Made by a program: the position numbers and the translations under genes
In this document: one piece after another, positions 1-64,000 of the stretch
Numbering within the stretch: position 1 is the stretch's first letter
How the letters are laid out: the number at the start of each line of letters is the position of its first letter
Notes under the pieces: generated by a model
Seen by the model: the letters and a program-made list of their open reading frames with translations, nothing else
What the model was told of the DNA's origin: nothing
The model's database searches: none
DNA from: a virus
Taxonomy: Duplodnaviria > Caudoviricetes
DNA: 64,000 nt
Direction: 5' to 3' (one strand)
IMG/VR virus record: IMGVR_UViG_3300005614_000005
Coordinates: 1 to 64,000 of that record

Positions 1-1
1 G

Positions 2-610
2 CCGAAGGTATCCCTACCCCCGGAGTGGGAAGAGTACGGCCGCACCACGATGGACCAGCCGAACCCCTACTGGACGCTGCGCGCCCCGCAGGTGACCGTG
101 ATCGGGCTGGCGACCAACCTGCCCTCCGGCGGCGAGGTGGACTCCACGCAGGCCGAATGGCTCGCGGAGGAGCTGAAGGCGGCGCCGGCCGGCGTACCGC
201 TCATAGTCGCCCTGCACCACCCGCCGTACTCGGTGGACGACCACCACGGCGGCTCGGCGCGCATGGGCACGGTCATCGACACGGCCGCAGCGGCGGCCGG
301 ACGCTGGCCCGACCTGGTGCTCTCCGGCCACGTCCACGACTACCAGCGCTTCACGCGGACGGTCGACGGGAAGACCGTTGTGTACGTCGTGGCGGGCGCC
401 GGCGGCTACCACAACCTGCACAGCTTCGCGTCCGGCGCGGAAAAGGGCCTGCAGGTCACGCAAGACACCGTCTTCGAGGGCGGCGTGGACAACGACTGGG
501 GCTACCTGCGGCTCACGTTCCCGCCCGCCGGCAAGTTCGGCGAGCAGGGCATCGCCGGAAGCTACGTCAACTCGGGCGGGACGACCGTCGACACCTTCGA
601 GGTCAAGTGA
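2..610 (+). CDS. Calcineurin-like metallophosphoesterase (purple acid phosphatase-like), 5' partial
   Basis: HHPPYS, SGHVHDYQR and VAGAGG motifs; frame is open to the window edge. Confidence 0.8.
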   Translation, partial: PKVSLPPEWEEYGRTTMDQPNPYWTLRAPQVTVIGLATNLPSGGEVDSTQAEWLAEELKAAPAGVPLIVALHHPPYSVDDHHGGSARMGTVIDTAAAAAGRWPDLVLSGHVHDYQRFTRTVDGKTVVYVVAGAGGYHNLHSFASGAEKGLQVTQDTVFEGGVDNDWGYLRLTFPPAGKFGEQGIAGSYVNSGGTTVDTFEVK

Positions 611-732
611 GCGACTGGCGAATCTGGGTAGTGGTCGGCGTGATCGGCGCGTGCGACATCGCGTATCGTCGGCTACTGCGAGCGCCGGCGCGGCGCTGGG
701 CCGGAATCGCGACGGTGTGGAGGTGAGCGCCC

Positions 733-1206
733 GTGCCGCCAGAAGGGCTCGGCGAGCTCGTGACGAACGGCGAGCCGATTTCGACCGACTTTCGCACGAG
801 GCGCAGAAGGGCCGTCGAAGGCCGGGCTCTCTCAACCCCCGTAAGTCCTCGGGAGGTCGGGGAGCGGTCAAGAAGAGGCGGTAAGCGTTCCAAGTACTGG
901 CGGGTCGAGCTGCCGTACACCGAGGTGCGCGCCGCCGAGAAGACCTGGCGGTACCTGCTGCAACCGCCCTTCTGGGCGAACGCCGAAGACCGCCGGGCGC
1001 GGAAGGAAGCGCTCGAAATGCTGCGCATGTTCATCCGCGGCTGCCTCGAAGAGCCCAAGGACCGGCGGCGCATCGGGGGTTTCGTCGGCTACCGCCGTGG
1101 CATGAGCATCAGGCTGGTTGTGGCACGCGAGCCGCCCGCTCGTGGCGGTGGATCGCCCCCACCGTCCCCGCCGTCCAACGAGCTGCCCCCTGGCCCGTCG
1201 GAATAG
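733..1206 (+). CDS. Hypothetical protein
   Basis: ORF only; its 3' end overlaps the recombinase on the opposite strand. Confidence 0.35.
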   Translation: MPPEGLGELVTNGEPISTDFRTRRRRAVEGRALSTPVSPREVGERSRRGGKRSKYWRVELPYTEVRAAEKTWRYLLQPPFWANAEDRRARKEALEMLRMFIRGCLEEPKDRRRIGGFVGYRRGMSIRLVVAREPPARGGGSPPPSPPSNELPPGPSE

Positions 1207-1780
1207 CGCGGGCGTTGAAGTCGTCGGCGATCTCGCGGAGTAGCTCGCCCGCGTCCCGTCGGACGAGCACCTCCTCGCGGAGCTCCTGCGAGATCGAGCG
1301 CGGACGGCCGATCTTGACACCTTCGGCGCGCACACGAGCGAGACCATCACGGGTACGTTGGGCGATCATCTTGCGCTCGAGCTGGGCGAAGATCGCGAGG
1401 ATCCCGAGCATCGCCTCGCCGAAGGGGTTGGTCGGATCGAGACCTGGACAGTCGCCGATTCCAAGCCGCCAACCCTCGGCGATGCACGCCTCGCTGATCG
1501 TGGCAAAGTCGAGCACGGAACGGCTCAGGCGGTCGAGGCGGTAGACGTTCAACGACCGAGCCTCGCCGTCACGGAGCATCTGGAGCGCTCGAAGAAGTTC
1601 CGGTCGGTCCATCGTCGCAGCTGAGAGACCTTCATCTTCGAGGACGAGCGCGTTAGGAAGGCTGGCGGCAAACGCGTCACGCTGAACCTCCATGCCGATG
1701 TTCTGTTCGTCCGTCGAAACGCGGATGTAAGCGATGTCGATGGGCGGGCGGTCCTCGTAGGGGATCTTGCGGGTCTTCAT
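1109..1780 (-). CDS. Small serine recombinase (resolvase/invertase type) with C-terminal DNA-binding region
   Basis: YIRVSTDEQ (catalytic Ser), YRLDRLSRS, FAQLERKMIAQRT and GRP motifs; AAAGGAGG RBS. Confidence 0.92.
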   Translation of the reverse strand: MKTRKIPYEDRPPIDIAYIRVSTDEQNIGMEVQRDAFAASLPNALVLEDEGLSAATMDRPELLRALQMLRDGEARSLNVYRLDRLSRSVLDFATISEACIAEGWRLGIGDCPGLDPTNPFGEAMLGILAIFAQLERKMIAQRTRDGLARVRAEGVKIGRPRSISQELREEVLVRRDAGELLREIADDFNARAIPTGQGAARWTAGTVGAIHRHERAARVPQPA

Positions 1781-1809
1781 TGGGCCCTCCTTTCAATGGT
1801 GGAGGGAAC

Positions 1810-1837
1810 ATCATACCAGGTTCTCAAAGTTTGTCAA
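1810..1837 (-). promoter_or_regulatory. Sigma70-type promoter of the recombinase
   Basis: TTGACA ... TATGAT on the minus strand upstream of the RBS and ATG. Confidence 0.7.
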
Positions 1838-2853
1838 CCCTCGGAGGATTTTCTCAGATCCTGTTTCGCAGCCCCCGGGCGCCGACTGACCCGGGGGCTA
1901 CTTTTCTATCATCCGCCCTCGGGCTCGATTTGCTGATTCAACAAACCGGGCGATTGCTGACCCGTCGAAAGCCTGACAACCAAGGGCAATGCAGGGTGTG
2001 GGCGTGGGTTTGCCCTGTAGCGATCCCTTGATTGACCAGCGCAGGCCGTCAGACGGACGCTGACAGCCCGCTCGTGCGCGAGTATTAGAGCGCGGGCCGT
2101 CGATCAGCCGACGACTATCGACCTCAGGGTCGGCGGGCCGGCGGGCATCCAACCCCACCCAGCCACCAGCGCTCGTCCTTGGCTGGTCAATCGACTACCA
2201 GCCGCGCAGCCCCGCCAGCCCGACGCTACAATCCCGCTGTGACCCGCCTCTCGTCCACGCTCGCGGCCCGCCTCCTCCGTCCCCTGACTACCCCACTACC
2301 GACCCCAACACGTCGAGCCCGCAAACCGATCCTCCCGCGCGGCCTGCGACTGCACCTCCCCACGCCCACCACCCTGCCAGCCCAGACCTGCCCCGCAGGT
2401 CCGGTCCTCGTCTAGCAGCCAAAGGGCCGAGCTCTCGCCCGGCCCCTTGCCCTTGACAGTCTCAACCTCAACTAGCGAGCGCTGACAACCCGTCCGCGTC
2501 CGTCCCAGCAGACGTAGACCCGGGCGCTCGAGGCCCTGGCCTCCAACTCCTGCCGGCTGGCCCGTCGGCCCCTGGCCCGCGGTAGCAGCGCCCGGCCTGC
2601 CTCCAGCAGCCCGGTCATCGCTCCACCTCGATCCCCATCAGCGACGCCCTGCAACCCCTGCCGCGCTTCTGCTGGGCCTTGACCAGCGCCTTGTGCTTGC
2701 CAGCAGCGCGGGTCCGCGTTACGACCCCGTCCGACCAGATGATGTGGAAGGTAGTTACGGCCATGATTTCCTCCTGTCAACTCGAGCGTCTGGCTCGTCA
2801 GCGCCGGGGCAACACCCCCGACGGACGCCCGCCCCCGAGGACGGGCGTTTCGC

Positions 2854-3393
2854 CTAGCTCGCTGCGGGACGGAGGCTGTCGGCCTCGCAGGTGACGGTTT
2901 CGCCGTCGATCTCGACGTCGTAGGTGCCGTCGCCGTTGACGGCGATTACCTCGACTGCGCGGCTGGCGTCGACGGGGAAGTCGGTCGCTTCGACCTTGTC
3001 CCCCAGCTCGAACGAGTAGACGACGCCCACGCGGTCGGTCTCCCACGGCCCTTCGATCAGCGCCAGGTGGTCGGACAGGAGCTGGAGTTCGCCAGCCATG
3101 CGGTCGAGGTCGGGACCGCGGCCCTGCAGGACGCCCAGCGAGTTGATGCTGAAGCGCTCGTTTGCCAGCGCCTTGTCGGCTTGACCAGCCGCGCGCTGCA
3201 GGTCTTCGGCGGTGCGGTTGGCGGCGTCCCTGAACTGCTCGGCCTTGCGGGAGAACTCGCTGCGGATCCGGATAATCTGGTTGACGATGTCGCGAACGCC
3301 GCGGTTGTCGGCCGGGTCGATCCCGAGCTTCCCGCAGATGTGCGCCTCGAGCGCCTTGTCGGCTTGGAAGATGCGGTCAAACTTGGTGTCCAT
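2854..3393 (-). CDS. Hypothetical protein (coiled coil plus small C-terminal SH3-like beta domain)
   Basis: GAGG RBS before MDTKF; upstream TTGACG..TAATGT promoter. Confidence 0.6.
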   Translation of the reverse strand: MDTKFDRIFQADKALEAHICGKLGIDPADNRGVRDIVNQIIRIRSEFSRKAEQFRDAANRTAEDLQRAAGQADKALANERFSINSLGVLQGRGPDLDRMAGELQLLSDHLALIEGPWETDRVGVVYSFELGDKVEATDFPVDASRAVEVIAVNGDGTYDVEIDGETVTCEADSLRPAAS

Positions 3394-3562
3394 GATTTCC
3401 TCTTTCGGTTGGGCTGTAATCAACTGCACGGTGCAACATTAGCCCACTTCTTGCAGATCGTCAACCCCGATCTGTAAGATTTATCTCGCCTTTATCTTTG
3501 GCCCAAACACAACAGCCGACGGACGGTTGACCCGCCCGCCAGTTGCCGGCTTCGTCTGTCAA

Positions 3563-3814
3563 CTATTCGCAGGTCCAGCGCACGTCGATCCAGCGCCGGC
3601 TTACGTTGTAGACGGTCACCGAACGGCGAAACGTCAGCACGACGGCGACGCCGCGGAAGACGAGCGCGCCGCGTTCGTAGCGGGCGTGCCGCTGCACCTG
3701 CCCGTTGACGACGACCGCGAAGTCGTAGCCGTGCGACGAGCGTGGGCAAGACGGGTTGACTTCGCCGTGCGGCGCGACGGCCAGGACGACGGTTGCGAGT
3801 AGTGCGGTAAACAT
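3563..3814 (-). CDS. Small secreted or membrane hypothetical protein
   Basis: AGGAGG RBS; hydrophobic N-terminus MFTALLATVVLAVA. Confidence 0.55.
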   Translation of the reverse strand: MFTALLATVVLAVAPHGEVNPSCPRSSHGYDFAVVVNGQVQRHARYERGALVFRGVAVVLTFRRSVTVYNVSRRWIDVRWTCE

Positions 3815-3825
3815 GTTTCCTCCTG

Positions 3826-4143
3826 TCAAAGTTGGCCGTCCTCGCGGAACAACTCCGCGAGCATCCGGCACAGCGGCGGGTCGGCGGCCAGGTCGGGGTT
3901 GACCTCGCCAGCCTCGTCCCAGTACGGCACGGGCGGGTACAGTTCCTCGTCGTCCCAGTGGTCGGCGCCGAACTCGACGGTCTCGACCAGCCGGCCGTCT
4001 TCGACGCGGAAGGCCGCGCGGTAGAGGCCCGTCTCGTCCAGCACGTCAACCCACGTGATTTTCCCAGCGGGCGGACGTCTGCCGGCACCAGCCGGGTCTA
4101 CGTGCGCGCGGTGGATAGTTATTTGACAACCCATAAACCTCAT
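3826..4143 (-). CDS. Hypothetical protein
   Basis: Plausible ORF in the minus-strand cluster. Confidence 0.5.
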   Translation of the reverse strand: MRFMGCQITIHRAHVDPAGAGRRPPAGKITWVDVLDETGLYRAAFRVEDGRLVETVEFGADHWDDEELYPPVPYWDEAGEVNPDLAADPPLCRMLAELFREDGQL

Positions 4144-4570
4144 ATCAACCACCGTAGCCCCTCGGGCACGACGGCGCCGACCTGCTCGGGCAGCCATTCG
4201 GTCCGCATGTTGGCGGGCGGCTGCGGCGTCCTGCGGTCTTCGACAATTCCCTGTGCGGCGTTGTTCTGTTGCGGTTTGTTCGGCATGGTTTCCTCCGTCT
4301 ATAGTTACACCGTGCAGCAATTATCGACCCTGCTGCAAGAAAAGTCAAGGGCAAAACTGAAAGTTTATCTTCTGTTTGCTTAGCCCCGAACACCAGGTAA
4401 ACTTTCCTCCCGGCCCTTGACAGCGACCGGCCGCCGTAGTACGGTAGTCCTCGCCGCGACACTCGTGACACCTCGTGTCGTGAACGCTCGCGGCGGCTGC
4501 TTGCCATGTAGCCAGCGAGCGCGTGCGACTAACGATCTCCGCGGAGACTGACGCTCGCACGCGCTCGCAA

Positions 4571-4684
4571 TCATAACCCTGCACGCGACCCCCAACGTCA
4601 TAACCCTGTGCGCGACCCCGACCTCATAACCCTGTGACCGCCGCGGCGCAGACGTCATAACCCTACGCGCGCGGCGGTAACCCT
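4571..4684. repeat. Iteron-like direct repeats TCATAACCCT (4 copies plus one partial)
   Basis: Copies at 4571, 4598, 4624 and 4655; partial GTAACCCT at 4677. Confidence 0.85.
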
Positions 4685-5158
4685 CCACCACGCGTGACCT
4701 GCTGCGGCGGTAGGATCCGCTCAGTGGTTCCCGCCGTCATAAACATGCACGCCGAGCCGACCGCCACGGGAGCCCTCCTGACCTGGGACGTCGAGCACCC
4801 CGCGGCGCTGCACTACCTACTGCTCCACGTCCACGACCGCCCCGGCCGTCCACCCCGCACCCGCACCCTCCCCGCATACGCTCGCGCGACGCGCGTCACG
4901 CTCCCCCTGACCGCACCGCCCAACGGCGCGCCGCACTGGCTCTGCGAGCTGCGGCCGGTCATGCGCGGCGGCTGCGCGACGGTACCGGCGCCCGCCATCA
5001 CGACCGCGCAGCGGTAGACTACGGACGCCGGTGTTGGCGCCCCAGAGGGCGCGGAGCGGTAGAGGCTGAACGCCCGTAAGACCAGCGGGAGCCGTGCAAC
5101 GCGGCGCACCGGCACAATTGCCCTTGACAGACGAGCGGCGGTCGGCTACAGTTCGCGC

Positions 5159-5527
5159 ATGCCCGACCTCGCCGACCACCCGTTTGTGCTCGCAGCGGCG
5201 GCACGACTACGTAACGCAGAACGCGAAGCGGCGTCTGTCTCGTACCCCTACGCGCCCGACACGCGGGTCATCCTGGTGACGCCCGCCCGCACCACCATAC
5301 GCGGCGTCGTGCTCACCTGCGACTACGAGGACGACGGCTACCTGCGGATCCTCGCCGAACCGGGCGGGCTTGACGGCTTCCGCGACGTCGATGGCGACGT
5401 GATGTTCTTCCACGCGCACACCTCGCCGCTCGCCATTGAAGACGGCGGCGTGCTCGTCTTCGAGACCCAGTACCGTACGTCACTCGGAATCTACGGTGAC
5501 CTGCCCATCTACCCTCCACATCGCTAA
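5159..5527 (+). CDS. Hypothetical protein (leaderless)
   Basis: TTGACA..TACAGT promoter ends 6 nt before the ATG. Confidence 0.6.
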   Translation: MPDLADHPFVLAAAARLRNAEREAASVSYPYAPDTRVILVTPARTTIRGVVLTCDYEDDGYLRILAEPGGLDGFRDVDGDVMFFHAHTSPLAIEDGGVLVFETQYRTSLGIYGDLPIYPPHR

Positions 5528-5856
5528 GCGACATCCTACCCTCCATTCATGTACCCTCCATCTCTGCTCCCCACCTCTCCAACTCCCGGACTCCGCACCG
5601 AGCAGGCCGCCATCCGCTACAACACCGACCCGCTCCACCACGCGCGTGTGCACGCAGTGCAGCGGCTGCTCACGACGGTCGGCCGCACATTCACGACCGA
5701 ACAGATCTCGCTGATCCTCAACGCCGACGACTTTCGCGGACTCCCTTGACAAATCTCGCAGAACCTGCAAAGATCGCCACCATCACGTAACCTACCCTCC
5801 ATCTTACGCGGACAGTTTTTCGCTATATGGAGGGTCACCCAAAGGAGGAACTCACC

Positions 5857-6333
5857 ATGCCCGAAGCACCCGGACCCGCTAAGATTGCTCCCTTCAAGCT
5901 CGGTGACCGCGTCACCCCCGCGAACGTGGACGGCGTACCGCCGCAGTGTCTCGGCCGCGTGTACGTGGTCCGCAAGCTCAACCCGAAGAACATCCGTTGC
6001 GAGGCCGAGGACGGCGGACGCGGGATCAACTTTCCCGCCCACCTGCTCCTGCCCGCGACCGACGAGAACGTCGCGGCGGGCAACTCGCTCGGCGTCCCTT
6101 ACGAGTCGCGCGAGTACTTCAACCCCGGCGAGGTCGTCACGCTCACGAAACAGTGGAAAGACTGGACGACCGACCTGCCGCTCGTCGTACTCGTGGACAA
6201 GGGCGACAAGGTCAACGTCACGCCGCTCGGCGGCGCCGACGGTCGGTACCTGCGTGTCGGCCCGCGCGGTCTCGTCAAGCGCGACCTGCGCTGGCTCTAT
6301 GAGGACTTCCACAACCGCGGGTACTCGTCATGA
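5857..6333 (+). CDS. Hypothetical phage protein (tandem SH3-like)
   Basis: AAGGAGG RBS; two similar units (FKLGDRV / FNPGEVV). Confidence 0.65.
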   Translation: MPEAPGPAKIAPFKLGDRVTPANVDGVPPQCLGRVYVVRKLNPKNIRCEAEDGGRGINFPAHLLLPATDENVAAGNSLGVPYESREYFNPGEVVTLTKQWKDWTTDLPLVVLVDKGDKVNVTPLGGADGRYLRVGPRGLVKRDLRWLYEDFHNRGYSS

Positions 6334-6875
6334 CGACGCGTGCATCACGCGTCTCCCACGGCACCTGCGCGTGCGGACGTCCGGCCTTCTTCCGCTACCT
6401 GTTCAACAGCGGCCCGCGGTTCTTCTGTCAGTTCTGCTGGTACCTGCGGAGGTCGTCGTGAGCGTCCGTACGTACAAAGCCAACATCGCCGTCCCGAGTC
6501 ACGTGACGGTCGAGGACATCAACTCCGTCCTGAGCTTCCTGACCGGCATCGGCGAGGCGACCCACTCGTCTCTGCGCCGCGCGCCCGTCGTGATCTCGTT
6601 CACCTGGGAGGCCGATGAGGTCAGTTCCTTCGAGCACGGGTACAAGCTGTGTGAAATCGAAGCCGAAGTGAACCAGGTCCTCGCCTCCCACGGTTGGGAA
6701 ACCCTGCACGAGCGGTGGGTGCGCACATGATCATCGCCAACGTGCTTCACTCCATCCACCACGCGATCCTCGTCTGGCACCTCATCTTCTGGATCTGCGT
6801 GGGCGTGCTCTGCGCGGAGGTCATCTTCGACCGACCGATCCTGAAAACCGTGCGATGGTGGCGAGGGAGATGGCG

Positions 6876-7259
6876 ATGAAGACCGTCTACTACGCGCACT
6901 GCATGTCACTCTACGACACGCACCAGGAGACACGCGACCTTACCCTGCTCGCGCAACTTGGCTTCAAGGTCGTGAACCCGAACACCCAGGAGATCACCCT
7001 CGCGGTTCGTGGTTACGCGGATGCGGGCATGGGTAAGCGCCGCGCGATGGAGGAAGTCTTCCGCCCACTTGTGGAGACGACCGACGTGTTCGCGTTCCGC
7101 GCGCTGCCCGACGGTGCCATCTCGTCCGGCGTGTTCCGTGAGTGGGAGTGGGCGGTCGAGGCCGGCAAGCCGATCATCGAGCTGCCCTCCTCCGTCGAGC
7201 GCCGCGCGCTCAGCCTCGAACTGACCCGCGAGTACCTTCGCGAGGTGGGCCAGCGATGA
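6876..7259 (+). CDS. Nucleoside 2-deoxyribosyltransferase-like / nucleotide N-glycosidase fold
   Basis: VYYAH, VVNPN, TDVFAF and SSGVFREWEWAVEAGKPI match the NDT pattern S.G...E...A...GKP. Confidence 0.6.
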   Translation: MKTVYYAHCMSLYDTHQETRDLTLLAQLGFKVVNPNTQEITLAVRGYADAGMGKRRAMEEVFRPLVETTDVFAFRALPDGAISSGVFREWEWAVEAGKPIIELPSSVERRALSLELTREYLREVGQR

Positions 7260-8059
7260 TCATCCACAAGCGCCTCATCCTCTTTTTCATCGCGGTGTTC
7301 TCCGAGTACGGCGTCATCTTCGCTAGCATCTTCGCGCTCGAAGAACCGTGGAAGATCCTGCCCGGCACCCTCGCCGTCGTGGCCCTCTACGTCATCGTGC
7401 TCAGGTTCATGAACGGAGGCCCGAGGTGAACCCCACGCTCACACGCGACATGACACCCGAGCAGTGGGTTGCCGCCGTACAAGGCCACTTCGTGCGCCGA
7501 CGCAAAGGCGACACCGTCTACGTCGTGCAGGGGTTGCGGCACCATCCTCATCCGAGGTACCGCAAGGAGGGGGAGCTCGTTCTCTCGCTCGAGCGAGTGA
7601 CCCGCGACGACAGCTTCCGCGCCTACACGTGGGCGCCGCTCTCCGACATTCCCAAGTTCATCATTTGTACAGTCAACGGAAAGGAGCTTCACATGCACGA
7701 GGACAGATGTTGTGATTCAACACCACCCACACAGGTTACCGACCTGGCTCAGCGCTTCGACGCGCGGACGCTCAAGGCGGCACTGAAGGCTCGGCGTCGC
7801 GCTGACGCGGAGCGCGAGCGCACCCAGGCCGAGATCAACGCGGAGCGCGAGGAGAACCAGCGCCTCCGACAGATCGCACTCGACTCGCTCGAGAAGCAGG
7901 CGGCCAGCGGCGACGTAGGTGCGGCGGTCGAGCTGTTCAGGCTGGCGTCGTGATCCTGACCGGGCTACCCGAGGTCGTCTGCCTGCTCGGCCTTGGGCTG
8001 GCGATCTTCCTGCACCTGCAGGCGCACGCCCGCCCGTATGACTGGGAGGTGGACGGGCT

Positions 8060-8380
8060 GTGAAGACGATCACACGCGACCGGGTGATCGCGCTGGTGGA
8101 CCGCGCGATCACCGAGACACCCAGCCTGACGGACGCCGAGCGTCGGGCGCTGACGGAGACCGCGCTGACCATCGAGCGCATCGCGCTCAATGGCTGGTAC
8201 AGCGAGGAGTACGACTGTGGGTGCGTCTCCACGACGGCGTTCAACACGCTCACGGAAGACCCGCGAGATCTCATCTCGCCCGCCGTGCGCCGCTTCGGGC
8301 TTGAGTTCGACCGCTACCTCCGCGACGAGGTGGGCGAGCCCGAGATCCAAGACATCAGCGCGGTGGAGGTCGAGGGATGA
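8060..8380 (+). CDS. Hypothetical protein
   Basis: GGAGG RBS; translationally coupled cluster. Confidence 0.5.
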   Translation: MKTITRDRVIALVDRAITETPSLTDAERRALTETALTIERIALNGWYSEEYDCGCVSTTAFNTLTEDPRDLISPAVRRFGLEFDRYLRDEVGEPEIQDISAVEVEG

Positions 8381-9288
8381 GCCGCGAGCAACGCGTGTAC
8401 GAGTCCGCCCGTCGCTTCCTCGAGAACGGGCGGATCCCAACACCCACGCTCCTCAACCGAGCGCTTGGGTGCGTGTCGCCCCGCGAGTGGACGGAAATGG
8501 GACCGTACGGTCGAGCGCGCAACACCTGCCGGGCGAAGATGAACCACCTGAACGGCCGCGAGACCCGCGCTCGCACGCGCGCCCTGCTCGAGTTCGGCTG
8601 CACGAAGGGCGCGGACGGAAGGTGGCACCTGCCGTGACCTCCGAAGATCGTCACGTCGCCAAGCGCGGCGGACCGCACGGCGACACCTGCACGCGGTGCG
8701 GGGAGCGGGTCGACGCCGACATCCACGTCGTCAACCCGACGCTGCATGACGCGCCCACCTGGTATGTCACCGTGCGTGCGCCGCAGGGCGGACCGATCTA
8801 CACGCACACCTCTGACGGCGGCGACATCGCCAGCCTACTCCGCAACGTCGCCGACGGGCTGGACCTGACCGACGCCGACGCGGTGCTGATCACGTGCGAA
8901 CGTGACGACCGTGTGGCAGCGCTGCCCGTCAGCGACAAGATGGTGACCTGCGCACTGGACATCGCGGAGGAGACCGGCTTGTGTACGGCGCCGCAGCTCA
9001 TTCGGACGCTCGACATCGGTGTCCGTACGAAGTACATGACGGCCATCCGCCAGTCGATGGTGCGCGTCCTACACGCGGCGCTGGAGGCACGGACGTGAAG
9101 ACCTTTATCGTCCACACACACGAGGACGTAACCGGCACGTACCGCGTCCAAGCTGAGAGCCAGGAGGCCGCCGAAGACCTCTTCAAGGACAAGACGACGC
9201 TCCTCCGAAACTGGGATCGACCCGAGCGAGTTGAGCAGGTCGACTACCAGGCCTTCACCATCGAGGTCGATACCGTCGAGGAGGTCTC

Positions 9289-9750
9289 GTGAAGCCCCTC
9301 CTGTTCCTCGACGTGGACGGTGTGATCAACGCGGTCGACCGCACGCTCGACGTGGAGACCGTGGAGCGCAAGGGCTACGCGATCCGCTTTCAACCCTGGC
9401 TGCGCGAGTGCCTGCTCGAGCTGCACGAGCACTTCGAGGTCGTCTGGTGTACGACCTGGGAAGAGGACGCCGAGCCTAGCTTCGCCGAGGTGCTCGGCCT
9501 GCCCGGCACGCGCGACCGCGTGCAGTGGGCGACGCGCCGGATGAGCGGCATCTCCGGCGACAAGCTGCCCGCGCTCGAACGCTACGCCGGCGACCGGCCG
9601 TGGGCGTTCATCGATGACGACGCGGCGTGGGAACTGACGCGCCACGAGGTCACCGCCCCAACCTACCTGATCGTGGAACCCGACCCGAAGGTCGGCCTGA
9701 CCCGTGCCCACACCGACCAACTCATCACGTTCGCAAGGGAGGTATCATGA
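9289..9750 (+). CDS. HAD-superfamily phosphatase (RNA-repair HAD type)
   Basis: LFLDVDGV motif I, CTTW, DK, FIDDD motif IV, GLT. Confidence 0.8.
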   Translation: MKPLLFLDVDGVINAVDRTLDVETVERKGYAIRFQPWLRECLLELHEHFEVVWCTTWEEDAEPSFAEVLGLPGTRDRVQWATRRMSGISGDKLPALERYAGDRPWAFIDDDAAWELTRHEVTAPTYLIVEPDPKVGLTRAHTDQLITFAREVS

Positions 9751-11346
9751 CTGTTCTCGTCAAACGCGCGCCCGGTGGCGCGGTACTCGTGGAGGCGTAC
9801 GGCGCCGACCGTCAGCGTCTCGTGGACGCCCACCGGGAGGCCTACGGCACTAACGACTCCGCCACGAAGGACGTCATCGCGGCGTTTGCGCACGGTGACG
9901 ACCCGCTCAAGTGTTGCGCGGACCCCGACGAACTGCGCCCAGCGGTCCTGGCGCTCAACGATCCGATGCTGCTCTGGGAGCTCAACGGGATCGAGGTCGA
10001 GGACCGCGCCGAGCGGCTGCGTGAGGAGGCGGAAGACCTCGAAGCCAACCACATCGCGAAGCGACCGAGGTCGTCGTGACCCGCCGCCACCTCCCCTCCG
10101 GCTGGCTTGAGAAGAACCTGCACCGCAAGGTGAAGCGCGTCCGTGGCCGCCTCATCTACACGATCCGCGGCGTGCAGTGCACCGTCCCGCAGCACGGGTG
10201 GCAGGTGCTGCTCGAACGCGAGGACGGCCAGATCGTCACGGCGCCCTGGCGCGAAGTGAAGCGGATGGTGGCGGCGTGAAGTGGCAAGCGACAGTTCGTG
10301 ATTCATGGTTCGGCACGAACTACGGTACGGTTGAGTGTGAGGCTCGTGATTACACTGAGGCCAGATCACGACTCTCAAGCGTCGCACACACTGCTGAACG
10401 TGTACCTGCAAGCCCTTGGAAGGACATTGAGGTGTCGCAGATACGAAGGGTGCCATCGTGATCGAGTACTGCACGTACCACATGAAGCGCGGCTGGTGGT
10501 GCTCGCGCGAGATGTGGCACTCCGGCCCCTGCGCACTGCGACCGCGGTGGTGGAACCTGCTGGCATGGTGGAGGGGCTGGTGAACACCCTCGCCTGCCCC
10601 TACTGCAACCGTGACGACGGACTCGAGCGCGAGTACCGTGAGGACCACTACGGCTACCAGCGCGTGCGCTTCACCGTCAACGACGGCGCGCGGACCGAGC
10701 ACTCCGAAGGGTCACGTGAAATGACGCGTGAAGGTCCGCCCGAGCAGACCGGTGACATCTGGTGCTCGCACTGCGAGGACGACTTCCACGAACGCCTGCT
10801 CGTCCAGCTTGACGGCGAGGGTCGGGTCGTCGCGCGCCAGCCACCTGAGCAGGGGGTGCTCGCGTGAAGGCGCAGCCACGCATGTACTGGGTGAGCGTGA
10901 AGAACCACGACACCGACGAGTGGAGGGAAGCGATGATCGAAGCGGACGACGGGAACCACGCGCTCGAAAAGTTCCTGCGCCGCACGTCGATCCGCAACTT
11001 CATCTACGACGCGGCCATGAAGTTTGAGGGACCCGACCGGATCACCTTTGCCATCCAACACACGCGGAGGAAGCGGCGATGATCGTACGCGAACTGATCG
11101 AGGAGCTCGAACGGTACGACCCTGAGGTGCCTGCTGTCGTGCGCCTGTCCACTGGTGTTGCAATCATCATGGATGTTGGACGACGCGAGCGGAACGGGGT
11201 AGTGCAACCGCAAATCTACGTCGATGAGGAGCAACACCCATGAAGCAACCACGCCGGCGGCGGCACGGCCGCCTCACCAAGCTGCGGCGGTACCGCGAGC
11301 TGCAGAACCTCTACCGCGGCTGGCTGCACAACTTGTCCTTGCGCCC

Positions 11347-11374
11347 TTGACATTCATTGAGAAGTTGATAGGGT
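11347..11374 (+). promoter_or_regulatory. Sigma70-type promoter with internal TTGAGAAG box
   Basis: TTGACA-TTCA-TTGAGAAG..TAGGGT, then AAGGAGG and ATG at 11408. Confidence 0.65.
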
Positions 11375-11407
11375 AGAGCCCGCCCAATCACAACGGAAGG
11401 AGGAAGC

Positions 11408-11905
11408 ATGCATCTCGAGGACCACATCAGGGACTTGCACCAGCGACGTGAGAGCGTTGAAGGCCTCATTGGCATGGCGCGGTCCATCGCCGCACCCGAG
11501 GCCATCATCGCCATGCTCGACGCCCGCGTGGACGAGTTGACGTTGACCATCGAAGGCGTGGAAGAGATCGACGGCGTGCCACGCGAGAACCGCGGCGCGG
11601 CCGGTGTGCAGATCATCCAGTCGGCCGCCGCGCTCGAGCAGCTCCGCGCCGACCTGGGCTGCCGGCTCGACTGGCACGAGCCCGACGAGCAGGACGTGAA
11701 CGCCTACGTGCAGGGCAACCACCTCGACAACGCGATGGGGTCGTGTTCCGACCCGCAGCGCGCCTGCGGCGAGTTCAACGTCGTGATCACCCGCGACGAC
11801 AAGCCGGTGGCGGTCGTGAACCTCGCCTGGCTGCTGGCGTGGGCGGCCGAAGGTGCCAAGCCCGGCGAGGCGCACCTCCACGAAGACGAAGACATCCCGT
11901 TCTGA
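11408..11905 (+). CDS. Hypothetical protein
   Basis: Promoter and RBS; acidic C-terminal tail ending DEDIPF (SSB-tail-like). Confidence 0.65.
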   Translation: MHLEDHIRDLHQRRESVEGLIGMARSIAAPEAIIAMLDARVDELTLTIEGVEEIDGVPRENRGAAGVQIIQSAAALEQLRADLGCRLDWHEPDEQDVNAYVQGNHLDNAMGSCSDPQRACGEFNVVITRDDKPVAVVNLAWLLAWAAEGAKPGEAHLHEDEDIPF

Positions 11906-11930
11906 TCCATCCACAACCGAAGGAGGTAAC

Positions 11931-12239
11931 ATGGCCGCAAGGTCACCCGCAAAGACGACACGCAAGGCCGGGAAAATCCCGTCCGGCACGGCCCCCGAGA
12001 TCAAGTTTGGGAAGCTGTACCGCGACCGGATCACCGGGTTCGAGGGTGTCTGCACCGGCTTCTCGAGCTTCATCTCGGGTTGCGACCAGGTGCTGCTCCA
12101 CCCGAAGGTCGGCCCGGACGGGAAACGCGAGGACGGGCTCTGGATCGACGACGACCGTCTGATCGACGTCGAGGCCGAGGCGCGTGTCGCACGCACGAGC
12201 CGTAAGGGCGGACCTCCGCAGGGGCCGTCGAAGTCATGA
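11931..12239 (+). CDS. Conserved small phage protein
   Basis: RDRITGFEG..GC...WIDDDRL pattern; strong RBS. Confidence 0.65.
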   Translation: MAARSPAKTTRKAGKIPSGTAPEIKFGKLYRDRITGFEGVCTGFSSFISGCDQVLLHPKVGPDGKREDGLWIDDDRLIDVEAEARVARTSRKGGPPQGPSKS

Positions 12240-12447
12240 CGCAGTGGGCGCCGATCGCGTTCTCGGTGATCATGACCGTGATCATGCTCGCGGAGAGCGC
12301 GGTCATGTCGAACGCCGCCAACAAGATCCACGCCCGTCAGCAGAAGTTGAAGCGCGTGCGGGAAGCCGAGGACGAGCTCGGTCTCCCGCACTACCCCTTC
12401 GGGCCGCTCAGCGCGCCCTACCCCGACCACCAACCGAAGGAGACCAC

Positions 12448-12738
12448 GTGAAGAAGCTCCTCGCAGTACTCAGCGCCGTTGCCCTGCTGCTCGCAGCTGG
12501 GTGCGGCGGGTCGCACCTCGCCTCGACGCCGCAGGCGAAGCAGGACGCCCACGCCGCCGAACAGATCGTGCAGGGTTGCCTCAGCAAGGGCAACCCCCAC
12601 GCGATCATGCGGTGCATCGCCCCGCCCGGCCACTCGGCCGCGCTAGAGCGCTGCGTCCTACACGCCGCCACGCACGACTTCATCAGGAAGTCAAAGCTCG
12701 TGGCGGATCTCACGAAGTGCGTGGAGCAGGACCGGTGA
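12448..12738 (+). CDS. Lipoprotein
   Basis: MKKLLAVLSAVALLLAAG-C lipobox; AAGGAG RBS. Confidence 0.75.
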   Translation: MKKLLAVLSAVALLLAAGCGGSHLASTPQAKQDAHAAEQIVQGCLSKGNPHAIMRCIAPPGHSAALERCVLHAATHDFIRKSKLVADLTKCVEQDR

Positions 12739-13568
12739 GCGCGGCCGCCACGCTCCCCACCCCGCTCGCGCGGCCGACGAAGCACCCGCTCCGGTGGGCG
12801 CGGAATGCCGCGCTGACCACGGGCATCGGCGTCCTCGCCGGCGCGCTCATCGGCGTGCCGACCATCGCGGCGCTCTACTACGTGCTGCTCGAGACGCACG
12901 TCGGGATCGGGCACCTAGGCATCCACGTCGAAGGCGTTCACGTCATCACGCAGACCCAGCTCTGGCACGCGCTCGTCCCCGACAGCGCCCAGCGGCACAC
13001 GTACCGCGCGGTTCTCGAGGGCTTCTACGGCGGCCTCATCGGGCACGCGTTCGCGTGGAACCACTACAAGGGCAAGGCGAAGGACTACCCACGGCAGAAC
13101 GTGGGGCGTGTGGCGGGGGCCGTGGCGCTCGCGTTCGTGCTCGCGGTGCCCGGGTTCTTCGTGGGCGAACTGCTCGTCCACGTGTTCTCGCCGCTCCTGC
13201 ACCACGTCACGACCGAAGGCGCGGCCCACGAATCGACCCTCGCCACGATCCGCAACACCGTCACGGAATTCCTGCCGGCCAAGATCATCGGGATCCTGTC
13301 TGCGTCCTTCTTCGGGCGCTACGCGGTGCGCGGCATCTACGACCGGTCGCAGCTGTGGTTCGTCAAGAGGCGGCACTGGTACGGCAAGCCGCTCCGGTTC
13401 TACCACCAGCTCGTGCCGGGCTACGCCGCGCGGTACAACGGCGAAGCGTCCCACAGCATCGCGCCCACCACGGCGGCGTCGTTCGTCTACGTGACGGCGG
13501 CGACGCTGATCCTGGGCCTCGCCGGATACGGCTGGTACGTTCTCCAAGTGATCGCGAAGCACCACTGA
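12735..13568 (+). CDS. Multi-pass membrane protein
   Basis: Several hydrophobic helices; GTGA overlap with the lipoprotein gene. Confidence 0.7.
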   Translation: MSAAATLPTPLARPTKHPLRWARNAALTTGIGVLAGALIGVPTIAALYYVLLETHVGIGHLGIHVEGVHVITQTQLWHALVPDSAQRHTYRAVLEGFYGGLIGHAFAWNHYKGKAKDYPRQNVGRVAGAVALAFVLAVPGFFVGELLVHVFSPLLHHVTTEGAAHESTLATIRNTVTEFLPAKIIGILSASFFGRYAVRGIYDRSQLWFVKRRHWYGKPLRFYHQLVPGYAARYNGEASHSIAPTTAASFVYVTAATLILGLAGYGWYVLQVIAKHH

Positions 13569-13771
13569 TGGCACGGCCGCGTCGCATGCAGTTCTGCGAG
13601 ACGGGTAAGTTCGCGTACCTGACACGCGACGCGGCCGAAGCCGCGCTCGAGGAGTACCGCTCGGTGCCCCGCGAGTGGCAGCAGAAGGGGCGACCGCCGG
13701 TGCGGTTCTACGAGTGCCCCAAGTGCGGTTTCTTCCACCTCACGTCGAAGCGCAACGCGGTGCCGTCGTGA
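13568..13771 (+). CDS. Small Zn-binding phage protein
   Basis: CETGK..Y ... YECPKCGFFHLT. Confidence 0.6.
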   Translation: MARPRRMQFCETGKFAYLTRDAAEAALEEYRSVPREWQQKGRPPVRFYECPKCGFFHLTSKRNAVPS

Positions 13772-14236
13772 GGGTGCGCACCCTGCGGCAGCTCGCCGCC
13801 GTTCTGTCCGTGCTCGGTGACCCCGAGGTCGCGGACGCGCTACGGAACGAGCTCCTCTACCAGTCGTGTCACGACGAGGTCTACCCGCACCCCTGGCTCT
13901 GCGGTGAGTGCCCGTACATGAACGTCGGGCCGATCTGCACCAAGTGCGGCGCTGGGATCGAGGACGCGAGGCTGCTCACCCCGCCGGCGCGGCGACCTGA
14001 CCTCGATGCCGGTCGACTGCAGGCGACGGTCTGATGAAGGGACAGCGGTATCACATCTTCCATCGGACTGGCCGCAAACCGTACAAGAAGGTGGCGGAGG
14101 CCGTCGGGAAGACGGGCCACGACGCCATCGCGGGCTGGCTCGCGCTCGAACGTGAGGACGGTCGCGATCTCAAGGAGTGCGACCTCGCTGCAGTAGCCGA
14201 CTGGGCGTTCTACACGGAGCACTACAAGTAGGTCTG

Positions 14237-14683
14237 ATGCAGACGTTTCTACCCTATCCCGACTACATCGAGTCCGCCAAGGTGCTCGACCGTCAGCGGC
14301 TCGGAAAGCAGCGTGTCGAGGTCCTGCAGATCTTGAAATGTCTGATTGGTGAGGGCGGCGCCTGGGAGAAACATCCGGCGGTGCTGATGTGGCGGGGATT
14401 CGAGCCGGCGCTGATCCGGTATGGACTGCAGATCTGCATCGAGTGGGGCGAGCGTGGCTACAGCGACACCTGCTTCGACAAGATCGCGGAGTTCGCCGAG
14501 CGTTTCCCGTGGAATGGCTCATCATCGCCGCTCGAGTTTCCGCCGGACCCGTCGTGGTTCGGCGACCCTGACTTCCACCTGTCGCACCAGTCCAACCTGG
14601 TGCGCAAGGATCCCGCGCACTACGGGCCGCTGTTCCCCGGCGTGCCCGACGACCTACCCTACGTGTGGCCGAGCTGCGTGTAG
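14237..14683 (+). CDS. MSMEG_6728-family / pyrimidine-dimer DNA glycosylase (DenV-like)
   Basis: MQTFLPYPD, LDRQRLGKQRVE, HPAVLMW, HLSHQSNLVRKDP..Y, LPYVWP. Confidence 0.88.
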   Translation: MQTFLPYPDYIESAKVLDRQRLGKQRVEVLQILKCLIGEGGAWEKHPAVLMWRGFEPALIRYGLQICIEWGERGYSDTCFDKIAEFAERFPWNGSSSPLEFPPDPSWFGDPDFHLSHQSNLVRKDPAHYGPLFPGVPDDLPYVWPSCV

Positions 14684-14693
14684 GATCTTCTCC

Positions 14694-15389
14694 GTGAACG
14701 ACGCCACTGTCCGTCGCTACGGTCCCAACGAAGAGCGCCTCGTCACGCAGCCAGGCGACTTCATCCTGACCCACCGCCGTGCCTTCCCGTCGATGATGAT
14801 CGCCATCGGGCAGCGCATCCGGTTTAGGGGAGAACGTCGTCCGTATGCGCACTGGACCCACGCCGCGCTCGTCGTTGATGACGCGGGCACGCTGGTCGAG
14901 GCGCTCGCGCCGGGCCTCGTCGTGGACAACATCGACCGATACGCGGGCGTCGAGTACCACTACGTGATGACCGATCTGGACGACCGCGACCGCGAGCGGG
15001 TGCGTCGGTATGGCGTGACGATGGCCCACCGCCACACGCGGTACGACTACCTCGAGATTGTGTCGCTCGGCCTGCAGCTCCTGACCGGAGCGACCGTCGC
15101 GTTCACGACCGGCAACCGCATGATCTGCTCCGGGTTCGTCGCGACCGCGCTCGAGCGCACCGACGCGATCTTCCCCCGTGCCGCCAGCACGATGCTGCCC
15201 GCCGACCTGGCGGAGCACTACGGCGTCCAGCCGGGCGACGGCAATGATCCGCTGCGTAACCCCTCATTCGAGTACTTCGACGGCGAGTCGCCGCCACTCA
15301 CGTGGTGCGGGAAGCCCGGCCCGCCCGGACCACCTCCGCCGGGGCCGGCGTCTCCGCCCGTTCCTCCAGCGCACCGGGTCTACTCGTAG
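14694..15389 (+). CDS. Permuted papain-like amidase (YaeF/YiiX, C92-like)
   Basis: PGDFILT, WTHAAL (His), YDY and ICSGFVA (Cys) in permuted order. Confidence 0.8.
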   Translation: MNDATVRRYGPNEERLVTQPGDFILTHRRAFPSMMIAIGQRIRFRGERRPYAHWTHAALVVDDAGTLVEALAPGLVVDNIDRYAGVEYHYVMTDLDDRDRERVRRYGVTMAHRHTRYDYLEIVSLGLQLLTGATVAFTTGNRMICSGFVATALERTDAIFPRAASTMLPADLAEHYGVQPGDGNDPLRNPSFEYFDGESPPLTWCGKPGPPGPPPPGPASPPVPPAHRVYS

Positions 15390-15525
15390 GGAAACCCTCG
15401 GGTACCCCTCCGTTGGCCGGAGAACGAGCGAGAGGAGGGCGAGACGTGAAGTACGTGGTCTCGCCCAGCTACGAACGAACCGACGACCGAACGCGCAGTT
15501 CGACCGCCGGCTCTGGTTCGTGTGA

Positions 15526-15780
15526 CTAGCGAGTGCCTGCCCTAGCGCGGCGCGCGTTGGACATGGTACGACGCTTGCGGCCCGAAGGGCGCCTACCCGC
15601 AATCAGCGTGTAGGTCCCGTCGCCGTTCTGCCGGGCATGCTCTCGCCGAAGCAGGTAACGGACCGCGGCCACCTTCAGACCCGAGCGCTGCGCGAGCTCT
15701 GCAGGTCGCACAGGTTCGCCTGTGGCGACCGTGAGAGAAGCGCCTCGCGTCGAGGTCAGCGTGACACGTTCTTTCTTCAT
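15526..15780 (-). CDS. Small basic, possibly DNA-binding protein
   Basis: AAGGAGGTG RBS; upstream TTGACA..TATGGT. Confidence 0.55.
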   Translation of the reverse strand: MKKERVTLTSTRGASLTVATGEPVRPAELAQRSGLKVAAVRYLLRREHARQNGDGTYTLIAGRRPSGRKRRTMSNARRARAGTR

Positions 15781-15884
15781 GACACTTCACCTCCTTTCCT
15801 TCGGGTGGACTGCGATACCGTTACACCATAACAGCTTCCGCATTGTATGTCAAATGCGTACCGCACCACACCCGAGGTGAGGCG

Positions 15885-16286
15885 TCACCTCCGAACGATG
15901 CGGAAGTGAATCGGCGGGTTTCCGATCGTCTCGCCGCAGGGCAGCCAGACGTCGATGTGTTCGATGGGCTGCCCCGAACCGAACGTGTCCTCTACGGTGA
16001 ATTCGTGCTTGCCGCGGATCGCGGGCCACACCCAGATGTGTGTGCGCATCGGCAGCGCGTCGCTCGCCACCTCGCCCCAGTAGACGTGATTCCCATCGGC
16101 GGTTTCGTAGCCACCGCCGGTGGAGTCACATTCGCTGGGGCTGTAGTAGGTCGCGTACCCGCGGATCGTCGGACCGACGAGGTGTGGGTGTGAGCGCCGG
16201 TGGTGCGGGTGATGTACGTGATGGTGGTGAACCATCGGGCTCAGGTTTAGCGTGAGGGACGTAATGATGAGTGCAAGTAGGCGAAT
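15885..16286 (-). CDS. Secreted 3D-domain / double-psi beta-barrel (MltA-like) protein, probable ATT start
   Basis: ATYY, TADG, VASD, VEDT and IDVW Asp motifs; AAGGAG 8 nt before an in-frame ATT that gives a signal peptide. Confidence 0.7.
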   Translation of the reverse strand: MRLLALIITSLTLNLSPMVHHHHVHHPHHRRSHPHLVGPTIRGYATYYSPSECDSTGGGYETADGNHVYWGEVASDALPMRTHIWVWPAIRGKHEFTVEDTFGSGQPIEHIDVWLPCGETIGNPPIHFRIVRR

Positions 16287-16469
16287 GCCTCTGTCTCCTT
16301 CATACGGGTCGCCCGGGGCGAAGCCAGCCAGGCCGGATAGCGCGACCGTTCGTGTCGCGCGGTGCGGTTTTTCCGCGAAGTTCGCAACGTATCACTTCTC
16401 AACTGGGTTCCGCGGCAGCACCACGACACGGGTTGACGAAGCCCACGCGCACGTGCTAAGCTTCCGTCC

Positions 16470-16700
16470 ATGCTCATTCCCCACCTCATCACCTCCTCGG
16501 ACGACGCGGTCGTCGCGGCGCTCACGAACGAGAGCGACGAGGTGCCCGTGGCGATCGTCTGCCGCAAGTTGAACGGCCAGGAGAACTGGGAGCCCCTCAA
16601 CGCGCTCACCCCCGACGGCGTGGGTGAACTGCCCGACGGCTTCGAGCTCTCGAAAGAAGCGGTCCGCGCGCTGGATGAGATCTTGCAGGTCGTCCCTTGA
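16470..16700 (+). CDS. Hypothetical protein (leaderless)
   Basis: TTGACG..TAAGCT ends 7 nt before the ATG. Confidence 0.55.
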   Translation: MLIPHLITSSDDAVVAALTNESDEVPVAIVCRKLNGQENWEPLNALTPDGVGELPDGFELSKEAVRALDEILQVVP

Positions 16701-16763
16701 CGAACTGACGGCGACCTGTTACATTGTCACGGTGAAGTTCAAACACCGACTGAAGGAGGAACC

Positions 16764-17534
16764 GTGACCGCCGAACAGAACACCTACGCCGACAAGATTG
16801 CCAAGCTGCTCGCCAAGGCCGAAGACGCGGGTGTCACGCCCGAGGAGGCCGAGGTCTTCTTCTCGAAGGCTCAGGAGCTGATGACGAAGTGGTCCATCGA
16901 TGAAGCGATGATCCGCGCTGCTGGACGCGGCGAGGACCCGTCGAAGGTCATCGAGCTCAAGATCCACTACTCGACCCAGTGGGCCGGACCGCTCTCCGAG
17001 CTCTGCGCCTACATCGCGCAGCGCGGCGCGTGCAAGCCGCTCTTCATGAAAGCGGGAAACCGGACGACCGTCTTCATCGTGGGACTTGAGGAGGACGTCC
17101 GCCGCGTCGAGCAACTCAACTCGTCGCTCCAGATCCAGGCGCTCGCCGCGCTCACCCGCTGGTGGGCCGAACACCAGGACGAGTACCAGTTCGAGAGCAA
17201 GGGCCGGCAGTGGCGCGCACGTCGCGAGTTCCTCCACGGCTTCGGCAGCGGCGTCAACCGCAAGCTCGGCGAGGCCGTCGAAGCCGCGGAAGCCGCGGCC
17301 CGCGCCGAGGAGACCGAGACCGGACCGTCCGTCGCCCTCGTCCTCCGTGACAAGGGCGAGCAGATCGACTCGTTCATCGCGGCGCAGTACGGGAGGCTCC
17401 GCTCTGGCCGCTCGTCCAGCCGCGAAGGTAACCGCGAAGCGAACTCCGCTGGGCACGCCGCCGGACGCCAGGCCAACACCTCCACGTCGCGGGGTGTGGG
17501 CGGGGGTCGCGGCAGTTTGCCTCGCGGCGCGTAG
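16764..17534 (+). CDS. DUF2786-domain protein
   Basis: KIAKLLAKAE..TPEEAE....KAQELMTKWSID N-terminus; RREFLHGF; G..AG..A C-terminus. Confidence 0.85.
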   Translation: MTAEQNTYADKIAKLLAKAEDAGVTPEEAEVFFSKAQELMTKWSIDEAMIRAAGRGEDPSKVIELKIHYSTQWAGPLSELCAYIAQRGACKPLFMKAGNRTTVFIVGLEEDVRRVEQLNSSLQIQALAALTRWWAEHQDEYQFESKGRQWRARREFLHGFGSGVNRKLGEAVEAAEAAARAEETETGPSVALVLRDKGEQIDSFIAAQYGRLRSGRSSSREGNREANSAGHAAGRQANTSTSRGVGGGRGSLPRGA

Positions 17535-17556
17535 TCCGCTACAATCTGGCGGACGA

Positions 17557-17628
17557 TGCGGGTTGGTGCAAACGGCAGCACGCGCGGCTCTGGTCCGCGA
17601 GATCGAGGTTCGAGTCCTTGACCCGCAG
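17557..17628 (+). tRNA. tRNA-Gln(CTG), CCA not encoded
   Basis: Acceptor TGCGGGT/ACCCGCA; anticodon arm CGCGG-CTCTGGT-CCGCG; T-loop GGTTCGAGTCC; TACAAT upstream. Confidence 0.92.
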
Positions 17629-17643
17629 TAGAATCAGCAAACA

Positions 17644-17716
17644 GCCCACGAGCGCGATAGGATCCGCCGTCGGCCACCGCTGATTGGGAGAGCTGGGTCG
17701 TTCCCAGCCGTGGGCA
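17644..17716 (+). ncRNA. tRNA-like element (degenerate tRNA or tRNA mimic)
   Basis: Perfect 7-bp acceptor GCCCACG/CGTGGGC plus A; T-arm GCTGG-GTCGTTC-CCAGC; non-canonical anticodon loop; 73 nt. Confidence 0.55.
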
Positions 17717-17738
17717 CTGAAGGAGCTACAGTGGACTG

Positions 17739-18098
17739 GTGATTCATCAAACGCAACCCGACCGTGTGTTGCGTGCCGTGCTCGAACAGCATGGACTCCG
17801 CAGCTCGAGCGCCACGCTCGTCGCTGGTGAGATCATCAAAGGCTTGCAGGAGGCGGGCTGGCACCTGCTCGGTACGCCGCACGAGATCCGCGCTCCGAAC
17901 CACGGGTTCGGACGTGACTGCGAGGACTTTGAGATGCGTGTGCAGCTTGATGATCAGCTCATTGATTACGTGCAGACGCTGCCGCGCGAGCTAATCGAGT
18001 CGTGGGCAGACGTCGAAGGTCTTGTCACCCACACGCGCCGCGCGCTCGCTCACAAGGTTCTACACGAGCTGGGCCAGCGACTTGGTTTGCCATTGTGA
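17739..18098 (+). CDS. Hypothetical protein (leaderless)
   Basis: TACAGT ends 6 nt before the GTG. Confidence 0.55.
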   Translation: MIHQTQPDRVLRAVLEQHGLRSSSATLVAGEIIKGLQEAGWHLLGTPHEIRAPNHGFGRDCEDFEMRVQLDDQLIDYVQTLPRELIESWADVEGLVTHTRRALAHKVLHELGQRLGLPL

Positions 18099-18179
18099 TC
18101 ACGTTCGTACTCGCGGTGCTCGCGTCCTTCCTGGGTAGTATGCTGTCACTCGTGATCTGGCTCCACTTCGATCTCGAGG

Positions 18180-18584
18180 GTGCCTGGGAGTCACGCCGGT
18201 TGCGCCACGGCGCGCGGCTCGACGCCCGCCAGCGCCGTGCAGCAGAGGAGCACGGCCGCCGATGACGTTCAAGTTCTTCATCGAGCTCGCGATGTACAAC
18301 TTGCGGTGGCTGGCGAGGCGTACGGCGTAACGATCCACAACATGCACGACGGCCCGCTCCCGCCGGGCGTCGTACGGTGTGATCGACAGACCCCACTTGG
18401 CAACCCGTTCTCGTGTGACACGCCCGACGAGAAGGAAGCGGTCATCGCTGCCTACGAAGCGCACGTCTGGGCGAACCCCGAGCTGCTTGCTATGATCCGC
18501 GCGCTGCGCGGTCGAGACCTCGCGTGCTGGTGCTGGCCGGACCCGTGCCACTGTACGGTGATCGCGCGCATCGCGAACAGTTGA
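18180..18584 (+). CDS. DUF4326-domain protein (true start probably further downstream)
   Basis: DRQTPLGNPF and LRGRDLACWCWPDPCH. Confidence 0.8.
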   Translation: MPGSHAGCATARGSTPASAVQQRSTAADDVQVLHRARDVQLAVAGEAYGVTIHNMHDGPLPPGVVRCDRQTPLGNPFSCDTPDEKEAVIAAYEAHVWANPELLAMIRALRGRDLACWCWPDPCHCTVIARIANS

Positions 18585-18615
18585 CAAACGTTGAGAAGTG
18601 TGATACGGTTGCACC

Positions 18616-19272
18616 ATGAACCGATACACATACATACTCACCGCACTTGTCACCCTTCTACTGGCAGCGGCGACCCCCGCCGTCGCCCTCCCCACCAGCA
18701 TCGAACCGCCCGAACACGAATACCTCGTGTACGGGAACACCTACATCGGCGACTGCACCGTCGCGTCCGCCGCGGACTGGTCCGTCATCCAGTTCGGGGG
18801 TCCGCCTCCGCCCGACCAAGAAGTCCGACTCGACTTCTACGAAGCGGGTGGCTCGCAACACGGCGGGCTGAGCACCGAAAACCTCTTCGGCTGGTGGGCG
18901 TCGCACGGCTTCGACCACCACCGCGTGCTCTTCGCCGAAACACCCACGACCCGCCAGGCGACGGAAGAAGCCATCGCCAAGTACAAGGAGGCACTCGTCG
19001 TCGTCACCCTTCACCGAGGTGAATTCGTCGGGGCGACCGAACCGGACAAGGAAGGTGTCCACATGATGGTGCTCGACGGGTACACGCCCGAGGGGCCGAG
19101 CGTCGTGACGTGGGGCTTCACCACGTCAATCACGTGGGCGCAGTGGGAACACGACGCCATGAACTCCTACGTCCCGAAGGCGGTCGTCTCGCTCCTGCCT
19201 CCGGTGAAGCACCACAAGCACCGCATCCACCTCCACAACTTCGAGAAGGAAGCCCACCATGTGCACCACTGA
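18616..19272 (+). CDS. Secreted papain-like cysteine peptidase-like protein with His-rich tail
   Basis: Signal peptide; GDCTVA (Cys), GVHMMVLDGY (His), VTWG; promoter TTGACA at 18581 and TACGGT at 18604. Confidence 0.65.
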   Translation: MNRYTYILTALVTLLLAAATPAVALPTSIEPPEHEYLVYGNTYIGDCTVASAADWSVIQFGGPPPPDQEVRLDFYEAGGSQHGGLSTENLFGWWASHGFDHHRVLFAETPTTRQATEEAIAKYKEALVVVTLHRGEFVGATEPDKEGVHMMVLDGYTPEGPSVVTWGFTTSITWAQWEHDAMNSYVPKAVVSLLPPVKHHKHRIHLHNFEKEAHHVHH

Positions 19273-19636
19273 CCACGACGCAGCGCACACCCACTACCGC
19301 GGGCTGCTCGGTCGTCTCGAAGATGAGCGCGCCGCCGAGCGGTCCACGCTTCGCGAGCTTCGCGTCATGGAACTGGACGAGGAGATCGCGCGACTCCAGG
19401 AGGAAGACCGTGTCCGTCGATAACCAAGTGCAGCTCAAGCTCGACGCCGAGGAAGCCTGCGAGGCGATCAACACAACCCTCGGCTGGCGGGCCGCGAATC
19501 CCGAGTACAGCTTCCGCGGACCCACCTCTGCGTCACGAGGCGGTTACAGCGGCGGTGTCGTGATCTCACGGCGCGGCGCGCTCGAGTTGACGAAGCTCCT
19601 GCGTACCTGATAGGCTGCTGTTTCCTCCTCCCCCAA

Positions 19637-19672
19637 GCGGCCCGGACAGATCCCCATCTCTGTCCGGGCCGC
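19637..19672. terminator. Strong stem-loop, probable terminator
   Basis: GCGGCCCGGACAGA / TCTGTCCGGGCCGC 14-bp inverted repeat. Confidence 0.6.
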
Positions 19673-19708
19673 GCCGCTTCTACGACGAGCTGCGGATACT
19701 ATGTCGAG

Positions 19709-20230
19709 GTGCCCGCCGGAATCGTTTACGCACTCTGTGAGCCCACCACTGGCGAGGTTCGGTATGTAGGACAGACGGTGCGGCGAATGAAGGACCGGCT
19801 TCGTAGTCACGTCCGATCTTCACGAACACGTAACCACCACGTCTCGCTCTGGATACGAAGGTTGGGGCGTGCCCCAGAGTGGTTCACGTTGGAGCACTGC
19901 GCCACAAAGGCTGAGCTTGATGAGGCCGAGCGCTTCTGGATCTCGTGGTACCGCCGCAACACTCCGTTCCGGCTCACCAACCTGACAGCGGGTGGTGATG
20001 CAGGAACACTAGGGTGGGTGCCAACCGCTGAGACGCGGGAGAAGCTGCGCGCTGCAACAATCGCAAACTGCAACCGCGAGGGCTGCGCACGAGGAGGACG
20101 ATGGCACCGGGGACGCACGCTTTCTCCTCAGCATCGTGCAAGAATCTCTGCGGGACTTCGTGGCAAACCAAAGAGTCGTGCGCATCGCGAAGCTCTGAGC
20201 GCGGCACGCCTGAGGAAGTCACATGCCTGA
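19709..20230 (+). CDS. GIY-YIG homing endonuclease with NUMOD3-like tail
   Basis: GIVYAL..RYVGQT..RL.SH; E..WI; LTN...GG; ETREKL and HRARIS repeats. Confidence 0.85.
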   Translation: MPAGIVYALCEPTTGEVRYVGQTVRRMKDRLRSHVRSSRTRNHHVSLWIRRLGRAPEWFTLEHCATKAELDEAERFWISWYRRNTPFRLTNLTAGGDAGTLGWVPTAETREKLRAATIANCNREGCARGGRWHRGRTLSPQHRARISAGLRGKPKSRAHREALSAARLRKSHA

Positions 20231-21557
20231 GAGACCGAAGCGTGTCATATATGGTAAGATCGGGCGCAGTGTAATCCTCGATCCCGCGAAGTGGGGACCT
20301 GTCGGAGGGGATCAAGAGCCCAGCCACCTCCTCTACCTCCTCGCCGCACGGCATCCCGACGTGGAGTTCGTTGTCGGCGGACGCTACGCAGTCGCGAAGG
20401 GGCAGGAGCTCCCGCCGAACATCGTGCTGCCCGAGCTCCCGAAGATGCGGACCCGCAACCGTTACGTCAAGGGTGTCCGCCACTTCGACGGGTCGGTGAA
20501 CCCCTGGGAAGACCTGACCGCGATCCTGCGGCCGTACTTCTTGGAGGACGGGGCGAACGTCCAGGTGCTCATGTGGGCCGGTCAGATGGGGACCTCGAAC
20601 GTCCCGATCCCGCGCGTTGAGAATCGGGGTGAACTCACTGAGCCGCAAGACTCCTTCATGAACTACGTTGCGCCGATCACGCTGAACATCAACGCGTGGC
20701 GCGACGAGGATCCGATCGGCCGCGAGGAGGTGTGGGTCCAGTCGGACGTCCGCAACTACCTCAAGTGCCGCGAGCTCAAGTGGCCCCCACGCCACCCCAT
20801 CGTCTCGCAGTTCAACCAGACCCGCAAGGCAAAGCACGAGCGTTGGGGCGACACGCGAAACCCCGCCGAGCTGGGGTTCGACGCGGAGTGGGTACCCGAG
20901 GGTGGCGTCTGGCTCGCACCCCACCACTACGAGTACACGGGACTCGAGGTCATCGCGATCCCCGACGGCTGGGGACCCGAGCTCGACCACGGAGAGCGCG
21001 AGAGCTTCGGGATCCTCATCAACGAAAGCCGGTCGAACGTCGCGCTCGACCGGCCGTCGCTCGTGCGCGACTGGGTCGTCCCCCTGAAACCGTCGTGGAT
21101 CATCGGGAAGTGGCTGCCGAAGGGCGCCGAGATTGCCCGCATCGAGCTGCCGCAGCCCTGCCACCACTCCGAGGTCGGGAAGCTCGTCGGGTCCGTCCGG
21201 TCCACCTTCATGACGCCCGGTAGCGGCTCACGCTGGCCGACCATGAAGGCACACGAGTCCTTCCGCGTCGGGACCATCTGCTTCATGCACCCCGAGTACG
21301 ACGGGCAGGGCCACATCATCCCGACCCGCAAGCAGCTCGAAGCCGGCGCCTGGGAGACCGAGCCGAACCTTCGTGCGCTGGCCGAGTGGCTACGGCCCGC
21401 CACGCCGGAGGACTTGGCGGCGCGGGTCAGGGCCGTGGATGAAAGCCCCGAGACTTACGACTGGCTGCGCGCGGCGCAGCTCGACCTCGAGTCGCGGTAC
21501 ATCGCCGCGGAACGCGGACTCAGCACCATCGAGACGCGACTTGGGTTGCGGCAGTGA
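20223..21557 (+). CDS. GT-B glycosyltransferase resembling T4 DNA beta-glucosyltransferase
   Basis: C-terminal PTMKAHESFRVGTICFMHPEYDGQGHII...EDLAARVRAV...LRAAQ parallels the T4 BGT C-terminus as recalled (TLRVWET...IDEEFDTKHRII...ELIDRVNEL...Q). Confidence 0.65.
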   Translation: MPERPKRVIYGKIGRSVILDPAKWGPVGGDQEPSHLLYLLAARHPDVEFVVGGRYAVAKGQELPPNIVLPELPKMRTRNRYVKGVRHFDGSVNPWEDLTAILRPYFLEDGANVQVLMWAGQMGTSNVPIPRVENRGELTEPQDSFMNYVAPITLNINAWRDEDPIGREEVWVQSDVRNYLKCRELKWPPRHPIVSQFNQTRKAKHERWGDTRNPAELGFDAEWVPEGGVWLAPHHYEYTGLEVIAIPDGWGPELDHGERESFGILINESRSNVALDRPSLVRDWVVPLKPSWIIGKWLPKGAEIARIELPQPCHHSEVGKLVGSVRSTFMTPGSGSRWPTMKAHESFRVGTICFMHPEYDGQGHIIPTRKQLEAGAWETEPNLRALAEWLRPATPEDLAARVRAVDESPETYDWLRAAQLDLESRYIAAERGLSTIETRLGLRQ

Positions 21558-22072
21558 CAAGCCTCTCAGACGAGCTATCTAGGTTGGGCACCGACACCGC
21601 TCGTCACGGGATCCGGCCCAGTGCCGGCGGGGCCACCGTGCCCCGCCGGTCCGCCGATCCGATCGTAGGGTGGCGCACGTGGTACGTCGACCGCGACGGT
21701 GACACGCTGCTCCGCTCGCCCTCCTTCCCCGTCTACCTCTGGCCGGCGCGGCAGCGCGCCGAGGCGGTCTGCCTGGGTAGCGAGCGACGCGAGGAAGCGG
21801 CCCACCTCGCTCCCGAACTCGACTGCACGTGTGGACTACACGCGGGCCGAGAGGAGCCGCCAGACGCCGTCTCAGGGTCGCTCAGCGTCCTGACCGTCAC
21901 CGGTCAGGTATCGCTCTGGGGACTCGTGATCCCGCACGAGCACGGCTGGCGTGCCGAGTACGCGTATCCCTACGAGCTACACGTTCACCCGGGCATCGCG
22001 GGCGTGGAGGAGGCGCAGCGAATCGCGCGCGTGTTGAGTTCCGTCTACGGCGTGGAAGCATGTGTACGATGA
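21554..22072 (+). CDS. Conserved hypothetical protein (GWRxW / CxCG family)
   Basis: IVGWRTW, CTCGLHA, GQVSLWG..IPHEHGWRAEYA. Confidence 0.7.
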   Translation: MTSLSDELSRLGTDTARHGIRPSAGGATVPRRSADPIVGWRTWYVDRDGDTLLRSPSFPVYLWPARQRAEAVCLGSERREEAAHLAPELDCTCGLHAGREEPPDAVSGSLSVLTVTGQVSLWGLVIPHEHGWRAEYAYPYELHVHPGIAGVEEAQRIARVLSSVYGVEACVR

Positions 22073-22242
22073 TGCCGCGGATGAAAATCGGCAAGCCAGC
22101 AAAGGAACCTCCGATCATCATCGATCCCGTGACAGAGCCCGTACCCGAGGTGTTGCCGCCGGTACGTTCGCCCAAAGAAGATCCCGGTCCGGTGCGCGAG
22201 CCCGTACGGAAGCCCGTGCCAATGCCGGAGCCCGCGCGCTAG
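22069..22242 (+). CDS. Small Pro/Glu/Val-rich peptide
   Basis: MKIGKPAKEPPIIIDPVTEPVPE...; overlaps the upstream stop codon. Confidence 0.55.
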   Translation: MMPRMKIGKPAKEPPIIIDPVTEPVPEVLPPVRSPKEDPGPVREPVRKPVPMPEPAR

Positions 22243-22478
22243 TGGGCCTGAGCCACAACACGAACCGCGCGCTCGCGCAGGTGTCGCTCGAGCGCGAGCG
22301 CCAGGAGGCGAAGTGGGGCCACCAGCACCACGAGCCCGACCGCTGGCTTGCGATCCTCGCCGAGGAGTTCGGCGAGGTGGCGAAGGACGTCGTGGAGGGG
22401 AACGACCGCAACTTGTATGTCGAGCTCACCCAGGTCGCCGCGGTAGCGGTCGCCTGGATGGAGGACCTCGCGAAATGA
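22242..22478 (+). CDS. MazG-like nucleotide pyrophosphohydrolase
   Basis: ERERQEAKWG, LAEEFGEVAK, ELTQVAAVAVAW. Confidence 0.8.
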   Translation: MGLSHNTNRALAQVSLERERQEAKWGHQHHEPDRWLAILAEEFGEVAKDVVEGNDRNLYVELTQVAAVAVAWMEDLAK

Positions 22479-22664
22479 ACGGAGGTCACGTCAAGGAGCA
22501 CCACTTCATCCAGCTCTCACCCACCGAGGGCGGCGCACTGCGTGCGCTGCTCGAGGACGTCCGCGATGACGCGAAGGCGTGGCGCATCGGGGTCACCGAG
22601 CTGCAGGACGAAGTGGCGGAGGGTATCATCAAGGTACTGGAACTCGGAGATGGAGAGGAAGCTA

Positions 22665-23300
22665 ATGTCGGGTAGTGCACACATCTCCGCAGATCAGGCG
22701 CAGCACGACCTCCTGCTCGCGCTCGCGCGCCAGGCCACTGCCTCAGCTGAGGCGCTCGAGCGCGACAACGCCGACGAACGCGCCAGCGCCGACGAGGCCA
22801 AGGTCTTCACGTTCGTCGCTGAGATCGAGTCGTGCTCCGTCGGCGAGTGCATCGAGACACTCGGCGAATGGCACCGCAAGGAGCCAGGCAGCCCCATCAC
22901 CCTCGCCCTCAACTCCCCTGGCGGCAGCGTGTTCGACGGGCTGGCGCTCTTCGACTACATCCGATGGCTCGTGAGCGAGGGTCACGACGTCACCACGCTC
23001 GGCATCGGGCAGATCTTCTCGATGGGCGCGGTCGTCCTGCAGGCGGGCTCGCGCCGCGTCATGACCCCGAACTCGTGGCTCATGATCCATGAAGTCTCCA
23101 CCGTCGCGGCGGGTAAGGGCGCGCAGATCGGCGACGAGTCCAAGCTCGTCGGTCGACTCCAGTCGCAGCTTCTTGGGATCCTCGCCGAGCGGAGCGAGTT
23201 CTCGGCACGACAGGTGAAGACGCGGTGGACGCGGAAGGACTGGTATCTCTCGGCACAGGAGGCGCTCAAGCATGGCTTCATCGACTCGGTCCAAGAGTGA
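22665..23300 (+). CDS. ClpP-like protease (S14)
   Basis: LNSPGGSVFDG, FSMG (Ser), MIHE (His), KDWYLSAQEA...GFID. Confidence 0.88.
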   Translation: MSGSAHISADQAQHDLLLALARQATASAEALERDNADERASADEAKVFTFVAEIESCSVGECIETLGEWHRKEPGSPITLALNSPGGSVFDGLALFDYIRWLVSEGHDVTTLGIGQIFSMGAVVLQAGSRRVMTPNSWLMIHEVSTVAAGKGAQIGDESKLVGRLQSQLLGILAERSEFSARQVKTRWTRKDWYLSAQEALKHGFIDSVQE

Positions 23301-23526
23301 CTCCCCCGAGGTCGCGATCGCGAAGCTCGCGGTTCGCAAGATCCAACTCGACCAGGAGCTCCACAAGGTTCGCGACGAACTGAAGAAGGCGGCCCGCGAG
23401 GTGGAGCTCCCCGTCGCCGTGGAGCTGGACGACTTCGCCGTGCTCGTCAAGAAGCCCTACGGCTCTCCCCTGCCGGCAATCGTCATCGCGCCGCTCTTTC
23501 GACGGTAGATGTAGTACGATCCGCGG

Positions 23527-23865
23527 GTGAAGCACCACTACGCCGACAACGCCACCCGCTCCATCGTCTCGCTCCACCCCGCGCCCAACAACGCCACCCA
23601 GTGGTGGATCACGCGTGTTAGCGTCCTCTCGCCGCACCGCGGCCAGGGGATCGCGGGCCTGCTACTCGACCGCGTCTGCGCTGACGCCGACGCCGAGGGA
23701 GTCACCCTCTGGCTGCACGTGAGCCCCGACCTAAGCGAAGGCGAACTGCTCGAGGAACCGCGCCCGAAGGCACTCGACTTCGAGCAGCTCGTCAAGTTCT
23801 ACGCGCGGCGTGGCTTCGAGGAGAACTACGAGCTGCCCGGCGAGATGCGGCGGCTACCGCGGTGA
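23527..23865 (+). CDS. GNAT acetyltransferase
   Basis: HRGQGIAG acetyl-CoA motif; LVKFYARRGF. Confidence 0.85.
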   Translation: MKHHYADNATRSIVSLHPAPNNATQWWITRVSVLSPHRGQGIAGLLLDRVCADADAEGVTLWLHVSPDLSEGELLEEPRPKALDFEQLVKFYARRGFEENYELPGEMRRLPR

Positions 23866-24128
23866 AGGGACCCTACGCGATCTGGGGCTGCCGGCGGGGG
23901 TACGTGCAGATCGGGAGCGCGGTCGACCGACATGAGCAACGTGTTGTGCAGCAGAAAGTTGAGATGCGTGACGCCCTCATGCGAGCAGCACGCAGCATGC
24001 GCTGGACCGCCCGCGCGAACTCGCTACGGGAGGTCGGCGAGGCGCTGATGCGACTCGCGGTAGCGATGCGCATGACGCCGCCGCCCAATCGGTTCGTGGA
24101 CTGGCGCGACAACTGGTCCTGGATATAG

Positions 24129-24154
24129 CTAGGGCGCCGGTGAAGGCGCCCTAG
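24129..24154. terminator. Hairpin between convergent genes
   Basis: CTAGGGCGCC-GGTGAA-GGCGCCCTAG. Confidence 0.6.
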
Positions 24155-24204
24155 AGGTAGCGAGATCTGATCCCGCGCGGACCAACGGCCCGGAGAAGGA
24201 GGTG

Positions 24205-24627
24205 CTACATCCCGGCGACGCCGCCGACCTGAGTCCAGGCCGCGCCGTCCCACTCGACCACGACGGTCGAGACCTTGGAAGCGGTGGTGGAGACGGCGGT
24301 CGCGGAGACCTTGTATTCCGTCCCGAACGTGACGGCGCGGGTGCCCGTGCCGTCCTGGGTGAACTTGAGCTTGATCTGCCGGCCCACGAGCTTGGCGGCA
24401 GCGGGCGGGTTCTTCACTTCGATCGCGCCGGTCAGGGTGCCGACGTTGATCACCTCGCCGTTGCGCGGATCCGGCGTAATTTCCGCAGCGAAGGCTGGTT
24501 TCTGTTCGGTGTACTTCGGCTTCTCGACTTCCTCGACCTTCGTGACGGCTATGGAGACGTCGGGGTTGTCCACCGACGCAGTCGGTAGCGCATCAACGGT
24601 CGTCGGATAGGTGGACGCGGCGCTCAT
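24205..24627 (-). CDS. Putative virion structural or decoration protein
   Basis: TQDGTGTRAVTFG beta-rich motif typical of virion fibre domains; GAGGGAG RBS. Confidence 0.55.
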   Translation of the reverse strand: MSAASTYPTTVDALPTASVDNPDVSIAVTKVEEVEKPKYTEQKPAFAAEITPDPRNGEVINVGTLTGAIEVKNPPAAAKLVGRQIKLKFTQDGTGTRAVTFGTEYKVSATAVSTTASKVSTVVVEWDGAAWTQVGGVAGM

Positions 24628-24704
24628 GCTCTCCCTCTTGAAGTCTCGGTTGCCATCTACATCGATTCTAGCTCGCCGGGGTCGACCGAGAGTACAATCC
24701 GATC

Positions 24705-25967
24705 GTGACGTCACTCACCGAGGCCTTTCAGAAGAGCATGGACCAGGCTAGGGCCCGCTACGGCGGCCAGCCGATCCCCTCGCAGGTCGACCTCGGGAGC
24801 CGCGAAGACCCGAAGAGCATTGACCCCGTGGACCTCGGCGAGGCCATCGACGCGGTCGACCCCACCAAGCTTGACGCGCTCCACCAGCGATACGGCGCAC
24901 CCGCCTTCCGTCACGCCGCCGCGTCACTTCCACCCTCCAAGCTTCAGCGAGCTGCCGGCCACCCGGCCGTCGGTCCCCGCGTCGCCACCTCGCTCCGCGC
25001 AGCCGGCGCCGCCTCGCGCTCGATCCGCAAGGCCATGCTGGAGTCTGACTTCCCCGACTCGACGCCGACGCCCGGCAGCGTCGGCTCCACCGTCGGCGAC
25101 GGCACCGCAAATCCCCCCGCCAACCAGCCCGGTACCTACGTCGCCGAAGCGCCGCCCCTCGAGAAGCCGCTCGGTAACGGCTTCGACGCCGACGGACTTC
25201 AGCGGGTGTGGGCGCTCGTCCAGACCCCGACCGGCAGCACCGAGCCCGACAGCGAGCCGGTGTCGCTCCAGTGGGTCTACCAGGAGCCGATGCTCGGCGT
25301 GAACGACAAGGACGGCACAGCCGGCGGGGACGACGTGATCGGCCCCGGAGATCTCGTGAACTTCAGGGGCGTCGGCGGGTCCGCGCTCCAAGCCGTCGTC
25401 ACCCAGGTCAAGCAGGGCCAGGTCATCGCCGACATCAACGGCGCCACGGTCCAGTACCCACTTACAGCGCTCACGCGCTCCCCCGGCGGGTCCGACCGCC
25501 AGCCGACCCCGTCGCCCGCCATTGCCGGTCCGGTGGACGTGGGCTCGGGTCAGGGCGGCGAGGGCGTCCACAAGAACGATCCCTACTACGGCGGGAAAGA
25601 TGCCGTCGCTGTTGGCGCCGACTCGGTGCGGCCCGACGTGAAAAGCCCAGACGACGGAGCCCCCTTGACGCCCTACAACGACTCGCTTCCCACGACCGAC
25701 GGTCTTCCTCCGGTTGAGCCCGCGTCCAGCTCGCCCGTCAACGGCGGGCCACCCACCGCCACCGAGCTCCAGCTCATCTCCCGCGCCGTCCAGCGACACG
25801 GGAACCAGACGACTGCGACCGCGCTCGACGCACTCAAGGCCGGCGACCCCGATCCCGCGCAGGTGCTCTCGCTTCAGCGCGCGCTCAAGCAGCTCGGCTT
25901 CTCGGCCATCGGCCACCGTGCCCAGGCTGACGCGCTCGTCAAGAAGCTCGATCTCGTCGGGAAGTAA
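24705..25967 (+). CDS. Putative head-associated protein
   Basis: Leaderless TACAAT promoter; low complexity; upstream of the MuF-like gene. Confidence 0.55.
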   Translation: MTSLTEAFQKSMDQARARYGGQPIPSQVDLGSREDPKSIDPVDLGEAIDAVDPTKLDALHQRYGAPAFRHAAASLPPSKLQRAAGHPAVGPRVATSLRAAGAASRSIRKAMLESDFPDSTPTPGSVGSTVGDGTANPPANQPGTYVAEAPPLEKPLGNGFDADGLQRVWALVQTPTGSTEPDSEPVSLQWVYQEPMLGVNDKDGTAGGDDVIGPGDLVNFRGVGGSALQAVVTQVKQGQVIADINGATVQYPLTALTRSPGGSDRQPTPSPAIAGPVDVGSGQGGEGVHKNDPYYGGKDAVAVGADSVRPDVKSPDDGAPLTPYNDSLPTTDGLPPVEPASSSPVNGGPPTATELQLISRAVQRHGNQTTATALDALKAGDPDPAQVLSLQRALKQLGFSAIGHRAQADALVKKLDLVGK

Positions 25968-25969
25968 TC

Positions 25970-26839
25970 ATGGCCGAACAGACCGTCACGCTTCCTGGCG
26001 GGCAGAAAATTGGCTTCCAAGAAATCGTCGCAGGGGTGCTCGCGCAGATCGCAGCGAAGCCGAATGACGTAACCGTTTCGGGCACACTGACAGCTACGTC
26101 AGGTAGTGCCTCCGAAGTCGTTCAGGAATCCGTAGACGGACTGACCATGATTACCGCGTGGTTCCACGGTACGTACGGTTCGGCAACGGTTGTGATGGAA
26201 GCGTCGTTCAACGGTGGTGTATCGTGGATGCCCCTCTTCGGGGGTAATGTCGGGTCCGGCGCTGTTACCACAACGCCACTTTCGCTGAACACTAACTCGC
26301 TGATTGGGTGGGAGGCACCTGTGCCGGCGGGAGTTACACACCTTCGTGCGCACTGTACGGCCATCACGTCCGGCACAGTTGAAGTTACGCTTGCACAGGG
26401 TGGAGGTAACTACGAGACGGTCATGGGAGCGGTTTGCGCCGCGGGCGCAAACACGATCGGCTCCGTCTTCACCCCCGGTCAGTGGACGGACATCAGTTCC
26501 ACGACCCTCGCCGAAAACGCGTCGATGGCGGTGCCCGCGTCAATTGACCTGCTTACGACCGCAACCGCTACGAACTTCAACAACTCGTCTATCGGTGCGG
26601 GTGAGATCCGCGTCAGTGCGACAGCAAACGTTACCGGCACCCTCTTCCTAGAAAACTCGCGCGACAACGCCACGTTCAAGAAGATCAAGTCTGTGAAACT
26701 GGCTCAGGCGGAAGGGTGTGAATTCTTCGGTGAAATCCAGTACCGACCTTCCACGCGGTGGATGCGGGTGGCATTCACCAACGGCGCCGCCGCTCAGACG
26801 TTCTTCTCTTGCCAGATGATTCGTTGCGGGATGGCATAG
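25970..26839 (+). CDS. Putative virion structural protein (beta-rich)
   Basis: Two similar T/S/G-rich units (EASFNGG..W / ENSRDN..F). Confidence 0.55.
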   Translation: MAEQTVTLPGGQKIGFQEIVAGVLAQIAAKPNDVTVSGTLTATSGSASEVVQESVDGLTMITAWFHGTYGSATVVMEASFNGGVSWMPLFGGNVGSGAVTTTPLSLNTNSLIGWEAPVPAGVTHLRAHCTAITSGTVEVTLAQGGGNYETVMGAVCAAGANTIGSVFTPGQWTDISSTTLAENASMAVPASIDLLTTATATNFNNSSIGAGEIRVSATANVTGTLFLENSRDNATFKKIKSVKLAQAEGCEFFGEIQYRPSTRWMRVAFTNGAAAQTFFSCQMIRCGMA

Positions 26840-26842
26840 TGC

Positions 26843-27199
26843 GTGCTGATTCCGCTCTTCAGCGAACTGCTTCTCCAGACGAAATTCACCGTCGCTGCGG
26901 TGAAATCATCTGGCCTGCCGCTCCCTGAAGAACAGACCGCGAGCACATCTAACGTCAACGTCGTTCCCGGCAATGACGGTCGGGTCGTTGTCCGACTTCG
27001 TAATGCAACAGCCTCGCCGGTTGTGGTGTCATTCCACCTCATGCGCGAACTTGACGGCGTAGCGTTCGTCCGCCACGTCACGGTGCCCGCCGAAAGCACC
27101 CTGAGTCTCGGCCGCTTCGACCCGGATGTGTACGGCCACTCGGTTGAATTCACCACACCCGTGCCCGTCACCTTCATGGCCTACCGGACCGAGGGATAG
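26843..27199 (+). CDS. Hypothetical structural protein
   Basis: NDGRVVVRLRN motif; head-gene context. Confidence 0.5.
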   Translation: MLIPLFSELLLQTKFTVAAVKSSGLPLPEEQTASTSNVNVVPGNDGRVVVRLRNATASPVVVSFHLMRELDGVAFVRHVTVPAESTLSLGRFDPDVYGHSVEFTTPVPVTFMAYRTEG

Positions 27200-27208
27200 G
27201 ATCTGAAC

Positions 27209-29311
27209 GTGCTTCCGCCCTCTGGATCGCGACCGCTCGCCAAGGCGGGGTGGAATGAGACCATTCATCCCCGAGCGGTACACGGCAAGTTCACGTTCAC
27301 CGCTAAACAGGTAGGCCGCGCAGCGCGCCACCCACACCAGGTCGCCGACCTGCTACCCGGCACACTCGTGCACGTCAAGCACGCGGGTAGCGGCCACGTG
27401 GTGCAGAGCTCGGGAAAGCACGTGACGGTCCGTCACACCGGCGGAGTCACCCGGACGCATCCACGGGTGCTCGTGAAGGTGGGAAAAACGAAGAAGCCAG
27501 CGCACGAAAGGAAGCTCAAGGGCCGGCGCGGTCGCATCGAGGGGCGGCAGCCGTACCGACTGCGCGCGTTTCGGATGCACAAACCCAAGGTGAACGGAAA
27601 GGTCATCAAGGAGGCGGACCACGAGGGCGTGATGGTCGCGCTCTACCCCGACGGGACGACCCGCGACGCACTCGCGCGGGACGGCGGCGAGCCCGCCGAC
27701 GACCTGCACGTTACCCTCTCATACCTGGGTAGCGCACACGAGCTCGACACGGGTCAGCGAGCGCAGCTCGTCCACATCGTGAACGACTGGGCGAAGGCGA
27801 CGCCCCCGCTCGACGCGAGGGTGGGTGGCGTGGGGCACTTCGATGAGGGAGGTTGCACCTACGCGAGCGTGGACTGCCCACACCTCAACGAGGCGCGTGC
27901 TGAGCTTCACTCACGACTGCGCGCGGCCGGGCTACCGGTCGCCGACGATCACGGGTTCACTCCACACATCACGCTTGCGTACGACGAGGATGAGGCAGAA
28001 GGGCTAGAGAGCGTCCCTGCGGCAAGCTTCAAGGTCGACGGGCCAACCGTCATGATCGGTGGCGAACGACACGAGATGAAGTTCTCGGGCGTCTCCAAGG
28101 GCGACGAATCCGCTGGGATGCGTGTCTCGGGTGATGGGCAAGCGACCCCGACCTCGCCGCTCACCTCGCGTGACTTCAACGGTCCCGGTGAGGCGCCGCT
28201 CACGATCCGGCAAGGTAGCTCGGGTCGGCGCCGACGCGCGCGGACAACCTGCCCGATCTGCGGGCAGAAGCTCAACGAAAACGGCCGCTGCCCCACCCAC
28301 GGCGTCGTGGCGCGGTTTCAGAAGGCGCGTGGCGACGTACACCAGTGGGAGACCTTGCTCGAGCAAGGTCACCTCAAGCAGGCGTTCGACACCGCGCGCG
28401 AACGGTTCGAGTCCGCAGCGCAACCCCACCTCCAGGAGCTCGCGCGCAAAGCGGTGCGCTCCGCACTCGGCCCAGGAGCTGAGGCGGCGCCGCCGGTGTC
28501 GGATGGTAACGGGCTCACGCGTGCGCTGGCTGGTGAGACGGATCGGCTTTACGAGGTGGGGCGCGACACGGTACTACTTGAGCTTCGGAACCAGCACCAC
28601 CGCGCCGGCACTGGACTGCGGCCCGTAGCTCCGGAAGATGTGACGCAACGTCGCGCACACGTCACGAGCGCAGCCGGTGTTGTGGCACGAAACATCGCGC
28701 GTGCCGCCGTCTCGGCAGCGGCAGCTGAGGCGTCGCGGCGTCCTCTCGTCCGCAAGGACAAGCCGCAGCCCCCGCCGAAACTCAGAGATGCCACGGGTCA
28801 CGACCGCTGTCAAGTCTGCCTCATGTTCGATGAAGGAAAGTGCTGGGGGTACGGCGAGTACAAGGTCCGTCCCGACCAGGTGTGCGACAGCTTCTCGCAG
28901 TCGAAGGTTCGCAAGGACGAAGAAGGTGACGAAGAAGAACTCGAACCCACCGCGGAAGAACGTCACAACCGGCTCTACGCCGCTGCGCTCGCCGCCGCCG
29001 AATCGGCGCTCCGCAACGGCGCGCTCCTGACCGCCGCCTACGCGATCAACTCGGGGCGCAGCGACGCCGCCGAAACGAACGCGGGGCAGATCGCACAGGC
29101 GATCTACACGTCCGTCATGGATGAGAACACCTGCGACGAGTGCGCCTCCGACAACGGCACCGCCGTGCAGGTCGGGTCCATCGAATACTACGACATGTCG
29201 CCGCCCAACGAAGACTGCGAGGGCGGGGACCGCTGTCGCTGCGTGTGGATCTACACCGTCAGCGACAGCCTCGCCGCGTTCGGGCTGCCCGAAGAAGGCG
29301 AAGAACCCTAG
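27209..29311 (+). CDS. Multidomain head protein: 2H phosphoesterase, Cys-rich modules and MuF-like C-terminus
   Basis: LHVTL and PHITL (2H); CPICG..CPTH; CQVC..CW..VCD; D.NTCDEC...PP..C.GGDRCRC (MuF/gp7-like). Confidence 0.8.
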   Translation: MLPPSGSRPLAKAGWNETIHPRAVHGKFTFTAKQVGRAARHPHQVADLLPGTLVHVKHAGSGHVVQSSGKHVTVRHTGGVTRTHPRVLVKVGKTKKPAHERKLKGRRGRIEGRQPYRLRAFRMHKPKVNGKVIKEADHEGVMVALYPDGTTRDALARDGGEPADDLHVTLSYLGSAHELDTGQRAQLVHIVNDWAKATPPLDARVGGVGHFDEGGCTYASVDCPHLNEARAELHSRLRAAGLPVADDHGFTPHITLAYDEDEAEGLESVPAASFKVDGPTVMIGGERHEMKFSGVSKGDESAGMRVSGDGQATPTSPLTSRDFNGPGEAPLTIRQGSSGRRRRARTTCPICGQKLNENGRCPTHGVVARFQKARGDVHQWETLLEQGHLKQAFDTARERFESAAQPHLQELARKAVRSALGPGAEAAPPVSDGNGLTRALAGETDRLYEVGRDTVLLELRNQHHRAGTGLRPVAPEDVTQRRAHVTSAAGVVARNIARAAVSAAAAEASRRPLVRKDKPQPPPKLRDATGHDRCQVCLMFDEGKCWGYGEYKVRPDQVCDSFSQSKVRKDEEGDEEELEPTAEERHNRLYAAALAAAESALRNGALLTAAYAINSGRSDAAETNAGQIAQAIYTSVMDENTCDECASDNGTAVQVGSIEYYDMSPPNEDCEGGDRCRCVWIYTVSDSLAAFGLPEEGEEP

Positions 29312-29607
29312 CCGAACAGGGCTTCCTTGACGGCCTCGACCGTCAAGTGCCGGGTGCGTGCGATCTCACGTACGGAGTGCCCCTCTTCCACGTGTTCGTT
29401 GTGGAGCTCTTCACGCACGAGCTCGGCGGTGTCGCGCATCCGTTGCCGTCGAAGCTGGCGCGCCTCGCCCCGGCTCCGCGTTACATACCCGCTTTCGGTG
29501 AGAAGTTGACGGACGCGCTCGCCACTGATCCCGTGGTTAGCACCCACCGCGCGGAGCGACAACTTGCCGCTCTCGTATTCCTCCCACATGTCCTCCACGC
29601 GGCTCAC
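29308..29607 (-). CDS. HTH DNA-binding protein (sigma region-4-like)
   Basis: SLRAVGANHGISGERVRQLL; second HTH SVREIA. Confidence 0.7.
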   Translation of the reverse strand: MSRVEDMWEEYESGKLSLRAVGANHGISGERVRQLLTESGYVTRSRGEARQLRRQRMRDTAELVREELHNEHVEEGHSVREIARTRHLTVEAVKEALFG

Positions 29608-30191
29608 GCGCGCACCACGTTCAGGTAGCGGCCTCGGGCCAACTCCACGACGTGCTCGCCTACCGTCACGTGGCTACCCTCCACCGAGATGAGCTCGCCG
29701 AACACCCGCTCTGGCGGATCGGCAAGAAGTAGCTCCACCAGCACTCCGCTTTCGTTGTTTGCGGCGTAGACCGCCGCTCGCCGCGTTCGACGTTGGCGGA
29801 CGGACGTCTCGTAGTGGACGTGGTGGGTGTCGAACTGCTGTTGGAGCAGCTCCGCAAGTCCGGGTGAAACAAGACGGTGCAACACTTCGAGTACGCACGC
29901 GGCGAACTCCGCGCCGTGTGACGGGAAGATCGGGTTGACGAGCAGGTGGGCAACGGCGTGGGCAACGCCCAACGGTCGTGCGCCCCATGGCGGGACGAGC
30001 AGCTCGCCCTCGCGAAGCACGAGGCGGCGGTTCGCGGCGACCGCGGTGACGCGTAGCTCCGCCAGGTCGTAGGTGCGACACGCCTCGTCCACCAGTGACG
30101 TGACGTGTTCGATGTCGAGAACAGTGTTGAGCGACGAGCTCCAGATCGCGTCCTCAGCCGCGATCACTCGCTTTCGTTGGTAGTCGCTCAC
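29604..30191 (-). CDS. Degenerate zincin-like metallopeptidase
   Basis: VAHAVAH...HGAEF, i.e. HExxH with E to A; TTGACA..TACGAT promoter. Confidence 0.55.
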   Translation of the reverse strand: MSDYQRKRVIAAEDAIWSSSLNTVLDIEHVTSLVDEACRTYDLAELRVTAVAANRRLVLREGELLVPPWGARPLGVAHAVAHLLVNPIFPSHGAEFAACVLEVLHRLVSPGLAELLQQQFDTHHVHYETSVRQRRTRRAAVYAANNESGVLVELLLADPPERVFGELISVEGSHVTVGEHVVELARGRYLNVVRA

Positions 30192-30269
30192 GCGGTCATC
30201 GTATCACTAAGGGGGTGTTTTTGTCAACCCGTCACCCGACCGAAGCCGGGTGACGTTTGGGCCTCCGGC

Positions 30270-30476
30270 CTAGGCGAACCGGTAGTGCTTGCTCACCGAC
30301 TCGGGGGCGGAGAGCGTGATGCGACCGCCGGGGTGACGGAGGCGAACGAGCTTCCGGCCCTGACGGGTCGTGAAGCCGAGGACCTCGGTGTGGCCGCGGA
30401 ACCAGTCGCCTTCGTACGGGGTGAGCATGAGACCCTTCTTGATGCGGCTCATGCGTGTTGCTCGCTTCTTGGTCAC
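30270..30476 (-). CDS. Small basic hypothetical protein
   Basis: GAAAGGAAG RBS and upstream TTGACG. Confidence 0.5.
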   Translation of the reverse strand: MTKKRATRMSRIKKGLMLTPYEGDWFRGHTEVLGFTTRQGRKLVRLRHPGGRITLSAPESVSKHYRFA

Positions 30477-30594
30477 TGTGATGCTTCCTTTCCTAGGTTG
30501 GGAATCACTACGGTCGCCTACTCTAACACGTCGTCAAGTGATCCGACGGCAGACGTCCGCGGCCGCGACCTGCGATGGTATAAGCTTCCGCTTC

Positions 30595-30888
30595 GTGTAC
30601 GTGGTTTACGCACTCGCCGAGCCGGGGATGAAGCCGTTCTACGTCGGGATCACGTCACGCTCCCTCAATACCCGCTTGGGCGAGCACGTCCGAGACGCAC
30701 GACGAGGAGGGCGACGTAAATGCCGCAACGCTCCCGCGCACATCCAGAAGATGAAGGTAAAGCCCCACATCTTTGGTCTCGCTGAAACAGTTACACGCGA
30801 CGACGCGCTTCACCTGGAGCAGCGGTGGATTCGACACGGCCTAGGAGTTGGCTGGCCGCTCGTGAACTGCCGTCCGAGCCCTGGGTAG
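30595..30888 (+). CDS. GIY-YIG nuclease (short)
   Basis: VYAL..FYVGIT..RLGEH; LEQRWI; LVN. Confidence 0.75.
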   Translation: MYVVYALAEPGMKPFYVGITSRSLNTRLGEHVRDARRGGRRKCRNAPAHIQKMKVKPHIFGLAETVTRDDALHLEQRWIRHGLGVGWPLVNCRPSPG

Positions 30889-30933
30889 GATCAGTGGGCT
30901 AGCATCTCCAAACGAACCAAGGAGTTACTCCAG

Positions 30934-31137
30934 ATGCCAGTTTCATCGCTGCAGGCAGCGATTCTGTCGCTCGTTACGACGGTGACGTCCATCGTCGTGG
31001 GCTTCGGGATCATCAACAACACGACCGCGGGCATCGTCGTTTCGGTGGCGGGCACGGCGGTCGCGGCGGTCTTCCAGGTCGCCAACGAGCTGCACCGTAA
31101 AACGGAAGCGGCTCCCGCAGTACCGGCTCGCAGGTAG
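30934..31137 (+). CDS. Holin-like two-TM membrane protein
   Basis: AAGGAG RBS; two hydrophobic helices; basic C-terminus. Confidence 0.55.
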   Translation: MPVSSLQAAILSLVTTVTSIVVGFGIINNTTAGIVVSVAGTAVAAVFQVANELHRKTEAAPAVPARR

Positions 31138-31245
31138 ATAAACGGCAGCCCGTCCTAGTGCCAACCCCGATACTGCGGCTGACGGGCGCCGCAGTATCGG
31201 CCTGTGTTTGATAGGGTAACTCTCGTGGCGAGGAACCTCCCTTAG

Positions 31246-33756
31246 ATGTCAGTACCGTTCCTCGACAAGGACCTCCTCCGCCAAGAACTTCCGATCGCGT
31301 TTGTCTGCGAACAGTTGGGCATCCAGCTCAACGAGCAGCACGAGGCGATCTGCATCTGGCACGATGATCACACGCCGTCGTTTCGGATCTGGACGGACGA
31401 CCGCGGGGTGGAGAAGTTCGGGTGCTTTCCCTGCGGAGTCCAGGGCGACGTGTACGACCTGCTCCGCCGCGCGGAGGGGCTCTCGTTCACCGACTCGCTA
31501 CTCCGTGCGGAGCAGTTGCGCGAAGAGCTCCCCGAAGGGTACGCGTCGATGGTCACGCGCGCCGCGAAGGTGGAGTTCGAGCAGGAGGCGTGTGAACGGT
31601 TTGTCGCCGACGGACTGGCACGCGCGTCGAGCCCCGAATCGGAGGGCTGGATGTGCGTCGTCCTGGGCCTCGTTGACGAGCGACGTGACCTCGAGTACCG
31701 CCGCGCGGTGGACCGCTACGTCCGCGAACGGTGGCGGTGGGGCATCGACCACGCTGGCAACACGATCATGCCGCACTACGACGCGCTCGGTCGCCTGACC
31801 GGCGCGAAGGTGCGGGCGTTCGACGGGCGACGGTGGAGCTTCCCCGGCAGCGCGTTTCCCGCGCTCTACGGCGCGTGGGTGCAGCGGCACACCCGGTTCG
31901 TCCTCCTGACCGAGGGCGAGTCAGACGCTGCGTTCGCCACGATCCAGAACCCGCCCGTGGACGTACTGGGGCTGCCGGCGGGGGCCGGAAAGTTCCGCGA
32001 CGAGTGGGCACAACTGGAGGCCGACATCTACTTCCTCGCGTTCGACGCCGACGACGCGGGCGTGTCGGCGACGCGTACTTGGCTGGAGGCGCTCAACGGC
32101 CGCGACGTCCGCGTCTGCCGGCTTCCCCGCACCCACGACCTACGTTCGGCGCGGCCCGCCATCTTGGACCTGCTCCAGCACGCGCAGCGACCCTCGCTTA
32201 CGAACGGCCAGGTGCTCGTGGCGAACGGGCGCTTTGAACGCATCACGACCCAGCAGCCGAAGCCGCTCTGCAGTTGGTATCTCGAGCCGGTAGCTCGACT
32301 CGAAGCGATGGACGAGTCGGTGATGCCGGCGCTCGAGGTCAATGTTGTCCGTAATGAACAACCGACGTCCGACGTGATTACCCTCGCCGACCTCCACTCG
32401 GCGAGCAAGCTTCGGACGTGGGCCGCCACCCGCGCACTTGACTGCACCGCGTCTGATCCCGACGTGCAGCAGATGGCGTCGTACCTCCTCGCCCGGTCGT
32501 CGGTGCTGCCGGAGGTGTTCCAGACATCGCGTGTTGGAGTGCACGACGCGCCCGAGCGGTACAAGTACGCGGGCCGCACCGTCGTGACCCCCACGAACAG
32601 CATCGGCCGGCTCCCGTGGAAGTACGTCGGGTCAGGCGAGGCGGTCGGCCACGTTCATCTCGAAGATGACGGACCCTACGACTGGGGGTGGATCAGCGCG
32701 TTCCTCGCGCTCACCGACCGCTCCATCACCTCGCCGCTACTGGCCTGGCTCGTCGCCGCGACACGACGTAACGAGGTCGAGCAGTTTCCCCTCCTCTTCC
32801 TCGGCGGTAGCTCGGGATCAGGCAAGACGACCACCGCGCGCCTCGCCACGCAGCTCTTCGGGTCGACACTCTCCGCGAGCCTCGCCTCCATCACGCAGTT
32901 CGCACTCATCCGAATGCTCGCACTCACCACGACCGTGCCCGTGTTCGTGGACGAGTGGAGCCTTCAGTCTCGTGAGGACGCACGCGGAGCGATCCAGTCG
33001 GTCGTCACCAGCATCTACGAGGGTGGCGTCACCACGCGCGGTCGCGCCGACCTGTCGGTCGTGGAGTTCAAGCTCTCGTCGCCAATCCTCATCGCCGGCG
33101 AGGATTCCTTCCACCTCGACCGCGAGGCCGAGCGCATGGTCGCGCTCCGAATGCGTCACAACTCGCAGAACTACGACGCGCTCAAGGCGCTCGTCGGCCA
33201 GCCGTTGCAACGCTTCGCGCGCTGGTATTACGACTGGCTCGTCACCGCCGACAACCTCCCGCCGATGCCGTCCACCGCGCTGACGCGGCCCGAGTATAAC
33301 CGCGCGGTGCTGGATGCCGGGTGGATGACGTTGCAGCAGTTCGCCCGGTACGTCTCAGACCGCGACGCGCAGGTCATTCCCGACCTCGGTGAGCTCGACC
33401 TGACGCAGCTCGAGCAGGCCGACGACGACCGCGAGAACGAGTACGAGGCGTTCGTAATGGAGGGGCTAGCACTACGCGACGCAGAAGGACTCCCGCTCGT
33501 TTGGCCCGACGTACAGGGGCGCGGCACGTTCATCCGCTTCCGCCCGTTGACGTCGTGGGTGAACATGAACCGCGTGGACGTGGAGTTGGCTGGTCGCTCG
33601 CGGGCCATGCGCTCCTACTTCGCGGACCGGTACGTACTGACCGACGAACGCGTGAAAGCTCCGTTCAGTGACCGGCCCATCCGTGCCACGTTGGTTGCCG
33701 GCTTGCACGTAGCTCCGGAGCTAGAGTCGACCGAGATGGAGACCCCAGTCGAATGA
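31246..33756 (+). CDS. DNA primase-helicase (CHC2 Zn finger, TOPRIM, P-loop NTPase)
   Basis: CIWHDDHTPS..CFPC; TEGESD; FDADDAG; GSSGSGKTT; VFVDE. Confidence 0.9.
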   Translation: MSVPFLDKDLLRQELPIAFVCEQLGIQLNEQHEAICIWHDDHTPSFRIWTDDRGVEKFGCFPCGVQGDVYDLLRRAEGLSFTDSLLRAEQLREELPEGYASMVTRAAKVEFEQEACERFVADGLARASSPESEGWMCVVLGLVDERRDLEYRRAVDRYVRERWRWGIDHAGNTIMPHYDALGRLTGAKVRAFDGRRWSFPGSAFPALYGAWVQRHTRFVLLTEGESDAAFATIQNPPVDVLGLPAGAGKFRDEWAQLEADIYFLAFDADDAGVSATRTWLEALNGRDVRVCRLPRTHDLRSARPAILDLLQHAQRPSLTNGQVLVANGRFERITTQQPKPLCSWYLEPVARLEAMDESVMPALEVNVVRNEQPTSDVITLADLHSASKLRTWAATRALDCTASDPDVQQMASYLLARSSVLPEVFQTSRVGVHDAPERYKYAGRTVVTPTNSIGRLPWKYVGSGEAVGHVHLEDDGPYDWGWISAFLALTDRSITSPLLAWLVAATRRNEVEQFPLLFLGGSSGSGKTTTARLATQLFGSTLSASLASITQFALIRMLALTTTVPVFVDEWSLQSREDARGAIQSVVTSIYEGGVTTRGRADLSVVEFKLSSPILIAGEDSFHLDREAERMVALRMRHNSQNYDALKALVGQPLQRFARWYYDWLVTADNLPPMPSTALTRPEYNRAVLDAGWMTLQQFARYVSDRDAQVIPDLGELDLTQLEQADDDRENEYEAFVMEGLALRDAEGLPLVWPDVQGRGTFIRFRPLTSWVNMNRVDVELAGRSRAMRSYFADRYVLTDERVKAPFSDRPIRATLVAGLHVAPELESTEMETPVE

Positions 33757-34625
33757 GCGAAGATCACTCCTCGGGACTCTCCCGTTTCTTCACCCAGGCC
33801 TCCAAGCTACCGCTCCTCACCGCCACCCAAGAGGTCGAGCTAGCGGAACGTCGTGACAAGGGCGACAAGCGCGCCGAACAGAAGCTCGTGGAACACAACA
33901 TCCGCCTCGCGATCTCCATCGCGAAGCACTGGCGGAACCGCGGGCTCCCGCTCGAGGACCTCGTGCAAGAGGGGATGCTTGGACTCCACCGCGCCGCCAC
34001 CAAGTTTGACCCGAGCAAGGGCAACCGCTTCTCCACCTACGCGAGTTGGTGGGTCACCCACTTCGTCCAACGCGCCGTGCAGAACACAGGGCAGACGATC
34101 CGCACACCCGGTCACGTCACTGCGCGGCGCCTGACTCTCGAAAACCACCTGATGGAGTTTCCCGACACGTCGCACGAGGAGCTCGCGGTGATCGCGAAGT
34201 GCACGGTCGATGAGGTGCAGGAGGCGCTCGACGCGGGACGCATCTCAGCGTCGCTCGACTCACTACTGGACGACTCGCTCTCCGCGCACGAGATCCTCGC
34301 CGACCCAAACGCGGTGCGACCCGACGAGATCGTGGTTCAGGACCGTCGGGTGCGTGACGCGCTCGGTAAGCTCGGTGAGTTGGAACGGCGCGTCCTTGAA
34401 CTTCGCTTTGGCTTCGACGGCCCGGTTCGCAAGCGCGCGGACGTGGCGGAGATTCTCGAGGTCAGCCAGCGCTCCGTTCAGCACGCGCAGAAGGTCGCAC
34501 TCCTACGGCTGCGCGAGCTTCTCCACGACGAGCGAATGACCCCGATCACCAGCGCCGCGCTGCGCGCAGCCGCGCTGGACAAGACCGAGCCAATTTGCTC
34601 CCGACCGGAACCCGCACCATGCTGA
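33753..34625 (+). CDS. Sigma-70 family RNA polymerase sigma factor
   Basis: LVEHNIRL, DLVQEGMLGL, KFDPSKGNRFSTYASWW, region 4 ERRVLELRFG. Confidence 0.95.
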   Translation: MSEDHSSGLSRFFTQASKLPLLTATQEVELAERRDKGDKRAEQKLVEHNIRLAISIAKHWRNRGLPLEDLVQEGMLGLHRAATKFDPSKGNRFSTYASWWVTHFVQRAVQNTGQTIRTPGHVTARRLTLENHLMEFPDTSHEELAVIAKCTVDEVQEALDAGRISASLDSLLDDSLSAHEILADPNAVRPDEIVVQDRRVRDALGKLGELERRVLELRFGFDGPVRKRADVAEILEVSQRSVQHAQKVALLRLRELLHDERMTPITSAALRAAALDKTEPICSRPEPAPC

Positions 34626-35548
34626 TCATCATCGAGGGACTTGACCGTACCGGAAAGTCAACGCTCGCGGGCTTCATCGCGATGAAAAACAAGCCAACGG
34701 CGTTGCTCCACTTCAGCAAGCCCGAGAAGCACCCACTCTTCGAGTACGTCGAGCCGCTCCTCGCGTACGACCCGTGCGCACCCGGGAACGTGGTCCTCGA
34801 CCGCGGCCACCTGGGTGAGAGCGTTTGGCCGAGCGTGTTCGGGCGGGGGTCAGAGCTTGACGAGCCGACGCGGCGTTGGATCGAGCTCTTCCTGCTGTCG
34901 CGCGGCGCCGTACTCGTCCACGCGAAACGCGACCTGCAGGAGCTGATCGACGCTTGCGCGGCTGACGACGAGCCAATCCAGGGCGAGCAGATCGTGGACG
35001 CAAACGCACACTTCCGCGTGGCGCTCTCCGAATCGGTCCTGCCCCAGTTTCCCTTCTGCCACTCATCACCCGACCGTGAACTGCAGATCCTCGACATCCT
35101 GGCCCAGGGGATGCTCGACCAGATGCGCGCCGCGCTGATCACGCAGGTCACCTACGAGTGGATCGGCAACCCCCGCCCACACACCCTCCTCGTGGGGGAC
35201 CAGGGTAACCTCGGTCCCGGCCGCCGTGCTGACTGGCCGCTCCCGTTCGTGCCGTTCGGCGGCACGTCGGGCCACTTCCTCTTCGATGAGTTGGGGATCG
35301 GCGACCGGTGGAGGCACGTCGCGGTCGTGAACTCGCGGCGGCCAGACGGCGCCGTCGAGGACCTGCCTCGGCTTCACGCGTTGATGGGCTACCCTCGGGT
35401 CGTGACCCTCGGCGAGAAGGCGCACCACGTCGCGTCAGACCTCGGTGTCGAGCACGCGCAGGTGCCCCACCCGCAGTACGTGCGCCGCTTTGAGCGCCGG
35501 CGCGGTCGTGGCTACTACGCGGGGCTCATCTTGGAGGCAACATCGTGA
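34619..35548 (+). CDS. dNMP (thymidylate-type) kinase fused to a UDG-superfamily-like domain
   Basis: IEGLDRTGKST and LDRGHLGE; C-terminal VGDQ..PF..SG..L, VVN, VTLGEKA, PHP. Confidence 0.8.
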   Translation: MLIIIEGLDRTGKSTLAGFIAMKNKPTALLHFSKPEKHPLFEYVEPLLAYDPCAPGNVVLDRGHLGESVWPSVFGRGSELDEPTRRWIELFLLSRGAVLVHAKRDLQELIDACAADDEPIQGEQIVDANAHFRVALSESVLPQFPFCHSSPDRELQILDILAQGMLDQMRAALITQVTYEWIGNPRPHTLLVGDQGNLGPGRRADWPLPFVPFGGTSGHFLFDELGIGDRWRHVAVVNSRRPDGAVEDLPRLHALMGYPRVVTLGEKAHHVASDLGVEHAQVPHPQYVRRFERRRGRGYYAGLILEATS

Positions 35549-36387
35549 ACATCGAAATCGCAGACCTGCGGGGCGGCTACATCACCCTCGTGGAAGCAAT
35601 CCAGCAGCACGGCAAGCCCGTCGCGCCGCGCGGGATGCCGACGCTCGAGCTCCTGAACGCGACGGTCACACTGCACGACCCGAGTGACGCGATGCCCGTC
35701 GGGATTGGGAGGAAACCGAACCTCGCGATCGGCGCGGCCGAGGCGCTTCAGCTCATCGGCGGGTTCAGCGACCCCGAGATGATGGCGTCGATCACCAAGA
35801 ACTTCGAACGCTTCTTCGACGGCGGCGTGCTCTCCGGCGCCTACGGTCCACGTATCCGGACCCAGCTCGAGCACGTGGTCGAGCGCCTCAAGCAGGACCC
35901 CGACACCCGCCAGGCCATCGCGGTCATCTGGGATCCACTCCACGACGGGATCGGGTCGGTGCCTCGTGACCTGCCCTGCACCCTCGTGCTGCACTTCGTG
36001 ATCCGCGACGGGAAGCTCTCGCTCTGCACCACGATGCGCAGTAACGACGTGTGGTGGGGTGTCGGATACGACTTCTTCCAGTTCACCCAGCTCCAACTCT
36101 CGGTGGCACGGATCTTGAAAGTCAAGGCTGGCCCCTACTACCACCACGCCACCTCGCTGCACATGTACGAGCGCGACTTCCCCGCTGCCGAGGAGCTTCA
36201 CCAGCCCGAGTCACGCTCGGCGCCCGATCCGCGTCCACGCGGCCTGAAAGCGTCGTCCGTCGCGGAACTGCAAGAGAACGCGCGCCGGATCTGGAACCTG
36301 GAGTCGGTAATCGGCGAGGGCTTCTTGGAGCACTGGTACCGCGAGCAGCTCCGGCCCCACGTGCGTGTGAGTCGTGTGCAAGCCTAA
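35545..36387 (+). CDS. Thymidylate-synthase-family enzyme, dCMP-type (probable dCMP hydroxymethylase)
   Basis: YGPRI, DTRQA, LPC (catalytic), MRSNDVWWGVGYD (Asp at the ThyA Asn position), SLHMY. Confidence 0.85.
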   Translation: MNIEIADLRGGYITLVEAIQQHGKPVAPRGMPTLELLNATVTLHDPSDAMPVGIGRKPNLAIGAAEALQLIGGFSDPEMMASITKNFERFFDGGVLSGAYGPRIRTQLEHVVERLKQDPDTRQAIAVIWDPLHDGIGSVPRDLPCTLVLHFVIRDGKLSLCTTMRSNDVWWGVGYDFFQFTQLQLSVARILKVKAGPYYHHATSLHMYERDFPAAEELHQPESRSAPDPRPRGLKASSVAELQENARRIWNLESVIGEGFLEHWYREQLRPHVRVSRVQA

Positions 36388-36706
36388 CGTTCACGGCGAG
36401 TGGAAGATGCGCACCGAGGCGGGTCGCGAGACATGTAGGTGTTGCACGTACTGCGGCGGCATCCACCCTGAGGACCTCGTCACCTTGCTCAACGAAGGCG
36501 TGCGTCTCCAGAACACGGATTGGAAGTACGGTTGGCCGCACAAGTTCTACGTGATCGGTCCCGACGGTAGCTGGCTCGGCAAGTTCTACACGACGCACAT
36601 GCAGGAGTCCTGCGTGACCGACGAGATCCGCGAGCGCGTGCAGCGCGCCACCGGTATCCTCTACCGCGTCCACGACGGGCACCTGCACTACTGCTGCGTA
36701 GGGTAA
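36374..36706 (+). CDS. Cys-rich hypothetical protein
   Basis: CTYCGGIHP and WKYGWPHKFY. Confidence 0.6.
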   Translation: MCKPNVHGEWKMRTEAGRETCRCCTYCGGIHPEDLVTLLNEGVRLQNTDWKYGWPHKFYVIGPDGSWLGKFYTTHMQESCVTDEIRERVQRATGILYRVHDGHLHYCCVG

Positions 36707-38454
36707 TGGGCGACCTCGCGGACGTCCAGCTTACGTTCGTCGAGACGCTGGACGACCTCGACAACTTCCGCGCGTGGCTCGGCCAACGGCGCGAGTGGCT
36801 CGGCGCCGACATCGAGACGACCGGCCTGAACTGCGGACGTGACAAGGTCCGCCTCATGCAGTTCGGTGACCTCGACCAGGGGTGGGCGATTCCGTGGGAG
36901 GACTACCGCGGCGCGATCAAGGACCTCCTGCCCCGGTATAAGGGCCGGATCGTTTTCCACAACGCCATCTTCGACACGAAGTTCCTCAAGCGGGAGGGCG
37001 TTCACATCCCGCAGGAGTGGTGCCACGACACGATGGTCATGTGTCACCTCCTCGACCCGCGCACCAGCATCGGCCTCAAGAGCGCGGCCGCGCGGTACGT
37101 GGACCGACGCGCGTGGATCGGTAAGGACGCGCTGAGCGAAGCCTTCCGCCACGGGAAATGGGACTGGGCGACAGTCCCCGTTGACCATCCCTCCTACTGG
37201 CTCTACTCCGCGCTCGACACCGTCCTGACCGCGCACCTCGCCGCGGCCATCTGGCCCAAGGTCGAGCCCTTCCGCAAGGTGTACGAGGTCGAGATGGCGT
37301 GCATCCACGTACTTCGCGACGCGGGGCTGACCGGCGTTCGGATCGACATGCCGTACGTCGAAGAGAAGCGTGTCGAGCTTTTGCTCGAGCTGGAGCAGCT
37401 CTCGGCGCAGATCCCGTGCGAACCGTCCAAGGACGCGCAGGTCGTGAAGATGTTGCAGGAACGCGGCGCCGTACTCACCCACAAGACCAAGTCGGGCGCC
37501 ATCTCCGTGGACGACGAAGCACTCGCCGAGGTGGAGCCGTCCTTCCCCGACATCGTCAAGCCGCTCCGCGAGTGGCGGACCAAGTCACGACTCGTGTCGT
37601 CGTACCTCGACAACATGCTCTCGATGAACGTGGACGGAATCCTGCACCCGTCGGTCAAGCCGCTCGGCGCGCGAACTGCGCGCATGTCAGTGACCGAGCC
37701 CGCACTCCAGACGCTGCCCCGTGGTCGCACGATCCGCGACGCATTCATCTCGCGTGAGGGCCAGACGCTGATCCTCGCGGATTACGAGCAGGCCGAGCTT
37801 CGGGTGCTGGCGAGCTTCGCGCACGAGACGTCGATGATCGAGGCGTTCATGCGCGGCGAGGACCTGCACCGGTGGGTCGCCTCGCAGGCGTACCAGAAGA
37901 CGACCGAGGAAGTCACCAAGCCCGAGCGGCAGGTGTCGAAGAACACGCAGTTCGCGCGGGTCTACGGCGCCGGCAACGCGAAGATCGCGCTCACCGCTGG
38001 CGTGCCGGTTGCCGTTATCGACCAGTTTGTCATGCGGTACAACCAGCTCTTCCCGGGCATCCCGGAATTCACAAACGCAACGATCCGCGAAGTGCTCAGC
38101 ACGCAGTTCAACGGCGAGAGTAAGTGCGGGTACGTCGAGACGATCCTCGGCCGCCGGCTCCCCGTCGAGCACAACAAGTCATACGTCGGGGTCAACTACA
38201 AGGTCCAGTGTTCGGCGACCGCCGACCTGCTCAAGTTGAAGCTCGTGGAGCTCGACGCGGCGGGGCTCGGCGAGTTCATCCGCCTTCCAGTCCACGACGA
38301 GATCATGTTTGAGGTCCCAGACGACCAGCTCGATGAAGTCGAGGAGGTCGTGCGCCGCGTGATGCCTGAGACCAAGCTCTTCGAGTGCCCGATCACGGTG
38401 GATGTAGAGCGCACGAAGTGCTGGGGCCACAAGTACGGCTGGGCTGAGAATTGA
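36706..38454 (+). CDS. Family A DNA polymerase with 3'-5' exonuclease
   Basis: DIETTG, HNAIFD, YSALD; motif A ADYEQAELR, motif B K...F...YG, motif C VHDE. Confidence 0.95.
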   Translation: MGDLADVQLTFVETLDDLDNFRAWLGQRREWLGADIETTGLNCGRDKVRLMQFGDLDQGWAIPWEDYRGAIKDLLPRYKGRIVFHNAIFDTKFLKREGVHIPQEWCHDTMVMCHLLDPRTSIGLKSAAARYVDRRAWIGKDALSEAFRHGKWDWATVPVDHPSYWLYSALDTVLTAHLAAAIWPKVEPFRKVYEVEMACIHVLRDAGLTGVRIDMPYVEEKRVELLLELEQLSAQIPCEPSKDAQVVKMLQERGAVLTHKTKSGAISVDDEALAEVEPSFPDIVKPLREWRTKSRLVSSYLDNMLSMNVDGILHPSVKPLGARTARMSVTEPALQTLPRGRTIRDAFISREGQTLILADYEQAELRVLASFAHETSMIEAFMRGEDLHRWVASQAYQKTTEEVTKPERQVSKNTQFARVYGAGNAKIALTAGVPVAVIDQFVMRYNQLFPGIPEFTNATIREVLSTQFNGESKCGYVETILGRRLPVEHNKSYVGVNYKVQCSATADLLKLKLVELDAAGLGEFIRLPVHDEIMFEVPDDQLDEVEEVVRRVMPETKLFECPITVDVERTKCWGHKYGWAEN

Positions 38455-38831
38455 GCAAGAACCGCCGCAGTTACGTCCACATCTTCTTCGCCCACAACGG
38501 TCCGGGACCGTACGAGTGCTTCTTCTGTCATAAGCCCGTCACTTTCGATGACGTCAACATTCATCACAAGGATGAAGACCCCGAGAATAACGATCCAGCG
38601 AACTTGAAGGCCTCACACCGCGGATGCCACAACAGTTTTCATAACAAGGGTCACACGTGGAATCGTGGTAAGCGATGGAATGCAGAGCAGCGAGCACGCC
38701 ACTCTGCGTTGATGCGAAAACGATACGAGGATCCAGAGTATCGAGCACGACAAGCTGCGACACAGAACGCGCGTCCCCGTGATGCGAAGGGTCGTCTTAT
38801 GCCAGGAGCAGCGTGCGCGTCCTCGCGATAG
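38451..38831 (+). CDS. HNH endonuclease (free-standing, lower GC)
   Basis: CFFC..IHHKDEDPENN...NL....CHNSFH. Confidence 0.85.
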   Translation: MSKNRRSYVHIFFAHNGPGPYECFFCHKPVTFDDVNIHHKDEDPENNDPANLKASHRGCHNSFHNKGHTWNRGKRWNAEQRARHSALMRKRYEDPEYRARQAATQNARPRDAKGRLMPGAACASSR

Positions 38832-39268
38832 ATCCGGGCGGCAACACGGGCCTCGCGCTCTGGAATGACGGGGCGTGGTGGGCGTGGGCTGAGCCAGCGG
38901 AGCAAGCGCTCGTTACGGTGCACAACGCCCTCAATGACGGCGACCTCAACCAGCTCGTGTCAGAGTCGTTCATCATCTCGACAGCGACCGCCAAGAAGAG
39001 TCAGGACGGTCTCGTGTCCATCGAGATGATCGGGGTCATGCGGTACCTCTCGCGCGTGTACAACGTTCCCTTTGAGACGCAGACGCCCTCCGACGCGAAG
39101 AGCTTCGCGACCGACGAAAAGCTCAAGGCGTGGAAGTGGTGGACGCGCGGTGTAGATCACCCGCGCGATGCCTCGCGGCACCTGATGACCTGGCTCTGCA
39201 AGCACGGCTACATCGACCTCACCGAGCTTCGACACCGTCTGGATTCCGCGAGCGGCGGCGCGAGCTGA
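38813..39268 (+). CDS. RuvC-like Holliday junction resolvase
   Basis: VLAIDPGGNTG, VSESF, HPRDASRH. Confidence 0.8.
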   Translation: MRVLAIDPGGNTGLALWNDGAWWAWAEPAEQALVTVHNALNDGDLNQLVSESFIISTATAKKSQDGLVSIEMIGVMRYLSRVYNVPFETQTPSDAKSFATDEKLKAWKWWTRGVDHPRDASRHLMTWLCKHGYIDLTELRHRLDSASGGAS

Positions 39269-39323
39269 GTATGGTCCGATCCGTGCCCAAGCCCTCGCCG
39301 TCCACCGTCCTAGGAGACGCGAC

Positions 39324-41099
39324 GTGCCGTATGTAGAGCGTTGGGGCGACGACCGGATCGTCATCCACTCCGAGTATCGCGAACGTGAACTTGTGAAGCA
39401 GGTGCCCGGCGCGAAGTGGGACGACGCCACGAAAGTGTGGTGGTGTCCGTTGTCGTGGGCCGCGTGCATGCAGCTTCGCGGCGTGTTCGGCGACCTACTT
39501 CAGATCGGGGAGCAGCTCGTCACGTGGGCGCAGGGCGAGCTCGACGGCCGCGTGTCGCCGTGTCTCGTCCTGCGCGAAGCTGAGGACGCTGAGCTGCCCG
39601 CGGGCGTAGTGCCCGCCACGCTTCCGAAAACTGGCGACACGTTCCGCGGGAAACTCGTGGAGGCGGATTGGGATCTTGAGCCGCGGCAGCGCGCCGGCGT
39701 GCGGTTTCTCGCCACCGCGCGCCGCGCAGCGCTCTGTGACGGAATGGGTTCCGGCAAGACGGTGCAGACGATCATCGCGCTCGAGATGCTCGCCGCCGAA
39801 GGGAAGGACCCGTACCCGGCGGTCGTTGTCTGCCCGAACTCGATGAAGGCCACGTGGTGGGAGGAGTTCGACCTCTGGGCGCCACATCGCAAGGTGACCG
39901 TCATTCGCGGTGGCGCCGCCGCGCGCCGCAAGCTCCTCGCCGAGCCCGCCGACGTGTACGTGTTCAACTGGGAGGGGCTCCGCAGCCACACCCGCCTCGC
40001 GGGCTACGGGTTCATCCGCCTCAGCGAAGACGAGAAAACGGACAAGGAGCTCAACCTCATGCCGCTCCGTTCGTTCGTCGCTGACGAGGCGCACCGCGCG
40101 AAGGACCCTAAATCGAAGCAGACCCGCGCCGCGTGGGCCATCGCGCGGAAGTGCGAGTTCCGCTTCGCGCTGACCGGCACCCCGCTCGCGAACTCGCCCG
40201 AGGACACCTGGGCAATCATGCACATGCTCGAACCCCGCGAGTGGCCGTCACGCACGCAGTTCGTGGACCGCTACGCGTTGCAGTCGTGGAGCAACTTCGG
40301 GTTCATGCAAGTGACGGGGATCCGCGGCGAGAACCGCGACGAGTTCCTGCGAATCCTCGATCCGCGCTTCCTCCGGCGTCCGACGAAGATCGTCGTGCCC
40401 GACCTGCTCGACAAGCTACCTCCGCAGGTGCGTCACGTCGAACTGGTGCCGAAGCAGCGCAAGGCCTATGAACAACTTCGCAAGGAGCTTCTCGCCGAGC
40501 TTGACTCCGGCGTCCTGATGGCCACCAACCCGCTGACACGCATGACGCGACTCATTCAGCTCGCGGCCGCGTACGGAGAGGTCGAGAACGGGGTGGACAT
40601 GAAGCTCTCCGAGCCGAGCGCGAAGCTCGACGCGCTCGATGAGTTCTTGGAGGACGTCGGACCCGAAGAACAGGTCGTCGTCTTCGCCGAGTCGCGGCAG
40701 CTCATCGAACTCGCGGCCAAGCGCCTCGAGAAGCACAAGGTTCCGTTCGGCCTGATCACCGGCGCGCAGCAGGACTTCGAGCGTCAGCGATCCGTCCAAG
40801 ACTTCCAGGCGGGCAACCTCAGGGTCATTCTCGCCACGCTCGGCGCCGGCGGCGAGGGGTTGACCCTGACAGCCGCGCGGCACGTCGTCTTCCTGCAGAG
40901 GTCGTTCTCGTTGGTGAAGAACAGGCAGGCCGAGGACCGAGTCTACCGCAAGGGGCAGACCCGTGAGGTCCAGCGTACCGACATCGTCGCCGTCAACACC
41001 ATCGAGGAGCACGTCCTCCTCGTCGGCGAGGACAAGGAGGAACGTCTCGAGGAAATCTGCCGCGATGAGGAGGTGCTTCGCAGATGGCTTACCAAGTAG
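39324..41099 (+). CDS. SNF2-family helicase
   Basis: DGMGSGKT, DEAH, LTGTP, GEGLTLT, QAEDRVYRKGQ. Confidence 0.93.
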   Translation: MPYVERWGDDRIVIHSEYRERELVKQVPGAKWDDATKVWWCPLSWAACMQLRGVFGDLLQIGEQLVTWAQGELDGRVSPCLVLREAEDAELPAGVVPATLPKTGDTFRGKLVEADWDLEPRQRAGVRFLATARRAALCDGMGSGKTVQTIIALEMLAAEGKDPYPAVVVCPNSMKATWWEEFDLWAPHRKVTVIRGGAAARRKLLAEPADVYVFNWEGLRSHTRLAGYGFIRLSEDEKTDKELNLMPLRSFVADEAHRAKDPKSKQTRAAWAIARKCEFRFALTGTPLANSPEDTWAIMHMLEPREWPSRTQFVDRYALQSWSNFGFMQVTGIRGENRDEFLRILDPRFLRRPTKIVVPDLLDKLPPQVRHVELVPKQRKAYEQLRKELLAELDSGVLMATNPLTRMTRLIQLAAAYGEVENGVDMKLSEPSAKLDALDEFLEDVGPEEQVVVFAESRQLIELAAKRLEKHKVPFGLITGAQQDFERQRSVQDFQAGNLRVILATLGAGGEGLTLTAARHVVFLQRSFSLVKNRQAEDRVYRKGQTREVQRTDIVAVNTIEEHVLLVGEDKEERLEEICRDEEVLRRWLTK

Positions 41100-41725
41100 G
41101 TCCGGTCGCACACAACGCGCACCGTCGCTCGCGGAAGCCGAAGGTCGGCGTCGACATCGACGGAGTCCTGTACCCATTCGACCTCGCGGCACGGACGCTG
41201 TTGAAGTTGCGCGGCGTGGACGTAACCGTAGCGGATGACGCACAGTATTGGAATCACACCGCGGAGCTCGTTGGTCACGAGGCGTGGGAGTGGATCTGGG
41301 GCCCCGGCCGCCGACAGGTCTTCGAGGCGGCGCCTCCGTACCCCGGCGCGATCAAGGCCATGCGCCGTTTGGAACAGGACGTGCGGATCGTGTACGTTAC
41401 CCACCGCCCACTCGACGTGGCGCACGTCACGCTGCGCTGGCTCGCCTACCACAAGCTCAACCCCCACGCCGTCATCCACGCATCCGGCGAGGAGAAGTCG
41501 CAGTACGCGACCGACTGCATCGCCTTCATCGAGGACCGCGCCGAAAACGCCCGCGAGATCGCAGACGCCAGCGACGCAACCGTCTGGGTCCCGTGCCGGA
41601 CGTGGAACTCGGACGTGGGTATCCTCCCTGAGGATGCAGTACGTCCCAACCTACGAACATTCAATGACTGGAAGGAGGTGACGGAGTGGATCAAACAAGC
41701 AGTCCAGACGGAAGCGACATCCTGA
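41084..41725 (+). CDS. HAD 5'(3')-deoxyribonucleotidase-like protein
   Basis: VDIDGVL, VTHR, FIEDR, WN. Confidence 0.8.
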   Translation: MAYQVGPVAHNAHRRSRKPKVGVDIDGVLYPFDLAARTLLKLRGVDVTVADDAQYWNHTAELVGHEAWEWIWGPGRRQVFEAAPPYPGAIKAMRRLEQDVRIVYVTHRPLDVAHVTLRWLAYHKLNPHAVIHASGEEKSQYATDCIAFIEDRAENAREIADASDATVWVPCRTWNSDVGILPEDAVRPNLRTFNDWKEVTEWIKQAVQTEATS

Positions 41726-41988
41726 GCGAGGCGTACAAGCTCATCCGCGGTGAGCGGTTGCAGCACTACGGCCCCCCGATCAAGAACTTCGAGCGCATCG
41801 CGAAGGGGTGGACCGCCTACCTGGGCGACCGCTTGAAGGTTGACCTGACGGTCAACGACGTGTGCGCGATGATGGTCATCCTCAAGCAGATGCGCATGGC
41901 GGAGGGGTACCACCGCGACTCGGCGACCGATACCGCCGGATACGCAGCGCTGCAGGAAATCCTCGCCGAGGGAGTGGAGCTGACGTGA
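41686..41988 (+). CDS. DUF6378-like all-alpha protein
   Basis: GER...YG....NFERIA..W; M...K..R; D..GY. Confidence 0.75.
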   Translation: MDQTSSPDGSDILSEAYKLIRGERLQHYGPPIKNFERIAKGWTAYLGDRLKVDLTVNDVCAMMVILKQMRMAEGYHRDSATDTAGYAALQEILAEGVELT

Positions 41989-42207
41989 GAATGACGGTGA
42001 CAGACGACGAGGTGACGGTTCACGTCTCCCGTCGAAACCTGCTCACCCTCTTGCACAAGCTCGAGATGGCGGACTCGAAGCGCACCCTGTCCCGCCGTCC
42101 ACACGACGGCGGGTCGCGTATCTTGACCCTCGTCGCCGACGAAGACGACACCCACTACGGCGACCGTGTGCCAGGCGCCGTCCACCCACTAACCGAGGCT
42201 GCGATCC

Positions 42208-42861
42208 ATGGCTCCTGAGTTTCAAGGCTTTCCGAAAATCCCCCGCCTCCACCGTGGCCTCACGATCACCGAGAAGATCGACGGCACGAACGCGGCGGTA
42301 GGGGTAGAAAAGCTGGACAAGGTGCAGGAGGGCACACACCCGCTTGGAACTCTCGTCACCCTCGCGCGTCCCTACCCGGAGGAGGGCGAGATAGACTCGT
42401 ACCTCGTCTACGCGCAGTCGCGGACGCGGATCATCGTTCCCGGCGACGACAACTACGGGTTCGCGTTGTGGGTTTCGCAACACGCAACGGAGCTCGCGGA
42501 GCTCGGCCCGGGCGTGCACTTCGGCGAGTGGTGGGGCGTGGGGATCAACCGCGCCTACGACCTCCACGAGCGCCGCTTCTCCCTCTTCAACACCTCCCGC
42601 TGGAGCGAGGAGCGCCCCGCGTGCTGTGGCGTCGTGCCGGTGCTCGGCGAACTCGACAACTTCCACTCGCCCACCGTCGAAGAGATCGGCCTCGCCCTCT
42701 CGCAGAGTGGGTCCGTCGCCGCACCTGGGTTCAAGCGTCCCGAGGGCGTCGTGGTCTTCCACAAGGCCGCGAACTTCTGCTTCAAGTGGACCTTCAACGG
42801 CGACGGCCACAAGTCTGAGAGCAGCAAGCGCACTCGGCGCGGAAACCGCGGCGGGTCGTGA
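42208..42861 (+). CDS. ATP-dependent RNA ligase (Rnl2-like adenylation domain)
   Basis: FPKIPR, TEKIDGTN, QSR, FGEWWG, PEGVV. Confidence 0.85.
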   Translation: MAPEFQGFPKIPRLHRGLTITEKIDGTNAAVGVEKLDKVQEGTHPLGTLVTLARPYPEEGEIDSYLVYAQSRTRIIVPGDDNYGFALWVSQHATELAELGPGVHFGEWWGVGINRAYDLHERRFSLFNTSRWSEERPACCGVVPVLGELDNFHSPTVEEIGLALSQSGSVAAPGFKRPEGVVVFHKAANFCFKWTFNGDGHKSESSKRTRRGNRGGS

Positions 42862-43112
42862 ACGTCCACGACCTCATCTTCGCGGTCGGGTCGGGCATCT
42901 TCGCGGTTTCGCTCGTACCCGCCGTCGTCAAGCGGACACAGATGCCGCTCTCGTCGTCGCTCCCGACGGCCATCGTCCTGTCGGCGTTCCTCGCGAACTA
43001 CGTGTGGATGGGCTTTGCGTGGTCGGCGGTGACGACGGCCTGCACGGCGCTCTGCTGGTGGGCGCTCGTGGTCAGACGCGACAGTCGCGCACTCCCGATC
43101 AAGCGCTCATGA
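42858..43112 (+). CDS. Small three-TM membrane protein (PQ-loop/SemiSWEET-like)
   Basis: Three hydrophobic helices with a Pro at the end of TM1. Confidence 0.45.
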   Translation: MNVHDLIFAVGSGIFAVSLVPAVVKRTQMPLSSSLPTAIVLSAFLANYVWMGFAWSAVTTACTALCWWALVVRRDSRALPIKRS

Positions 43113-44026
43113 CGAAGCTCCTCACCAACAGTGAGATGAAGCTCTGGCGCCGGTGCAAGCGGCACTGGTGGCTTAGCCACTACCGCGGCCTGCGCCGCGC
43201 GGACGTCGAGTTCAACAAGCCACTCAGCATCGGCAGCCGCGTACACGAGTGCCTGGAGGCCCTGTACGGCGTAGACAAACGCGGCGACCCACTCGCCAAG
43301 CTGCGTGAAACGGTCGACATGGACCTCGCGAAGTTTCCCATGCACGCCACCGACATCGCCAAGGAGGCCGACCTCTGTCAAGCCATGCTGGAAGGTTACC
43401 TGCAGTGGCTCGAGGAAGAAGGTTGCGACATCGGGTTCCGCGTGGTTGCGAGCGAGGGTCGGCGCGAAGCCCCACTGATCGACGGCGTGAACCTGCTCGC
43501 GAAGCTCGACGCCCGCGTGGTCCACGAGGAGCGTGCCGACATTCGGTTGGCCCTAGAGCACAAGACGGTGGGCGACCTGTCAACACCGCTCACGCTGTTG
43601 CAAATCGACACCCAGCTCTTGACCGAGCATCTCGTTGAGTTCCTCGCGTTGCGTGAGGAAGGTCGCGAGAGCGAGGCTGCGCAGGGCGTGCTCTACAACA
43701 TGCTGCGCAAGGTCAAGCGAACCGCTCGCGCGAAGCCACCGTTCTACGGTCGCGAGGAGGTCAACCACAACGTGCACGAGCTCCGTGTACATTGGTTGCA
43801 CGTGCAACGAATCGCGGAAGAGATCTTGCAGGCGGAACGCGAACTCGCGGAAGGGAAGCAGCACCATGAGGTGGTGTACCCGAACCCTACGAGGGACTGC
43901 CGATGGGATTGTGAGTTCTTTCATTTGTGCCCACTTCTCAACGATGGCTCTGACTATGAGGCTCTCATCGCAGCAGATTACGTTGTAGGTAATCCTCTTG
44001 AGCGGTATGCTGACGCTCCAGAGTGA
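43109..44026 (+). CDS. PD-(D/E)XK (Cas4/RecB-like) exonuclease
   Basis: CKR, GSRVH, KLD, EHKT, CRWDCEFFHLC. Confidence 0.88.
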   Translation: MTKLLTNSEMKLWRRCKRHWWLSHYRGLRRADVEFNKPLSIGSRVHECLEALYGVDKRGDPLAKLRETVDMDLAKFPMHATDIAKEADLCQAMLEGYLQWLEEEGCDIGFRVVASEGRREAPLIDGVNLLAKLDARVVHEERADIRLALEHKTVGDLSTPLTLLQIDTQLLTEHLVEFLALREEGRESEAAQGVLYNMLRKVKRTARAKPPFYGREEVNHNVHELRVHWLHVQRIAEEILQAERELAEGKQHHEVVYPNPTRDCRWDCEFFHLCPLLNDGSDYEALIAADYVVGNPLERYADAPE

Positions 44027-44100
44027 AGACGTACACGCTTTCTTAGCATTCTGACGAATGCTGCCGATGTTGCCACAACCGACGGGTAGAGTTCGTCAAG

Positions 44101-44799
44101 TTGAGACCGACTCTCTCCATTCTGATCCACGGGGACGCCGGCGTCGGTAAGAGCCGACTCGCAGGTACCGGCCCCACGCCGCTTCTCATCCTCGACGCCG
44201 AGGGTAGGGCGCGGTACCTTCCCGGCCGCAAGGTCGTGTGGAACCCGTACACGGAGCAGCCGCCCGTCGCCGACGGGTCGTGGGACATCTGCATCGTCGT
44301 CATCTCGAAGTTCGATGACCTGTCCCAGGTGTTCCAGTGGTTGCAGTCGGGCCAGCACCCGTTCGTCTCCGTCGCGCTCGACTCGTTGATGGAGGCGCAG
44401 AAGCGTCTCATCGACCAGGTCGCCGGCATGGAGCAGCTCCAGACACAAGACTGGGGGGTTGTCCTTCGTAGACTTGAGGCACTCGTACGGTCGTACCGCG
44501 ACCTGACGATCGTTGACAGCAATCCACTCGACTGCGCGATCTTTACGGTTGGCACGCAGGTCAGCGACACCGGTCGGTACGAACCACTTCTTCAGGGCGC
44601 GCTTCGCCGGACCCTGCCCTACTACATGGACACGGTCGGCTACCTTTACGTGACGCACGAAGTTGAGGGTCAACCTACAAGGAACCTGCTCGTGCAGCCA
44701 ACGCAGACCATCGTAGCAAAGGACGGAACCGATCGTCTAGGCGGTCCGGTGATCCAGAATCCGAACCTGTCACAACTATTCAAGGAGCTCACCGGATGA
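44101..44799 (+). CDS. AAA_24 / Sak4-like recombination ATPase
   Basis: HGDAGVGKS, LDAE, ALDS, WG, AKD. Confidence 0.85.
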   Translation: MRPTLSILIHGDAGVGKSRLAGTGPTPLLILDAEGRARYLPGRKVVWNPYTEQPPVADGSWDICIVVISKFDDLSQVFQWLQSGQHPFVSVALDSLMEAQKRLIDQVAGMEQLQTQDWGVVLRRLEALVRSYRDLTIVDSNPLDCAIFTVGTQVSDTGRYEPLLQGALRRTLPYYMDTVGYLYVTHEVEGQPTRNLLVQPTQTIVAKDGTDRLGGPVIQNPNLSQLFKELTG

Positions 44800-45485
44800 C
44801 AACGGTAAACCTGCAAGACGCATTCAAGCAGTACCAGAAGGAAGACGAGGTGACCGTCCTGGAGGAGGGCGAGTACACGCTCGAGGTGATCCGCTGCGCC
44901 GTTCGCGGCCAGGACAAGAACGCGCTGATGCCCGTCTACCGGGTAATCGGCGGTCCCTACGCTGGCAAGACCGTCATGGCCGGCCAGCTCACCCTCACCG
45001 AGAACTCGCGGTCGATCTTCTTCCGCAACCTCAAGGGCTTCGGGATCGAGGAAGCCTTCATCATGCAGTCCGCTGGCGGGCTGGACGACATCGCCAAAGC
45101 GCTCATCGGGCGCGTCGTCAAGATGAAGGTCCAGAAGCGCCAGTGGCAGGGCAACGACCGCAACCAGTTCCCCATTGGCGGGGTCATGCTGGTCTCGCTT
45201 CCGTCACAGCCGGGCGCGCCGCAGGCCGCCGCGCAGCAGGCCGCTCCGGTCGCTCCGCAGGTCGCCCAGCCGCCAGCTGCTCCCGCAGTTCAGCAGCAGG
45301 CACCTCCGCCGGTGCAGGAGCAGGCGCCGCCGCCACCCGCCGCGCCGGTGCAGCAGCAAGCTCCCCCGCCTGCGGCTCCCGCTGCGACCGCACAGCAGAC
45401 CCCACCCCCGCCCCCGAACCCCGCCGCGGCTCCCCCTCCGCCGCCACCCCCCGCAGGCGGCGCTCCGACGGGCACCCCCTTCTAG
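44796..45485 (+). CDS. DUF669-like single-stranded DNA-binding protein with Pro/Gln/Ala tail
   Basis: EGEY..EV and GGPYAGK motifs; tail ending PF; follows the exonuclease and ATPase. Confidence 0.7.
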   Translation: MTTVNLQDAFKQYQKEDEVTVLEEGEYTLEVIRCAVRGQDKNALMPVYRVIGGPYAGKTVMAGQLTLTENSRSIFFRNLKGFGIEEAFIMQSAGGLDDIAKALIGRVVKMKVQKRQWQGNDRNQFPIGGVMLVSLPSQPGAPQAAAQQAAPVAPQVAQPPAAPAVQQQAPPPVQEQAPPPPAAPVQQQAPPPAAPAATAQQTPPPPPNPAAAPPPPPPPAGGAPTGTPF

Positions 45486-45491
45486 GCCGCC

Positions 45492-45890
45492 ATGCGCGAC
45501 CTGCTCGCACGGCAGCGGAGGCTTCAAGTCGAAGCCTTCGCTGTCGACCCGCACGAGTTGACTGGTGAGGACCGCGTCGAGTACGTTCGGATGAACGTCC
45601 TTGCGGTCGTAGACGAGGCGATGGAGATGCTCCACCACGTCAACGGCTGGAAGAACTGGCAGACCGAGCGCTCGCGCGCCGGCGAGATCGCGGATCTTCA
45701 AGAGTACATCGGCGAGGGCGTCGATCTCCTGCACTTTGTGGCCAATTTGCTGAACGTTGCAGGAGTCGATGACCAAGAACTCGACGCGCTCTTCGCGAAA
45801 AAGCAGCGCGTGAACGCACAGCGGCAGGCCCTCGGGTACGAGGGTCACGGCGACGACTTCGCCGCGGCGCACCCGCAGGTGATGGCGTGA
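45492..45890 (+). CDS. Dimeric all-alpha dUTPase/dCTPase
   Basis: Q..LQ, DEAMEM, WKNW, EGVDLLHF, K..VN.QRQ..GY. Confidence 0.85.
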   Translation: MRDLLARQRRLQVEAFAVDPHELTGEDRVEYVRMNVLAVVDEAMEMLHHVNGWKNWQTERSRAGEIADLQEYIGEGVDLLHFVANLLNVAGVDDQELDALFAKKQRVNAQRQALGYEGHGDDFAAAHPQVMA

Positions 45891-46324
45891 AGCTCGCGGC
45901 ATCCGAGCGCCCGTGCAGCGGCTGCGCGCACTCCGCGAGTGGGATTCCGTATCCTGGGCATCCGTCGGGTGAGCGACCTTGCTGCTTCTGCGTCCGCAAC
46001 CCCGAACTGGCGCGCACCAGCGACGTCTGCCGCGACAGCGACGGTAACGGGGTCTGGTACGACGGCAAGACACCCGCGTACAAGACGCCGATGGACAACT
46101 ACATCGCGACCGACCGTCTCCAGCAAGAGCGGCTCTTCGCCGTGCTTGGTGCCATCGAGCGTGGAGAACTGACGGTCAAGCCGCGGCAAACACTCGCTGA
46201 GTTCTACGGGGTAGATTGTGATGTAGGTATGGGCGACCCCAAGACCATGTGTTGTGAGGGCGGCCCGTTTCCCGGCGGCCACAGCGGTGGGTGCATTCTT
46301 CTCGTGGGGGTTTCCATATCATGA
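45887..46324 (+). CDS. Cys-rich hypothetical protein
   Basis: RPCSGC and RPCCFC; overlaps both neighbours. Confidence 0.55.
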   Translation: MKLAASERPCSGCAHSASGIPYPGHPSGERPCCFCVRNPELARTSDVCRDSDGNGVWYDGKTPAYKTPMDNYIATDRLQQERLFAVLGAIERGELTVKPRQTLAEFYGVDCDVGMGDPKTMCCEGGPFPGGHSGGCILLVGVSIS

Positions 46325-47601
46325 CTCATCCGTTCGTTGACGTGCAAGGTCTCGCCGGCGCCTGGACGCTTGGCACGGTGCAGGCGGGCTTCGAGTTGAA
46401 GCACCGCGTGTCGCTGCCCGGCGGCTTCGGCGACGCCGCCATCGACGCGAACCGGCACCTCGTCGGCGACGGGTGGGCGCAGGAGACCGGCGACCCGGTC
46501 GAAGCCTGGACGCCTCAGGAGGGCGTCGCCTACATCTGCGGCACGCCGCCGTGCTCGGGCTTCTCGCTACTGAACAGCGCGAAGGGATCCAACGCGCGCG
46601 GTCCCGAGTCCAGCATCAACAACTGCATGAAGGAGCTCGTCAAGTACGCCGGTCAGTGCACCGGCTCCGACGGGCGTCCCGGCCCTCAGATCGTCAGCTT
46701 CGAGAGCGTGCAGGGCGCCTACACGCAGGGCCGCGGGCTCATGCAGTACCTGCGCGACATGCTCAACGAGACCTCCGGCTCGCACTACAGCCTGTCTCAC
46801 GTCCTGATGTCGGGCGCGTCCGTGGGCAACGCGCAGATGCGGCACCGCTTCTACGTCGTCTTCCACCGGATCCCGTTCGGCGTGGACCAGCCTCAGGAAC
46901 GGAAGGTCGTCACCTACGCGGACGCCATCGAGGATCTGATCGGCGGCACACTCCAGTGGGAGCCGCAGCCGTACCCCACGCACGACACGCTACCCGACGG
47001 CAGGCCCGACCTCTCGCCGTACGCCACCCCACTTCGCTCGTCGTCTGGCAACTTCGACGCGCACGTGACCATCGACCACGGCCGCTCCGCCTCCGTCATC
47101 AAAGAGGTGTGGGACGTCTGGAAGCCAGGTCAGAGCCTGCCCGAAGCGCTGCTCGCCGCGGGCCTCCGTCCTCCGACGCTCGAAAAAAGCTTCGTGGAGA
47201 ACTTCGAAGGGACCGGCAAGCCCGGCTACAAGGGCTGGAGCTGGCCCGTCAAGGTGCGCCCGGACCGACCGGGGTACGTGCTGACGGGCGGGGGTATCCA
47301 CGGGTTCGTCCACTGGGCCGAGCCTCGTCTCCTCTCAGCGCGCGAGTGCTCGCGTCTGATGGGCTACCCTGACGACTGGACCTGGCCTACCAACTCCGTC
47401 AACCAGGCAAGCGCCTGGATCGGCAAGTGCTGCCCCGTCACGTCAGGACGATGGATCTCATCGTTCGTACGGCGTGCGCTGGACGGCGATCCCGCGTCAC
47501 CGCTCGAGCAGATCGGGCCGCGTGAGTTCTATTACAACTGCACCCTGGCCTACAAGAAGTGGCCTGGTGGCGCCGTCCCCAAGCGGGTAAGATCGAGGTA
47601 G
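46321..47601 (+). CDS. DNA cytosine-C5-methyltransferase homolog with degenerate SAM-binding motifs
   Basis: Motif IV GTPPCSGFS, VI FESVQG, VIII QMRHR, IX RECSRLMGYPDD; motif I DVQGLAGAW and X IGKCCP are atypical. Confidence 0.85.
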   Translation: MTHPFVDVQGLAGAWTLGTVQAGFELKHRVSLPGGFGDAAIDANRHLVGDGWAQETGDPVEAWTPQEGVAYICGTPPCSGFSLLNSAKGSNARGPESSINNCMKELVKYAGQCTGSDGRPGPQIVSFESVQGAYTQGRGLMQYLRDMLNETSGSHYSLSHVLMSGASVGNAQMRHRFYVVFHRIPFGVDQPQERKVVTYADAIEDLIGGTLQWEPQPYPTHDTLPDGRPDLSPYATPLRSSSGNFDAHVTIDHGRSASVIKEVWDVWKPGQSLPEALLAAGLRPPTLEKSFVENFEGTGKPGYKGWSWPVKVRPDRPGYVLTGGGIHGFVHWAEPRLLSARECSRLMGYPDDWTWPTNSVNQASAWIGKCCPVTSGRWISSFVRRALDGDPASPLEQIGPREFYYNCTLAYKKWPGGAVPKRVRSR

Positions 47602-47604
47602 CGG

Positions 47605-48891
47605 ATGTCGAAACAGTCCAAACGAGAGAAAACCATCTACCACCGCACCTGCAAGCGGGACGGGTGTGAGGAGGAGTTCGACACCGAGAACCCACGCAAG
47701 GTGTACCACACACCGGCGTGCGCCCAGAAGGCGAGCAACGACTCCAAGCGGCAGCCGCCCCGTTCGCTGGATGAGGTCGTCGCCGACGAGCAGGCCCGCG
47801 ACATCGAGCGGGCGAACAAGCGGGAGCTCCGCAAGATCCTGTCCGGTGAGCACCGGATGCGCCGCTACGAGCAGGTGCTCAGCGACGCGCTGACGTCCTA
47901 CGAGCCTGCCGAGCTCGCCGCTCCGACCCCCGCCGACAAATCGCTCCCGGTTCACGAGGACATTCTGGTCACCGGCGACTGGCACATCGGCCAGAAGACG
48001 ACGATGGAGGAGACCGGCGGCATCTACGAGCAGGACGTCGCCACGGCTCGCGCGCAGGTCGCGCAGATCTGGCGGGCGACCGAGCGGATCCACGCCATCG
48101 AAGCGTCGGGCCGCAACACGCAGCGCCTGCACCACATCTTCCTCGGCGACCTGGTGGAGGGCTCCAACATGCGGCCCTCGCAGCACCGCAAAATCGAGGA
48201 CGTCGTGACCGTCCAGATGGTGGAGGGCTTCGACCTGCTCGCCTGGCAGATCCGCCAGGAGCTCACCATCTTCCCCGAGGTCGAGGTGGACCTCGTCGGC
48301 GGGAACCACGACCGCGGCACCTCCAAGGCCGGCGACGCCGGACTCGGCGAGCTCTCGTACGTCGACACCTTCTCGTGGCTCGCCGGCGCGTTCCTGGAAC
48401 GCGTCCTCGCGAACGACATCGAGACGGGTCGCCTCAAGATCCGGAACTGGACGACCTTCTTCGGCTTCAAGGAGATCGCGGAGCAGCGGGTCGTCTTCGA
48501 GCACGGATCGTCCTTCAAGTGGAGCACCGGCGGCTACGGCGGCATCCCGTGGTACGGCGTCTCGAACCTCGGCCCGAAGTACAACGCCATGCTCGGCGGG
48601 GCGGACCTGATCCTGCTCGGGCACGGCCACCGGCCCGCGATCCTCCCGCACGGTCGGGGCTGGATCGTCGCCAACGGCGCCCTGCCCGCCACCAGCACTT
48701 ACATCCAGGCGGGCCAGAAGGTCGTCTCACGTCCGCAGCAGTGGCGGCTCTCGGCCCACCGCAAGTTCGGGATCACGAACTTCACCCCGATCTACGCCGA
48801 CGTCCCCGAGGCGCTCCTGCCCGGGATGGTGTGGGAGGCTCCGGAGCACTACGCCGACCTCGCGTCGGGTAAGGCCGCCGCGCAGGGATGA
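47605..48891 (+). CDS. Calcineurin-like metallophosphoesterase with N-terminal Zn-finger-like region
   Basis: GDWH, GDLVEG, GNHD, EHG, GHGH; CKRDGC..HTPAC. Confidence 0.85.
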   Translation: MSKQSKREKTIYHRTCKRDGCEEEFDTENPRKVYHTPACAQKASNDSKRQPPRSLDEVVADEQARDIERANKRELRKILSGEHRMRRYEQVLSDALTSYEPAELAAPTPADKSLPVHEDILVTGDWHIGQKTTMEETGGIYEQDVATARAQVAQIWRATERIHAIEASGRNTQRLHHIFLGDLVEGSNMRPSQHRKIEDVVTVQMVEGFDLLAWQIRQELTIFPEVEVDLVGGNHDRGTSKAGDAGLGELSYVDTFSWLAGAFLERVLANDIETGRLKIRNWTTFFGFKEIAEQRVVFEHGSSFKWSTGGYGGIPWYGVSNLGPKYNAMLGGADLILLGHGHRPAILPHGRGWIVANGALPATSTYIQAGQKVVSRPQQWRLSAHRKFGITNFTPIYADVPEALLPGMVWEAPEHYADLASGKAAAQG

Positions 48892-48895
48892 GCCC

Positions 48896-49408
48896 GTGCC
48901 CGAAGACGCCACCGCGCTGACCGCGGACCAGCGGGTCGCTGCCCTCCTAGACGCCCAGGGGTTCGAAGCTAAGGAGATCGTCAGGGCGACGGGCTTCCAC
49001 GCGAAGGTCGTCGCGAAGTGGCGGCGGGAAGACGCCTACAAGGAGGAGGTCGAGCGACTGCGCGAGCTCGGCATGACCGAGCTGCGCGACACGATCCGCA
49101 AGGTCACCCGCAGCCTGCTCGACGCGGCGGACCTCGCCGTCGCCGCGCTGACCAAGGCGCTCGCAGCAGAAAAGGACGACGGCAGCCCCGACTGGCACGT
49201 CATCCAGCGCGCGGCGGAGACGATCATGTCCGCGTCCAACCCGATCATCTCGCCGAAGCAGGTCAAGGGTGGGGGCGAGGGTGGCGGCAGCGCCGTGCCC
49301 TTCGCCAGCATCACGGTGAATTTGGGCGAGGCCGGGCAGGTGGTCGAGGACGTGACCGACGCGGACGTGGTTGATGAGGACGCGCAGCGGTACATCACGG
49401 CGGGCTAG
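48896..49408 (+). CDS. Putative terminase small subunit
   Basis: N-terminal HTH; directly upstream of the large terminase. Confidence 0.55.
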   Translation: MPEDATALTADQRVAALLDAQGFEAKEIVRATGFHAKVVAKWRREDAYKEEVERLRELGMTELRDTIRKVTRSLLDAADLAVAALTKALAAEKDDGSPDWHVIQRAAETIMSASNPIISPKQVKGGGEGGGSAVPFASITVNLGEAGQVVEDVTDADVVDEDAQRYITAG

Positions 49409-49411
49409 CTC

Positions 49412-50806
49412 GTGGCCGAGCTCACGATCCCGATTGACCCGAAGTACTTCAAGACGGTTCAGGCCGACAAGGAGAAGCTGAACACCGTCGTCAAGTGCGC
49501 CACCAGCTTCCGCGAGTTCCTGCGGTACTGGTACTTCGTCAACGGCGAGACCGGGCAGGTGCAGAAGCTCGGCGAGGACCTCTGGGAGGGTCAGGAGGCG
49601 TTCGTTCAGTGCATGGCTTCGCGCGACTTCATCTTCGCGCTCAAGGCCCGCAAGCTCGGGTTCACGACGCTGGGCTGCGCGTTCGACGCGTGGGTGATCC
49701 GCTTCCGTGACGTGAACGGCCGCGCGCACCTCTTCTCCCGCCGAGAGAAGGCCGCGCAGCAGCTCCTGAAGAACGTCGCCTTCGGGCTCAAGCGTCTGCC
49801 CGACTGGATGCAGCTCCCGATGAAGACGACCACGACGGAACTCGAGCTGTACGCCGGCCCGAACGACACCCGCCGCGCGGTCGCCTACCCCGCCGACGAG
49901 GACACCGCGGTTGAGGACACCGCCACGCACGGGCACGTGGACGAGTGGGCCCGCATGGGGAACCCCGAACGGGTGTGGCAGGCCATCGAGCCGTCGATGG
50001 CGAAGACCTGCCACATCATCACGACCGGCATGGGGCCAAACAACTACCCCGCGCAGTTCTGGCGGATGTCGATGGCGGGCGACACGAAGTGCGTCGCCTT
50101 CTTCGTGGGAGCCCTCACCCGGAAGGGGCGCGACGCGGAGTGGCTCGCGGAGAAGAAGAAGGGCATGACCGACACCGCCTTCCACCAGGAGTACGCGACC
50201 ACCTGGGAGGACGCGCTCTACGGCGGCGGCGAGTTCACGTTTGGCCGCGAACACCTCGACCTGTGCTGCCGGGGGATCGGGGCTGAGGTCGCGGAGTTCG
50301 GCCACTGGTACTCCGTCGCCTGGGACATCGGGCGCCACAAGGACGCGGCCGTCGGGACGGTCATCGACCTCGCCGCGAACCCACATCAAGTCGTGGACTA
50401 CGTGCGCCTACGCGGCGTGCCCTACCCGTTGACGCAGAAGCGCATCGAACTCCAGTGGGCAGAGTACGGCCAGCACCCGCGCTCGCGCCTGCAGGTGGAG
50501 AAGAACGGGCCAGGGGAGGCGGTTCTCGAGAACCTGGACCTCCCCGAGAAGGTGGTCGAGGACGCGAAGTTCGCCACAACCGTACCGTCGAAGGCGCGCA
50601 TCATCTCGAACCTCGAGATCGCGTTCCAAAAAGCATCGCTCCACTACAGCGCCATCACGTGGCCGCAGCTCGACTCCGAGCTGCGCGGCTACCAGGTGCC
50701 CGATGACAACGTGATCCAGGACTCGGTCATGTCCCTCGCCATCGGGTACGACGAGGTCCACGGCGCACCCCGCAAGGGCAAAGCGCACAAAATCGTTACG
50801 TGGTAG
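49412..50806 (+). CDS. terL: Terminase large subunit
   Basis: LKARKLGFTT (Walker A), HVDEWA (Walker B), AWDIG, VEKNG, QDSVMSLA. Confidence 0.88.
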   Translation: MAELTIPIDPKYFKTVQADKEKLNTVVKCATSFREFLRYWYFVNGETGQVQKLGEDLWEGQEAFVQCMASRDFIFALKARKLGFTTLGCAFDAWVIRFRDVNGRAHLFSRREKAAQQLLKNVAFGLKRLPDWMQLPMKTTTTELELYAGPNDTRRAVAYPADEDTAVEDTATHGHVDEWARMGNPERVWQAIEPSMAKTCHIITTGMGPNNYPAQFWRMSMAGDTKCVAFFVGALTRKGRDAEWLAEKKKGMTDTAFHQEYATTWEDALYGGGEFTFGREHLDLCCRGIGAEVAEFGHWYSVAWDIGRHKDAAVGTVIDLAANPHQVVDYVRLRGVPYPLTQKRIELQWAEYGQHPRSRLQVEKNGPGEAVLENLDLPEKVVEDAKFATTVPSKARIISNLEIAFQKASLHYSAITWPQLDSELRGYQVPDDNVIQDSVMSLAIGYDEVHGAPRKGKAHKIVTW

Positions 50807-50821
50807 TGGTACAGTGGACGG

Positions 50822-50998
50822 GTGGCCCGCCGCGCGCACGACATCCCGTACGACGCGTTTGAGGACGCGATCCGCCAGATGAAGGAGCGGTTTCCCGAGG
50901 CCGTACGGTTTCAGCCGAACTGGTACGGGCGACGGATCTACATCGAAGTGTTCTTCGCTGATGGACACGGGCGTGTCATCCCAGCCCACGAGGAATGA
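50822..50998 (+). CDS. Small hypothetical protein (leaderless)
   Basis: TACAGT ends 6 nt before the GTG; 58 aa. Confidence 0.5.
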   Translation: MARRAHDIPYDAFEDAIRQMKERFPEAVRFQPNWYGRRIYIEVFFADGHGRVIPAHEE

Positions 50999-51013
50999 AG
51001 TAGAATCACTCTG

Positions 51014-51946
51014 ATGCGCATTTCTTCGCCCCAGTCCCGGCTAGCCAAGCGGCTCGCCGCTGAGGAGGCTGAGGACGCCATCGAGAAGAGCGGTCTACCC
51101 AAGGCCGACCCCGACACGCCGTGGGACGGCGCCGACGCGCGGAAGAAGATGCTCGCCGCCGTGGGCGGCAACCTCGACGACGCAGCGAAACAGAAAGCTT
51201 ACGCCCGCGGCTTCATGGCCGTGAGTGGGGACCCGAAAAATCTCGGGTCGTACAAACTGCCGTTCGCCACGATCATCGACGGCAAGCTGACCGCCGTGCC
51301 CAAGGGCGAAGCCGCCGCGCGCGGTGCCCTCAAAGGCGCACGAGGTGGCGTCGACCTACCCGCCGGCCAGCGCAGCGCCGCCGAGAAACAGGCCGGGGTC
51401 AAGAAGACGCTGGAGGAGCGACTCGAGAACGTGGAGGCCGAGCTCACGAAGATGCGCACGCTCGCAGCCTCGGACCCCGAGGTCGCGGGTGAGGACGAGG
51501 TGCCCGCCGCCATCGCCTTCACGAAGTCCGACGAGGAGCAGCGCTACACGTTCGGACCGTTGTACACGCCGATGGAGAAGGACGCGCACGACGAGTTCGC
51601 CACCGCGCCCACCCTCCAGAAGTCGATCTGGAACTTCGCGCGGGCCGGCGACCGCCGGATCCGCAAGCAGCACGACCCCGACAACGTGATCGGCGAGGTG
51701 GTCGAGCAGGTCGTCTGGCCGTACCCGGTCGAGGTCGAGCTGACCGTTCCGGGGCAGGGCGTCCGAAAGGCTTGCCTCCCAGCTAACACCGCGTTTATGG
51801 GTGTCGTCTGGAGCGACGAGGCGTGGCCCCTCGTGAAGAGCGGGGCTATCTCCGGTTACAGCATGGGAGGGCGTGCCGTCAGAGTGCGCACAGACGACAT
51901 TCTCGCGCCCATGAACAAGTCCGAAGGGGTTTCCCCCAGCGAGTAG
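51014..51946 (+). CDS. XkdF-like prohead protease with N-terminal accessory domain
   Basis: EQRYTFGPLYTP..DAH, QH, W..VKSG.ISGYSMGG; N-terminal WD..YKLP..DGKL..VP..GARGGV. Confidence 0.8.
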   Translation: MRISSPQSRLAKRLAAEEAEDAIEKSGLPKADPDTPWDGADARKKMLAAVGGNLDDAAKQKAYARGFMAVSGDPKNLGSYKLPFATIIDGKLTAVPKGEAAARGALKGARGGVDLPAGQRSAAEKQAGVKKTLEERLENVEAELTKMRTLAASDPEVAGEDEVPAAIAFTKSDEEQRYTFGPLYTPMEKDAHDEFATAPTLQKSIWNFARAGDRRIRKQHDPDNVIGEVVEQVVWPYPVEVELTVPGQGVRKACLPANTAFMGVVWSDEAWPLVKSGAISGYSMGGRAVRVRTDDILAPMNKSEGVSPSE

Positions 51947-51994
51947 CTCGGAGTGTCTGAGAAGCGCCGAGAATGGCGCTCATCTGATGGACTC

Positions 51995-52702
51995 CTAGTT
52001 TTCTTTCTTGCAGTTGGCCGCGACCGGCCCAACCTGCACGCAGGGCGTCTTGACGGCGGGAGTTTCGACCGTGATGGGCGGTACTTCGACGGACGGTGTC
52101 GTAATGGACGGTTCTTCGACCTTCGGCGGAGGTGTCGGCACCGGAGCTTTGGCTTTGCCGTGACCGCGGAGCGGTTCGGCGGGTGCGGGCGTGGGTACAG
52201 GCACCGTCACGGTCACACTCGGTGGAGCTTCACGCGGCGGTGACGGCGTAGGTGTCTGACGCGGCGCTGGACGGCGGCCCCCGCCCACACCCCGACCTGC
52301 GTGCGGCGGATGGCTACGACCTTCGGCGGGAGGTGTGCTGCCCGCCAGCCTGACGAGTTCACGTTCGACCGCGGGCGTCAACCGAGTGATGCGCCCGTGT
52401 CCGTGGGAGTGTTCGAGCGCGAACCGCACCGCTGGGACGCAGTTCTTCGCGGATGGGATCGACAGGACGACCCGCAACGCGCCAGCGAGGACGGCCGCCT
52501 CACGTGGGTTGGTCCGTCGGAGCCGTGCTTGCTGCTCGTACCCCGACGCTAGGTCGTAGAGCTTGAGCTTGCAGTTGTCTTCGCTGTGCTGGACGATCTG
52601 CTGGTGGTTTGACGCCGTCTGACCTTCGAGCTTGGCGAACGTGTAACCGCCGAGCAGCGCGAGGATCGCAACTGCGAAGATGATGAAGGTCCTGAACCTC
52701 AA
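51995..52702 (-). CDS. Membrane-anchored Pro-rich protein (lysis or spanin region)
   Basis: N-terminal TM; Pro-rich C-terminus. Confidence 0.55.
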   Translation of the reverse strand: MRFRTFIIFAVAILALLGGYTFAKLEGQTASNHQQIVQHSEDNCKLKLYDLASGYEQQARLRRTNPREAAVLAGALRVVLSIPSAKNCVPAVRFALEHSHGHGRITRLTPAVERELVRLAGSTPPAEGRSHPPHAGRGVGGGRRPAPRQTPTPSPPREAPPSVTVTVPVPTPAPAEPLRGHGKAKAPVPTPPPKVEEPSITTPSVEVPPITVETPAVKTPCVQVGPVAANCKKEN

Positions 52703-53016
52703 CAGGTGGCCTTAGCTACGGCTTCAAGCTTGCGCTGATTACGCTGTTCACGTGCGGTGTTCTCCGCAGAGAGCTTCACCAGTTCGGCGTGGCTCAGCCC
52801 GGGAAAGTCGATGCGGGGGAGGATCACCTTGTTAGCTTGAACGTTGTGCGCGACGGTGTCGGCGCCGATCGCTGCCACGACGGAGATGACCTGACAGGTG
52901 TGTCCGCTTCGTTCTTCGCTCTTCGTCCACGCGATACCGCTGAGACCCATCGACACGACGAGCGCGAAGATGAGGAAGAGTCGGAACCTCGTCTGGTGGT
53001 GAACGGGGTAGGGCAT
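52699..53016 (-). CDS. Membrane protein
   Basis: Single TM; overlap-coupled to its neighbour. Confidence 0.55.
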   Translation of the reverse strand: MPYPVHHQTRFRLFLIFALVVSMGLSGIAWTKSEERSGHTCQVISVVAAIGADTVAHNVQANKVILPRIDFPGLSHAELVKLSAENTAREQRNQRKLEAVAKATC

Positions 53017-53029
53017 CAGTGCACCGCTG

Positions 53030-53365
53030 CTAGTGCTTCGGCGGCGAGTGCCCCGAACGCGCAGATGACGGTGAGCCCGACGAGGTTGGGCCATCGGTGT
53101 CCGAGTGTGTGTCTGACTCCTCTTCCTCTAGCTCCTTCTCGGGAACTGCGACCCCGAGCATGAACATCACGAACCGCGCGAACGTCCCGTACTCGCCCGG
53201 TTTGCTGTCGCCCCGCAGGGCGGGTACCGACCCGAAGAGGAAGAGCACCAAGAAGATGAGGATCGCTTGCGCCTCCCTTGCGATGACGACCTGATCGTAC
53301 AGGATAGCCAGCGCCAGCCCGATCAAGAAGGCGTCCCGGAGGAGCGGCCGCCACCGTCGCCTCAT
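53030..53365 (-). CDS. Holin-like membrane protein
   Basis: Two to three TM segments and a charged C-terminus, downstream of tail genes. Confidence 0.5.
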   Translation of the reverse strand: MRRRWRPLLRDAFLIGLALAILYDQVVIAREAQAILIFLVLFLFGSVPALRGDSKPGEYGTFARFVMFMLGVAVPEKELEEEESDTHSDTDGPTSSGSPSSARSGHSPPKH

Positions 53366-53408
53366 TCATCATGCCGCTTCGGAATCTTCGACGTCATACG
53401 GTGATAGC

Positions 53409-55808
53409 TTACCCGATACCAAGGGGCGCGATCACGACCTGCAGTCGGTTGAGCAGCCATTCGAGGCGGTTCGGCGGGGCGTCCAGCGCCGCGGTCAACG
53501 TGAGACTTTCGTGGTCGTAGCTCGTGCTGAGCACGTAGTGCGGGGTAGGATTCGACGCGTCGGTGAAGACGATGGTGTCGCCCCCACGGATCATCCACGA
53601 CGGCCATTCGTTGCCGTTACTGTCGGTCGCCCAACCCGTCACCGTCGCGGTGCCGGCGGTGGGCCGGTTGTTGTTCACTTCGAGGAAGATCTTGCCCGTT
53701 TCAACCGCGCCCACCGAGGTCGTCACGCTACTCATCTGCAGGAGCGCCCACCGCTTCCGCCCGAACGCGTTGCAGGGGTTCGAGCTCGACAGGTCTTGCA
53801 GCGCCGTGGAGGTGACCGGCGCGCCCGAGCCGGGTGGCCCCACCGTCTGCTGGACGCCCGCCACGTCGGTGTACTGCACGATCACGCCGTTGAACGCGGT
53901 CTCGATCTTGTTGCCCTGGTCCGTCGGGGTGACGCCGTCCTTCACCCGGAGGTTCCACTGCCGTCCCGTACCGGGTGGGCGCCAGAAGAAGTTGCGGTTC
54001 TCGTAGACCCCCGAGTCAAAGAAGTAGTACGTGTTCACTTCCGCCACCGCCGCGTCCGCGGTCGTCGGCGTCGCGAACGCCATCTGAGGGATGATGAAGG
54101 AGTCTTGCCAGATGCCGTTTGCGGTGAGCTTCGGCGCGGCGCGTTTGATGATATCTTCGATGATCTGGTGGCCGTGGAACCCGCCGGGTTCCGTGCCCTG
54201 CCGCGTGAGGCCGTGCGGCCCGTAGACCGCCACGTTCTCGGCGCGCCCGATGTACGTTTTGCCGCTGCCCGTCAGGCCGCCCGCTTCGAAGTTCTGCGCC
54301 CAGTAGAGGAACTGGATGTAGCGGCGTGCCACCCCGGGCGTCCAGAGCGCGGCGCCCGACGCACCGGCCATGTGAATTTCTTCGCCCGTCGCTCCGCTGT
54401 CCGTCGCGTTTGACCGCGTCTCGAAGTTCCAGCCACCCGCCGACCCGTCAGCGACGGTGGCGGTCCACGAACGGTAGATCGACCCGACGAGGTTGCCGGC
54501 ACCGGCGTCGTATTCGGCGAGCGCGAGGGGACGGTTGCCCGCCGCGTTCGTGTCGCTGATCTGAAGCATGAGCGACGGCAGACCGTTGGCGGTGTCGGGT
54601 GCGGAGGAGAACCCTTCGGGCTTGTACCCGCCGTTGATGAGCGTGATCTTGTAGGACGCGCTTTCCGAGTGCCATTTCGTCAAGTCCCGGTCGACGTAGA
54701 TCATCTGGAAGCTGTTGTCGTCCTTCATGGACGCGGACCACCCGACGACCTGCGGCGAGATCGTGTAGCTGGTCGAGCGGTCACTCGGGGTGGAGGAGAG
54801 GTAGCCGTCGAAGGCGGTGACCCAGCCCCCGCCACCGTAGAGCCGCACGGGGGCGAACATCTGCAGGTCGCTGTAGCTCAGGTCGGGTCGCCGGTTGAGC
54901 GAGCAGTTCAGCGTCCCGAACCCGCCCGGGATCTGCGTGGTGAAGTTGAGGCCCATCGGCACGTTTTCGGCTTCGGCCTCGTCGGCGCCCCAACGGTGCA
55001 CCGCGCCCGTCGACCCCGTGATCGCGAGGGCCAGCTTGCGAGGATCCACACGCGAGCGGACGGTGACCGTGGGCGAGGGCCGTTCGACCTTGACGGAGGT
55101 CGTGAAGATGTTGCTGACACTCATGCCAGAGGCGCCACTGAACGCCGGCGAGACTAGGTGGGGCGCGTGCAGTAGGCCGCTGCCGCCCGACGTCCCCGAG
55201 AACGAGGCTGTGAAGTTGCGGGTACCTTCGACGCCGGCTGCGAATTCCGTGAAGTTCGGATCGGAGCCGGAGCCGTCGAGCCCGACGTTGCCTTTCGTGA
55301 ATTCAGCGTTGACAACTTCGGTGAGTTTCGTCCAGGCGCCGGTACCTTTCGCCTGCCGCCAGGCGCTCAGCGTGGTGCCGATCTTCTGGAACCCGAAGCG
55401 GTCGCCCGCTTCGAGCGTGAACCCCGCGGATTCGATGAGCAGCGTTTCGACTCCGCCCACGACCTTGAAGATCTTCACCTTGCCTTCGGTCACCGTCGTC
55501 TGGTCGATGAACTGCGCGCGGTACCCATTGTGGGTCGCGTTCGCGAAGCACATCCAGAGGCTCCAGAACCGTTCCGAGATGTCGCCGCCGAGCGACCGAA
55601 CGAATGAGACGGCCTGGTTGCCGGTGAATTCTTTGAGGCTCCAGAAGGAGCCCGAGGTAGTACCGAAGCTCGAGAAGCTGGCGCCGCTTTCCGAGTCTGA
55701 GCAGGCCGTGCCTGCGAAGGTCATCTTCGCCCAGTTACCTTTTTCCAACCACGTCGTTTCGGCGTGTTTGAGGTTATCGAGTAGCGGGACTTCTTCTACG
55801 AGCGCCAC
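53409..55808 (-). CDS. Tail protein (N-terminal lectin-like domain plus hub-like region)
   Basis: PGGFGTLNC motif; beta-rich; position in the tail operon. Confidence 0.7.
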   Translation of the reverse strand: MALVEEVPLLDNLKHAETTWLEKGNWAKMTFAGTACSDSESGASFSSFGTTSGSFWSLKEFTGNQAVSFVRSLGGDISERFWSLWMCFANATHNGYRAQFIDQTTVTEGKVKIFKVVGGVETLLIESAGFTLEAGDRFGFQKIGTTLSAWRQAKGTGAWTKLTEVVNAEFTKGNVGLDGSGSDPNFTEFAAGVEGTRNFTASFSGTSGGSGLLHAPHLVSPAFSGASGMSVSNIFTTSVKVERPSPTVTVRSRVDPRKLALAITGSTGAVHRWGADEAEAENVPMGLNFTTQIPGGFGTLNCSLNRRPDLSYSDLQMFAPVRLYGGGGWVTAFDGYLSSTPSDRSTSYTISPQVVGWSASMKDDNSFQMIYVDRDLTKWHSESASYKITLINGGYKPEGFSSAPDTANGLPSLMLQISDTNAAGNRPLALAEYDAGAGNLVGSIYRSWTATVADGSAGGWNFETRSNATDSGATGEEIHMAGASGAALWTPGVARRYIQFLYWAQNFEAGGLTGSGKTYIGRAENVAVYGPHGLTRQGTEPGGFHGHQIIEDIIKRAAPKLTANGIWQDSFIIPQMAFATPTTADAAVAEVNTYYFFDSGVYENRNFFWRPPGTGRQWNLRVKDGVTPTDQGNKIETAFNGVIVQYTDVAGVQQTVGPPGSGAPVTSTALQDLSSSNPCNAFGRKRWALLQMSSVTTSVGAVETGKIFLEVNNNRPTAGTATVTGWATDSNGNEWPSWMIRGGDTIVFTDASNPTPHYVLSTSYDHESLTLTAALDAPPNRLEWLLNRLQVVIAPLGIG

Positions 55809-55822
55809 GGCTCAGCTCCAGA

Positions 55823-56233
55823 CTAGGTGAAGTTGATTTCGAGCGCTTCGACGGCGCATTCCGCCGGAGTGCTCACCGTGCTGATGCTGAAAGACGTCAC
55901 CGCCGTCCAGAGGAGCATGTTGCCCAGGGTCAGCGCGTCGCAGAGCGCCACCGCTACGATCGTCGAGCTGCCCGCCGTGCAGGCTGCGAATTTGACGATC
56001 GCGGAGTTCTTGATGGTGGAGGGTGCACCTTCCACCGCCGCGTTCCACGAGGCCGCTGGAACTTCCACGCGGGCGTAGCCGGTGTAGGTGGCCTCGCTGA
56101 TCGTGCTGCCCGTGCTGGCACTTGTCGGGACGACGGTGCAAAGCGCCAGGAAGGCTTTCGGCGAGGTGAATGCTTTCTTGTTGGTGACGTGTTCGAGCAG
56201 GTTCTTCTCGAGGTAGCGACTCATGCTAGCCAT
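55823..56233 (-). CDS. Tail-associated protein
   Basis: YLE..LL, ALCT..P, E..YTGYARV, DALTLGNML. Confidence 0.7.
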   Translation of the reverse strand: MASMSRYLEKNLLEHVTNKKAFTSPKAFLALCTVVPTSASTGSTISEATYTGYARVEVPAASWNAAVEGAPSTIKNSAIVKFAACTAGSSTIVAVALCDALTLGNMLLWTAVTSFSISTVSTPAECAVEALEINFT

Positions 56234-56242
56234 CGCGGTCTC

Positions 56243-59200
56243 CTAGGTTTCGGGGATGTTCGCCCACCGCGGGGTCACGCTGAGCTGCATTCGGATCTCG
56301 TCGTGGGTGCCCGCATCGGGCTGGGTCGTGGGATCGTTCCGACACATCTTCATCACGATGCGAGAAGCTTGTCGTGCTTTCGTGAGGACGGGCACGCGCA
56401 GGTAGTCGCCTTCGTACCGTGAGACGGGCTGCACTTCGACGGAGCTTGCGCGCGACACCCGGTTGCTCGCGAGCTCGAGCGAGCTGCCCCCGAGGATCGC
56501 GGCGTCAGACGCAAACGGCCCCACCCACCAGTTCTGGTAGCTGCGCGGTTTCGTGGACGAGCAGCTCTCCAAGATGCCGGGCACGCCCGAGCGTTCCGAC
56601 GTGACGAGCCCCTTGCAGACGACGCTCTGCCCTTGGTAGCCCGAGAGGGTGGGCCACGCCCACAGGTACGCCCGCTTGCCGGAGTCGATGATTGCACGCA
56701 CGGTGCAAAGTTCGTTCATCGGCGACGCCACGCCGGCCACGCCGCTTTTCTGCGCGGCAAGCACCGTTTCTTTCAGCGCGGTGTGCTGGATGATTTCCCA
56801 CTGTTCGGTCGTGGAGTTGTACACGAATCCGATCCAGTTTTCTTCCGAGGTCCAGTCGAACATGACCCCCATCTTGATGCCGGTACCGGCGGGCGAGAAG
56901 ATCCCGATGTCGCACTGGACGATCCCCAGTTTTTCGAGGTACGTGCTGACCATCTTGCCGAACCGGTATTTACCGGCATCGGTGCCCACCGCCCTGACGA
57001 GGTTCGCTTCTTCACCTGACTTGCTAACTTCGAAGTCGGTCGTGGCGCCTGAGGTTTCCCATTTCCCGCCGGGGATCACGTTCTGCCCGTTGATGGAGGG
57101 CACGAGCCCGTTCAGCAGCGCTTTGTTGGTGTCCTGGTGGAAGTCCTCGAAGGTGTACACGTTCACGTCGGGGGAGAGTGCGACGATTCCTTCTGCCCGG
57201 CCCCCGCCCTCAGACACCGGAATCGCGATGCCGGCGCCGTCGAAGTAAACGACGTCGTGGCCCGCGAGCGTGTTCGGGCCCGCCGCGGTGTACGTACCCC
57301 CGGCGAGGAGGGTGATCGTGCCGTGTCCACTCGCGGCGTGGCCGCCCCAGCCGGGCACCTTTTCCGGGATCGTGACCTGGCCGAGGTTGAGCAGGTAGTA
57401 GTCGCCGCGTCCCGGCAGCTGGACCGCTTCGTTGCTGGTGTGGGCTCGGCCGTCACCCGGTCCCCAGTCGATGTTGATCGTCGCCTTCGCGTGGTTGGTG
57501 GTGGGTTCAAACGCGCGGATGAAGATCTGGTACGTGCCGGGCGGCAGCGTGCCAGCGCCGATTGCGACGGGCTTCTCCGTGATCTTGACTTCGTTCACGT
57601 AGTTGAAGCGCTGTTTCGCGCCGCTCGCGCCGGTCGGCGGTGAGAAGTTCAGTTCGACGAAGCGGCTCGTGCTTCCGTCAGCCAGCGCTCCGAACAGTTC
57701 GGTCTGGAGCAAGCCTTTCCCGCCGAGCCAGAGTGACCTGAAAAGCCATTCTTGTGGCACTTCGACCAGTTGCTGGCCCCAGGACCACCACCACTGGCTG
57801 TTGCCGGTTTCCTCGGTCACGACCACGCGGCCGAGCGCGGGCGCCGTGCCGGGTACCCCTGTGATGAACGCTTCGACCGCGCCGAGTTCTTCACGTCCCT
57901 GAAAGACGTACGGCGAGACCTTGAATCGTTGCATCGTGAAGGTGCTGGACCCGTTTGCGTTGAGCGACCACCCGCAGAGCGTGGGCATGAAGACGTTCCA
58001 GTTGAGGACGCCCGCTTCTTCGGAGTACGCCGCCGCGGTCGGGTTTTCTTTCCACGCGTTTTCTTCCTGCCAGGCGGGGAAGTAGACGAGCAGGAGCGCG
58101 TTGTTCTCACTCACGAAACGGAGGGTGAACTTCTGCCCGACGGTGACGCGCGCTGCGAGGTTGGTTTCCCTGATTTTCTGGCGCACGCCTTCGATCACCG
58201 CGTCGATCTTGAGCGTGGAGTTCGTGCCGTTGTCGGTGAGGTAGCCCTCGATGTAGTTGCTTTCGTTCTGCCACGCGAGGATGCACCCGTACTTGGTGCC
58301 GCTGACCACGGACCCGACTTCCCACTGGGTCTCGACCTCGGCGGCGAAGTACGGGTAGCGGCTGGCCTTGTAGACCGCGACGTGTTCTTCACCGGTTTTC
58401 GCCGTGACCCTGAGGTGATTCGTGAACGCGAAGTCGGTGAACAACCCCTTCTGCATGAAGTAGTCCTGGGGCCGCCCGAAGGTCAGTTCGTCCACGTGTG
58501 GGGCGAACTCCGGCGAGCGGCCGTACGGCTGCGAGGTGAACCGGATCGTGCCAGCTGCCACTCCCCCAGCCGCGAACTGCTGCTCGTCCCAGGTGAGTTG
58601 GGCGTTGAGTAGGTCGAAGGTGATCTGGTGGCCGCCGACGAGTGTGCGCCGTAGGGTGCCGGAGTGGTTGCGGCTAACCGCAGCCACCGTTCGCTCGATG
58701 TCGGCCATGATCGCGTCGCGGCGCGGGCCGCCCGGGCCGGGGCGGAACGAGGATGAGACGTTCGGCGGACCTTCCCAGTGACAGCCAGGCCACGTCCCGT
58801 CGAAGTACTCAGCAAGTTCGGGGAGCTGCACGAGCGCGGCGCCCGTCGTGAACCACGACTGCGTCGTGGCGTTGGAGTTATACGAGATCACCGCGCCGCG
58901 CGGTCCGGTGCCCCAGTTGCGGCTAACGGTGTACCAACGCCAGGTCGTGGAGAGCGTTTCCAGCACCTTCGCACCCTTCCAACTGAACGACCTGCCCGGC
59001 GCTTCGAGCCATTCATACGCGGACCCGCCGTCCACGAGCGACTCACTCTGACCCCGCACGCCAGACCACTGGTTGCCCGTGATGTCGCCGTCAGCGTATT
59101 CAGGCGGAGTCGCCGGTTCACCGGCGGTGACCTGCGCTGCGTCCATGAACATCGTCACCGCGGCAGCGGTCGCGGTGCGGACGCCACAGTAGCAGACTTT

Positions 59201-61273
59201 GGTGCCATCGGTGGTGAAGGTCGTGGTGTAGCGCACGTACCCGTTGGTGAGGGTGAACGCGGTGATCGTGTTCGTGGCGTTCCCCTGCCCTGCGCAGAGC
59301 TGGATTTTCTCGCCGCCCGCGTTGCCCTTTAGGTAGACCGAGAAGGTGTACACCCCCGCCGGCAGCAGGCCCATGTTGAACACCGTTCCCTCAAACGCGA
59401 GCGCGTTGGTAGTGACAACTTCGAGGTGCTGGACGCCACTCTGGTTCCCTCCGAAGCTCGTGCCCCTCACCGTCAGTGTGGCGCCCGCGTTCAGGAACCA
59501 CCCCGGAAGCGTGGTGCTCCACGTCGCGGGGACGCCGCCGACGGTGTCGTACTCGAACGAGGGGTTGCTGACGTAGTTCGTCACCGCCGACGGTTCGAGC
59601 GAGTCGCCGTCGAAGTAAGGGGTCGGGATGGTAACACTCTGTCCCGCCACGCCTTCCCACACGAACCCCTGCGAGTCGCCGTCAACGTACGGCACCGCGC
59701 CGGAGGACCGCGCGATCATCGCGCCGTCCGTGAACCACGTCCAAGTTTCCGTGCCGTTCGTCCGCACCGCGATGATCACCCGGTTCTGCGCTTCCTGTTC
59801 AACGGTGGTCACGGTGAAGGTCAGTTCATAGCGGGTCCAGGTCGTGGTAAGCGTGAGCGACGAAGACGCGACCGCGCCGGCACCCGTCCCGACGATGAGG
59901 CTGACTTTCTCGCCACCCGCGTTACCCTTCAGCCAGATGGACCCTCGGAAGGTGTCGCCCACTTTCGGTTTCGCGGTGGTGCAGCTGACGCCGTTACCTT
60001 CGTTGACGGCCGTGGAGTTCGTGACGATCTTGAGGCACTTGTTCCCGACGATGCCGCCCGTGCCTTCGACAACTTTGGAGGCCGGTACGTTCGCGTAGAG
60101 CGCGCTCCAGAGTGCAGGTGAGCCACCGGTCGTGTCGTACTCGAAGCTCGGGTTGAGGACGTAGTTCGCGACGGGGCCGGGAACGGGGAGCGGACCGTGG
60201 CAGAGCAGCGCGTTGTCGATGTTCATGTCCATCACGTGCGAGGCGGCTTCTTCGTTGAAGTACGTGAGGACGAGGCGAACTTCGTTGTAGAACCTGAACG
60301 CCGGCACGACGTTTTCGAGCGTCAGGGTCTGGGCGGGGGAACCCGTGCCACTCAGGGTGACCTTGGACCCTGAGACGGTCGCTTCCACTTTGCCACTGCG
60401 CAGGAACTGGATGCTCAACTGAACCTTGAGGTTGGTCAAGCTTCCGACGTTGTTTGAGACGGTGACCTGCGCCGAGTAGGTCGAGAAGGGGGTGCACGGC
60501 GCGGTGAACGTTTCGGCGGTGAACGTGGAGCCCGCGCCCGCTATGCCCTTGGCGTGGAGTGAGTTCAGCCCCGACACGCCGTGTTCGGCGCGCACCTTGA
60601 ATTCTTCGAACGTGAACGTGCCGGTGCTGGCGTGCGCCCACCCGAACGGTTCTGCGCCCAGCGTGTCGTGCTCGAAGGAGGGGTTCTGCACGAGGTTGAA
60701 CAGTTCGATGACGGCGAGGTTGACCATCTCACCTCCGGCCGCCCCCTTCATCCAGGCGCCGGCGGTGTAGGGCGCGTTCGTCTTCGGGAGCGGGAAGCTG
60801 TCAGTTGTCCCGACGTTGCCTTCACCGTTGAAGCCAGGACCACCCCAGATGACTCCCTGCCCCGCAGCGACACCGTTCGACGCCGCGAGGACGGCGAAGT
60901 CGAAGCCGTTGAGGTCGTGCACTTCTTCCTGCACGACCGTCACCGCGCCGGTGCCAAAGATCGACCCGCCCGTCGAGTTCGGAGGTTCTGCAACCTGCGG
61001 GTTCCACACGTAGTTGGTCGCTTCGGGGTCGGTGGGCTCGATGACCCGCACCTTGATGACGGGACTCGGCCGCTCGGGCACGCTGCGCCCGAACGCGGTC
61101 GCGCCCTCGGTGTCAACCGACTTGGCGAGGTGGACGTCCTCGGGCGCGGGCTCGTACGTCGCGCCGTCGAGGAAGACGCCCTGCCCGCCGCGCCACGCGC
61201 TCAGCTCGAGCGGTTCGTTTTCGTTCGACTCCGTGTAGGGGTTGATGGTGATGCGCTCGGCGAGGATTGTCAT
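56243..61273 (-). CDS. Large tail protein with repeated carbohydrate-binding-like modules
   Basis: NPSFE(H/Y)DT x3 plus one NPQV variant; KG(N/A)AGGE x3; Y(F/V/A)DG repeats; follows the tape measure. Confidence 0.8.
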   Translation of the reverse strand: MTILAERITINPYTESNENEPLELSAWRGGQGVFLDGATYEPAPEDVHLAKSVDTEGATAFGRSVPERPSPVIKVRVIEPTDPEATNYVWNPQVAEPPNSTGGSIFGTGAVTVVQEEVHDLNGFDFAVLAASNGVAAGQGVIWGGPGFNGEGNVGTTDSFPLPKTNAPYTAGAWMKGAAGGEMVNLAVIELFNLVQNPSFEHDTLGAEPFGWAHASTGTFTFEEFKVRAEHGVSGLNSLHAKGIAGAGSTFTAETFTAPCTPFSTYSAQVTVSNNVGSLTNLKVQLSIQFLRSGKVEATVSGSKVTLSGTGSPAQTLTLENVVPAFRFYNEVRLVLTYFNEEAASHVMDMNIDNALLCHGPLPVPGPVANYVLNPSFEYDTTGGSPALWSALYANVPASKVVEGTGGIVGNKCLKIVTNSTAVNEGNGVSCTTAKPKVGDTFRGSIWLKGNAGGEKVSLIVGTGAGAVASSSLTLTTTWTRYELTFTVTTVEQEAQNRVIIAVRTNGTETWTWFTDGAMIARSSGAVPYVDGDSQGFVWEGVAGQSVTIPTPYFDGDSLEPSAVTNYVSNPSFEYDTVGGVPATWSTTLPGWFLNAGATLTVRGTSFGGNQSGVQHLEVVTTNALAFEGTVFNMGLLPAGVYTFSVYLKGNAGGEKIQLCAGQGNATNTITAFTLTNGYVRYTTTFTTDGTKVCYCGVRTATAAAVTMFMDAAQVTAGEPATPPEYADGDITGNQWSGVRGQSESLVDGGSAYEWLEAPGRSFSWKGAKVLETLSTTWRWYTVSRNWGTGPRGAVISYNSNATTQSWFTTGAALVQLPELAEYFDGTWPGCHWEGPPNVSSSFRPGPGGPRRDAIMADIERTVAAVSRNHSGTLRRTLVGGHQITFDLLNAQLTWDEQQFAAGGVAAGTIRFTSQPYGRSPEFAPHVDELTFGRPQDYFMQKGLFTDFAFTNHLRVTAKTGEEHVAVYKASRYPYFAAEVETQWEVGSVVSGTKYGCILAWQNESNYIEGYLTDNGTNSTLKIDAVIEGVRQKIRETNLAARVTVGQKFTLRFVSENNALLLVYFPAWQEENAWKENPTAAAYSEEAGVLNWNVFMPTLCGWSLNANGSSTFTMQRFKVSPYVFQGREELGAVEAFITGVPGTAPALGRVVVTEETGNSQWWWSWGQQLVEVPQEWLFRSLWLGGKGLLQTELFGALADGSTSRFVELNFSPPTGASGAKQRFNYVNEVKITEKPVAIGAGTLPPGTYQIFIRAFEPTTNHAKATINIDWGPGDGRAHTSNEAVQLPGRGDYYLLNLGQVTIPEKVPGWGGHAASGHGTITLLAGGTYTAAGPNTLAGHDVVYFDGAGIAIPVSEGGGRAEGIVALSPDVNVYTFEDFHQDTNKALLNGLVPSINGQNVIPGGKWETSGATTDFEVSKSGEEANLVRAVGTDAGKYRFGKMVSTYLEKLGIVQCDIGIFSPAGTGIKMGVMFDWTSEENWIGFVYNSTTEQWEIIQHTALKETVLAAQKSGVAGVASPMNELCTVRAIIDSGKRAYLWAWPTLSGYQGQSVVCKGLVTSERSGVPGILESCSSTKPRSYQNWWVGPFASDAAILGGSSLELASNRVSRASSVEVQPVSRYEGDYLRVPVLTKARQASRIVMKMCRNDPTTQPDAGTHDEIRMQLSVTPRWANIPET

Positions 61274-63999
61274 ACGGGCAACAGCCTTCTGGACTGCGCG
61301 TTACGCGCGAGTGACTTGTTCACGTAGGTCGTGATGTCGCGCTTCTTACCATCAACTACTGACTCTACCCGTGTCGTAAAGTCGGCCAAGTCACCGTGCA
61401 GGTGAATCTCGGGCGTCCCACCCGCGCCCATGCTGCCCCCGACGAACGGGTTGAGCGACCTCGGAATGATCGCCTCTCCCTCGTGGACGAGCGCCTGTCC
61501 GGTGCGGGGTACGTAGGTCGTGCCGGCCTCGAACGCCCCCACCATTTCTTTGAAGACCGGCGCCTGCGCCTTGAGCACGAGGTTTTCTTGCTCTACGAGA
61601 CGGAGCTTTTCTTCGAGCGCGGGCTTGAGCAGCGATTCCCTTTCGCTTTCGGTGCCCCCGGTCGTAGACTTCGGAAGCGTGGGCGCGATGGGCGCTTCGC
61701 TGGCGTCCTGGATGTTGCGGAAGTCGAGCGCGAGGCTCGGCAAGCTCTGGGTGTTGATCTGCAGGATCGCACCGTCGAACTTGGCGGCGCCCTCGGACAG
61801 ACCGTGGATGTCTTTGATGATCTTCCCGATCTCACCGCCCGTGCCGACACGTGTCGTGCTTCCGCCGAGCGTGGTGAGCTCGCTGTCGATCGGTTTGAGC
61901 GACTGTTTCAGTTGGGTGTCGAGCAGTTTTTCGTAGGCCGTCGTGACGGCTTCCCTAGAGGATGACACCGAGGTAGACGGGCTCCGAAGCTGGTGGATGT
62001 CGCCGGAGATACGGTGCGATTCGTCCTCCAGCGAGTGCAGGAGCGCCTTGTCCTGCTGCTTGGAGGGCTTCTGTTTCTCGAACATGATCGCTTCCGAGAC
62101 GGCTTCCTTGTGCGTCTCAGCGTCGAAGATGAGCTCGTCTCGCATCGCTTTCGCCTCGGACGCGGACAGTTTGTGCTTGGCTTTGCTGACGCGACGACGC
62201 GCGGCAACGATCGCCAGGTGTTCGAGCTGCTTTTCGATTTTCTTCTTCCTGCTGAGTGCCCTCCCGATGACCACTTCCACGAGGCTCTTGCGATTTTCAC
62301 GTTCGCTGATCGCCAGGGAGATGCGCTTCATCGCCTTCTGGAACGTCTTCACCTCGGTCTTGAAGAACCCTTCCTCGAACTGCCGGTTCAGGAACTGTGC
62401 CTGCAGGATGTTCATCCCCGAGTGGAGTGGCTCGCCGTCGATGATTGTGGAGCTGAGGATGCCGATGTCGGGCCCAGTCAGGAGGTGATGCGTGTCCTGC
62501 GAGGTGATCCAGTCCAGAAGCTGGCCCTGTAGGGTCATCTCCGGTGTCGCTTCGCCGGCGCCCGCGATAGCTTCTTCGTTGACCCGCTTCGCGTGCATCG
62601 TGTCCCACCCGACCTGCAGGTTCGGCGGGAACGTGGGCGTCAGGTAGGACATGTCTTCTGGCAGGATGAACGCGCCGTGCGGGTCCTGCTCGATCTGGCC
62701 GAGCAAGCTGTACTGCTGATCGAGGATCGAGAGCTGGCTTTCAAGCCCCGACGCGACTTCGGGCAGGTGTTCCACGTCGGGGTAGGTGCTAAACGGGGAC
62801 GTCAGCGCCCTCACAGACGTGTTTGGTTTGCTTCTGTGACCACCTGACTTGTTCTTGCCCTTACCCTTCGAGAGGTGCTGCTTCGAGCGTGAGATGGCTG
62901 CCTGGTGCGTGGGGGAGCCATGTGCGGTCTTTCCCCTACCGGCCTGACCCCCGCCGGCATACCCCTTGTACCCGCCACCGAGCAGTCCGGTCATCTGGGC
63001 TAGGCGCTGCATCGTGCCGTACCGCGATTTGATGTACGCGAACGCGGCGAGCGCGTTGTCCACGGGGTTCATCCGGTTGTGATGGCCGGGCTTCGCGAAC
63101 GAGTTGAAGGTGGAGCTGATGACCTGGAACGGACCAGCGGGGTCGAGTTCGCCGCCGAAGTTGTGGGGCGCGAGGTTCTGTCCGCCGCCGCTCTCCTTCG
63201 AGAGGAGGGTGCGCACCAGGTTCGGTTCCCACGGTACCCCGTCCGCCTTGGACGCGAATTCCGCGATCTTCATGATGTTGCCGTGGGGCATGGTGCCCCA
63301 GTCGCCCCCGCCACCCTTGCCGCCAGCTTCGGAGATGAGCTTCTGGAGCGCTTCGTTCGCGCTCTTGCCGACGCCGCCGAGGGCCGTGTTCGCCAGCTTG
63401 TTGAGCGCCGCCGGGCCGCCCGCGACGGTCGGGGTGCTTACGCCGAAGGACCCACTACCCGGACCGATGCCCGGCGCGTGACGCTGGACGAAGCCAGGGA
63501 GCGCGGAGCCCGCGTACCAACCGGCGCCGTCGGCGCCGTGCGTCCCGAAGAACCGTCCGTCGATGGACATGAAGGTGTGGATCGGGTTCGCGTAGACCGT
63601 CACTGCGCCGGGGCCGGGGAGGCCCCAGTTCATGAGTTCTCCCGACACCTCGGGCCGACCGAGTAGGTGACCCGCGTGCAGTACCGCTGACACGGAGCCG
63701 GAGCAGTCGTACCCGAGCTGCGGTGGGCCGCCGGAGCTGGACGCCGAGCCGACAGACGGGACGCCGGCGGTGCCGTGCCCGCCGCCCCAGGCGTAGGGGA
63801 AGTGCTGTGCGTTGATCTTGTTCGCCTCCGCGATCATCGCCGCGAGCTCCGCGGGGCCGCCAGTTATGCCGCCCTGCGCGAACTTGGCGGGCGCCGAGTG
63901 CGGCGTCGTGACGCGCTGGTAGAGCTCGGGAAGGCCGCCCTGCATGCCGATGGCCTTGAGACCCATCTGCACGTAAGGAATCTGGTGGTGGTTGATGAT
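61270..63999 (-). CDS. Tape-measure-like protein (5' partial) with NlpC/P60 and lytic transglycosylase domains
   Basis: PYAWGGGH..YDCSG..HTF; KESGG..GPFQ..NPVDN..YIKSRYG; ALVHEGE; frame open to the window end. Confidence 0.85.
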   Translation of the reverse strand: MINHHQIPYVQMGLKAIGMQGGLPELYQRVTTPHSAPAKFAQGGITGGPAELAAMIAEANKINAQHFPYAWGGGHGTAGVPSVGSASSSGGPPQLGYDCSGSVSAVLHAGHLLGRPEVSGELMNWGLPGPGAVTVYANPIHTFMSIDGRFFGTHGADGAGWYAGSALPGFVQRHAPGIGPGSGSFGVSTPTVAGGPAALNKLANTALGGVGKSANEALQKLISEAGGKGGGGDWGTMPHGNIMKIAEFASKADGVPWEPNLVRTLLSKESGGGQNLAPHNFGGELDPAGPFQVISSTFNSFAKPGHHNRMNPVDNALAAFAYIKSRYGTMQRLAQMTGLLGGGYKGYAGGGQAGRGKTAHGSPTHQAAISRSKQHLSKGKGKNKSGGHRSKPNTSVRALTSPFSTYPDVEHLPEVASGLESQLSILDQQYSLLGQIEQDPHGAFILPEDMSYLTPTFPPNLQVGWDTMHAKRVNEEAIAGAGEATPEMTLQGQLLDWITSQDTHHLLTGPDIGILSSTIIDGEPLHSGMNILQAQFLNRQFEEGFFKTEVKTFQKAMKRISLAISERENRKSLVEVVIGRALSRKKKIEKQLEHLAIVAARRRVSKAKHKLSASEAKAMRDELIFDAETHKEAVSEAIMFEKQKPSKQQDKALLHSLEDESHRISGDIHQLRSPSTSVSSSREAVTTAYEKLLDTQLKQSLKPIDSELTTLGGSTTRVGTGGEIGKIIKDIHGLSEGAAKFDGAILQINTQSLPSLALDFRNIQDASEAPIAPTLPKSTTGGTESERESLLKPALEEKLRLVEQENLVLKAQAPVFKEMVGAFEAGTTYVPRTGQALVHEGEAIIPRSLNPFVGGSMGAGGTPEIHLHGDLADFTTRVESVVDGKKRDITTYVNKSLARNAQSRRLLPV

Positions 64000-64000
64000 C

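Follow-up and report, generated by a model that had tools for sequence, protein, structure and literature searches.

A predicted phage DNA glycosyltransferase distantly related to T4 beta-glucosyltransferase and accompanied by a gp42-type dCMP hydroxymethylase homologue

The gene at 20223-21557 of the window (the whole 64,000-nucleotide stretch of viral DNA analysed here) probably encodes a DNA glycosyltransferase (GT) of the T4 beta-glucosyltransferase (BGT) lineage, with a GT-B fold and a predicted inverting mechanism, a reading to which a probability of about 0.75 was assigned. Most likely, the enzyme glycosylates 5-hydroxymethylcytosine (5hmC) in phage DNA using an NDP-sugar supplied by the host. 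GT is nearly always accompanied by a T4-type enzyme that makes hydroxymethylcytosine, so its most likely role is to add sugars to the DNA of the phage itself.

Reading Frame and Surroundings of the GT Gene

The open reading frame (ORF) at 20223-21557 is a genuine gene, and its GC content at third positions (0.87) is usual for real genes in this window of 65% GC. The local features are as follows.

19709..20230, plus strand: GIY-YIG/NUMOD3 homing-endonuclease gene, directly 5' of GT, with an 8-nt overlap at the GT start
20212..20218, plus strand: Shine-Dalgarno-like GAGGAAG, 4 nt 5' of the GT ATG, read from the sequence
20223..21557, plus strand: BGT-like GT-B glycosyltransferase gene, 444 aa, ATG at 20223 and stop TGA at 21555-21557
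21554..22072, plus strand: 172-aa ORF of unassigned function, sharing 4 nt (GTGA) at the GT stop codon

An abutting GIY-YIG endonuclease gene is a feature that the window shares with T4, where segA lies next to the BGT gene; no GIY-YIG/NUMOD3 endonuclease gene was found at 79 related GT loci. The 172-aa ORF was dismissed as a possible partner of GT, given that it adjoins GT in just 1 of 79 loci and so probably lies outside the glycosylation system. The surroundings of GT in the window consist of unrelated genes (ClpP, GNAT) outside the nucleotide module. A preliminary description of this DNA had placed GT 13 kb from the nucleotide operon; the distance is ∼14 kb to the thymidylate synthase (TS) homologue at 35545-36387 and 25 kb to the MazG/methyltransferase-like pair.

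Relationship of GT to T4 BGT

Searches with the single GT sequence returned no match in Pfam, PHROGs, NCBIfam, or the PDB (phmmer). With hmmscan against Pfam-A, the protein matched no family at all at E values up to 10, the PF09198 model included, and precomputed Pfam domains were present in 0 of 59 GT homologues. Against 50,697 phage records, blastn gave no match and the sole tblastn match was Pseudoalteromonas phage XG4; RB69 and DLP3 were not matched by tblastn in this set.

A family profile built from 58 homologues, when compared with 177,635 PDB sequences, matched T4 BGT alone (E 0.032), with no GT4 chain recovered. Comparison by HHpred with T4 BGT had been proposed as a check in the preliminary description; profile-profile comparison with the BGT family gave hhalign probabilities of 95-98.7%. 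The E value was 1e-4 against the T4 BGT sequence alone and 2.9e-8 (95.2% probability) against a 30-sequence alignment of the BGT family (PF09198), and a more diverse query alignment matched the BGT family over 338 columns, at full length, with an E value of 2.4e-16 (98.7%). Protein-language-model neighbours of GT were viral clusters, PF09198 clusters among them, and the second-ranked BFVD match carries the annotation “DNA beta-glucosyltransferase”. Identity between GT and T4 BGT is about 9-12%.

The C-terminal stretch (TMKAHE...GTICFMHPEYD.QGHII...EDLAARVRAV) that had been likened to BGT in the preliminary description does align with T4 BGT, over residues 266-339. The N-terminal half had been described as divergent, and this was borne out by sequence, where the N-terminal (acceptor-side) domain alone gave no significant hhalign match to BGT (E 0.07), yet this half shows the same fold in the model.

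The AF2 model of GT (pLDDT 94.4, pTM 0.92) has a GT-B fold comprising two Rossmann-like domains and C-terminal helices that cross back, and the top Foldseek matches were all GT-B; the lack of this fold had been named beforehand as an outcome that would refute the assignment. VIA-align placed four T4 BGT entries at the head of the ranking (Z 22.1-22.9), the best of which aligned with a Z of 22.9 and an rmsd of 3.8 Å over 314 of 351 residues. The next structural family was GT4, represented by BshA (Z 19.0), and values of 16.4 and 16.1 were obtained for T4 AGT and the glycosyltransferase of phage HY126 (9iqz), respectively. As judged from the predicted model, the nearest solved structure to GT is T4 BGT (b-gt; PF09198, CAZy GT63; PDB 1BGT, 1J39, 1QKJ, 1NZD), with which it has the GT-B fold in common. 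GT is the longer protein (444 aa, compared with 351 aa for T4 BGT), with insertions around residues 52-107, 120-142, 196-238, and 360-395.

Donor-site and Candidate Catalytic Residues

Two functional segments were assigned within the gene.

20745..20753, plus strand: candidate catalytic-base motif, codons D175-V-R177 (D-x-R), assigned from topology and conservation
21051..21257, plus strand: predicted nucleotide-sugar binding core, codons R277 to E345, aligned to BGT donor residues

Invariant residues of GT are G29, D30, G120, D175, R277, G295, W297, P332, K342, and D360. R277, T340, K342, E345, and D360 align with BGT R195, T267, R269, E272, and D287, respectively, and show little or no variation: R277 and K342 never vary, and E345 is retained in 95 of 99 aligned rows. 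In BGT, R195, R269, and E272 are the UDP/donor-binding residues, and the conserved R277, K342, and E345 are predicted to be their counterparts in GT.

D175 is invariant across 99 aligned rows. In AF2 models of both proteins, D175 of GT lies two residues past beta-4 (170-173) and D100 of BGT lies past beta-4 (94-98), and in each case the aspartate belongs to a D-x-R motif (GT D175-V-R177, T4 BGT D100-I-R102). The two aspartates were not paired by sequence alignments (hhalign), and when DSSP strings of both AF2 models were included (-ssm 4, ssw 0.11 and 0.5), the alignment from beta-3 to beta-4 was still poor. Given that hhalign, whether or not secondary structure was scored, paired this region in another way, the equivalence of D175 and D100 is drawn from the order of secondary-structure elements only, and D175 is a candidate for the catalytic base.

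Co-occurrence of GT with a gp42-type Hydroxymethylase

35545..36387, plus strand: thymidylate-synthase homologue, predicted dCMP hydroxymethylase, with the gp42-type signature D142..C145, R165-S-N-D168, D176

The TS homologue in the window matched PF00303 at 71.8 bits. Residues D142, C145, R165, S166, D168, and D176 are invariant in a TS alignment that includes T4 gp42, and the motif reads RSNDVWWGVGYD in the window protein and RSNDVVFGFRND in gp42. In ThyA numbering, the gp42-type signature comprises Asp or Glu in place of L143, a retained D169, N177D, and the catalytic Cys (PMC13326640). The product of 35545-36387 fits this signature and is predicted to be the dCMP hydroxymethylase through which the acceptor base is made.

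The preliminary description had also called for a co-occurrence analysis with TS homologues. A TS homologue was present in 73 of the 78 larger viral records with GT, the within-clade co-occurrence being partly inherited synteny, such that 78 records amount to about three independent lineages. The proportion was 34 of 35 for high-GC records (27/27 among those at least 90% complete) and 39 of 43 for low-GC records, and 55 of the 56 TS homologues parsed from GT records carried the gp42 signature (L143D, D169 retained, N177D). Conversely, none of 25 related hydroxymethylase (TS) phages carries GT, as judged with a model that recovers GT from the phage's own genome (E 4.5e-90), where it detects no further member of the family. 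That hydroxymethylase phages often lack GT is expected if GT constitutes a downstream step.

In relatives, GT is part of the nucleotide-modification cassette. Among low-GC relatives, the TS gene lies ∼1.9 kb upstream of GT in 57 of the 60 loci whose flanks were long enough, and in two unrelated lineages GT sits between hydroxymethylase and DNA-modification genes. The block in XG4 comprises a gp42-like TS, a HAD enzyme, a sugar nucleotidyltransferase-kinase, GT, and a 368-aa ORF that is possibly a further GT. A DNA acceptor for GT, as first proposed in the preliminary description, is strongly supported by context, namely the apparently virus-only family, the TS co-occurrence, the gp42 signature, and the cassette synteny.

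Other Modification Genes and Extent of the Family

Further genes of potential relevance in the window are the following.

34595..35548, plus strand: P-loop nucleotide-kinase-like gene, running into the TS start, with weak dTMP-kinase matches (about 18-20 bits)
45492..45890, plus strand: MazG-type NTP pyrophosphohydrolase or dUTPase-like gene, candidate dCTPase
46291..47601, plus strand: divergent C5-cytosine-methyltransferase-like gene

The kinase-like gene is syntenic in 23 of 79 loci, and its product is predicted, from a weak match, to phosphorylate 5hm-dCMP. In relatives, the MazG-type and C5-methyltransferase-like genes lie ∼2.5 and ∼3 kb past GT, respectively. The latter, which the preliminary description had suggested as a possible second writer on the same base, co-occurs with GT in 49 of 49 records. 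It is also present in 20 of the 25 related phages that have the hydroxymethylase and no GT, and its distribution therefore follows the hydroxymethylase, not the transferase. A search for Tet_JBP (PF12851) gave no match in 49 records, and control genomes likewise gave no match. No NTP_transferase-family gene was found in the phage's own genome, which makes a host NDP-sugar the likely donor, UDP-glucose being the simplest guess.

Clustering at 50% identity divides the GT family into at least 476 clusters, and the family appears to be restricted to viruses; contexts of its distant members were taken from IMG/VR loci. The likely hosts of the high-GC GT phages are Actinomycetota, on the basis of one relative that falls in the same bin as an actinomycete MAG.

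Discussion

The findings can be accommodated in the following scheme, in which we infer the acceptor, donor, catalytic base, base flipping, and biological role. The MazG-like enzyme and the gp42-type TS homologue would turn the dC nucleotide pool into 5-hydroxymethyl-dCMP, from which the adjacent kinase and host kinases may produce the triphosphate, and the phage family-A polymerase would then place the hydroxymethylated nucleotide into DNA. After replication, duplex DNA would be accommodated in the cleft that separates the two Rossmann domains of GT, with R277, K342, and E345 holding the NDP-sugar, probably a host UDP-hexose with UDP-glucose as the default. D175, acting as general base, would allow transfer of the sugar onto the 5-CH2OH of a presumably flipped cytosine, and the sugar may shield the phage DNA against host nucleases.

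Both T4 and the GT phage encode a gp42-type dCMP hydroxymethylase. Unlike the T4-like myoviruses, however, the GT phage is of high GC content, is about 93 kb long with direct terminal repeats, and has a family-A polymerase. Also comparable are GT53, GT66, and GT94, viral GT-B enzymes of 419-429 aa from metaviromes that glycosylate 5hmC in DNA and have T4 BGT as their top PDB match at about 11% identity; GT66 and GT94 were classed as inverting GT63 enzymes, with a proposed catalytic Asp that overlaps D100, and among GT-B contigs mined with HMMs association with ThyS (28%) exceeded that with 5mYOX (10%) (bioRxiv 10.1101/2023.12.21.572611). In a comparison by description only, those enzymes come from post-replicative clusters of the C5-MT and TET type, whereas the acceptor of the window GT would arise by the TS-homologue route. 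The arabinosyltransferases of RB69 and DLP3, which act on 5-hydroxycytosine (PMC13326640), are like GT in being phage GT-B enzymes whose genes cluster with genes for a TS homologue, nucleotide kinase, and dCTPase.

It is possible, although less probable than not, that GT acts on DNA but adds a sugar other than glucose, or that the base is further processed by the C5-methyltransferase-like enzyme, such that the end product is not beta-glucosyl-5hmC. At low-GC family loci, a HAD phosphatase flanks GT in 66 of 80 cases and a nucleotidyltransferase-kinase in 27 of 80, an arrangement resembling arabinose or heptose donor pathways (PMC13326640; bioRxiv 10.1101/2023.12.21.572611), and these donor genes are common to the RB69/DLP3 systems and the XG4-type relatives. 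The roughly 90 residues by which GT exceeds BGT, and the constant presence of the methyltransferase-like gene, point in the same direction. By contrast, with neither an NTP_transferase-family gene nor a second GT family member in the genome, any donor would have to come from the host, and the donor-phosphate and ribose ligands of GT match those of BGT. A different modified base, either 5-hydroxycytosine (the case in RB69 and DLP3) or 5-hydroxymethyluracil, is a highly improbable acceptor. TS homologues can make 5-hydroxy-dCMP (PMC13326640), and D169N, by which such enzymes are marked, occurs in the TS homologue of one relative (L193) and in the 5-hydroxycytosine systems of RB69, DLP3, and RL38J1; the window TS homologue, however, keeps Asp at D169 (R-S-N-D) and, with Asp at N177 and its L143 position, has the hydroxymethyl-dCMP signature, not that for 5-hydroxy-dCMP or dUMP, in common with nearly all relatives.

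Many phage and bacterial GT-B enzymes modify virion proteins, host cell-wall polymers, or small molecules, and it is unlikely, but conceivable, that GT does likewise. The structural matches that follow BGT are GT4 enzymes for small molecules or lipids (Z 18-19), the generic model PF13524 fits 17 of 41 distant family members, GT is distant from the nucleotide genes in the window, and the literature notes no neighbouring base-modification gene for about 65% of the phage glycosyltransferase contigs obtained by mining. Against this, BGT clearly leads the structural ranking and is the sole match by sequence profile. The GT4 retaining enzymes BshA, PimA, and TarM, although GT-B, score below BGT (Z 17.6-19.0 over about 315-335 residues) and are cellular, with small-molecule, lipid, or teichoic-acid acceptors, whereas the GT family appears viral, hardly ever occurs without a gp42-type hydroxymethylase, and is embedded between hydroxymethylase and DNA-modification genes in two unrelated lineages. 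Glycosylation of 5hmC in phage DNA is accordingly the reading that we favour.

A more elaborate proposal, to which we give little weight, is that the gp42-type hydroxymethylase, BGT-like GT, and C5-methyltransferase-fold enzyme form a conserved three-gene module in at least two unrelated lineages, with the last enzyme carrying out non-methyl chemistry on 5hmC or residual C. If so, the mature base would be a hypermodified cytosine of a new type, or a two-base mosaic, possibly with a non-glucose sugar, and not plain glucosyl-5hmC.

GT is a very distant relative of T4 BGT and belongs to an unnamed branch of that enzyme family; the principle of such glycosylation is well known. Given that this principle and comparable metavirome enzymes are already published, the result refines annotation and does not introduce a new mechanism. 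It extends the T4-style scheme, in which C is converted to 5hmC and then glycosylated, to uncultured soil phages of high GC content that have a family-A polymerase, and identifies a large virus-only BGT branch that Pfam, PHROGs, and NCBIfam have missed and whose genes are now labelled hypothetical. The one-way co-occurrence, of GT with hydroxymethylase and not the reverse, is a clean computational mark of a downstream tailoring step, and the family could yield new 5hmC-labelling enzymes with other sugar or sequence preferences.

Results

The transferase belongs to an unnamed viral family related to T4 BGT

The record from which the window is drawn (93,167 bp) is viral, carries direct terminal repeats and is estimated to be 100% complete; the GC content of the window is 64-68%. 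Codon-position GC in the transferase ORF (0.67/0.46/0.87) is like that of the window's other real genes. Its immediate surroundings are as follows:

19709-20230, GIY-YIG/NUMOD3 homing-endonuclease gene, its stop overlapping the transferase start by 8 nt
GAGGAAG site, 4 nt 5' of the transferase ATG
20223-21557, + strand, transferase ORF, 444 aa
21554-22072, 172-aa ORF with no family match, its start overlapping the transferase stop by 4 nt (GTGA; translational coupling)

Farther along, Pfam identified a ClpP-family protease (22542-23300), a 700-aa protein with a 2H phosphoesterase (2',5' RNA ligase/LigT-like) domain and a weak MuF-like C-terminus (27209-29311) and a sigma-70-family factor with regions 1.2, 2 and 4 (33753-34625).

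As a single sequence, the transferase had no match in the PDB, PHROGs, NCBIfam or, even at E 10, Pfam. Its 59 homologues (29-91% identity) are all unnamed and without Pfam domains. A library of 1.84 billion proteins yielded 476 cluster representatives of the family (50% identity, E up to 0.001), and IMG/VR searches with two sub-alignments confirmed 86 and 316 stretches, respectively. The closest protein-language-model clusters are 100% viral. Among 50,697 deposited phage genomes, Pseudoalteromonas phage vB_Psh_XG4 was the sole carrier of a relative (25% identity); the window's own genome holds one copy and no second family member.

When a profile of 58 family members (alignment A1) was searched against all PDB sequences, T4 BGT was the only match (E 0.032), profile positions 335-418 pairing with BGT 266-339; this is exactly the C-terminal stretch that the preliminary description had singled out as BGT-like. 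T4 b-gt was taken from the T4 genome, and a 30-sequence PF09198 alignment (A2) was compared with the family by hhalign. A1 scored 95.2% (E 2.9e-8), and a more diverse family alignment (A3), with members 21-32% identical to the window protein, scored 98.7% (E 2.4e-16) over 338 columns covering BGT 1-351.

The AlphaFold2 model of the protein was confident (pLDDT 94.4, pTM 0.92). Foldseek matched it to GT-B enzymes only, and VIA-align placed four T4 BGT entries on top (Z 22.1-22.9, rmsd 3.4-3.8 Å, 305-314 residues), followed by GT4 BshA-type enzymes (Z 19.0 and lower), with T4 alpha-glucosyltransferase at Z 16.4 and the phage HY126 glycosyltransferase at Z 16.1. The proposed BGT-like GT-B fold is thus borne out by structure search. 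Match no. 2 in a viral model library was labelled "DNA beta-glucosyltransferase". In comparison with T4 BGT, the window protein has roughly 90 extra residues in total, with insertions at about 52-107, 120-142, 196-238 and 360-395.

Active-site residues

In the well-aligned C-terminal domain, window residues R277, T340, K342, E345 and D360 correspond to BGT R195, T267, R269, E272 and D287, respectively; R277, K342 and D360 were invariant across 99 aligned rows. BGT R195, R269 and E272 are ligands of the UDP phosphates and ribose. The N-terminal domain, previously described as divergent, indeed has no significant sequence similarity to BGT. Given that automatic alignments of this domain were at odds with secondary structure, T4 BGT was folded and the order of elements was compared.

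Secondary-structure elements of the window protein and of BGT
beta1: window 7-13; BGT 2-7
alpha1: window 31-43; BGT 18-32
beta2: window 48-51; BGT 36-41
beta3: window 113-119; BGT 61-65
alpha3: window 143-162; BGT 78-89
beta4: window 170-173; BGT 94-98

Invariant D175 (D-V-R) lies two residues past beta4, as does catalytic D100 (D-I-R) of BGT, and invariant D30 with the mostly acidic E32 opens alpha1, where BGT has E22. This topology suggests that D175 is equivalent to D100 and D30/E32 to E22; secondary-structure-weighted hhalign did not recover this mapping.

A predicted gp42-type hydroxymethylase accompanies the transferase

The window contains the following partner genes:

34595-35548, weak P-loop dTMP-kinase-like gene, overlapping the start of the TS homologue
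35545-36387, + strand, TS homologue (PF00303, 72 bits)
36706-38454, family-A DNA polymerase
45492-45890, MazG/dUTPase-like pyrophosphohydrolase
46291-47601, divergent C5-methyltransferase (C5-MTase)-like gene

The catalytic cysteine of the TS homologue sits in D-L-P-C, and its motif RSNDVWWGVGYD compares with RSNDVVFGFRND in T4 gp42. In Lee et al. 2026 (PMC13326640), Asp at ThyA position N177 is the mark of dCMP use, Asp/Glu at L143 that of a product with a hydroxymethyl instead of a methyl group, and Asn at D169 that of 5-hydroxy-dCMP synthases. Given that Asp occupies all three positions (3/3), the window enzyme is predicted to be of the gp42, 5-hydroxymethyl-dCMP type.

Among 35 large IMG/VR records with the transferase in a high-GC clade (median 61% GC), a TS-family gene was present in 34, and in 27/27 of those at least 90% complete; Asp stood at the D169 and N177 positions in 30/30 TS homologues examined. 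A TS-family gene was found in 39 of the 43 records, most of them fragments, of a low-GC clade (median 35% GC) whose transferases form a distant sub-family. The co-occurrence that the preliminary description proposed to check was found in both clades, the counts representing about three independent lineages (the two clades and XG4), not 78 independent events. The full gp42 signature was present in 55 of the 56 TS homologues parsed from both clades and D169N in one. Conversely, close relatives of the window's TS homologue occur in 25 large records, of which five are at least 90% complete, and the transferase was found in none of these 25 with a model that recovers the gene in the window's own genome at E 4.5e-90. 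Dependence is thus one-sided: the transferase needs the hydroxymethylase, but the hydroxymethylase occurs without the transferase, which is the pattern expected of a tailoring step acting on the hydroxymethylase product.

In IMG/VR record G070 (L193), a transferase relative is paired with a TS (34536-35249) carrying K-S-N-N...D, the D169N signature. Given that this signature marks 5-hydroxy-dCMP synthases (PMC13326640), the pairing suggests a switch to a 5-hydroxycytosine acceptor.

The C5-MTase-like gene and its relatives (e.g. 5363-6580 of the XG4 stretch, L111) match PF00145 with 30-97 bits only. The gene was present in 49/49 transferase-bearing records and also in 20/25 related gp42-type-TS phages in which the transferase is missing. 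Its distribution therefore follows that of the hydroxymethylase, in phage lineages of 35% GC as well as 61% GC. Between the window and XG4 the proteins are 22% identical (E 1e-10), and both carry the motif GTPxCSGxSxLN.

Gene order in relatives

In the low-GC clade, a gp42-like gene lies ~1.9 kb 5' of the transferase (57/60 loci with enough flank) and the C5-MTase-like gene ~2.4 kb 3' (76/80); a HAD phosphatase occurs in 66/80 loci and a nucleotidyltransferase-kinase in 27/80. In the high-GC clade, MazG follows the transferase at +2.5 kb (53/79) and the MTase-like gene at +3.0 kb (63/79), the TS gene lying ~8.8 kb 5'. The unannotated XG4 record (PP712099.1; L111:100-6580) contains a compact block with the gene order gp42-like dCMP hydroxymethylase, HAD phosphatase, sugar nucleotidyltransferase fused to a kinase, BGT-like transferase, a 368-aa ORF that is possibly a second transferase, and C5-MTase-like gene.

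The window transferase is remote, as originally noted, separated from the TS gene by about 14 kb (initially given as 13 kb) and from the MazG and MTase-like genes by 25 kb. None of its GIY-YIG, ClpP and GNAT neighbours was found near the transferase in 79 related loci, and the 172-aa ORF, not conserved there, adjoins it in one. The position is therefore derived, the gene having moved from its usual place beside the MazG and MTase-like genes. The GIY-YIG homing endonuclease overlapping it is a plausible, if speculative, agent of this move; in T4, b-gt also adjoins a GIY-YIG gene, segA.

Discussion

BGT homology, the GT-B fold and co-occurrence with a gp42-type enzyme support the initial reading of the gene as a BGT-lineage DNA glycosyltransferase with 5hmC in DNA as predicted acceptor (probability about 0.75). 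Glucose as the sugar is given about even odds. No NTP_transferase-family gene is present in the window's genome, and the enzyme most likely uses a host NDP-sugar. GT53, GT66 and GT94 are metavirome GT-B enzymes of 419-429 aa, with T4 BGT as best PDB match (~11% identity), that put unusual sugars on 5hmC in DNA; among HMM-mined GT-B contigs, ThyS was a neighbour in 28% and a TET-type enzyme in 10% (2023 preprint, 10.1101/2023.12.21.572611). Given this precedent, the kind of enzyme is already known, and the window gene is an unannotated newcomer to it.

Because XG4 is a cultured phage, a direct test of non-glucose 5hmC glycosylation is feasible there. The more intriguing point is the pairing of a C5-MTase-like gene with DNA that would already be C5-substituted.

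Follow-up and report, generated by a model that had tools for sequence, protein, structure and literature searches.

The locus at positions 34,619 to 47,601 of the window, a 64,000-nucleotide stretch of phage DNA from IMG/VR record IMGVR_UViG_3300005614_000005, raises the question of which base this phage replaces in its DNA, and by which route. The first-pass annotation had proposed that a phage with a family-A DNA polymerase substitutes cytosine before replication, the product being 5-hydroxymethylcytosine (5hmC), 5-methylcytosine (5mC) or 5-hydroxycytosine. The phage is uncultured, its genome is complete (93 kb, 65% GC) and its DNA polymerase (PolA) is nearest to the PolA of actinobacteriophages; a search of 50,697 phage records gave as its top match DSL-LC01 (42%), a genome assembled from a metagenome, and the clade is without a cultured member. 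The description given here draws on residues, folds, homologies and co-occurrence across relatives, all observed directly; all features discussed are on the plus strand. Pre-replicative formation of 5hmC, probably followed by glycosylation, is the best reading of the locus and in our judgement a probable one.

The thymidylate synthase homolog

The thymidylate synthase (TS) homolog (35,545-36,387) has a GTG start, codes for 280 amino acids and matches Pfam PF00303 (E 6.8e-20). No second TS homolog, and no ThyX, was found in the complete genome. Residue equivalences were obtained by aligning the protein directly with E. coli ThyA and T4 gp42, and from the HMMER alignment to a solved TS. The motif RSND-x7-D, already noticed in the first pass, was recovered at residues 165-176 (R-S-N-D-V-W-W-G-V-G-Y-D, nt 36,037-36,072), with D176 aligned to ThyA N177. 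The remaining equivalences, with the ThyA residue in brackets, are C145 (C146), T146 (H147), D142 (L143), S166 (S167), D168 (D169), R122 (R126), E66 (E58) and Y100 (Y94). Relative to E. coli ThyA the enzyme carries L143D, N177D and H147T and keeps D169, S167 and R126.

These positions are strongly conserved. The catalytic residues C145, E66 and Y100, as well as D142 and D168, are invariant in an alignment of 36 homologs from the clade, and RSND is found at the motif in 115 of 121 homologs. Aspartate at the 177 position is kept in 118 of the 120 best metagenome homologs and in all 79 homologs extracted from IMG/VR loci, and with such conservation is no chance substitution. In the dUMP hydroxymethylase homologs aligned from ViI-like, M6-like (PAE1) and Shanette phages the residue is asparagine.

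According to the literature, N177D makes dCMP the substrate (PMC13326640), in agreement with the meaning that the first-pass annotation had given to this aspartate. L143D/E accompanies hydroxymethyl and not methyl products and is linked with water access, whereas L143 is found in methylases and D169N is the mark of 5-hydroxy-dCMP synthases (PMC13326640). The pair Ser167 and Arg126' is typical of deoxy-specific enzymes (PMC5175136) and is present here as S166 and R122. Phage contigs that resist deaminase and carry modified cytosine are enriched for TS homologs with Asp177 and a residue other than His147 (PMC8670742). The residues of the enzyme (D142/C145/T146/S166/D168/D176) form the signature published for 5-hydroxymethyl-dCMP synthases, as distinct from enzymes that make dTMP, 5-methyl-dCMP or 5-hydroxy-dCMP.

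Among characterised relatives, too, the nearest are hydroxymethylases. The closest solved relative is MilA, the CMP 5-hydroxymethylase of mildiomycin biosynthesis (PDB 5b6d, 5jnh), which is matched over nearly the full length (E 1.3e-24, 90 bits) and shares the aspartates at positions 143 and 177. MilA serves an antibiotic pathway and not DNA, and its ribo preference is due to Ala176 and Lys133, where the phage enzyme has Ser and Arg like the deoxy-specific enzymes (PMC5175136). The nearest homologs from cultured phages are the dUMP hydroxymethylases of thymidine-hypermodifying phages (ViI-like, M6-like/PAE1 and SPO1-like relatives), with 84-120 bits as against 54 bits for ThyA. They have Asp at 143 in common with the phage enzyme and differ in Asn at 177 and in Cys-Asn for Cys-Thr; their substrate is dUMP and they supply 5-hmU DNA kinase pathways, of which Pfam scans of the flagged region and of other large ORFs of the window showed no sign here. 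T4 gp42 shares D-x-x-C-T, MRSNDV and Asp at 177. With a similarity of 30% identity over 137 amino acids (51 bits), the two are not orthologs, and the residue rules are consequently extended beyond the lineages that served to test them.

An ordinary thymidylate synthase in a phage with canonical DNA would account for the fold and for the presence of every general catalytic residue. The enzyme reads Asp, Thr and Asp where canonical ThyA has Asn177, His147 and Leu143, the Pfam match covers up to 230 of the 266 model positions and leaves the C-terminal part of the TS model unmatched, and the neighbours are a gp56 homolog, a glycosyltransferase similar to T4 beta-glucosyltransferase (BGT) and a kinase; of all explanations weighed this is the least probable.

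That the enzyme methylates dCMP, like its counterpart in Xanthomonas phage XP12, and 5mC is made before replication is improbable. Literature cited in PMC8670742 reports that N177D alone converts ThyA to a dCMP methylase, and a methyltransferase-like gene in the module makes 5mC-type chemistry plausible. Against this stand the aspartate at 143, invariant in the clade and linked with water access and hydroxymethyl products, the glycosyltransferases of nearly all relatives, which require a hydroxyl acceptor, and the lack of an encoded dihydrofolate reductase (DHFR) for recycling the dihydrofolate that a methylase would produce. The first-pass statement that the window holds no DHFR was found to extend to the whole 93-kb genome; this absence is weak evidence because a host enzyme could serve.

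It is very improbable that the enzyme makes 5-hydroxy-dCMP with the help of flavin, as RB69 gp48 and DLP3 gp80 do, and that the sugar is placed on 5-hydroxycytosine. The systems with arabinosyl or hexosyl transfer described for RB69, DLP3 and RL38JI (PMC13326640) do have N177D, L143D/E, a dNMP kinase and DNA glycosyltransferases in common with this genome, and the UDP-galactopyranose mutase that adjoins the glycosyltransferase in DSL-LC01 recalls the RL38JI-type clusters, which also hold one. Their diagnostic D169N is absent here, D168 being kept in all 36 aligned homologs, whereas the aligned Mosigvirus homolog reads RSQN. Of the products originally allowed, 5hmC is thus left with its signature, while L143D speaks against 5mC and the retained D169 against 5-hydroxycytosine.

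Neighbouring genes and their distribution

The all-alpha NTP pyrophosphatase at 45,492-45,890 had been assigned to the T4 gp56 dUTPase/dCTPase superfamily, and this was borne out. Both the phage protein and T4 gp56 match PF08761 (E 2e-9 for the former), and the family profile aligns with T4 gp56 over 107 columns (hhalign probability 98.4%, E 4.7e-15). The family keeps the acidic residues and the motifs WK-W, E-VD-HF-N and K-N-RQ-GY. By profile comparison the protein is a true homolog of gp56. The gene occurs in 30 of 31 TS-bearing viral records, including all seven complete ones.

The predicted dNMP kinase was likewise found (34,619-35,548), with the P-loop EGLDRTGKST and a thymidylate-kinase fold, and is fused to a domain of the uracil-DNA glycosylase (UDG) superfamily. 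In the AlphaFold2 model (pLDDT 90.9) the N-terminal domain matches YorR/BSU20280 and thymidylate kinases (Z 13.8-12.1), and residues 177-317 match the family-4 UDG of T. maritima, 1l9g (Z 11.7, 134 amino acids, 23% identity), followed by UdgX (Z 10.8) and the phiLo PolA-UDG (Z 9.4). PF03167 is weakly matched by the C-terminal domains of 21 of 41 homologs. The elements G-[DE]-x-x-N, PF, N246 and HPQ are conserved in the 41 homologs; UDG fold, motif A, stacking Phe, base-reading Asn and motif B His are all present. No Cys stands among the invariant columns, where the Fe-S cysteines of families 4 and 5 were looked for. The fusion gene is the neighbour of the TS gene at 75 of the 80 loci, and its 4-nt overlap with the TS start suggests co-translation.

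The family-A DNA polymerase with 3'-5' exonuclease (36,706-38,454; PF00476, E 5e-67; PF01612, E 1e-14) shows linkage to the TS gene at 79 of the 80 loci. Replication and recombination genes recognised by Pfam and PHROG matches (38,813-45,485; RuvC-like, SNF2 helicase, PD-(D/E)XK nuclease at 43,109-44,026, AAA_24 RecA-like and DUF669) split the module into two halves, an order conserved in 70-73 of 80 loci.

Two further genes named in the first pass are present without being conserved parts of the module, and they do not travel with it across related viral genomes. The nucleotidase, a HAD/NT5C-like phosphatase at 41,084-41,725, matches PF06941 marginally (E 6e-6; 26.6 bits against a cut-off of 24.8) and occurs in one of 80 loci, and its membership in the pathway is doubtful. 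It also matches a PHROG named polynucleotide kinase, and an RNA-ligase-like gene is located nearby. The DUF6378 gene (41,686-41,988; PF19905, E 1.3e-23) occurs in eight of 80 loci, and the literature on Faecalibacterium, Klebsiella and Brucella phages gives this family no function.

Directly 3' of the TS homolog, 73 of the 80 relatives encode a dCMP deaminase. By synteny this slot is taken here by a Cys-rich ORF of 110 amino acids (36,374-36,706), which has no similarity to the DSL-LC01 deaminase, and the complete genome has no PF00383 match that would indicate a dCMP deaminase. The gene order in the relatives and the dUMP hydroxymethylases as nearest phage homologs would fit a scheme in which 5-hydroxymethyl-dCMP is a mere intermediate, deaminated to 5-hydroxymethyl-dUMP, and thymine is the modified base. 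This genome, however, lacks any such deaminase, Pfam scans of the flagged region and of other large ORFs of the window gave no 5-hmU DNA kinase or aGPT-Pplase-type genes, and T4 too pairs a dCMP deaminase with its hydroxymethylase; modification of thymine is even less to be expected than 5-hydroxylation of dCMP.

A GT-B glycosyltransferase is encoded outside the flagged range at 20,223-21,557. Pfam (PF09198 included) and PHROG searches with it gave no match. The top structural match of its AlphaFold2 model (pLDDT 93.9) is T4 BGT (Z 22.9/22.8, 313-315 amino acids aligned, rmsd 3.6-3.9), as compared with Z 19.2 for the next unrelated GT-B, and a profile match to the BGT C-terminus is weak (probability 38%). 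By fold, with weak sequence support, the protein is probably T4 BGT-like, with 5hmC-DNA as putative acceptor. The UDP-galactopyranose mutase gene that adjoins the glycosyltransferase gene in DSL-LC01 also fits the preferred reading. In relatives the gene directly adjoins the gp56-like and methyltransferase-like genes, and one of two mutually exclusive glycosyltransferase families was found in 27 of 31 TS-bearing records as well as in this genome.

The methyltransferase-fold enzyme and the extent of replacement

The protein encoded at 46,321-47,601 has the C5-cytosine methyltransferase fold (PF00145, E 4.8e-16), with the match beginning at model position 63. In the family alignment the catalytic motifs IV (PPCS), VI (E-x-V, here FESV) and VIII (RxR) are invariant, while the cofactor motifs are altered: motif I reads [VI]DCxGLAG for FxGxGG, the acidic residue of motif II is absent and motif X has GK for GN. 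The protein does not have the cofactor motifs of a SAM-dependent C5-cytosine methyltransferase. The gene is found in 25 of 31 TS-bearing records; conversely, the TS homolog is found in 21 of 24 records with the methyltransferase-like gene and in all ten complete ones. A plain T4-type scheme leaves this conserved gene unexplained.

If the enzyme is an ordinary methylase it needs unmodified cytosine, and replacement may then be incomplete. On this explanation 5-hydroxymethyl-dCTP would be made, with substitution limited to part of the cytosines or to one stage, and the enzyme would be a site-specific methylase protecting the remaining ones. The conservation of the gene with the module and its complete set of covalent-catalysis motifs fit this, as does the fact that neither a cytosine-DNA-specific nuclease nor an Alc-like function was identified. 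Palindromes of six nucleotides are also mildly under-represented (mean z about -2), which would be unexpected for fully protected DNA; the signal is ambiguous. On the other side, the gp56 homolog is near-universal in the clade and T4 gp56 is the enzyme that excludes dCTP, and motifs I, II and X are consistently non-canonical in the family, unlike those of a routine SAM methylase. Partial replacement is an unlikely explanation, though the least unlikely of the alternatives.

Proposed pathway and comparison with known systems

For the preferred reading, glycosylated 5hmC, we infer each enzymatic activity as well as which product is made, which sugar is attached and how far replacement goes. The phage would make 5-hydroxymethyl-dCTP before replication and build it into its DNA like the T-even phages. 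The gp56-like pyrophosphatase would hydrolyse dCTP (and dUTP) to the monophosphate, lowering the dCTP pool and feeding the next step. The TS-fold enzyme would place the methylene group of methylene-tetrahydrofolate on C5 of dCMP, and attack of water on the intermediate would yield 5-hydroxymethyl-dCMP. The thymidylate-kinase-like domain of the fusion protein would form the diphosphate and a host NDP kinase the triphosphate, which the phage polymerase is presumed to insert into DNA. After replication the BGT-like glycosyltransferase probably adds a sugar to the hydroxymethyl group, and the fused UDG domain probably clears phage DNA of uracil or of a modified base that has been deaminated.

Four functions, those of gp56 dCTPase, gp42 dCMP hydroxymethylase, gp1 dNMP kinase and beta-glucosyltransferase, would be common to this phage and the T4 5hmC pathway. 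In contrast to T4, the kinase is thymidylate-kinase-like with a fused UDG domain, the polymerase belongs to family A and not B, and a conserved C5-methyltransferase-fold member is present.

The cytosine-modified MetaGPA contigs (PMC8670742) resemble the locus in Asp177, non-His147 and the all-alpha pyrophosphohydrolase, and a dCMP deaminase also co-occurs in them. That study pursued a carbamoyltransferase branch, and Pfam scans of the flagged region and of other large ORFs of the window gave no carbamoyltransferase match; term searches of the paper found no mention of the kinase-UDG fusion or the methyltransferase-like member. In phiLo, among phages with T-modified genomes, a family-4-like UDG is also fused to a replication-linked enzyme (PDB 9qhs; PMC13697223), which there is the polymerase and here the dNMP kinase, with cytosine as the predicted modified base.

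All computational tests that were run are consistent with the pre-replicative cytosine pathway proposed at the outset, which is supported by the TS residues, the gp56 homolog, the BGT-like gene and co-occurrence, and they reduce the candidate products to 5hmC. The TS homolog, the kinase-UDG, the gp56-like enzyme, one of the two glycosyltransferase types and the C5-methyltransferase-fold protein travel together across related viral genomes. The genome encodes relatives of the genes by which T4 exchanges its cytosine for sugar-bearing 5-hydroxymethylcytosine. Two further conserved members of its module call for an explanation of their own: the fusion of a kinase with a UDG domain, and an unusual enzyme that resembles cytosine methyltransferases.

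Genome, host and gene order

The viral record, classified as complete, is 93,167 bases long, the window being its first 64 kb; the two ends of the record share a 110-base repeat. The GC content is about 65%. An actinobacterial host is likely, because the family-A polymerase (PolA) has its nearest counterparts, at 33-37% identity, in phages of Micrococcus, Arthrobacter, Microbacterium and Streptomyces.

The stretch described in the first-pass annotation as a cytosine-substitution pathway is an operon on the plus strand. It opens with a phage-encoded sigma-70 family factor (33753-34625), directly upstream of a kinase gene fused to a UDG-like domain (kinase-UDG), followed by the thymidylate synthase (TS) homolog, a small Cys-rich ORF, PolA, an HNH endonuclease, a RuvC-like gene and an SNF2 helicase. 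The second half comprises a HAD phosphatase, DUF6378, an RNA-ligase-like gene, a PD-(D/E)XK nuclease, AAA_24, DUF669, the pyrophosphatase, a further small ORF and a methyltransferase-like gene. The HNH endonuclease (38451-38831), which here separates PolA from the RuvC-like gene, was found in just 2 of 80 related loci and is therefore likely to be a mobile insertion. A ClpP-like protease (22542-23300) is encoded in the early region and an XkdF-like protease at 51014-51946. Four RNA-repair-like genes are dispersed over the window: a HAD domain of 'Swiss Army Knife' RNA repair proteins (9289-9750), a 2H phosphoesterase fused to a MuF-like domain (27209-29311), the HAD/PNK-like phosphatase (41084-41725) and the RNA-ligase-like protein (42208-42861).

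Relatives of the TS homolog are encoded in at least 409 IMG/VR contigs. Neighbourhood counts refer to 80 of these loci with 10-kb flanks, whole-record counts to 31 records carrying the TS homolog. The common order in the 80 loci is kinase-UDG, TS homolog, dCMP deaminase, PolA, RuvC, SNF2, PD-(D/E)XK and AAA_24, often followed by a glycosyltransferase and the pyrophosphatase. Two genes previously assigned to the pathway fall outside this conserved set, the nucleotidase-like gene (1/80 loci) and DUF6378 (8/80). The dCMP deaminase, present in 73 of the 80 relatives, is absent from this genome; its slot holds the small Cys-rich ORF of 110 amino acids (36374-36706), which has no similarity to the deaminase. 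The second small Cys-rich ORF (45887-46324) separates the pyrophosphatase from the methyltransferase-like gene; the close relative L008 lacks a counterpart. Comparison with phage records revealed no cultured members of the clade, and a literature search found nothing relevant on the clade or on hmC in actinophages; the sole paper on the metagenome-assembled phage DSL-LC01, a member of the related loci, is its genome description.

The thymidylate synthase homolog

The genome contains one TS-family gene only (35545-36387), with neither ThyX nor a second TS in the complete sequence. The RSND-x7-D motif reported from the sequence alone was recovered, residues 165-176 reading RSND-VWWGVGY-D, and the absence of DHFR, claimed for the window, extends to the whole 93-kb genome. 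Residues were mapped (ThyA numbering) by alignment to E. coli ThyA and T4 gp42, the dCMP hydroxymethylase, both from annotated records, and cross-checked against a HMMER alignment to a solved TS. Escherichia phage 55 was rejected as a stand-in for gp42 on account of its RSQN motif, which is of the 5-hydroxy-dCMP type, and T4 gp42 was used instead; ThyA W80/W83 were rejected as discriminators because T4 gp42 keeps the first Trp.

Equivalents of the catalytic Cys, Glu and Tyr are present together with Ser167 and Arg126. Deoxy-specific enzymes carry Ser167 and Arg126', and the CMP 5-hydroxymethylase MilA Ala and Lys (Zhao et al. 2016, PMC5175136). An ordinary TS is one rival reading; relative to ThyA, Asn177 is replaced by Asp, His147 by Thr and Leu143 by Asp. 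Of all positions, 177 and 147 discriminate best between TS homologs on cytosine-modified phage contigs and other TS homologs (Yang et al. 2021, PMC8670742). N177D is associated with dCMP as the substrate, and an acidic residue at position 143 with hydroxymethyl, not methyl, products, the latter bearing on the rival reading as a dCMP methylase; a 5-hydroxy-dCMP synthase, also a rival, is marked in the flavin-dependent enzymes by D169N (Lee et al. 2026, PMC13326640), and Asp169 is unchanged here. By bit score the protein stands closest to dUMP hydroxymethylases (84-120) and MilA (90), followed by ThyA (54); it is not an ortholog of T4 gp42 (51 bits). By sequence its nearest characterised relatives, MilA and the dUMP hydroxymethylases, are all hydroxymethylases. 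Kinship with the dUMP enzymes is compatible with a further rival, a route leading to 5hmU. In ViI-like, M6-like and Shanette phages the dUMP hydroxymethylase homologs have Asn at position 177. Of the 120 best homologs from metagenomes, 118 keep Asp177, as do all 79 that were taken from IMG/VR loci. Judged by its residues, the TS homolog fits the 5hm-dCMP class on every count.

Associated enzymes

The pyrophosphatase (45492-45890) matches PF08761, and its family profile matches T4 gp56, a dCTPase/dUTPase, with a probability of 98.4% over 107 columns; acidic and aromatic motifs are common to both. A gp56-like gene occurs in 30 of the 31 TS-homolog records.

The kinase-UDG (34619-35548) has two domains in a high-confidence predicted fold. 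By fold comparison the first is a thymidylate-kinase-like dNMP kinase, and the second belongs to the UDG superfamily, with family 4 nearest; its matches are T. maritima UDG (Z 11.7), UdgX (Z 10.8) and the UDG part of the phiLo polymerase (Z 9.4). The assignment of this second domain came from the fold search, a profile search with it against PDB sequences having given no matches. Over 41 homologs the glycosylase-type motifs of this domain are conserved, and no cysteines for an Fe-S cluster are. Of 75 related loci most retain the fusion, and in a few relatives the kinase stands alone (about 170-180 amino acids).

The previously unannotated ORF at 20223-21557 (444 amino acids; predicted model, pLDDT 93.9) has a GT-B glycosyltransferase fold whose top structural match is T4 beta-glucosyltransferase (BGT; Z 22.9 over 315 aligned residues). 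The next glycosyltransferases score more than 3 Z units lower, and in profile comparison the UDP-binding end of BGT is weakly matched. The gene lies about 24 kb from the pyrophosphatase, which the glycosyltransferase adjoins in relatives, and in several of these the BGT-like, gp56-like and methyltransferase-like genes are contiguous. The BGT-like type was found in 5 of the 31 whole records and a second family in 21, often as tandem paralogs (G005, G011, G012 and other records); the two never co-occur, and one or the other is present in 27. Profile comparison did not demonstrate kinship between the two families (probability 1.3%), and neither profile matches any solved structure by sequence. 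In DSL-LC01 (685-7019) a glycosyltransferase of this second family precedes, in order, a UDP-galactopyranose mutase, the pyrophosphatase and the methyltransferase-like gene. The adjoining mutase, and the prevalence of the second family among relatives, suggest that sugars differ between branches of the clade.

The gene for the C5-methyltransferase-fold protein (46321-47601) usually neighbours the gp56-like gene. In C5-methyltransferases SAM is normally held by motifs I, II and X. Across family members just 30-59% identical, the covalent-catalysis motifs are invariant and motifs I, II and X are consistently altered, which points to a conserved but unusual function. The protein may either methylate leftover cytosine or act on the modified base. 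The family has a pyrophosphatase nearby in 69 of 80 loci, is present in 25 of the 31 TS-homolog records, and is accompanied by the TS homolog in 21 of its 24 long records, including all ten complete ones; its co-occurrence with the Asp177 TS homolog is close to obligatory. In a few relatives an in-frame stop codon interrupts the reading frame (G010, 11116-12242; G019; G022), which may reflect a broken gene or an assembly error.

Proposed pathway and its meaning

The simplest reading, which we consider probable from residues, folds, homology and gene linkage, is a T4-type scheme. In it dCTP would be hydrolysed to dCMP, which would be hydroxymethylated and phosphorylated; the phage polymerase would incorporate the modified nucleotide, and the DNA would then be glycosylated. 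A rival to full substitution is partial replacement of cytosine. In the whole genome 6-mer palindromes are mildly rarer than expected overall (mean z about -2; lowest CGATCG, TTCGAA, GTCGAC and TGGCCA), which is ambiguous as to the degree of modification.

A bolder extension of the T4-type scheme, which we regard as rather unlikely, is that the methyltransferase-fold enzyme is no methylase: after replication it would attack C6 of 5hmC within DNA, whether plain or glycosylated, and install a new group by exocyclic-methylene chemistry, a cytosine hypermodification not yet described, with the kinase-UDG policing its deamination products. Such an enzyme would do for cytosine what the amino-acid:DNA transferases do for 5-hmU.

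Most of what is known about hydroxymethylcytosine made before replication and then glycosylated comes from the T-even phages of enterobacteria. The kind of system is already known, and Asp177 TS homologs were previously tied to modified phage DNA. What is new is that this clade of PolA phages has the T4-like set in full, gp56-like and BGT-like members included; also new are the kinase-UDG fusion and the seemingly obligate link to an atypical methyltransferase-fold enzyme. The logic of the T-even phages would recur here in a large uncultured family-A-polymerase clade whose nearest cultured relatives infect actinobacteria, with module parts drawn from different lineages and two extra conserved members beyond the T4-like set. 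If confirmed, the clade would provide a second, independent model of viral base replacement, would explain why such viral DNA resists restriction and some methods of sequencing or cloning, and would supply new DNA-modification enzymes: a hydroxymethylase, two glycosyltransferase families, a UDG fusion and a methyltransferase-fold enzyme with an altered cofactor site.

Follow-up and report, generated by a model that had tools for sequence, protein, structure and literature searches.

The MTL gene and its fold

The window, which is the whole stretch of DNA analysed here, covers the first 64,000 nucleotides of an uncultured IMG/VR virus record. The record is a complete phage genome of 93 kb, and no DNA similarity of this phage to known phages was found by blastn. 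The gene of interest, MTL, is a C5-methyltransferase-fold ORF located at 46321–47601 on the + strand and encodes 426 residues. The ATG start codon at 46321 overlaps the preceding stop codon as ATGA, and GGGGG is located about 11 nt upstream. The same Met is used as the start by the MTL homologues. The stop codon is located at 47599–47601, and only 3 nt separate it from the start of the following gene.

The assignment of MTL is based on Pfam, the AF2 model, Foldseek and homologue searches. The AF2 model (pLDDT 89.7, pTM 0.90) shows the two-domain C5-methyltransferase fold. According to the Foldseek search, the matches include ZMET2, DNMT1, M.HaeIII, 3g7u and CmoX (8yf3), all with a probability of 1.00 and E values from 2e-17 to 3e-13. 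PF00145 matches MTL at 4e-16 with 59.7 bits (cut-off 22), and the match is restricted to positions 63–314 of the 324-position profile, leaving out the part with motifs I–III. The N-terminal cofactor half of MTL matches neither the Pfam model nor Dcm. The score against NCBIfam TIGR00675 (dcm) is 34 bits, far below the cut-off of 100.65. A literature search, which did not cover the 2013 survey of Iyer et al., found no paper on the MTL family, and neither the MetaGPA paper nor the Thanatos paper deals with it.

Catalytic and cofactor motifs

The conservation of the motifs was analysed using 140 MTL relatives at 28–64% identity, with 130–140 sequences in each column. An earlier note made from this DNA had described the catalytic motifs of MTL as intact, and the family alignment bears this out. 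Motif IV (GTPPCSGFS, residues 74–82, 46540–46566 on the + strand) contains the catalytic Cys78, motif VI (FESVQ, residues 127–131, 46699–46713, +) retains Glu128, and motif VIII (QMRHR, residues 172–176, 46834–46848, +) contains Arg174 and Arg176. The Pro-Cys, Glu and Arg-x-Arg elements are all present, and their catalytic residues are invariant (Cys78 in 134/134 relatives; Glu128, Arg174 and Arg176 each in 140/140). In the homologue P0122, an intein is inserted directly before the catalytic Cys. Motif IX (RLLSARECSRLMGYPD, residues 336–351, 47326–47373, +) aligns to those of HaeIII, MET1 and Dcm, and its Arg336, Arg341, Glu342, Arg345, Pro350 and Asp351 are nearly invariant. Asn44, the conserved Asn that closes helix B, is also present.

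The cofactor motifs are different. The motif I variant DVQGLAGAW (residues 7–15, 46339–46365, +) replaces the canonical D-L-F-x-G-x-G-G-F. At the place of FxGxGG, MTL reads Q-G-L-A-G-A, and the family form is Q-G-(L/F)-A-G-(A/G). In the column of the canonical Phe, Gln (72), His (16), Glu (11) and Tyr (9) are found, and Phe in just 2 of 130 sequences. The first-Gly column is occupied by Phe (75), Leu (49) and Tyr (5), never by Gly. Motif X reads GKCCP (residues 368–372, 47422–47436, +), in which Lys369 is located at the Asn of GN(A/S)V. The column contains Lys in 136 and Arg in 1 of 139 relatives, and never Asn. Lys369 is aligned with the motif X Asn of M.HaeIII, plant MET1 and E. coli Dcm, by which the register is fixed; it is the position of Arg350 in CmoX (PMC12783734). 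Thus, the divergence that the earlier note had described in motifs I and X is real and conserved across the family. Two further conserved changes, which were not on its list, were found. Motif VI reads Glu-Ser-Val instead of Glu-Asn-Val (Ser in 135/140, Asn never), and PCQ of motif IV is changed to PCS (Ser79 in 122/135).

In the motif II region (KHRVSLPGGFG, residues 27–37, 46399–46431, +), no acidic residue is present according to the AF2 model and the family columns. The AF2 strand 24–31 terminates at Ser31, which occupies the place of the ribose-binding Glu, and the PGGFG insertion follows. The motif I register is gapless from Asp7 to Gly18. In the hhalign comparison of the MTL family with E. 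coli Dcm, only motifs IX–X were aligned; therefore, the register of motifs I and II is based on the gapless sequence match and the AF2 secondary structure. The absence of the acid, as noted earlier, holds for MTL and its clade (Ser), but not for the wider family, in which 81 of 134 sequences have Glu in this column and 29 have Ser. On these columns, the loss of the acid is specific to the clade. Phe36 and Gly37 are kept in 123/134 and 133/134 relatives, respectively.

Judging from the alignments, the changed residues of MTL are those expected to contact SAM or to lie around the group that is transferred, and relatives at 28–64% identity share them. The SAM pocket thus appears, from the sequence, to have been rebuilt. 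Because the changes in motifs I and X are conserved in the family and co-occur with a dCMP-type thymidylate synthase (TS), as described below, the comparison excludes decay as their origin. For the same reasons, MTL is unlikely to be an ordinary orphan Dcm.

Neighbouring genes

According to the earlier note, MTL follows a dUTPase/dCTPase gene. Such a gene is located upstream, at 45492–45890 (+), and encodes a MazG/dimeric-dUTPase-like nucleotide pyrophosphatase (PF08761, 2e-9; phrog_173, phrog_18650), a candidate dCTPase. The two genes are not adjacent, however, since a Cys-rich ORF of 145 residues (45887–46324, +) lies between them and is translationally coupled to MTL through the ATGA overlap. 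This ORF has no family in Pfam, PHROGs or NCBIfam, and no tblastn match in 65 loci. In the Forza, GodonK and Kurnik phages, the slot between MazG and MTL is occupied by non-homologous small ORFs. A PD-(D/E)XK nuclease gene is located near MTL and an Mre11-like phosphoesterase gene directly downstream, so that the neighbourhood is rich in nucleases.

A TS homologue of the cytosine (Asp) type, probably a dCMP hydroxymethylase, is located at 35545–36387 (+). Its best solved relative is the CMP 5-hydroxymethylase MilA (1e-24), compared with about 1e-13 for the best true TS. It reads RSND-x7-D, in which Asp replaces ThyA Asn177 and Asp169 is retained. The D169N substitution is the mark of 5-hydroxy-dCMP synthases (PMC13326640). 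As Asp169 is kept and this mark is missing, a 5-hydroxycytosine synthase was rejected. The earlier note had placed this gene and MTL in one operon. They are on the same strand, but the TS gene is 10 kb upstream of MTL, and the promoter and terminator scans gave results at the chance level, which provide no support for a single operon.

The gene at 34595–35548 (+) encodes a dNMP-kinase-like P-loop protein with an extra C-terminal domain, and shows weak matches to dTMP kinases. Among its Atlas neighbours, PF02223 is found in 45% of the members, and one cluster carries PF03167 (UDG, 12%). The gene adjoins the TS homologue in nine related loci.

A GT-B glycosyltransferase resembling T4 beta-glucosyltransferase (BGT) is encoded at 20223–21557 (+). 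It has neither a Pfam nor a PHROG match, and was assigned using Atlas features and structure. The feature score is 0.96 to clusters consisting of 97–100% PF09198, and the TM-scores to these clusters are 0.54–0.57 by the query and 0.66–0.69 by the cluster model. The gene is matched over its full length in 22 related loci, mostly between DUF669 and MazG–MTL. A portal protein, suggested by the location of this gene after the terminase in locus L004, was also considered and rejected, because the true portal and capsid genes are outside the window and the Atlas placement is BGT-like.

Distribution, domain fusions and co-occurrence

In total, 196 MTL homologues were found, and 135 cluster representatives at E<1e-30. 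In a tblastn search of MTL (1e-5), only 16 of 50,697 phage records were matched, and no Synechococcus phage was among them. A pattern scan of 185,579 species-representative prokaryote genomes gave no MTL relative, and the family looks virus-only. MTL is encoded in the same context by the cultured Gordonia phages Forza, GodonK, GMA2, Sixama and Phendrix and by the Micrococcus phage Kurnik.

Several MTL relatives carry fused domains. The 5-hmdU DNA kinase helical domain is fused to two relatives, which are just 39% identical to each other. The second of these fusions, detected by a metagenome scan, is on one 5.7-kb contig whose flanks are too short to show the context; a scan of viral contigs for the kinase fusion P0137 found nothing. 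FkbM-type domains are fused to five relatives and UbiG-like methyltransferase domains to three, and a separate class I SAM methyltransferase gene adjoins MTL in phage DSL-LC01. The fused domains all act on hydroxyl groups. In the scanned genes of the present phage, the 5-hmdU DNA kinase domain is absent.

A MazG-type homologue is located within 10 kb of MTL in 48 of the 65 loci, mostly directly upstream. This order extends to the most distant loci, in which a MazG-type (PRA-PH) gene is directly upstream of MTL (L063 and L064) and a TS homologue is directly downstream (L063–L065). The Asp-type TS homologue accompanies MTL in 16 of 16 near-complete viral genomes and 4 of 4 cultured phages, as well as in this phage. 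In all 43 copies read from related phages and contigs, Asp169 is kept and Asp is present at Asn177. The proposed co-occurrence with a dCMP-type TS was therefore found in every near-complete genome examined. Glycosyltransferases also adjoin MTL or lie near it, although their families vary, and the BGT-like type is present in 7 of the 16 genomes. The counts of these linkages are not independent, because much of the synteny reflects the common descent of one phage lineage with the shared order polA–RuvC–SNF2–PDDEXK–AAA_24–DUF669–MazG–MTL.

Genes of other possible pathways were searched for. The carboxy-SAM synthase CmoA (TIGR00740) has no match in this complete genome or in 30 other MTL genomes and contigs, 16 of which are at least 90% complete; the actinobacterial control of this search was Corynebacterium glutamicum alone, which likewise gave no match. 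The carboxy-SAM route was thus rejected as the leading reading. For TET/JBP (PF12851), a search of the whole phage genome gave nothing at E<=0.1, and a TET-coupled route to 5hmC was rejected for this phage. No folate-related gene was seen among its scanned ORFs.

Comparison with known systems

MTL resembles M.HhaI, M.HaeIII and E. coli Dcm (PF00145) in the two-domain fold, motifs IV, VI, VIII and IX, and Asn44. It passes the Pfam gathering score as a member of this group, but fails the NCBIfam dcm cut-off. The differences are in motifs I and II, ENV to ESV, PCQ to PCS, and Asn to Lys in motif X; all are conserved in the MTL family except the motif II Ser, which belongs to this clade only. Unlike these enzymes, MTL has no restriction partner, and is accompanied by the dCMP-type TS homologue in every near-complete genome examined.

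SpCmoX of Synechococcus phage S-B43 (PDB 8YF3) is a DNA cytosine C5-carboxymethyltransferase, whose product presumably serves as a handle for hypermodification (PMC12783734). A basic residue at the motif X Asn, namely Arg350 of CmoX or the engineered N374K of M.MpeI, allows carboxy-SAM to be accepted (PMC12783734). Both CmoX and MTL are phage-encoded, with the C5-methyltransferase fold, motif IV of the xPPC-S form, and a basic residue at this position. The residue is Lys in MTL rather than Arg, and Lys is functionally comparable in M.MpeI N374K. Motif IV begins with SPPC in CmoX, TPPC in MTL and NPPC in most of the wider family; in MTL, as in CmoX, Ser follows. In contrast, the adenine and ribose contacts of CmoX (Phe25, Glu47, Phe48 and Asp69) have no counterpart in the MTL clade. 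The partners also differ, being CmoA and CmoY for CmoX and the hmC pathway genes for MTL, and the sequence relation between the two is remote.

In the case of the T4 hmC pathway (gp56, gp42, gp1 and the alpha- and beta-glucosyltransferases), each component has a counterpart in the window: the MazG/dUTPase_2-like pyrophosphatase, the Asp-type TS homologue, the dNMP-kinase-like protein and the BGT-like GT-B enzyme. We know of no C5-methyltransferase-fold component in T4, whereas such a component is a constant member of the set here, and the replication genes here are of the polA type.

The thymidine hypermodification systems use no C5-methyltransferase-fold enzyme, to our knowledge. They act on 5hmU with a 5-hmdU DNA kinase and transferases (PMC8989533), and follow the same logic of a C5-hydroxymethyl handle on DNA; the helical domain of this kinase is the one fused to the two MTL relatives. 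In the phage C5-MT/TET (5mYOX) pathway to 5hmC, a C5-methyltransferase-fold gene is also clustered with glycosyltransferases, and some clades have been reported in which the Cys is conserved but the motifs diverge and methylation could not be detected (PMC8256090). The present phage differs in that no TET/JBP gene is found in its genome and the source of 5hmC would be the TS homologue at the nucleotide level.

Possible function of MTL

MTL probably performs an undescribed DNA-modification step in a hydroxymethylcytosine phage. As the best explanation, we tentatively propose a post-replicative enzyme that acts on 5hmC DNA by Cys–C6 chemistry without methyl transfer from SAM. For the family as a whole, the chances seem evenly divided that it represents a natural SAM-independent DNA pyrimidine-C5 enzyme, which uses Cys–C6 chemistry either on 5hmC or with a non-SAM one-carbon donor and writes an undescribed base.

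In the proposed mechanism, the phage would exchange C for 5hmC in its nucleotide pool, for which it would employ the MazG-type dCTPase, the Asp-type TS homologue and the dNMP kinase, and the BGT-like glycosyltransferase would then decorate 5hmC. MTL would flip the 5hmC of a short DNA motif into its pocket, and Cys78 would attack C6 with the assistance of Glu128 and Arg174/Arg176. Lys369 takes the place of the motif X Asn, which in ordinary enzymes is turned towards the methyl group of SAM, and the smaller Ser79 and Ser129 would line the site; together, the three residues would give the C5-CH2OH group room and polarise it. Water, or phosphate in relatives fused to the kinase, could then leave, and a non-SAM co-substrate bound by the enzyme would be captured. 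In this way, specific sites would acquire a further-modified 5-(X-methyl)cytosine. The analysis shows the fold of MTL, how its residues are conserved, its genomic linkages and the fused domains; that MTL acts on 5hmC DNA, what Lys369 does, that SAM is no longer used and what X is belong to the proposal.

The intact fold with its invariant catalytic residues, the fixed changes in the cofactor motifs, the tight MazG–MTL linkage, the fused domains and the nearby glycosyltransferases support this reading. Because the Asp-type TS homologue is present in all near-complete MTL genomes, C5 should already be occupied when MTL acts. Reportedly, work of the Klimasauskas laboratory showed that C5-methyltransferases without SAM add aldehydes to C, remove the CH2OH group of 5hmC, and couple thiols to 5hmC. 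The earlier note had suggested that such a side reaction became the main activity of MTL, and the conservation and co-occurrence favour this idea. Its eraser version, in which MTL removes the hydroxymethyl group, seems the least probable, given that the phage devotes genes to replacing C. Our reading also presumes that this phage exchanges all of its C for 5hmC. Against our reading, the Glu in 81/134 at motif II and the near-invariant Phe36-Gly37 could form an adenosine site. The O-methyltransferase fusions suit a maker or presenter of the hydroxymethyl group at least as well as an enzyme that displaces it, and T4-type phages, as far as we know, manage without an MTL-like enzyme.

A maker of the hydroxymethyl group would be a DNA-level cytosine hydroxymethylase, with methylene-tetrahydrofolate or formaldehyde as the non-SAM one-carbon donor in the rebuilt pocket and possibly with an iminium at Lys369. 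It would produce 5hmC from C that is host-derived or has escaped the nucleotide-level replacement, and the neighbouring or fused enzymes would then glycosylate, phosphorylate or O-methylate it. We consider this rather unlikely. The same conserved catalytic and pocket residues fit it, the fused 5-hm-pyrimidine DNA kinase, FkbM-type and UbiG-like domains and the adjacent glycosyltransferases would use its product, and the tightest partner, the MazG-type candidate dCTPase, would also act against unmodified cytosine. Aldehyde addition to C by C5-methyltransferases is said to occur in vitro. However, a self-sufficient route is expected to be found sometimes without a TS gene; since the probable nucleotide-level hydroxymethylase is present with MTL in every near-complete genome, such a stand-alone route is doubtful. 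In addition, a motif-specific enzyme could not mop up all stray C, the scanned ORFs of this phage include no folate-related gene, and we know of no SAM-fold enzyme that uses folate. That MTL is still an AdoMet-type alkyltransferase, using SAM through an unusual pocket or an analogue with an anionic group such as carboxy-SAM, is also unlikely. Its targets would be C without a substituent, whether in the DNA of the host, in phage DNA early in infection or at sites where replacement is incomplete. In agreement with this reading, MTL and CmoX share the PPC-S form of motif IV, CmoX 8yf3 is among the best solved relatives, and the wider family has the motif II Glu (81/134) and an invariant Phe-Gly; moreover, the basic residue at the motif X Asn is what lets CmoX (Arg350) and N374K take carboxy-SAM (PMC12783734). 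In contrast to the 31 MTL genomes and contigs without CmoA, 4257 CmoA genes are found on the contigs of 5615 CmoX candidates. The MTL clade lacks counterparts of CmoX Phe25 and Glu47, MTL is far under the dcm family cut-off, and C5 should already bear CH2OH.

Two further roles were considered. As a weapon against unmodified host DNA, MTL would add its Cys to C6 and cause C-to-U deamination or lasting covalent adducts, so that host DNA is marked for destruction and (glycosyl-)5hmC phage DNA is spared. In a study of M.SssI, C5-methyltransferases reportedly deaminated C to U when SAM was absent. The linkage to a candidate dCTPase, which excludes C, the nuclease-rich neighbourhood, and the possibly UDG-like domain of the kinase beside the TS gene are in accordance with such a role. 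It is nevertheless very unlikely, as it leaves the invariant Lys369, the Ser substitutions and the fusions to hydroxymethyl-pyrimidine kinase and O-methyltransferase-type domains unexplained, and the deamination side reaction is slow in known C5-methyltransferases. Alternatively, MTL could be a base-flipping reader or scaffold without catalytic activity, which binds 5hmC or C and either presents the base to a partner (a glycosyltransferase, a kinase or an O-methyltransferase) or has a regulatory role in transcription or packaging. The divergent cofactor half suits this role, as does the fusion or adjacency to enzymes that must reach the substituent at C5. Catalysis by MTL is favoured instead, because no substitution of Cys, Glu or either Arg is found in the 140 sequences, whose identity goes down to 28%, and one member has an intein at the catalytic Cys. 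Thus, the reader or scaffold is highly improbable.

Significance

Should the MTL family function without SAM, it would provide the first natural example of a C5-methyltransferase-fold enzyme that mainly does something other than transfer alkyl groups from an AdoMet-type cofactor. Side reactions known only in vitro from SAM-deprived methyltransferases would then have become a main activity. Such an enzyme could also serve as a sequence-specific tool for 5hmC derivatisation in epigenome mapping. The question is directly testable, as cultured Gordonia and Micrococcus phages carry MTL in the same context. For the phages, the enzyme would be an extra step on the textbook T4-type hmC pathway, and, if SAM-free, would probably produce a new cytosine hypermodification in widespread phages of high-GC and other bacteria. 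This would bear on the escape of these phages from restriction and type IV enzymes, from DNA glycosylases and from CRISPR.

Gene and fold of the methyltransferase look-alike

The look-alike gene (MTL, 426 aa) is located at 46321–47601 on the + strand. The start codon is the ATG at 46321, which forms an ATGA overlap with the stop of the upstream ORF and lies about 11 nt downstream of a G-rich run; the same start Met is found in the homologues. Only 3 nt separate its end at 47601 from the next gene. Against Pfam PF00145, MTL gave 4e-16, matching only profile positions 63–314 of 324; the motif I–III portion is not recognised by the profile. The NCBIfam dcm model gave 34 bits (cut-off 100.65). The AlphaFold2 model, using 33 homologues as input, is confident (pLDDT 89.7, pTM 0.90). 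According to Foldseek, the model matches only C5-methyltransferases (E 2e-17 to 3e-13): ZMET2, DNMT1, MET1, M.HaeIII, the prophage protein 3g7u and CmoX (8yf3), a phage carboxy-SAM-dependent enzyme.

The closest cultured relatives show about 34% protein identity. They are from the Gordonia phages Forza, GodonK, GMA2, Sixama, Phendrix, Mareelih, BlueNGold and Boopy, Micrococcus phage Kurnik and Actinomycetia phage DSL-LC01, and all are annotated plainly as 'methyltransferase'. No characterisation of the family was found in the literature.

Conserved changes around the cofactor pocket

The earlier note proposed an intact catalytic site beside a rebuilt SAM pocket, and every motif string that it read is present in MTL where it was placed. 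The catalytic motifs GTPPCSGFS (Cys78), FESVQ (Glu128), QMRHR (Arg174 and Arg176) and motif IX are intact. Motif I reads DVQGLAGAW instead of the canonical D-L-F-x-G-x-G-G-F, and motif X reads GKCC instead of GN(A/S)V. Three alignments, made independently with HaeIII, MET1 and E. coli Dcm, all place Lys369 of GKCC at the motif X Asn. Two further changes were not listed in that note, ENV to ESV and PCQ to PCS. The equivalents of M.HhaI Gln82, Asn120 and Asn304 line the space around the methyl group that is transferred. For Asn304, this role is borne out by the CmoX structure (PMC12783734).

A word-index search detected 196 homologues, and an exhaustive search detected 734 cluster representatives with E<=1e-3, of which 135 reached E<=1e-30. 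Conservation was analysed using 140 homologues with 28–64% identity to MTL (median 35%). Cys78 is invariant (134/134), as are Glu128, Arg174 and Arg176 (140/140 each). Lys369 is present in 136/139 and Ser129 in 135/140, and Asn never occurs at either position; Ser79 is found in 122/135. In motif I, the canonical Phe remains in 2/130, the first-Gly column is always large (Phe 75, Leu 49, Tyr 5), and Phe36-Gly37 of the PGGFG insertion is nearly invariant. The motif II acid is missing from MTL itself, in which Ser31 occupies the ribose-binding Glu position at the end of strand 2, but in the wider family this column is mostly Glu (Glu 81/134, Ser 29/134); the acid loss is thus a trait of MTL's own clade. 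As the changes are conserved over 140 relatives and not unique to one sequence, they are, judged from the alignment, not decay. The alignment shows a C5-methyltransferase catalytic core with a conserved, predicted non-canonical pocket.

In one homologue of 752 aa (P0122), a Hint/LAGLIDADG intein lies within PPC, immediately before the catalytic Cys (window 46540–46566), which would act as the intein +1 residue. Inteins are typically found at sites critical for function. A pattern-based scan covering 185,579 prokaryote species, each represented by one genome, detected no relative, so the family looks virus-only.

Phage genome and candidate hydroxymethylcytosine genes

The source record is complete (93,167 bp, direct terminal repeats), and the window is its first 64 kb. 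The G+C content of the window is 65%, gene orientation switches from + to − at about 52 kb, and no nucleotide-level relative was found among 50,697 phage records. The portal and major capsid genes lie past the window end on the opposite strand (locus L066, 10137–14273, −). Two kinds of head-protease-like genes, ClpP-type and XkdF-type, are at 22542–23300 and 51014–51946 (+). In a 700-aa protein (27209–29311, +), a 2H/LigT phosphoesterase domain is accompanied by a C-terminus that weakly resembles MuF. A HAD domain of 'Swiss Army Knife' RNA repair proteins (9289–9750, +) may form an RNA-repair set with polynucleotide-kinase-like and RNA-ligase-like proteins (41084–41725 and 42208–42861, +). A single gene for tRNA-Gln (CUG) is at 17557–17628 (+).

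The thymidylate-synthase (TS) homologue (35545–36387) best matches the CMP 5-hydroxymethylase MilA (1e-24; true TS about 1e-13). In its motif RSND-x7-D, ThyA Asn177 is replaced by Asp, the mark of a cytosine substrate. Asp169 is kept, so the D169N mark of 5-hydroxy-dCMP synthases (PMC13326640) is lacking. Abutting it is a gene (34595–35548, +) for a dNMP-kinase-like P-loop domain (about residues 9–180) followed by a virus-only C-terminal domain; the pair recurs in nine related loci, and the UDG Pfam family occurs in 12% of members of the Atlas neighbour clusters of the kinase-like gene. A sigma-70 family factor (33753–34625, +), in which regions 1.2, 2 and 4 are present, is encoded immediately upstream of the pair. 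Atlas features and structural comparison mark the gene at 20223–21557 (+) as T4 beta-glucosyltransferase (BGT)-like; it matches neither Pfam nor PHROG. It lies 25 kb from the MazG–MTL pair here and immediately upstream of the pair in about 20 related contigs. The MazG/dUTPase_2-like pyrophosphatase gene is two genes upstream of MTL. The intervening Cys-rich ORF (45887–46324, +; 145 aa, CSGC...CCFC...CC) is translationally coupled to MTL and lacks a homologue in any of 65 related loci; in Forza, GodonK and Kurnik its slot is held by unrelated small ORFs.

These 65 loci comprise 61 from IMG/VR records together with regions including those of Forza and Kurnik. MazG is within 10 kb of MTL in 48/65, mostly immediately upstream, and a BGT-like gene is present in 22/65, in most between DUF669 and MazG; the counts are not independent because much synteny is inherited within one lineage. 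Clearly separate arrangements are the low-GC 32–36 kb phages and the most distant loci (L063–L065, 24–29% identity), where the TS homologue is immediately downstream of MTL; in L063 and L064 a MazG-type (PRA-PH) gene is immediately upstream. A whole-genome search gave one TS homologue apiece for the viral genomes of 90% or higher completeness (16/16) and for the cultured phages (4/4), and all 43 copies read have the Asp-type signature. The expected co-occurrence thus held for the dCMP-type TS, but only in part for the BGT-like family (7/16 near-complete genomes); in other genomes the glycosyltransferases are GT2, GT4 or differently annotated ones.

Candidate function

Two MTL relatives, P0137 and an ORF on contig L092, mutually only 39% identical, are fused to a 5-hmdU DNA kinase helical domain. 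Five others are fused to FkbM-type and three to UbiG-like methyltransferase domains. PPC, ESV and Gly-Lys are kept in all fused forms. In DSL-LC01, a run at 1911–8245 (L069) contains a glycosyltransferase, UDP-galactopyranose mutase, MazG and MTL, together with a class I SAM methyltransferase encoded separately. The methyltransferase gene immediately precedes MTL, and those for the glycosyltransferase and the mutase are a few genes farther upstream; the run hints at a galactofuranose-type, O-methylated DNA decoration. In near-complete genomes MTL is always accompanied by the predicted nucleotide-level 5hmC pathway, and every partner targets a hydroxyl group.

The basic residue of motif X recalls Arg350 of CmoX and the engineered M.MpeI N374K, both of which use carboxy-SAM (PMC12783734). 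However, no gene for the carboxy-SAM synthase CmoA was found in the complete genome or in 30 other MTL-carrying genomes or contigs, whereas the contigs of 5615 CmoX candidates contain 4257 CmoA genes. This route was set aside as the leading reading. The actinobacterial control genome likewise gave no CmoA match. A C5-MT/TET route was ruled out, as the complete genome has no TET/JBP gene.

Transfer from SAM or a SAM analogue is unlikely. A separate genuine SAM domain beside or fused to the look-alike fits a look-alike domain that itself performs no SAM methyl transfer. Hydroxymethylation at the DNA level is a rather unlikely alternative, yet one that accounts at least equally well for the fusions to O-methyltransferases and the linkage to MazG. 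It is placed behind an action on 5hmC mainly because in complete genomes MTL is never seen without a TS homologue. A role as a deaminase or against the host accounts for less of the data and is very improbable, and a non-catalytic reader, which likewise explains less, is the least probable of all.

Our preferred reading, a tentative one, is that the substrate of MTL may be 5hmC that is already present in DNA. In this scheme, C6 of 5hmC would be attacked by Cys78, the CH2OH group would be managed by Lys369 and the small Ser residues, and a non-SAM co-substrate would trap the activated methylene.
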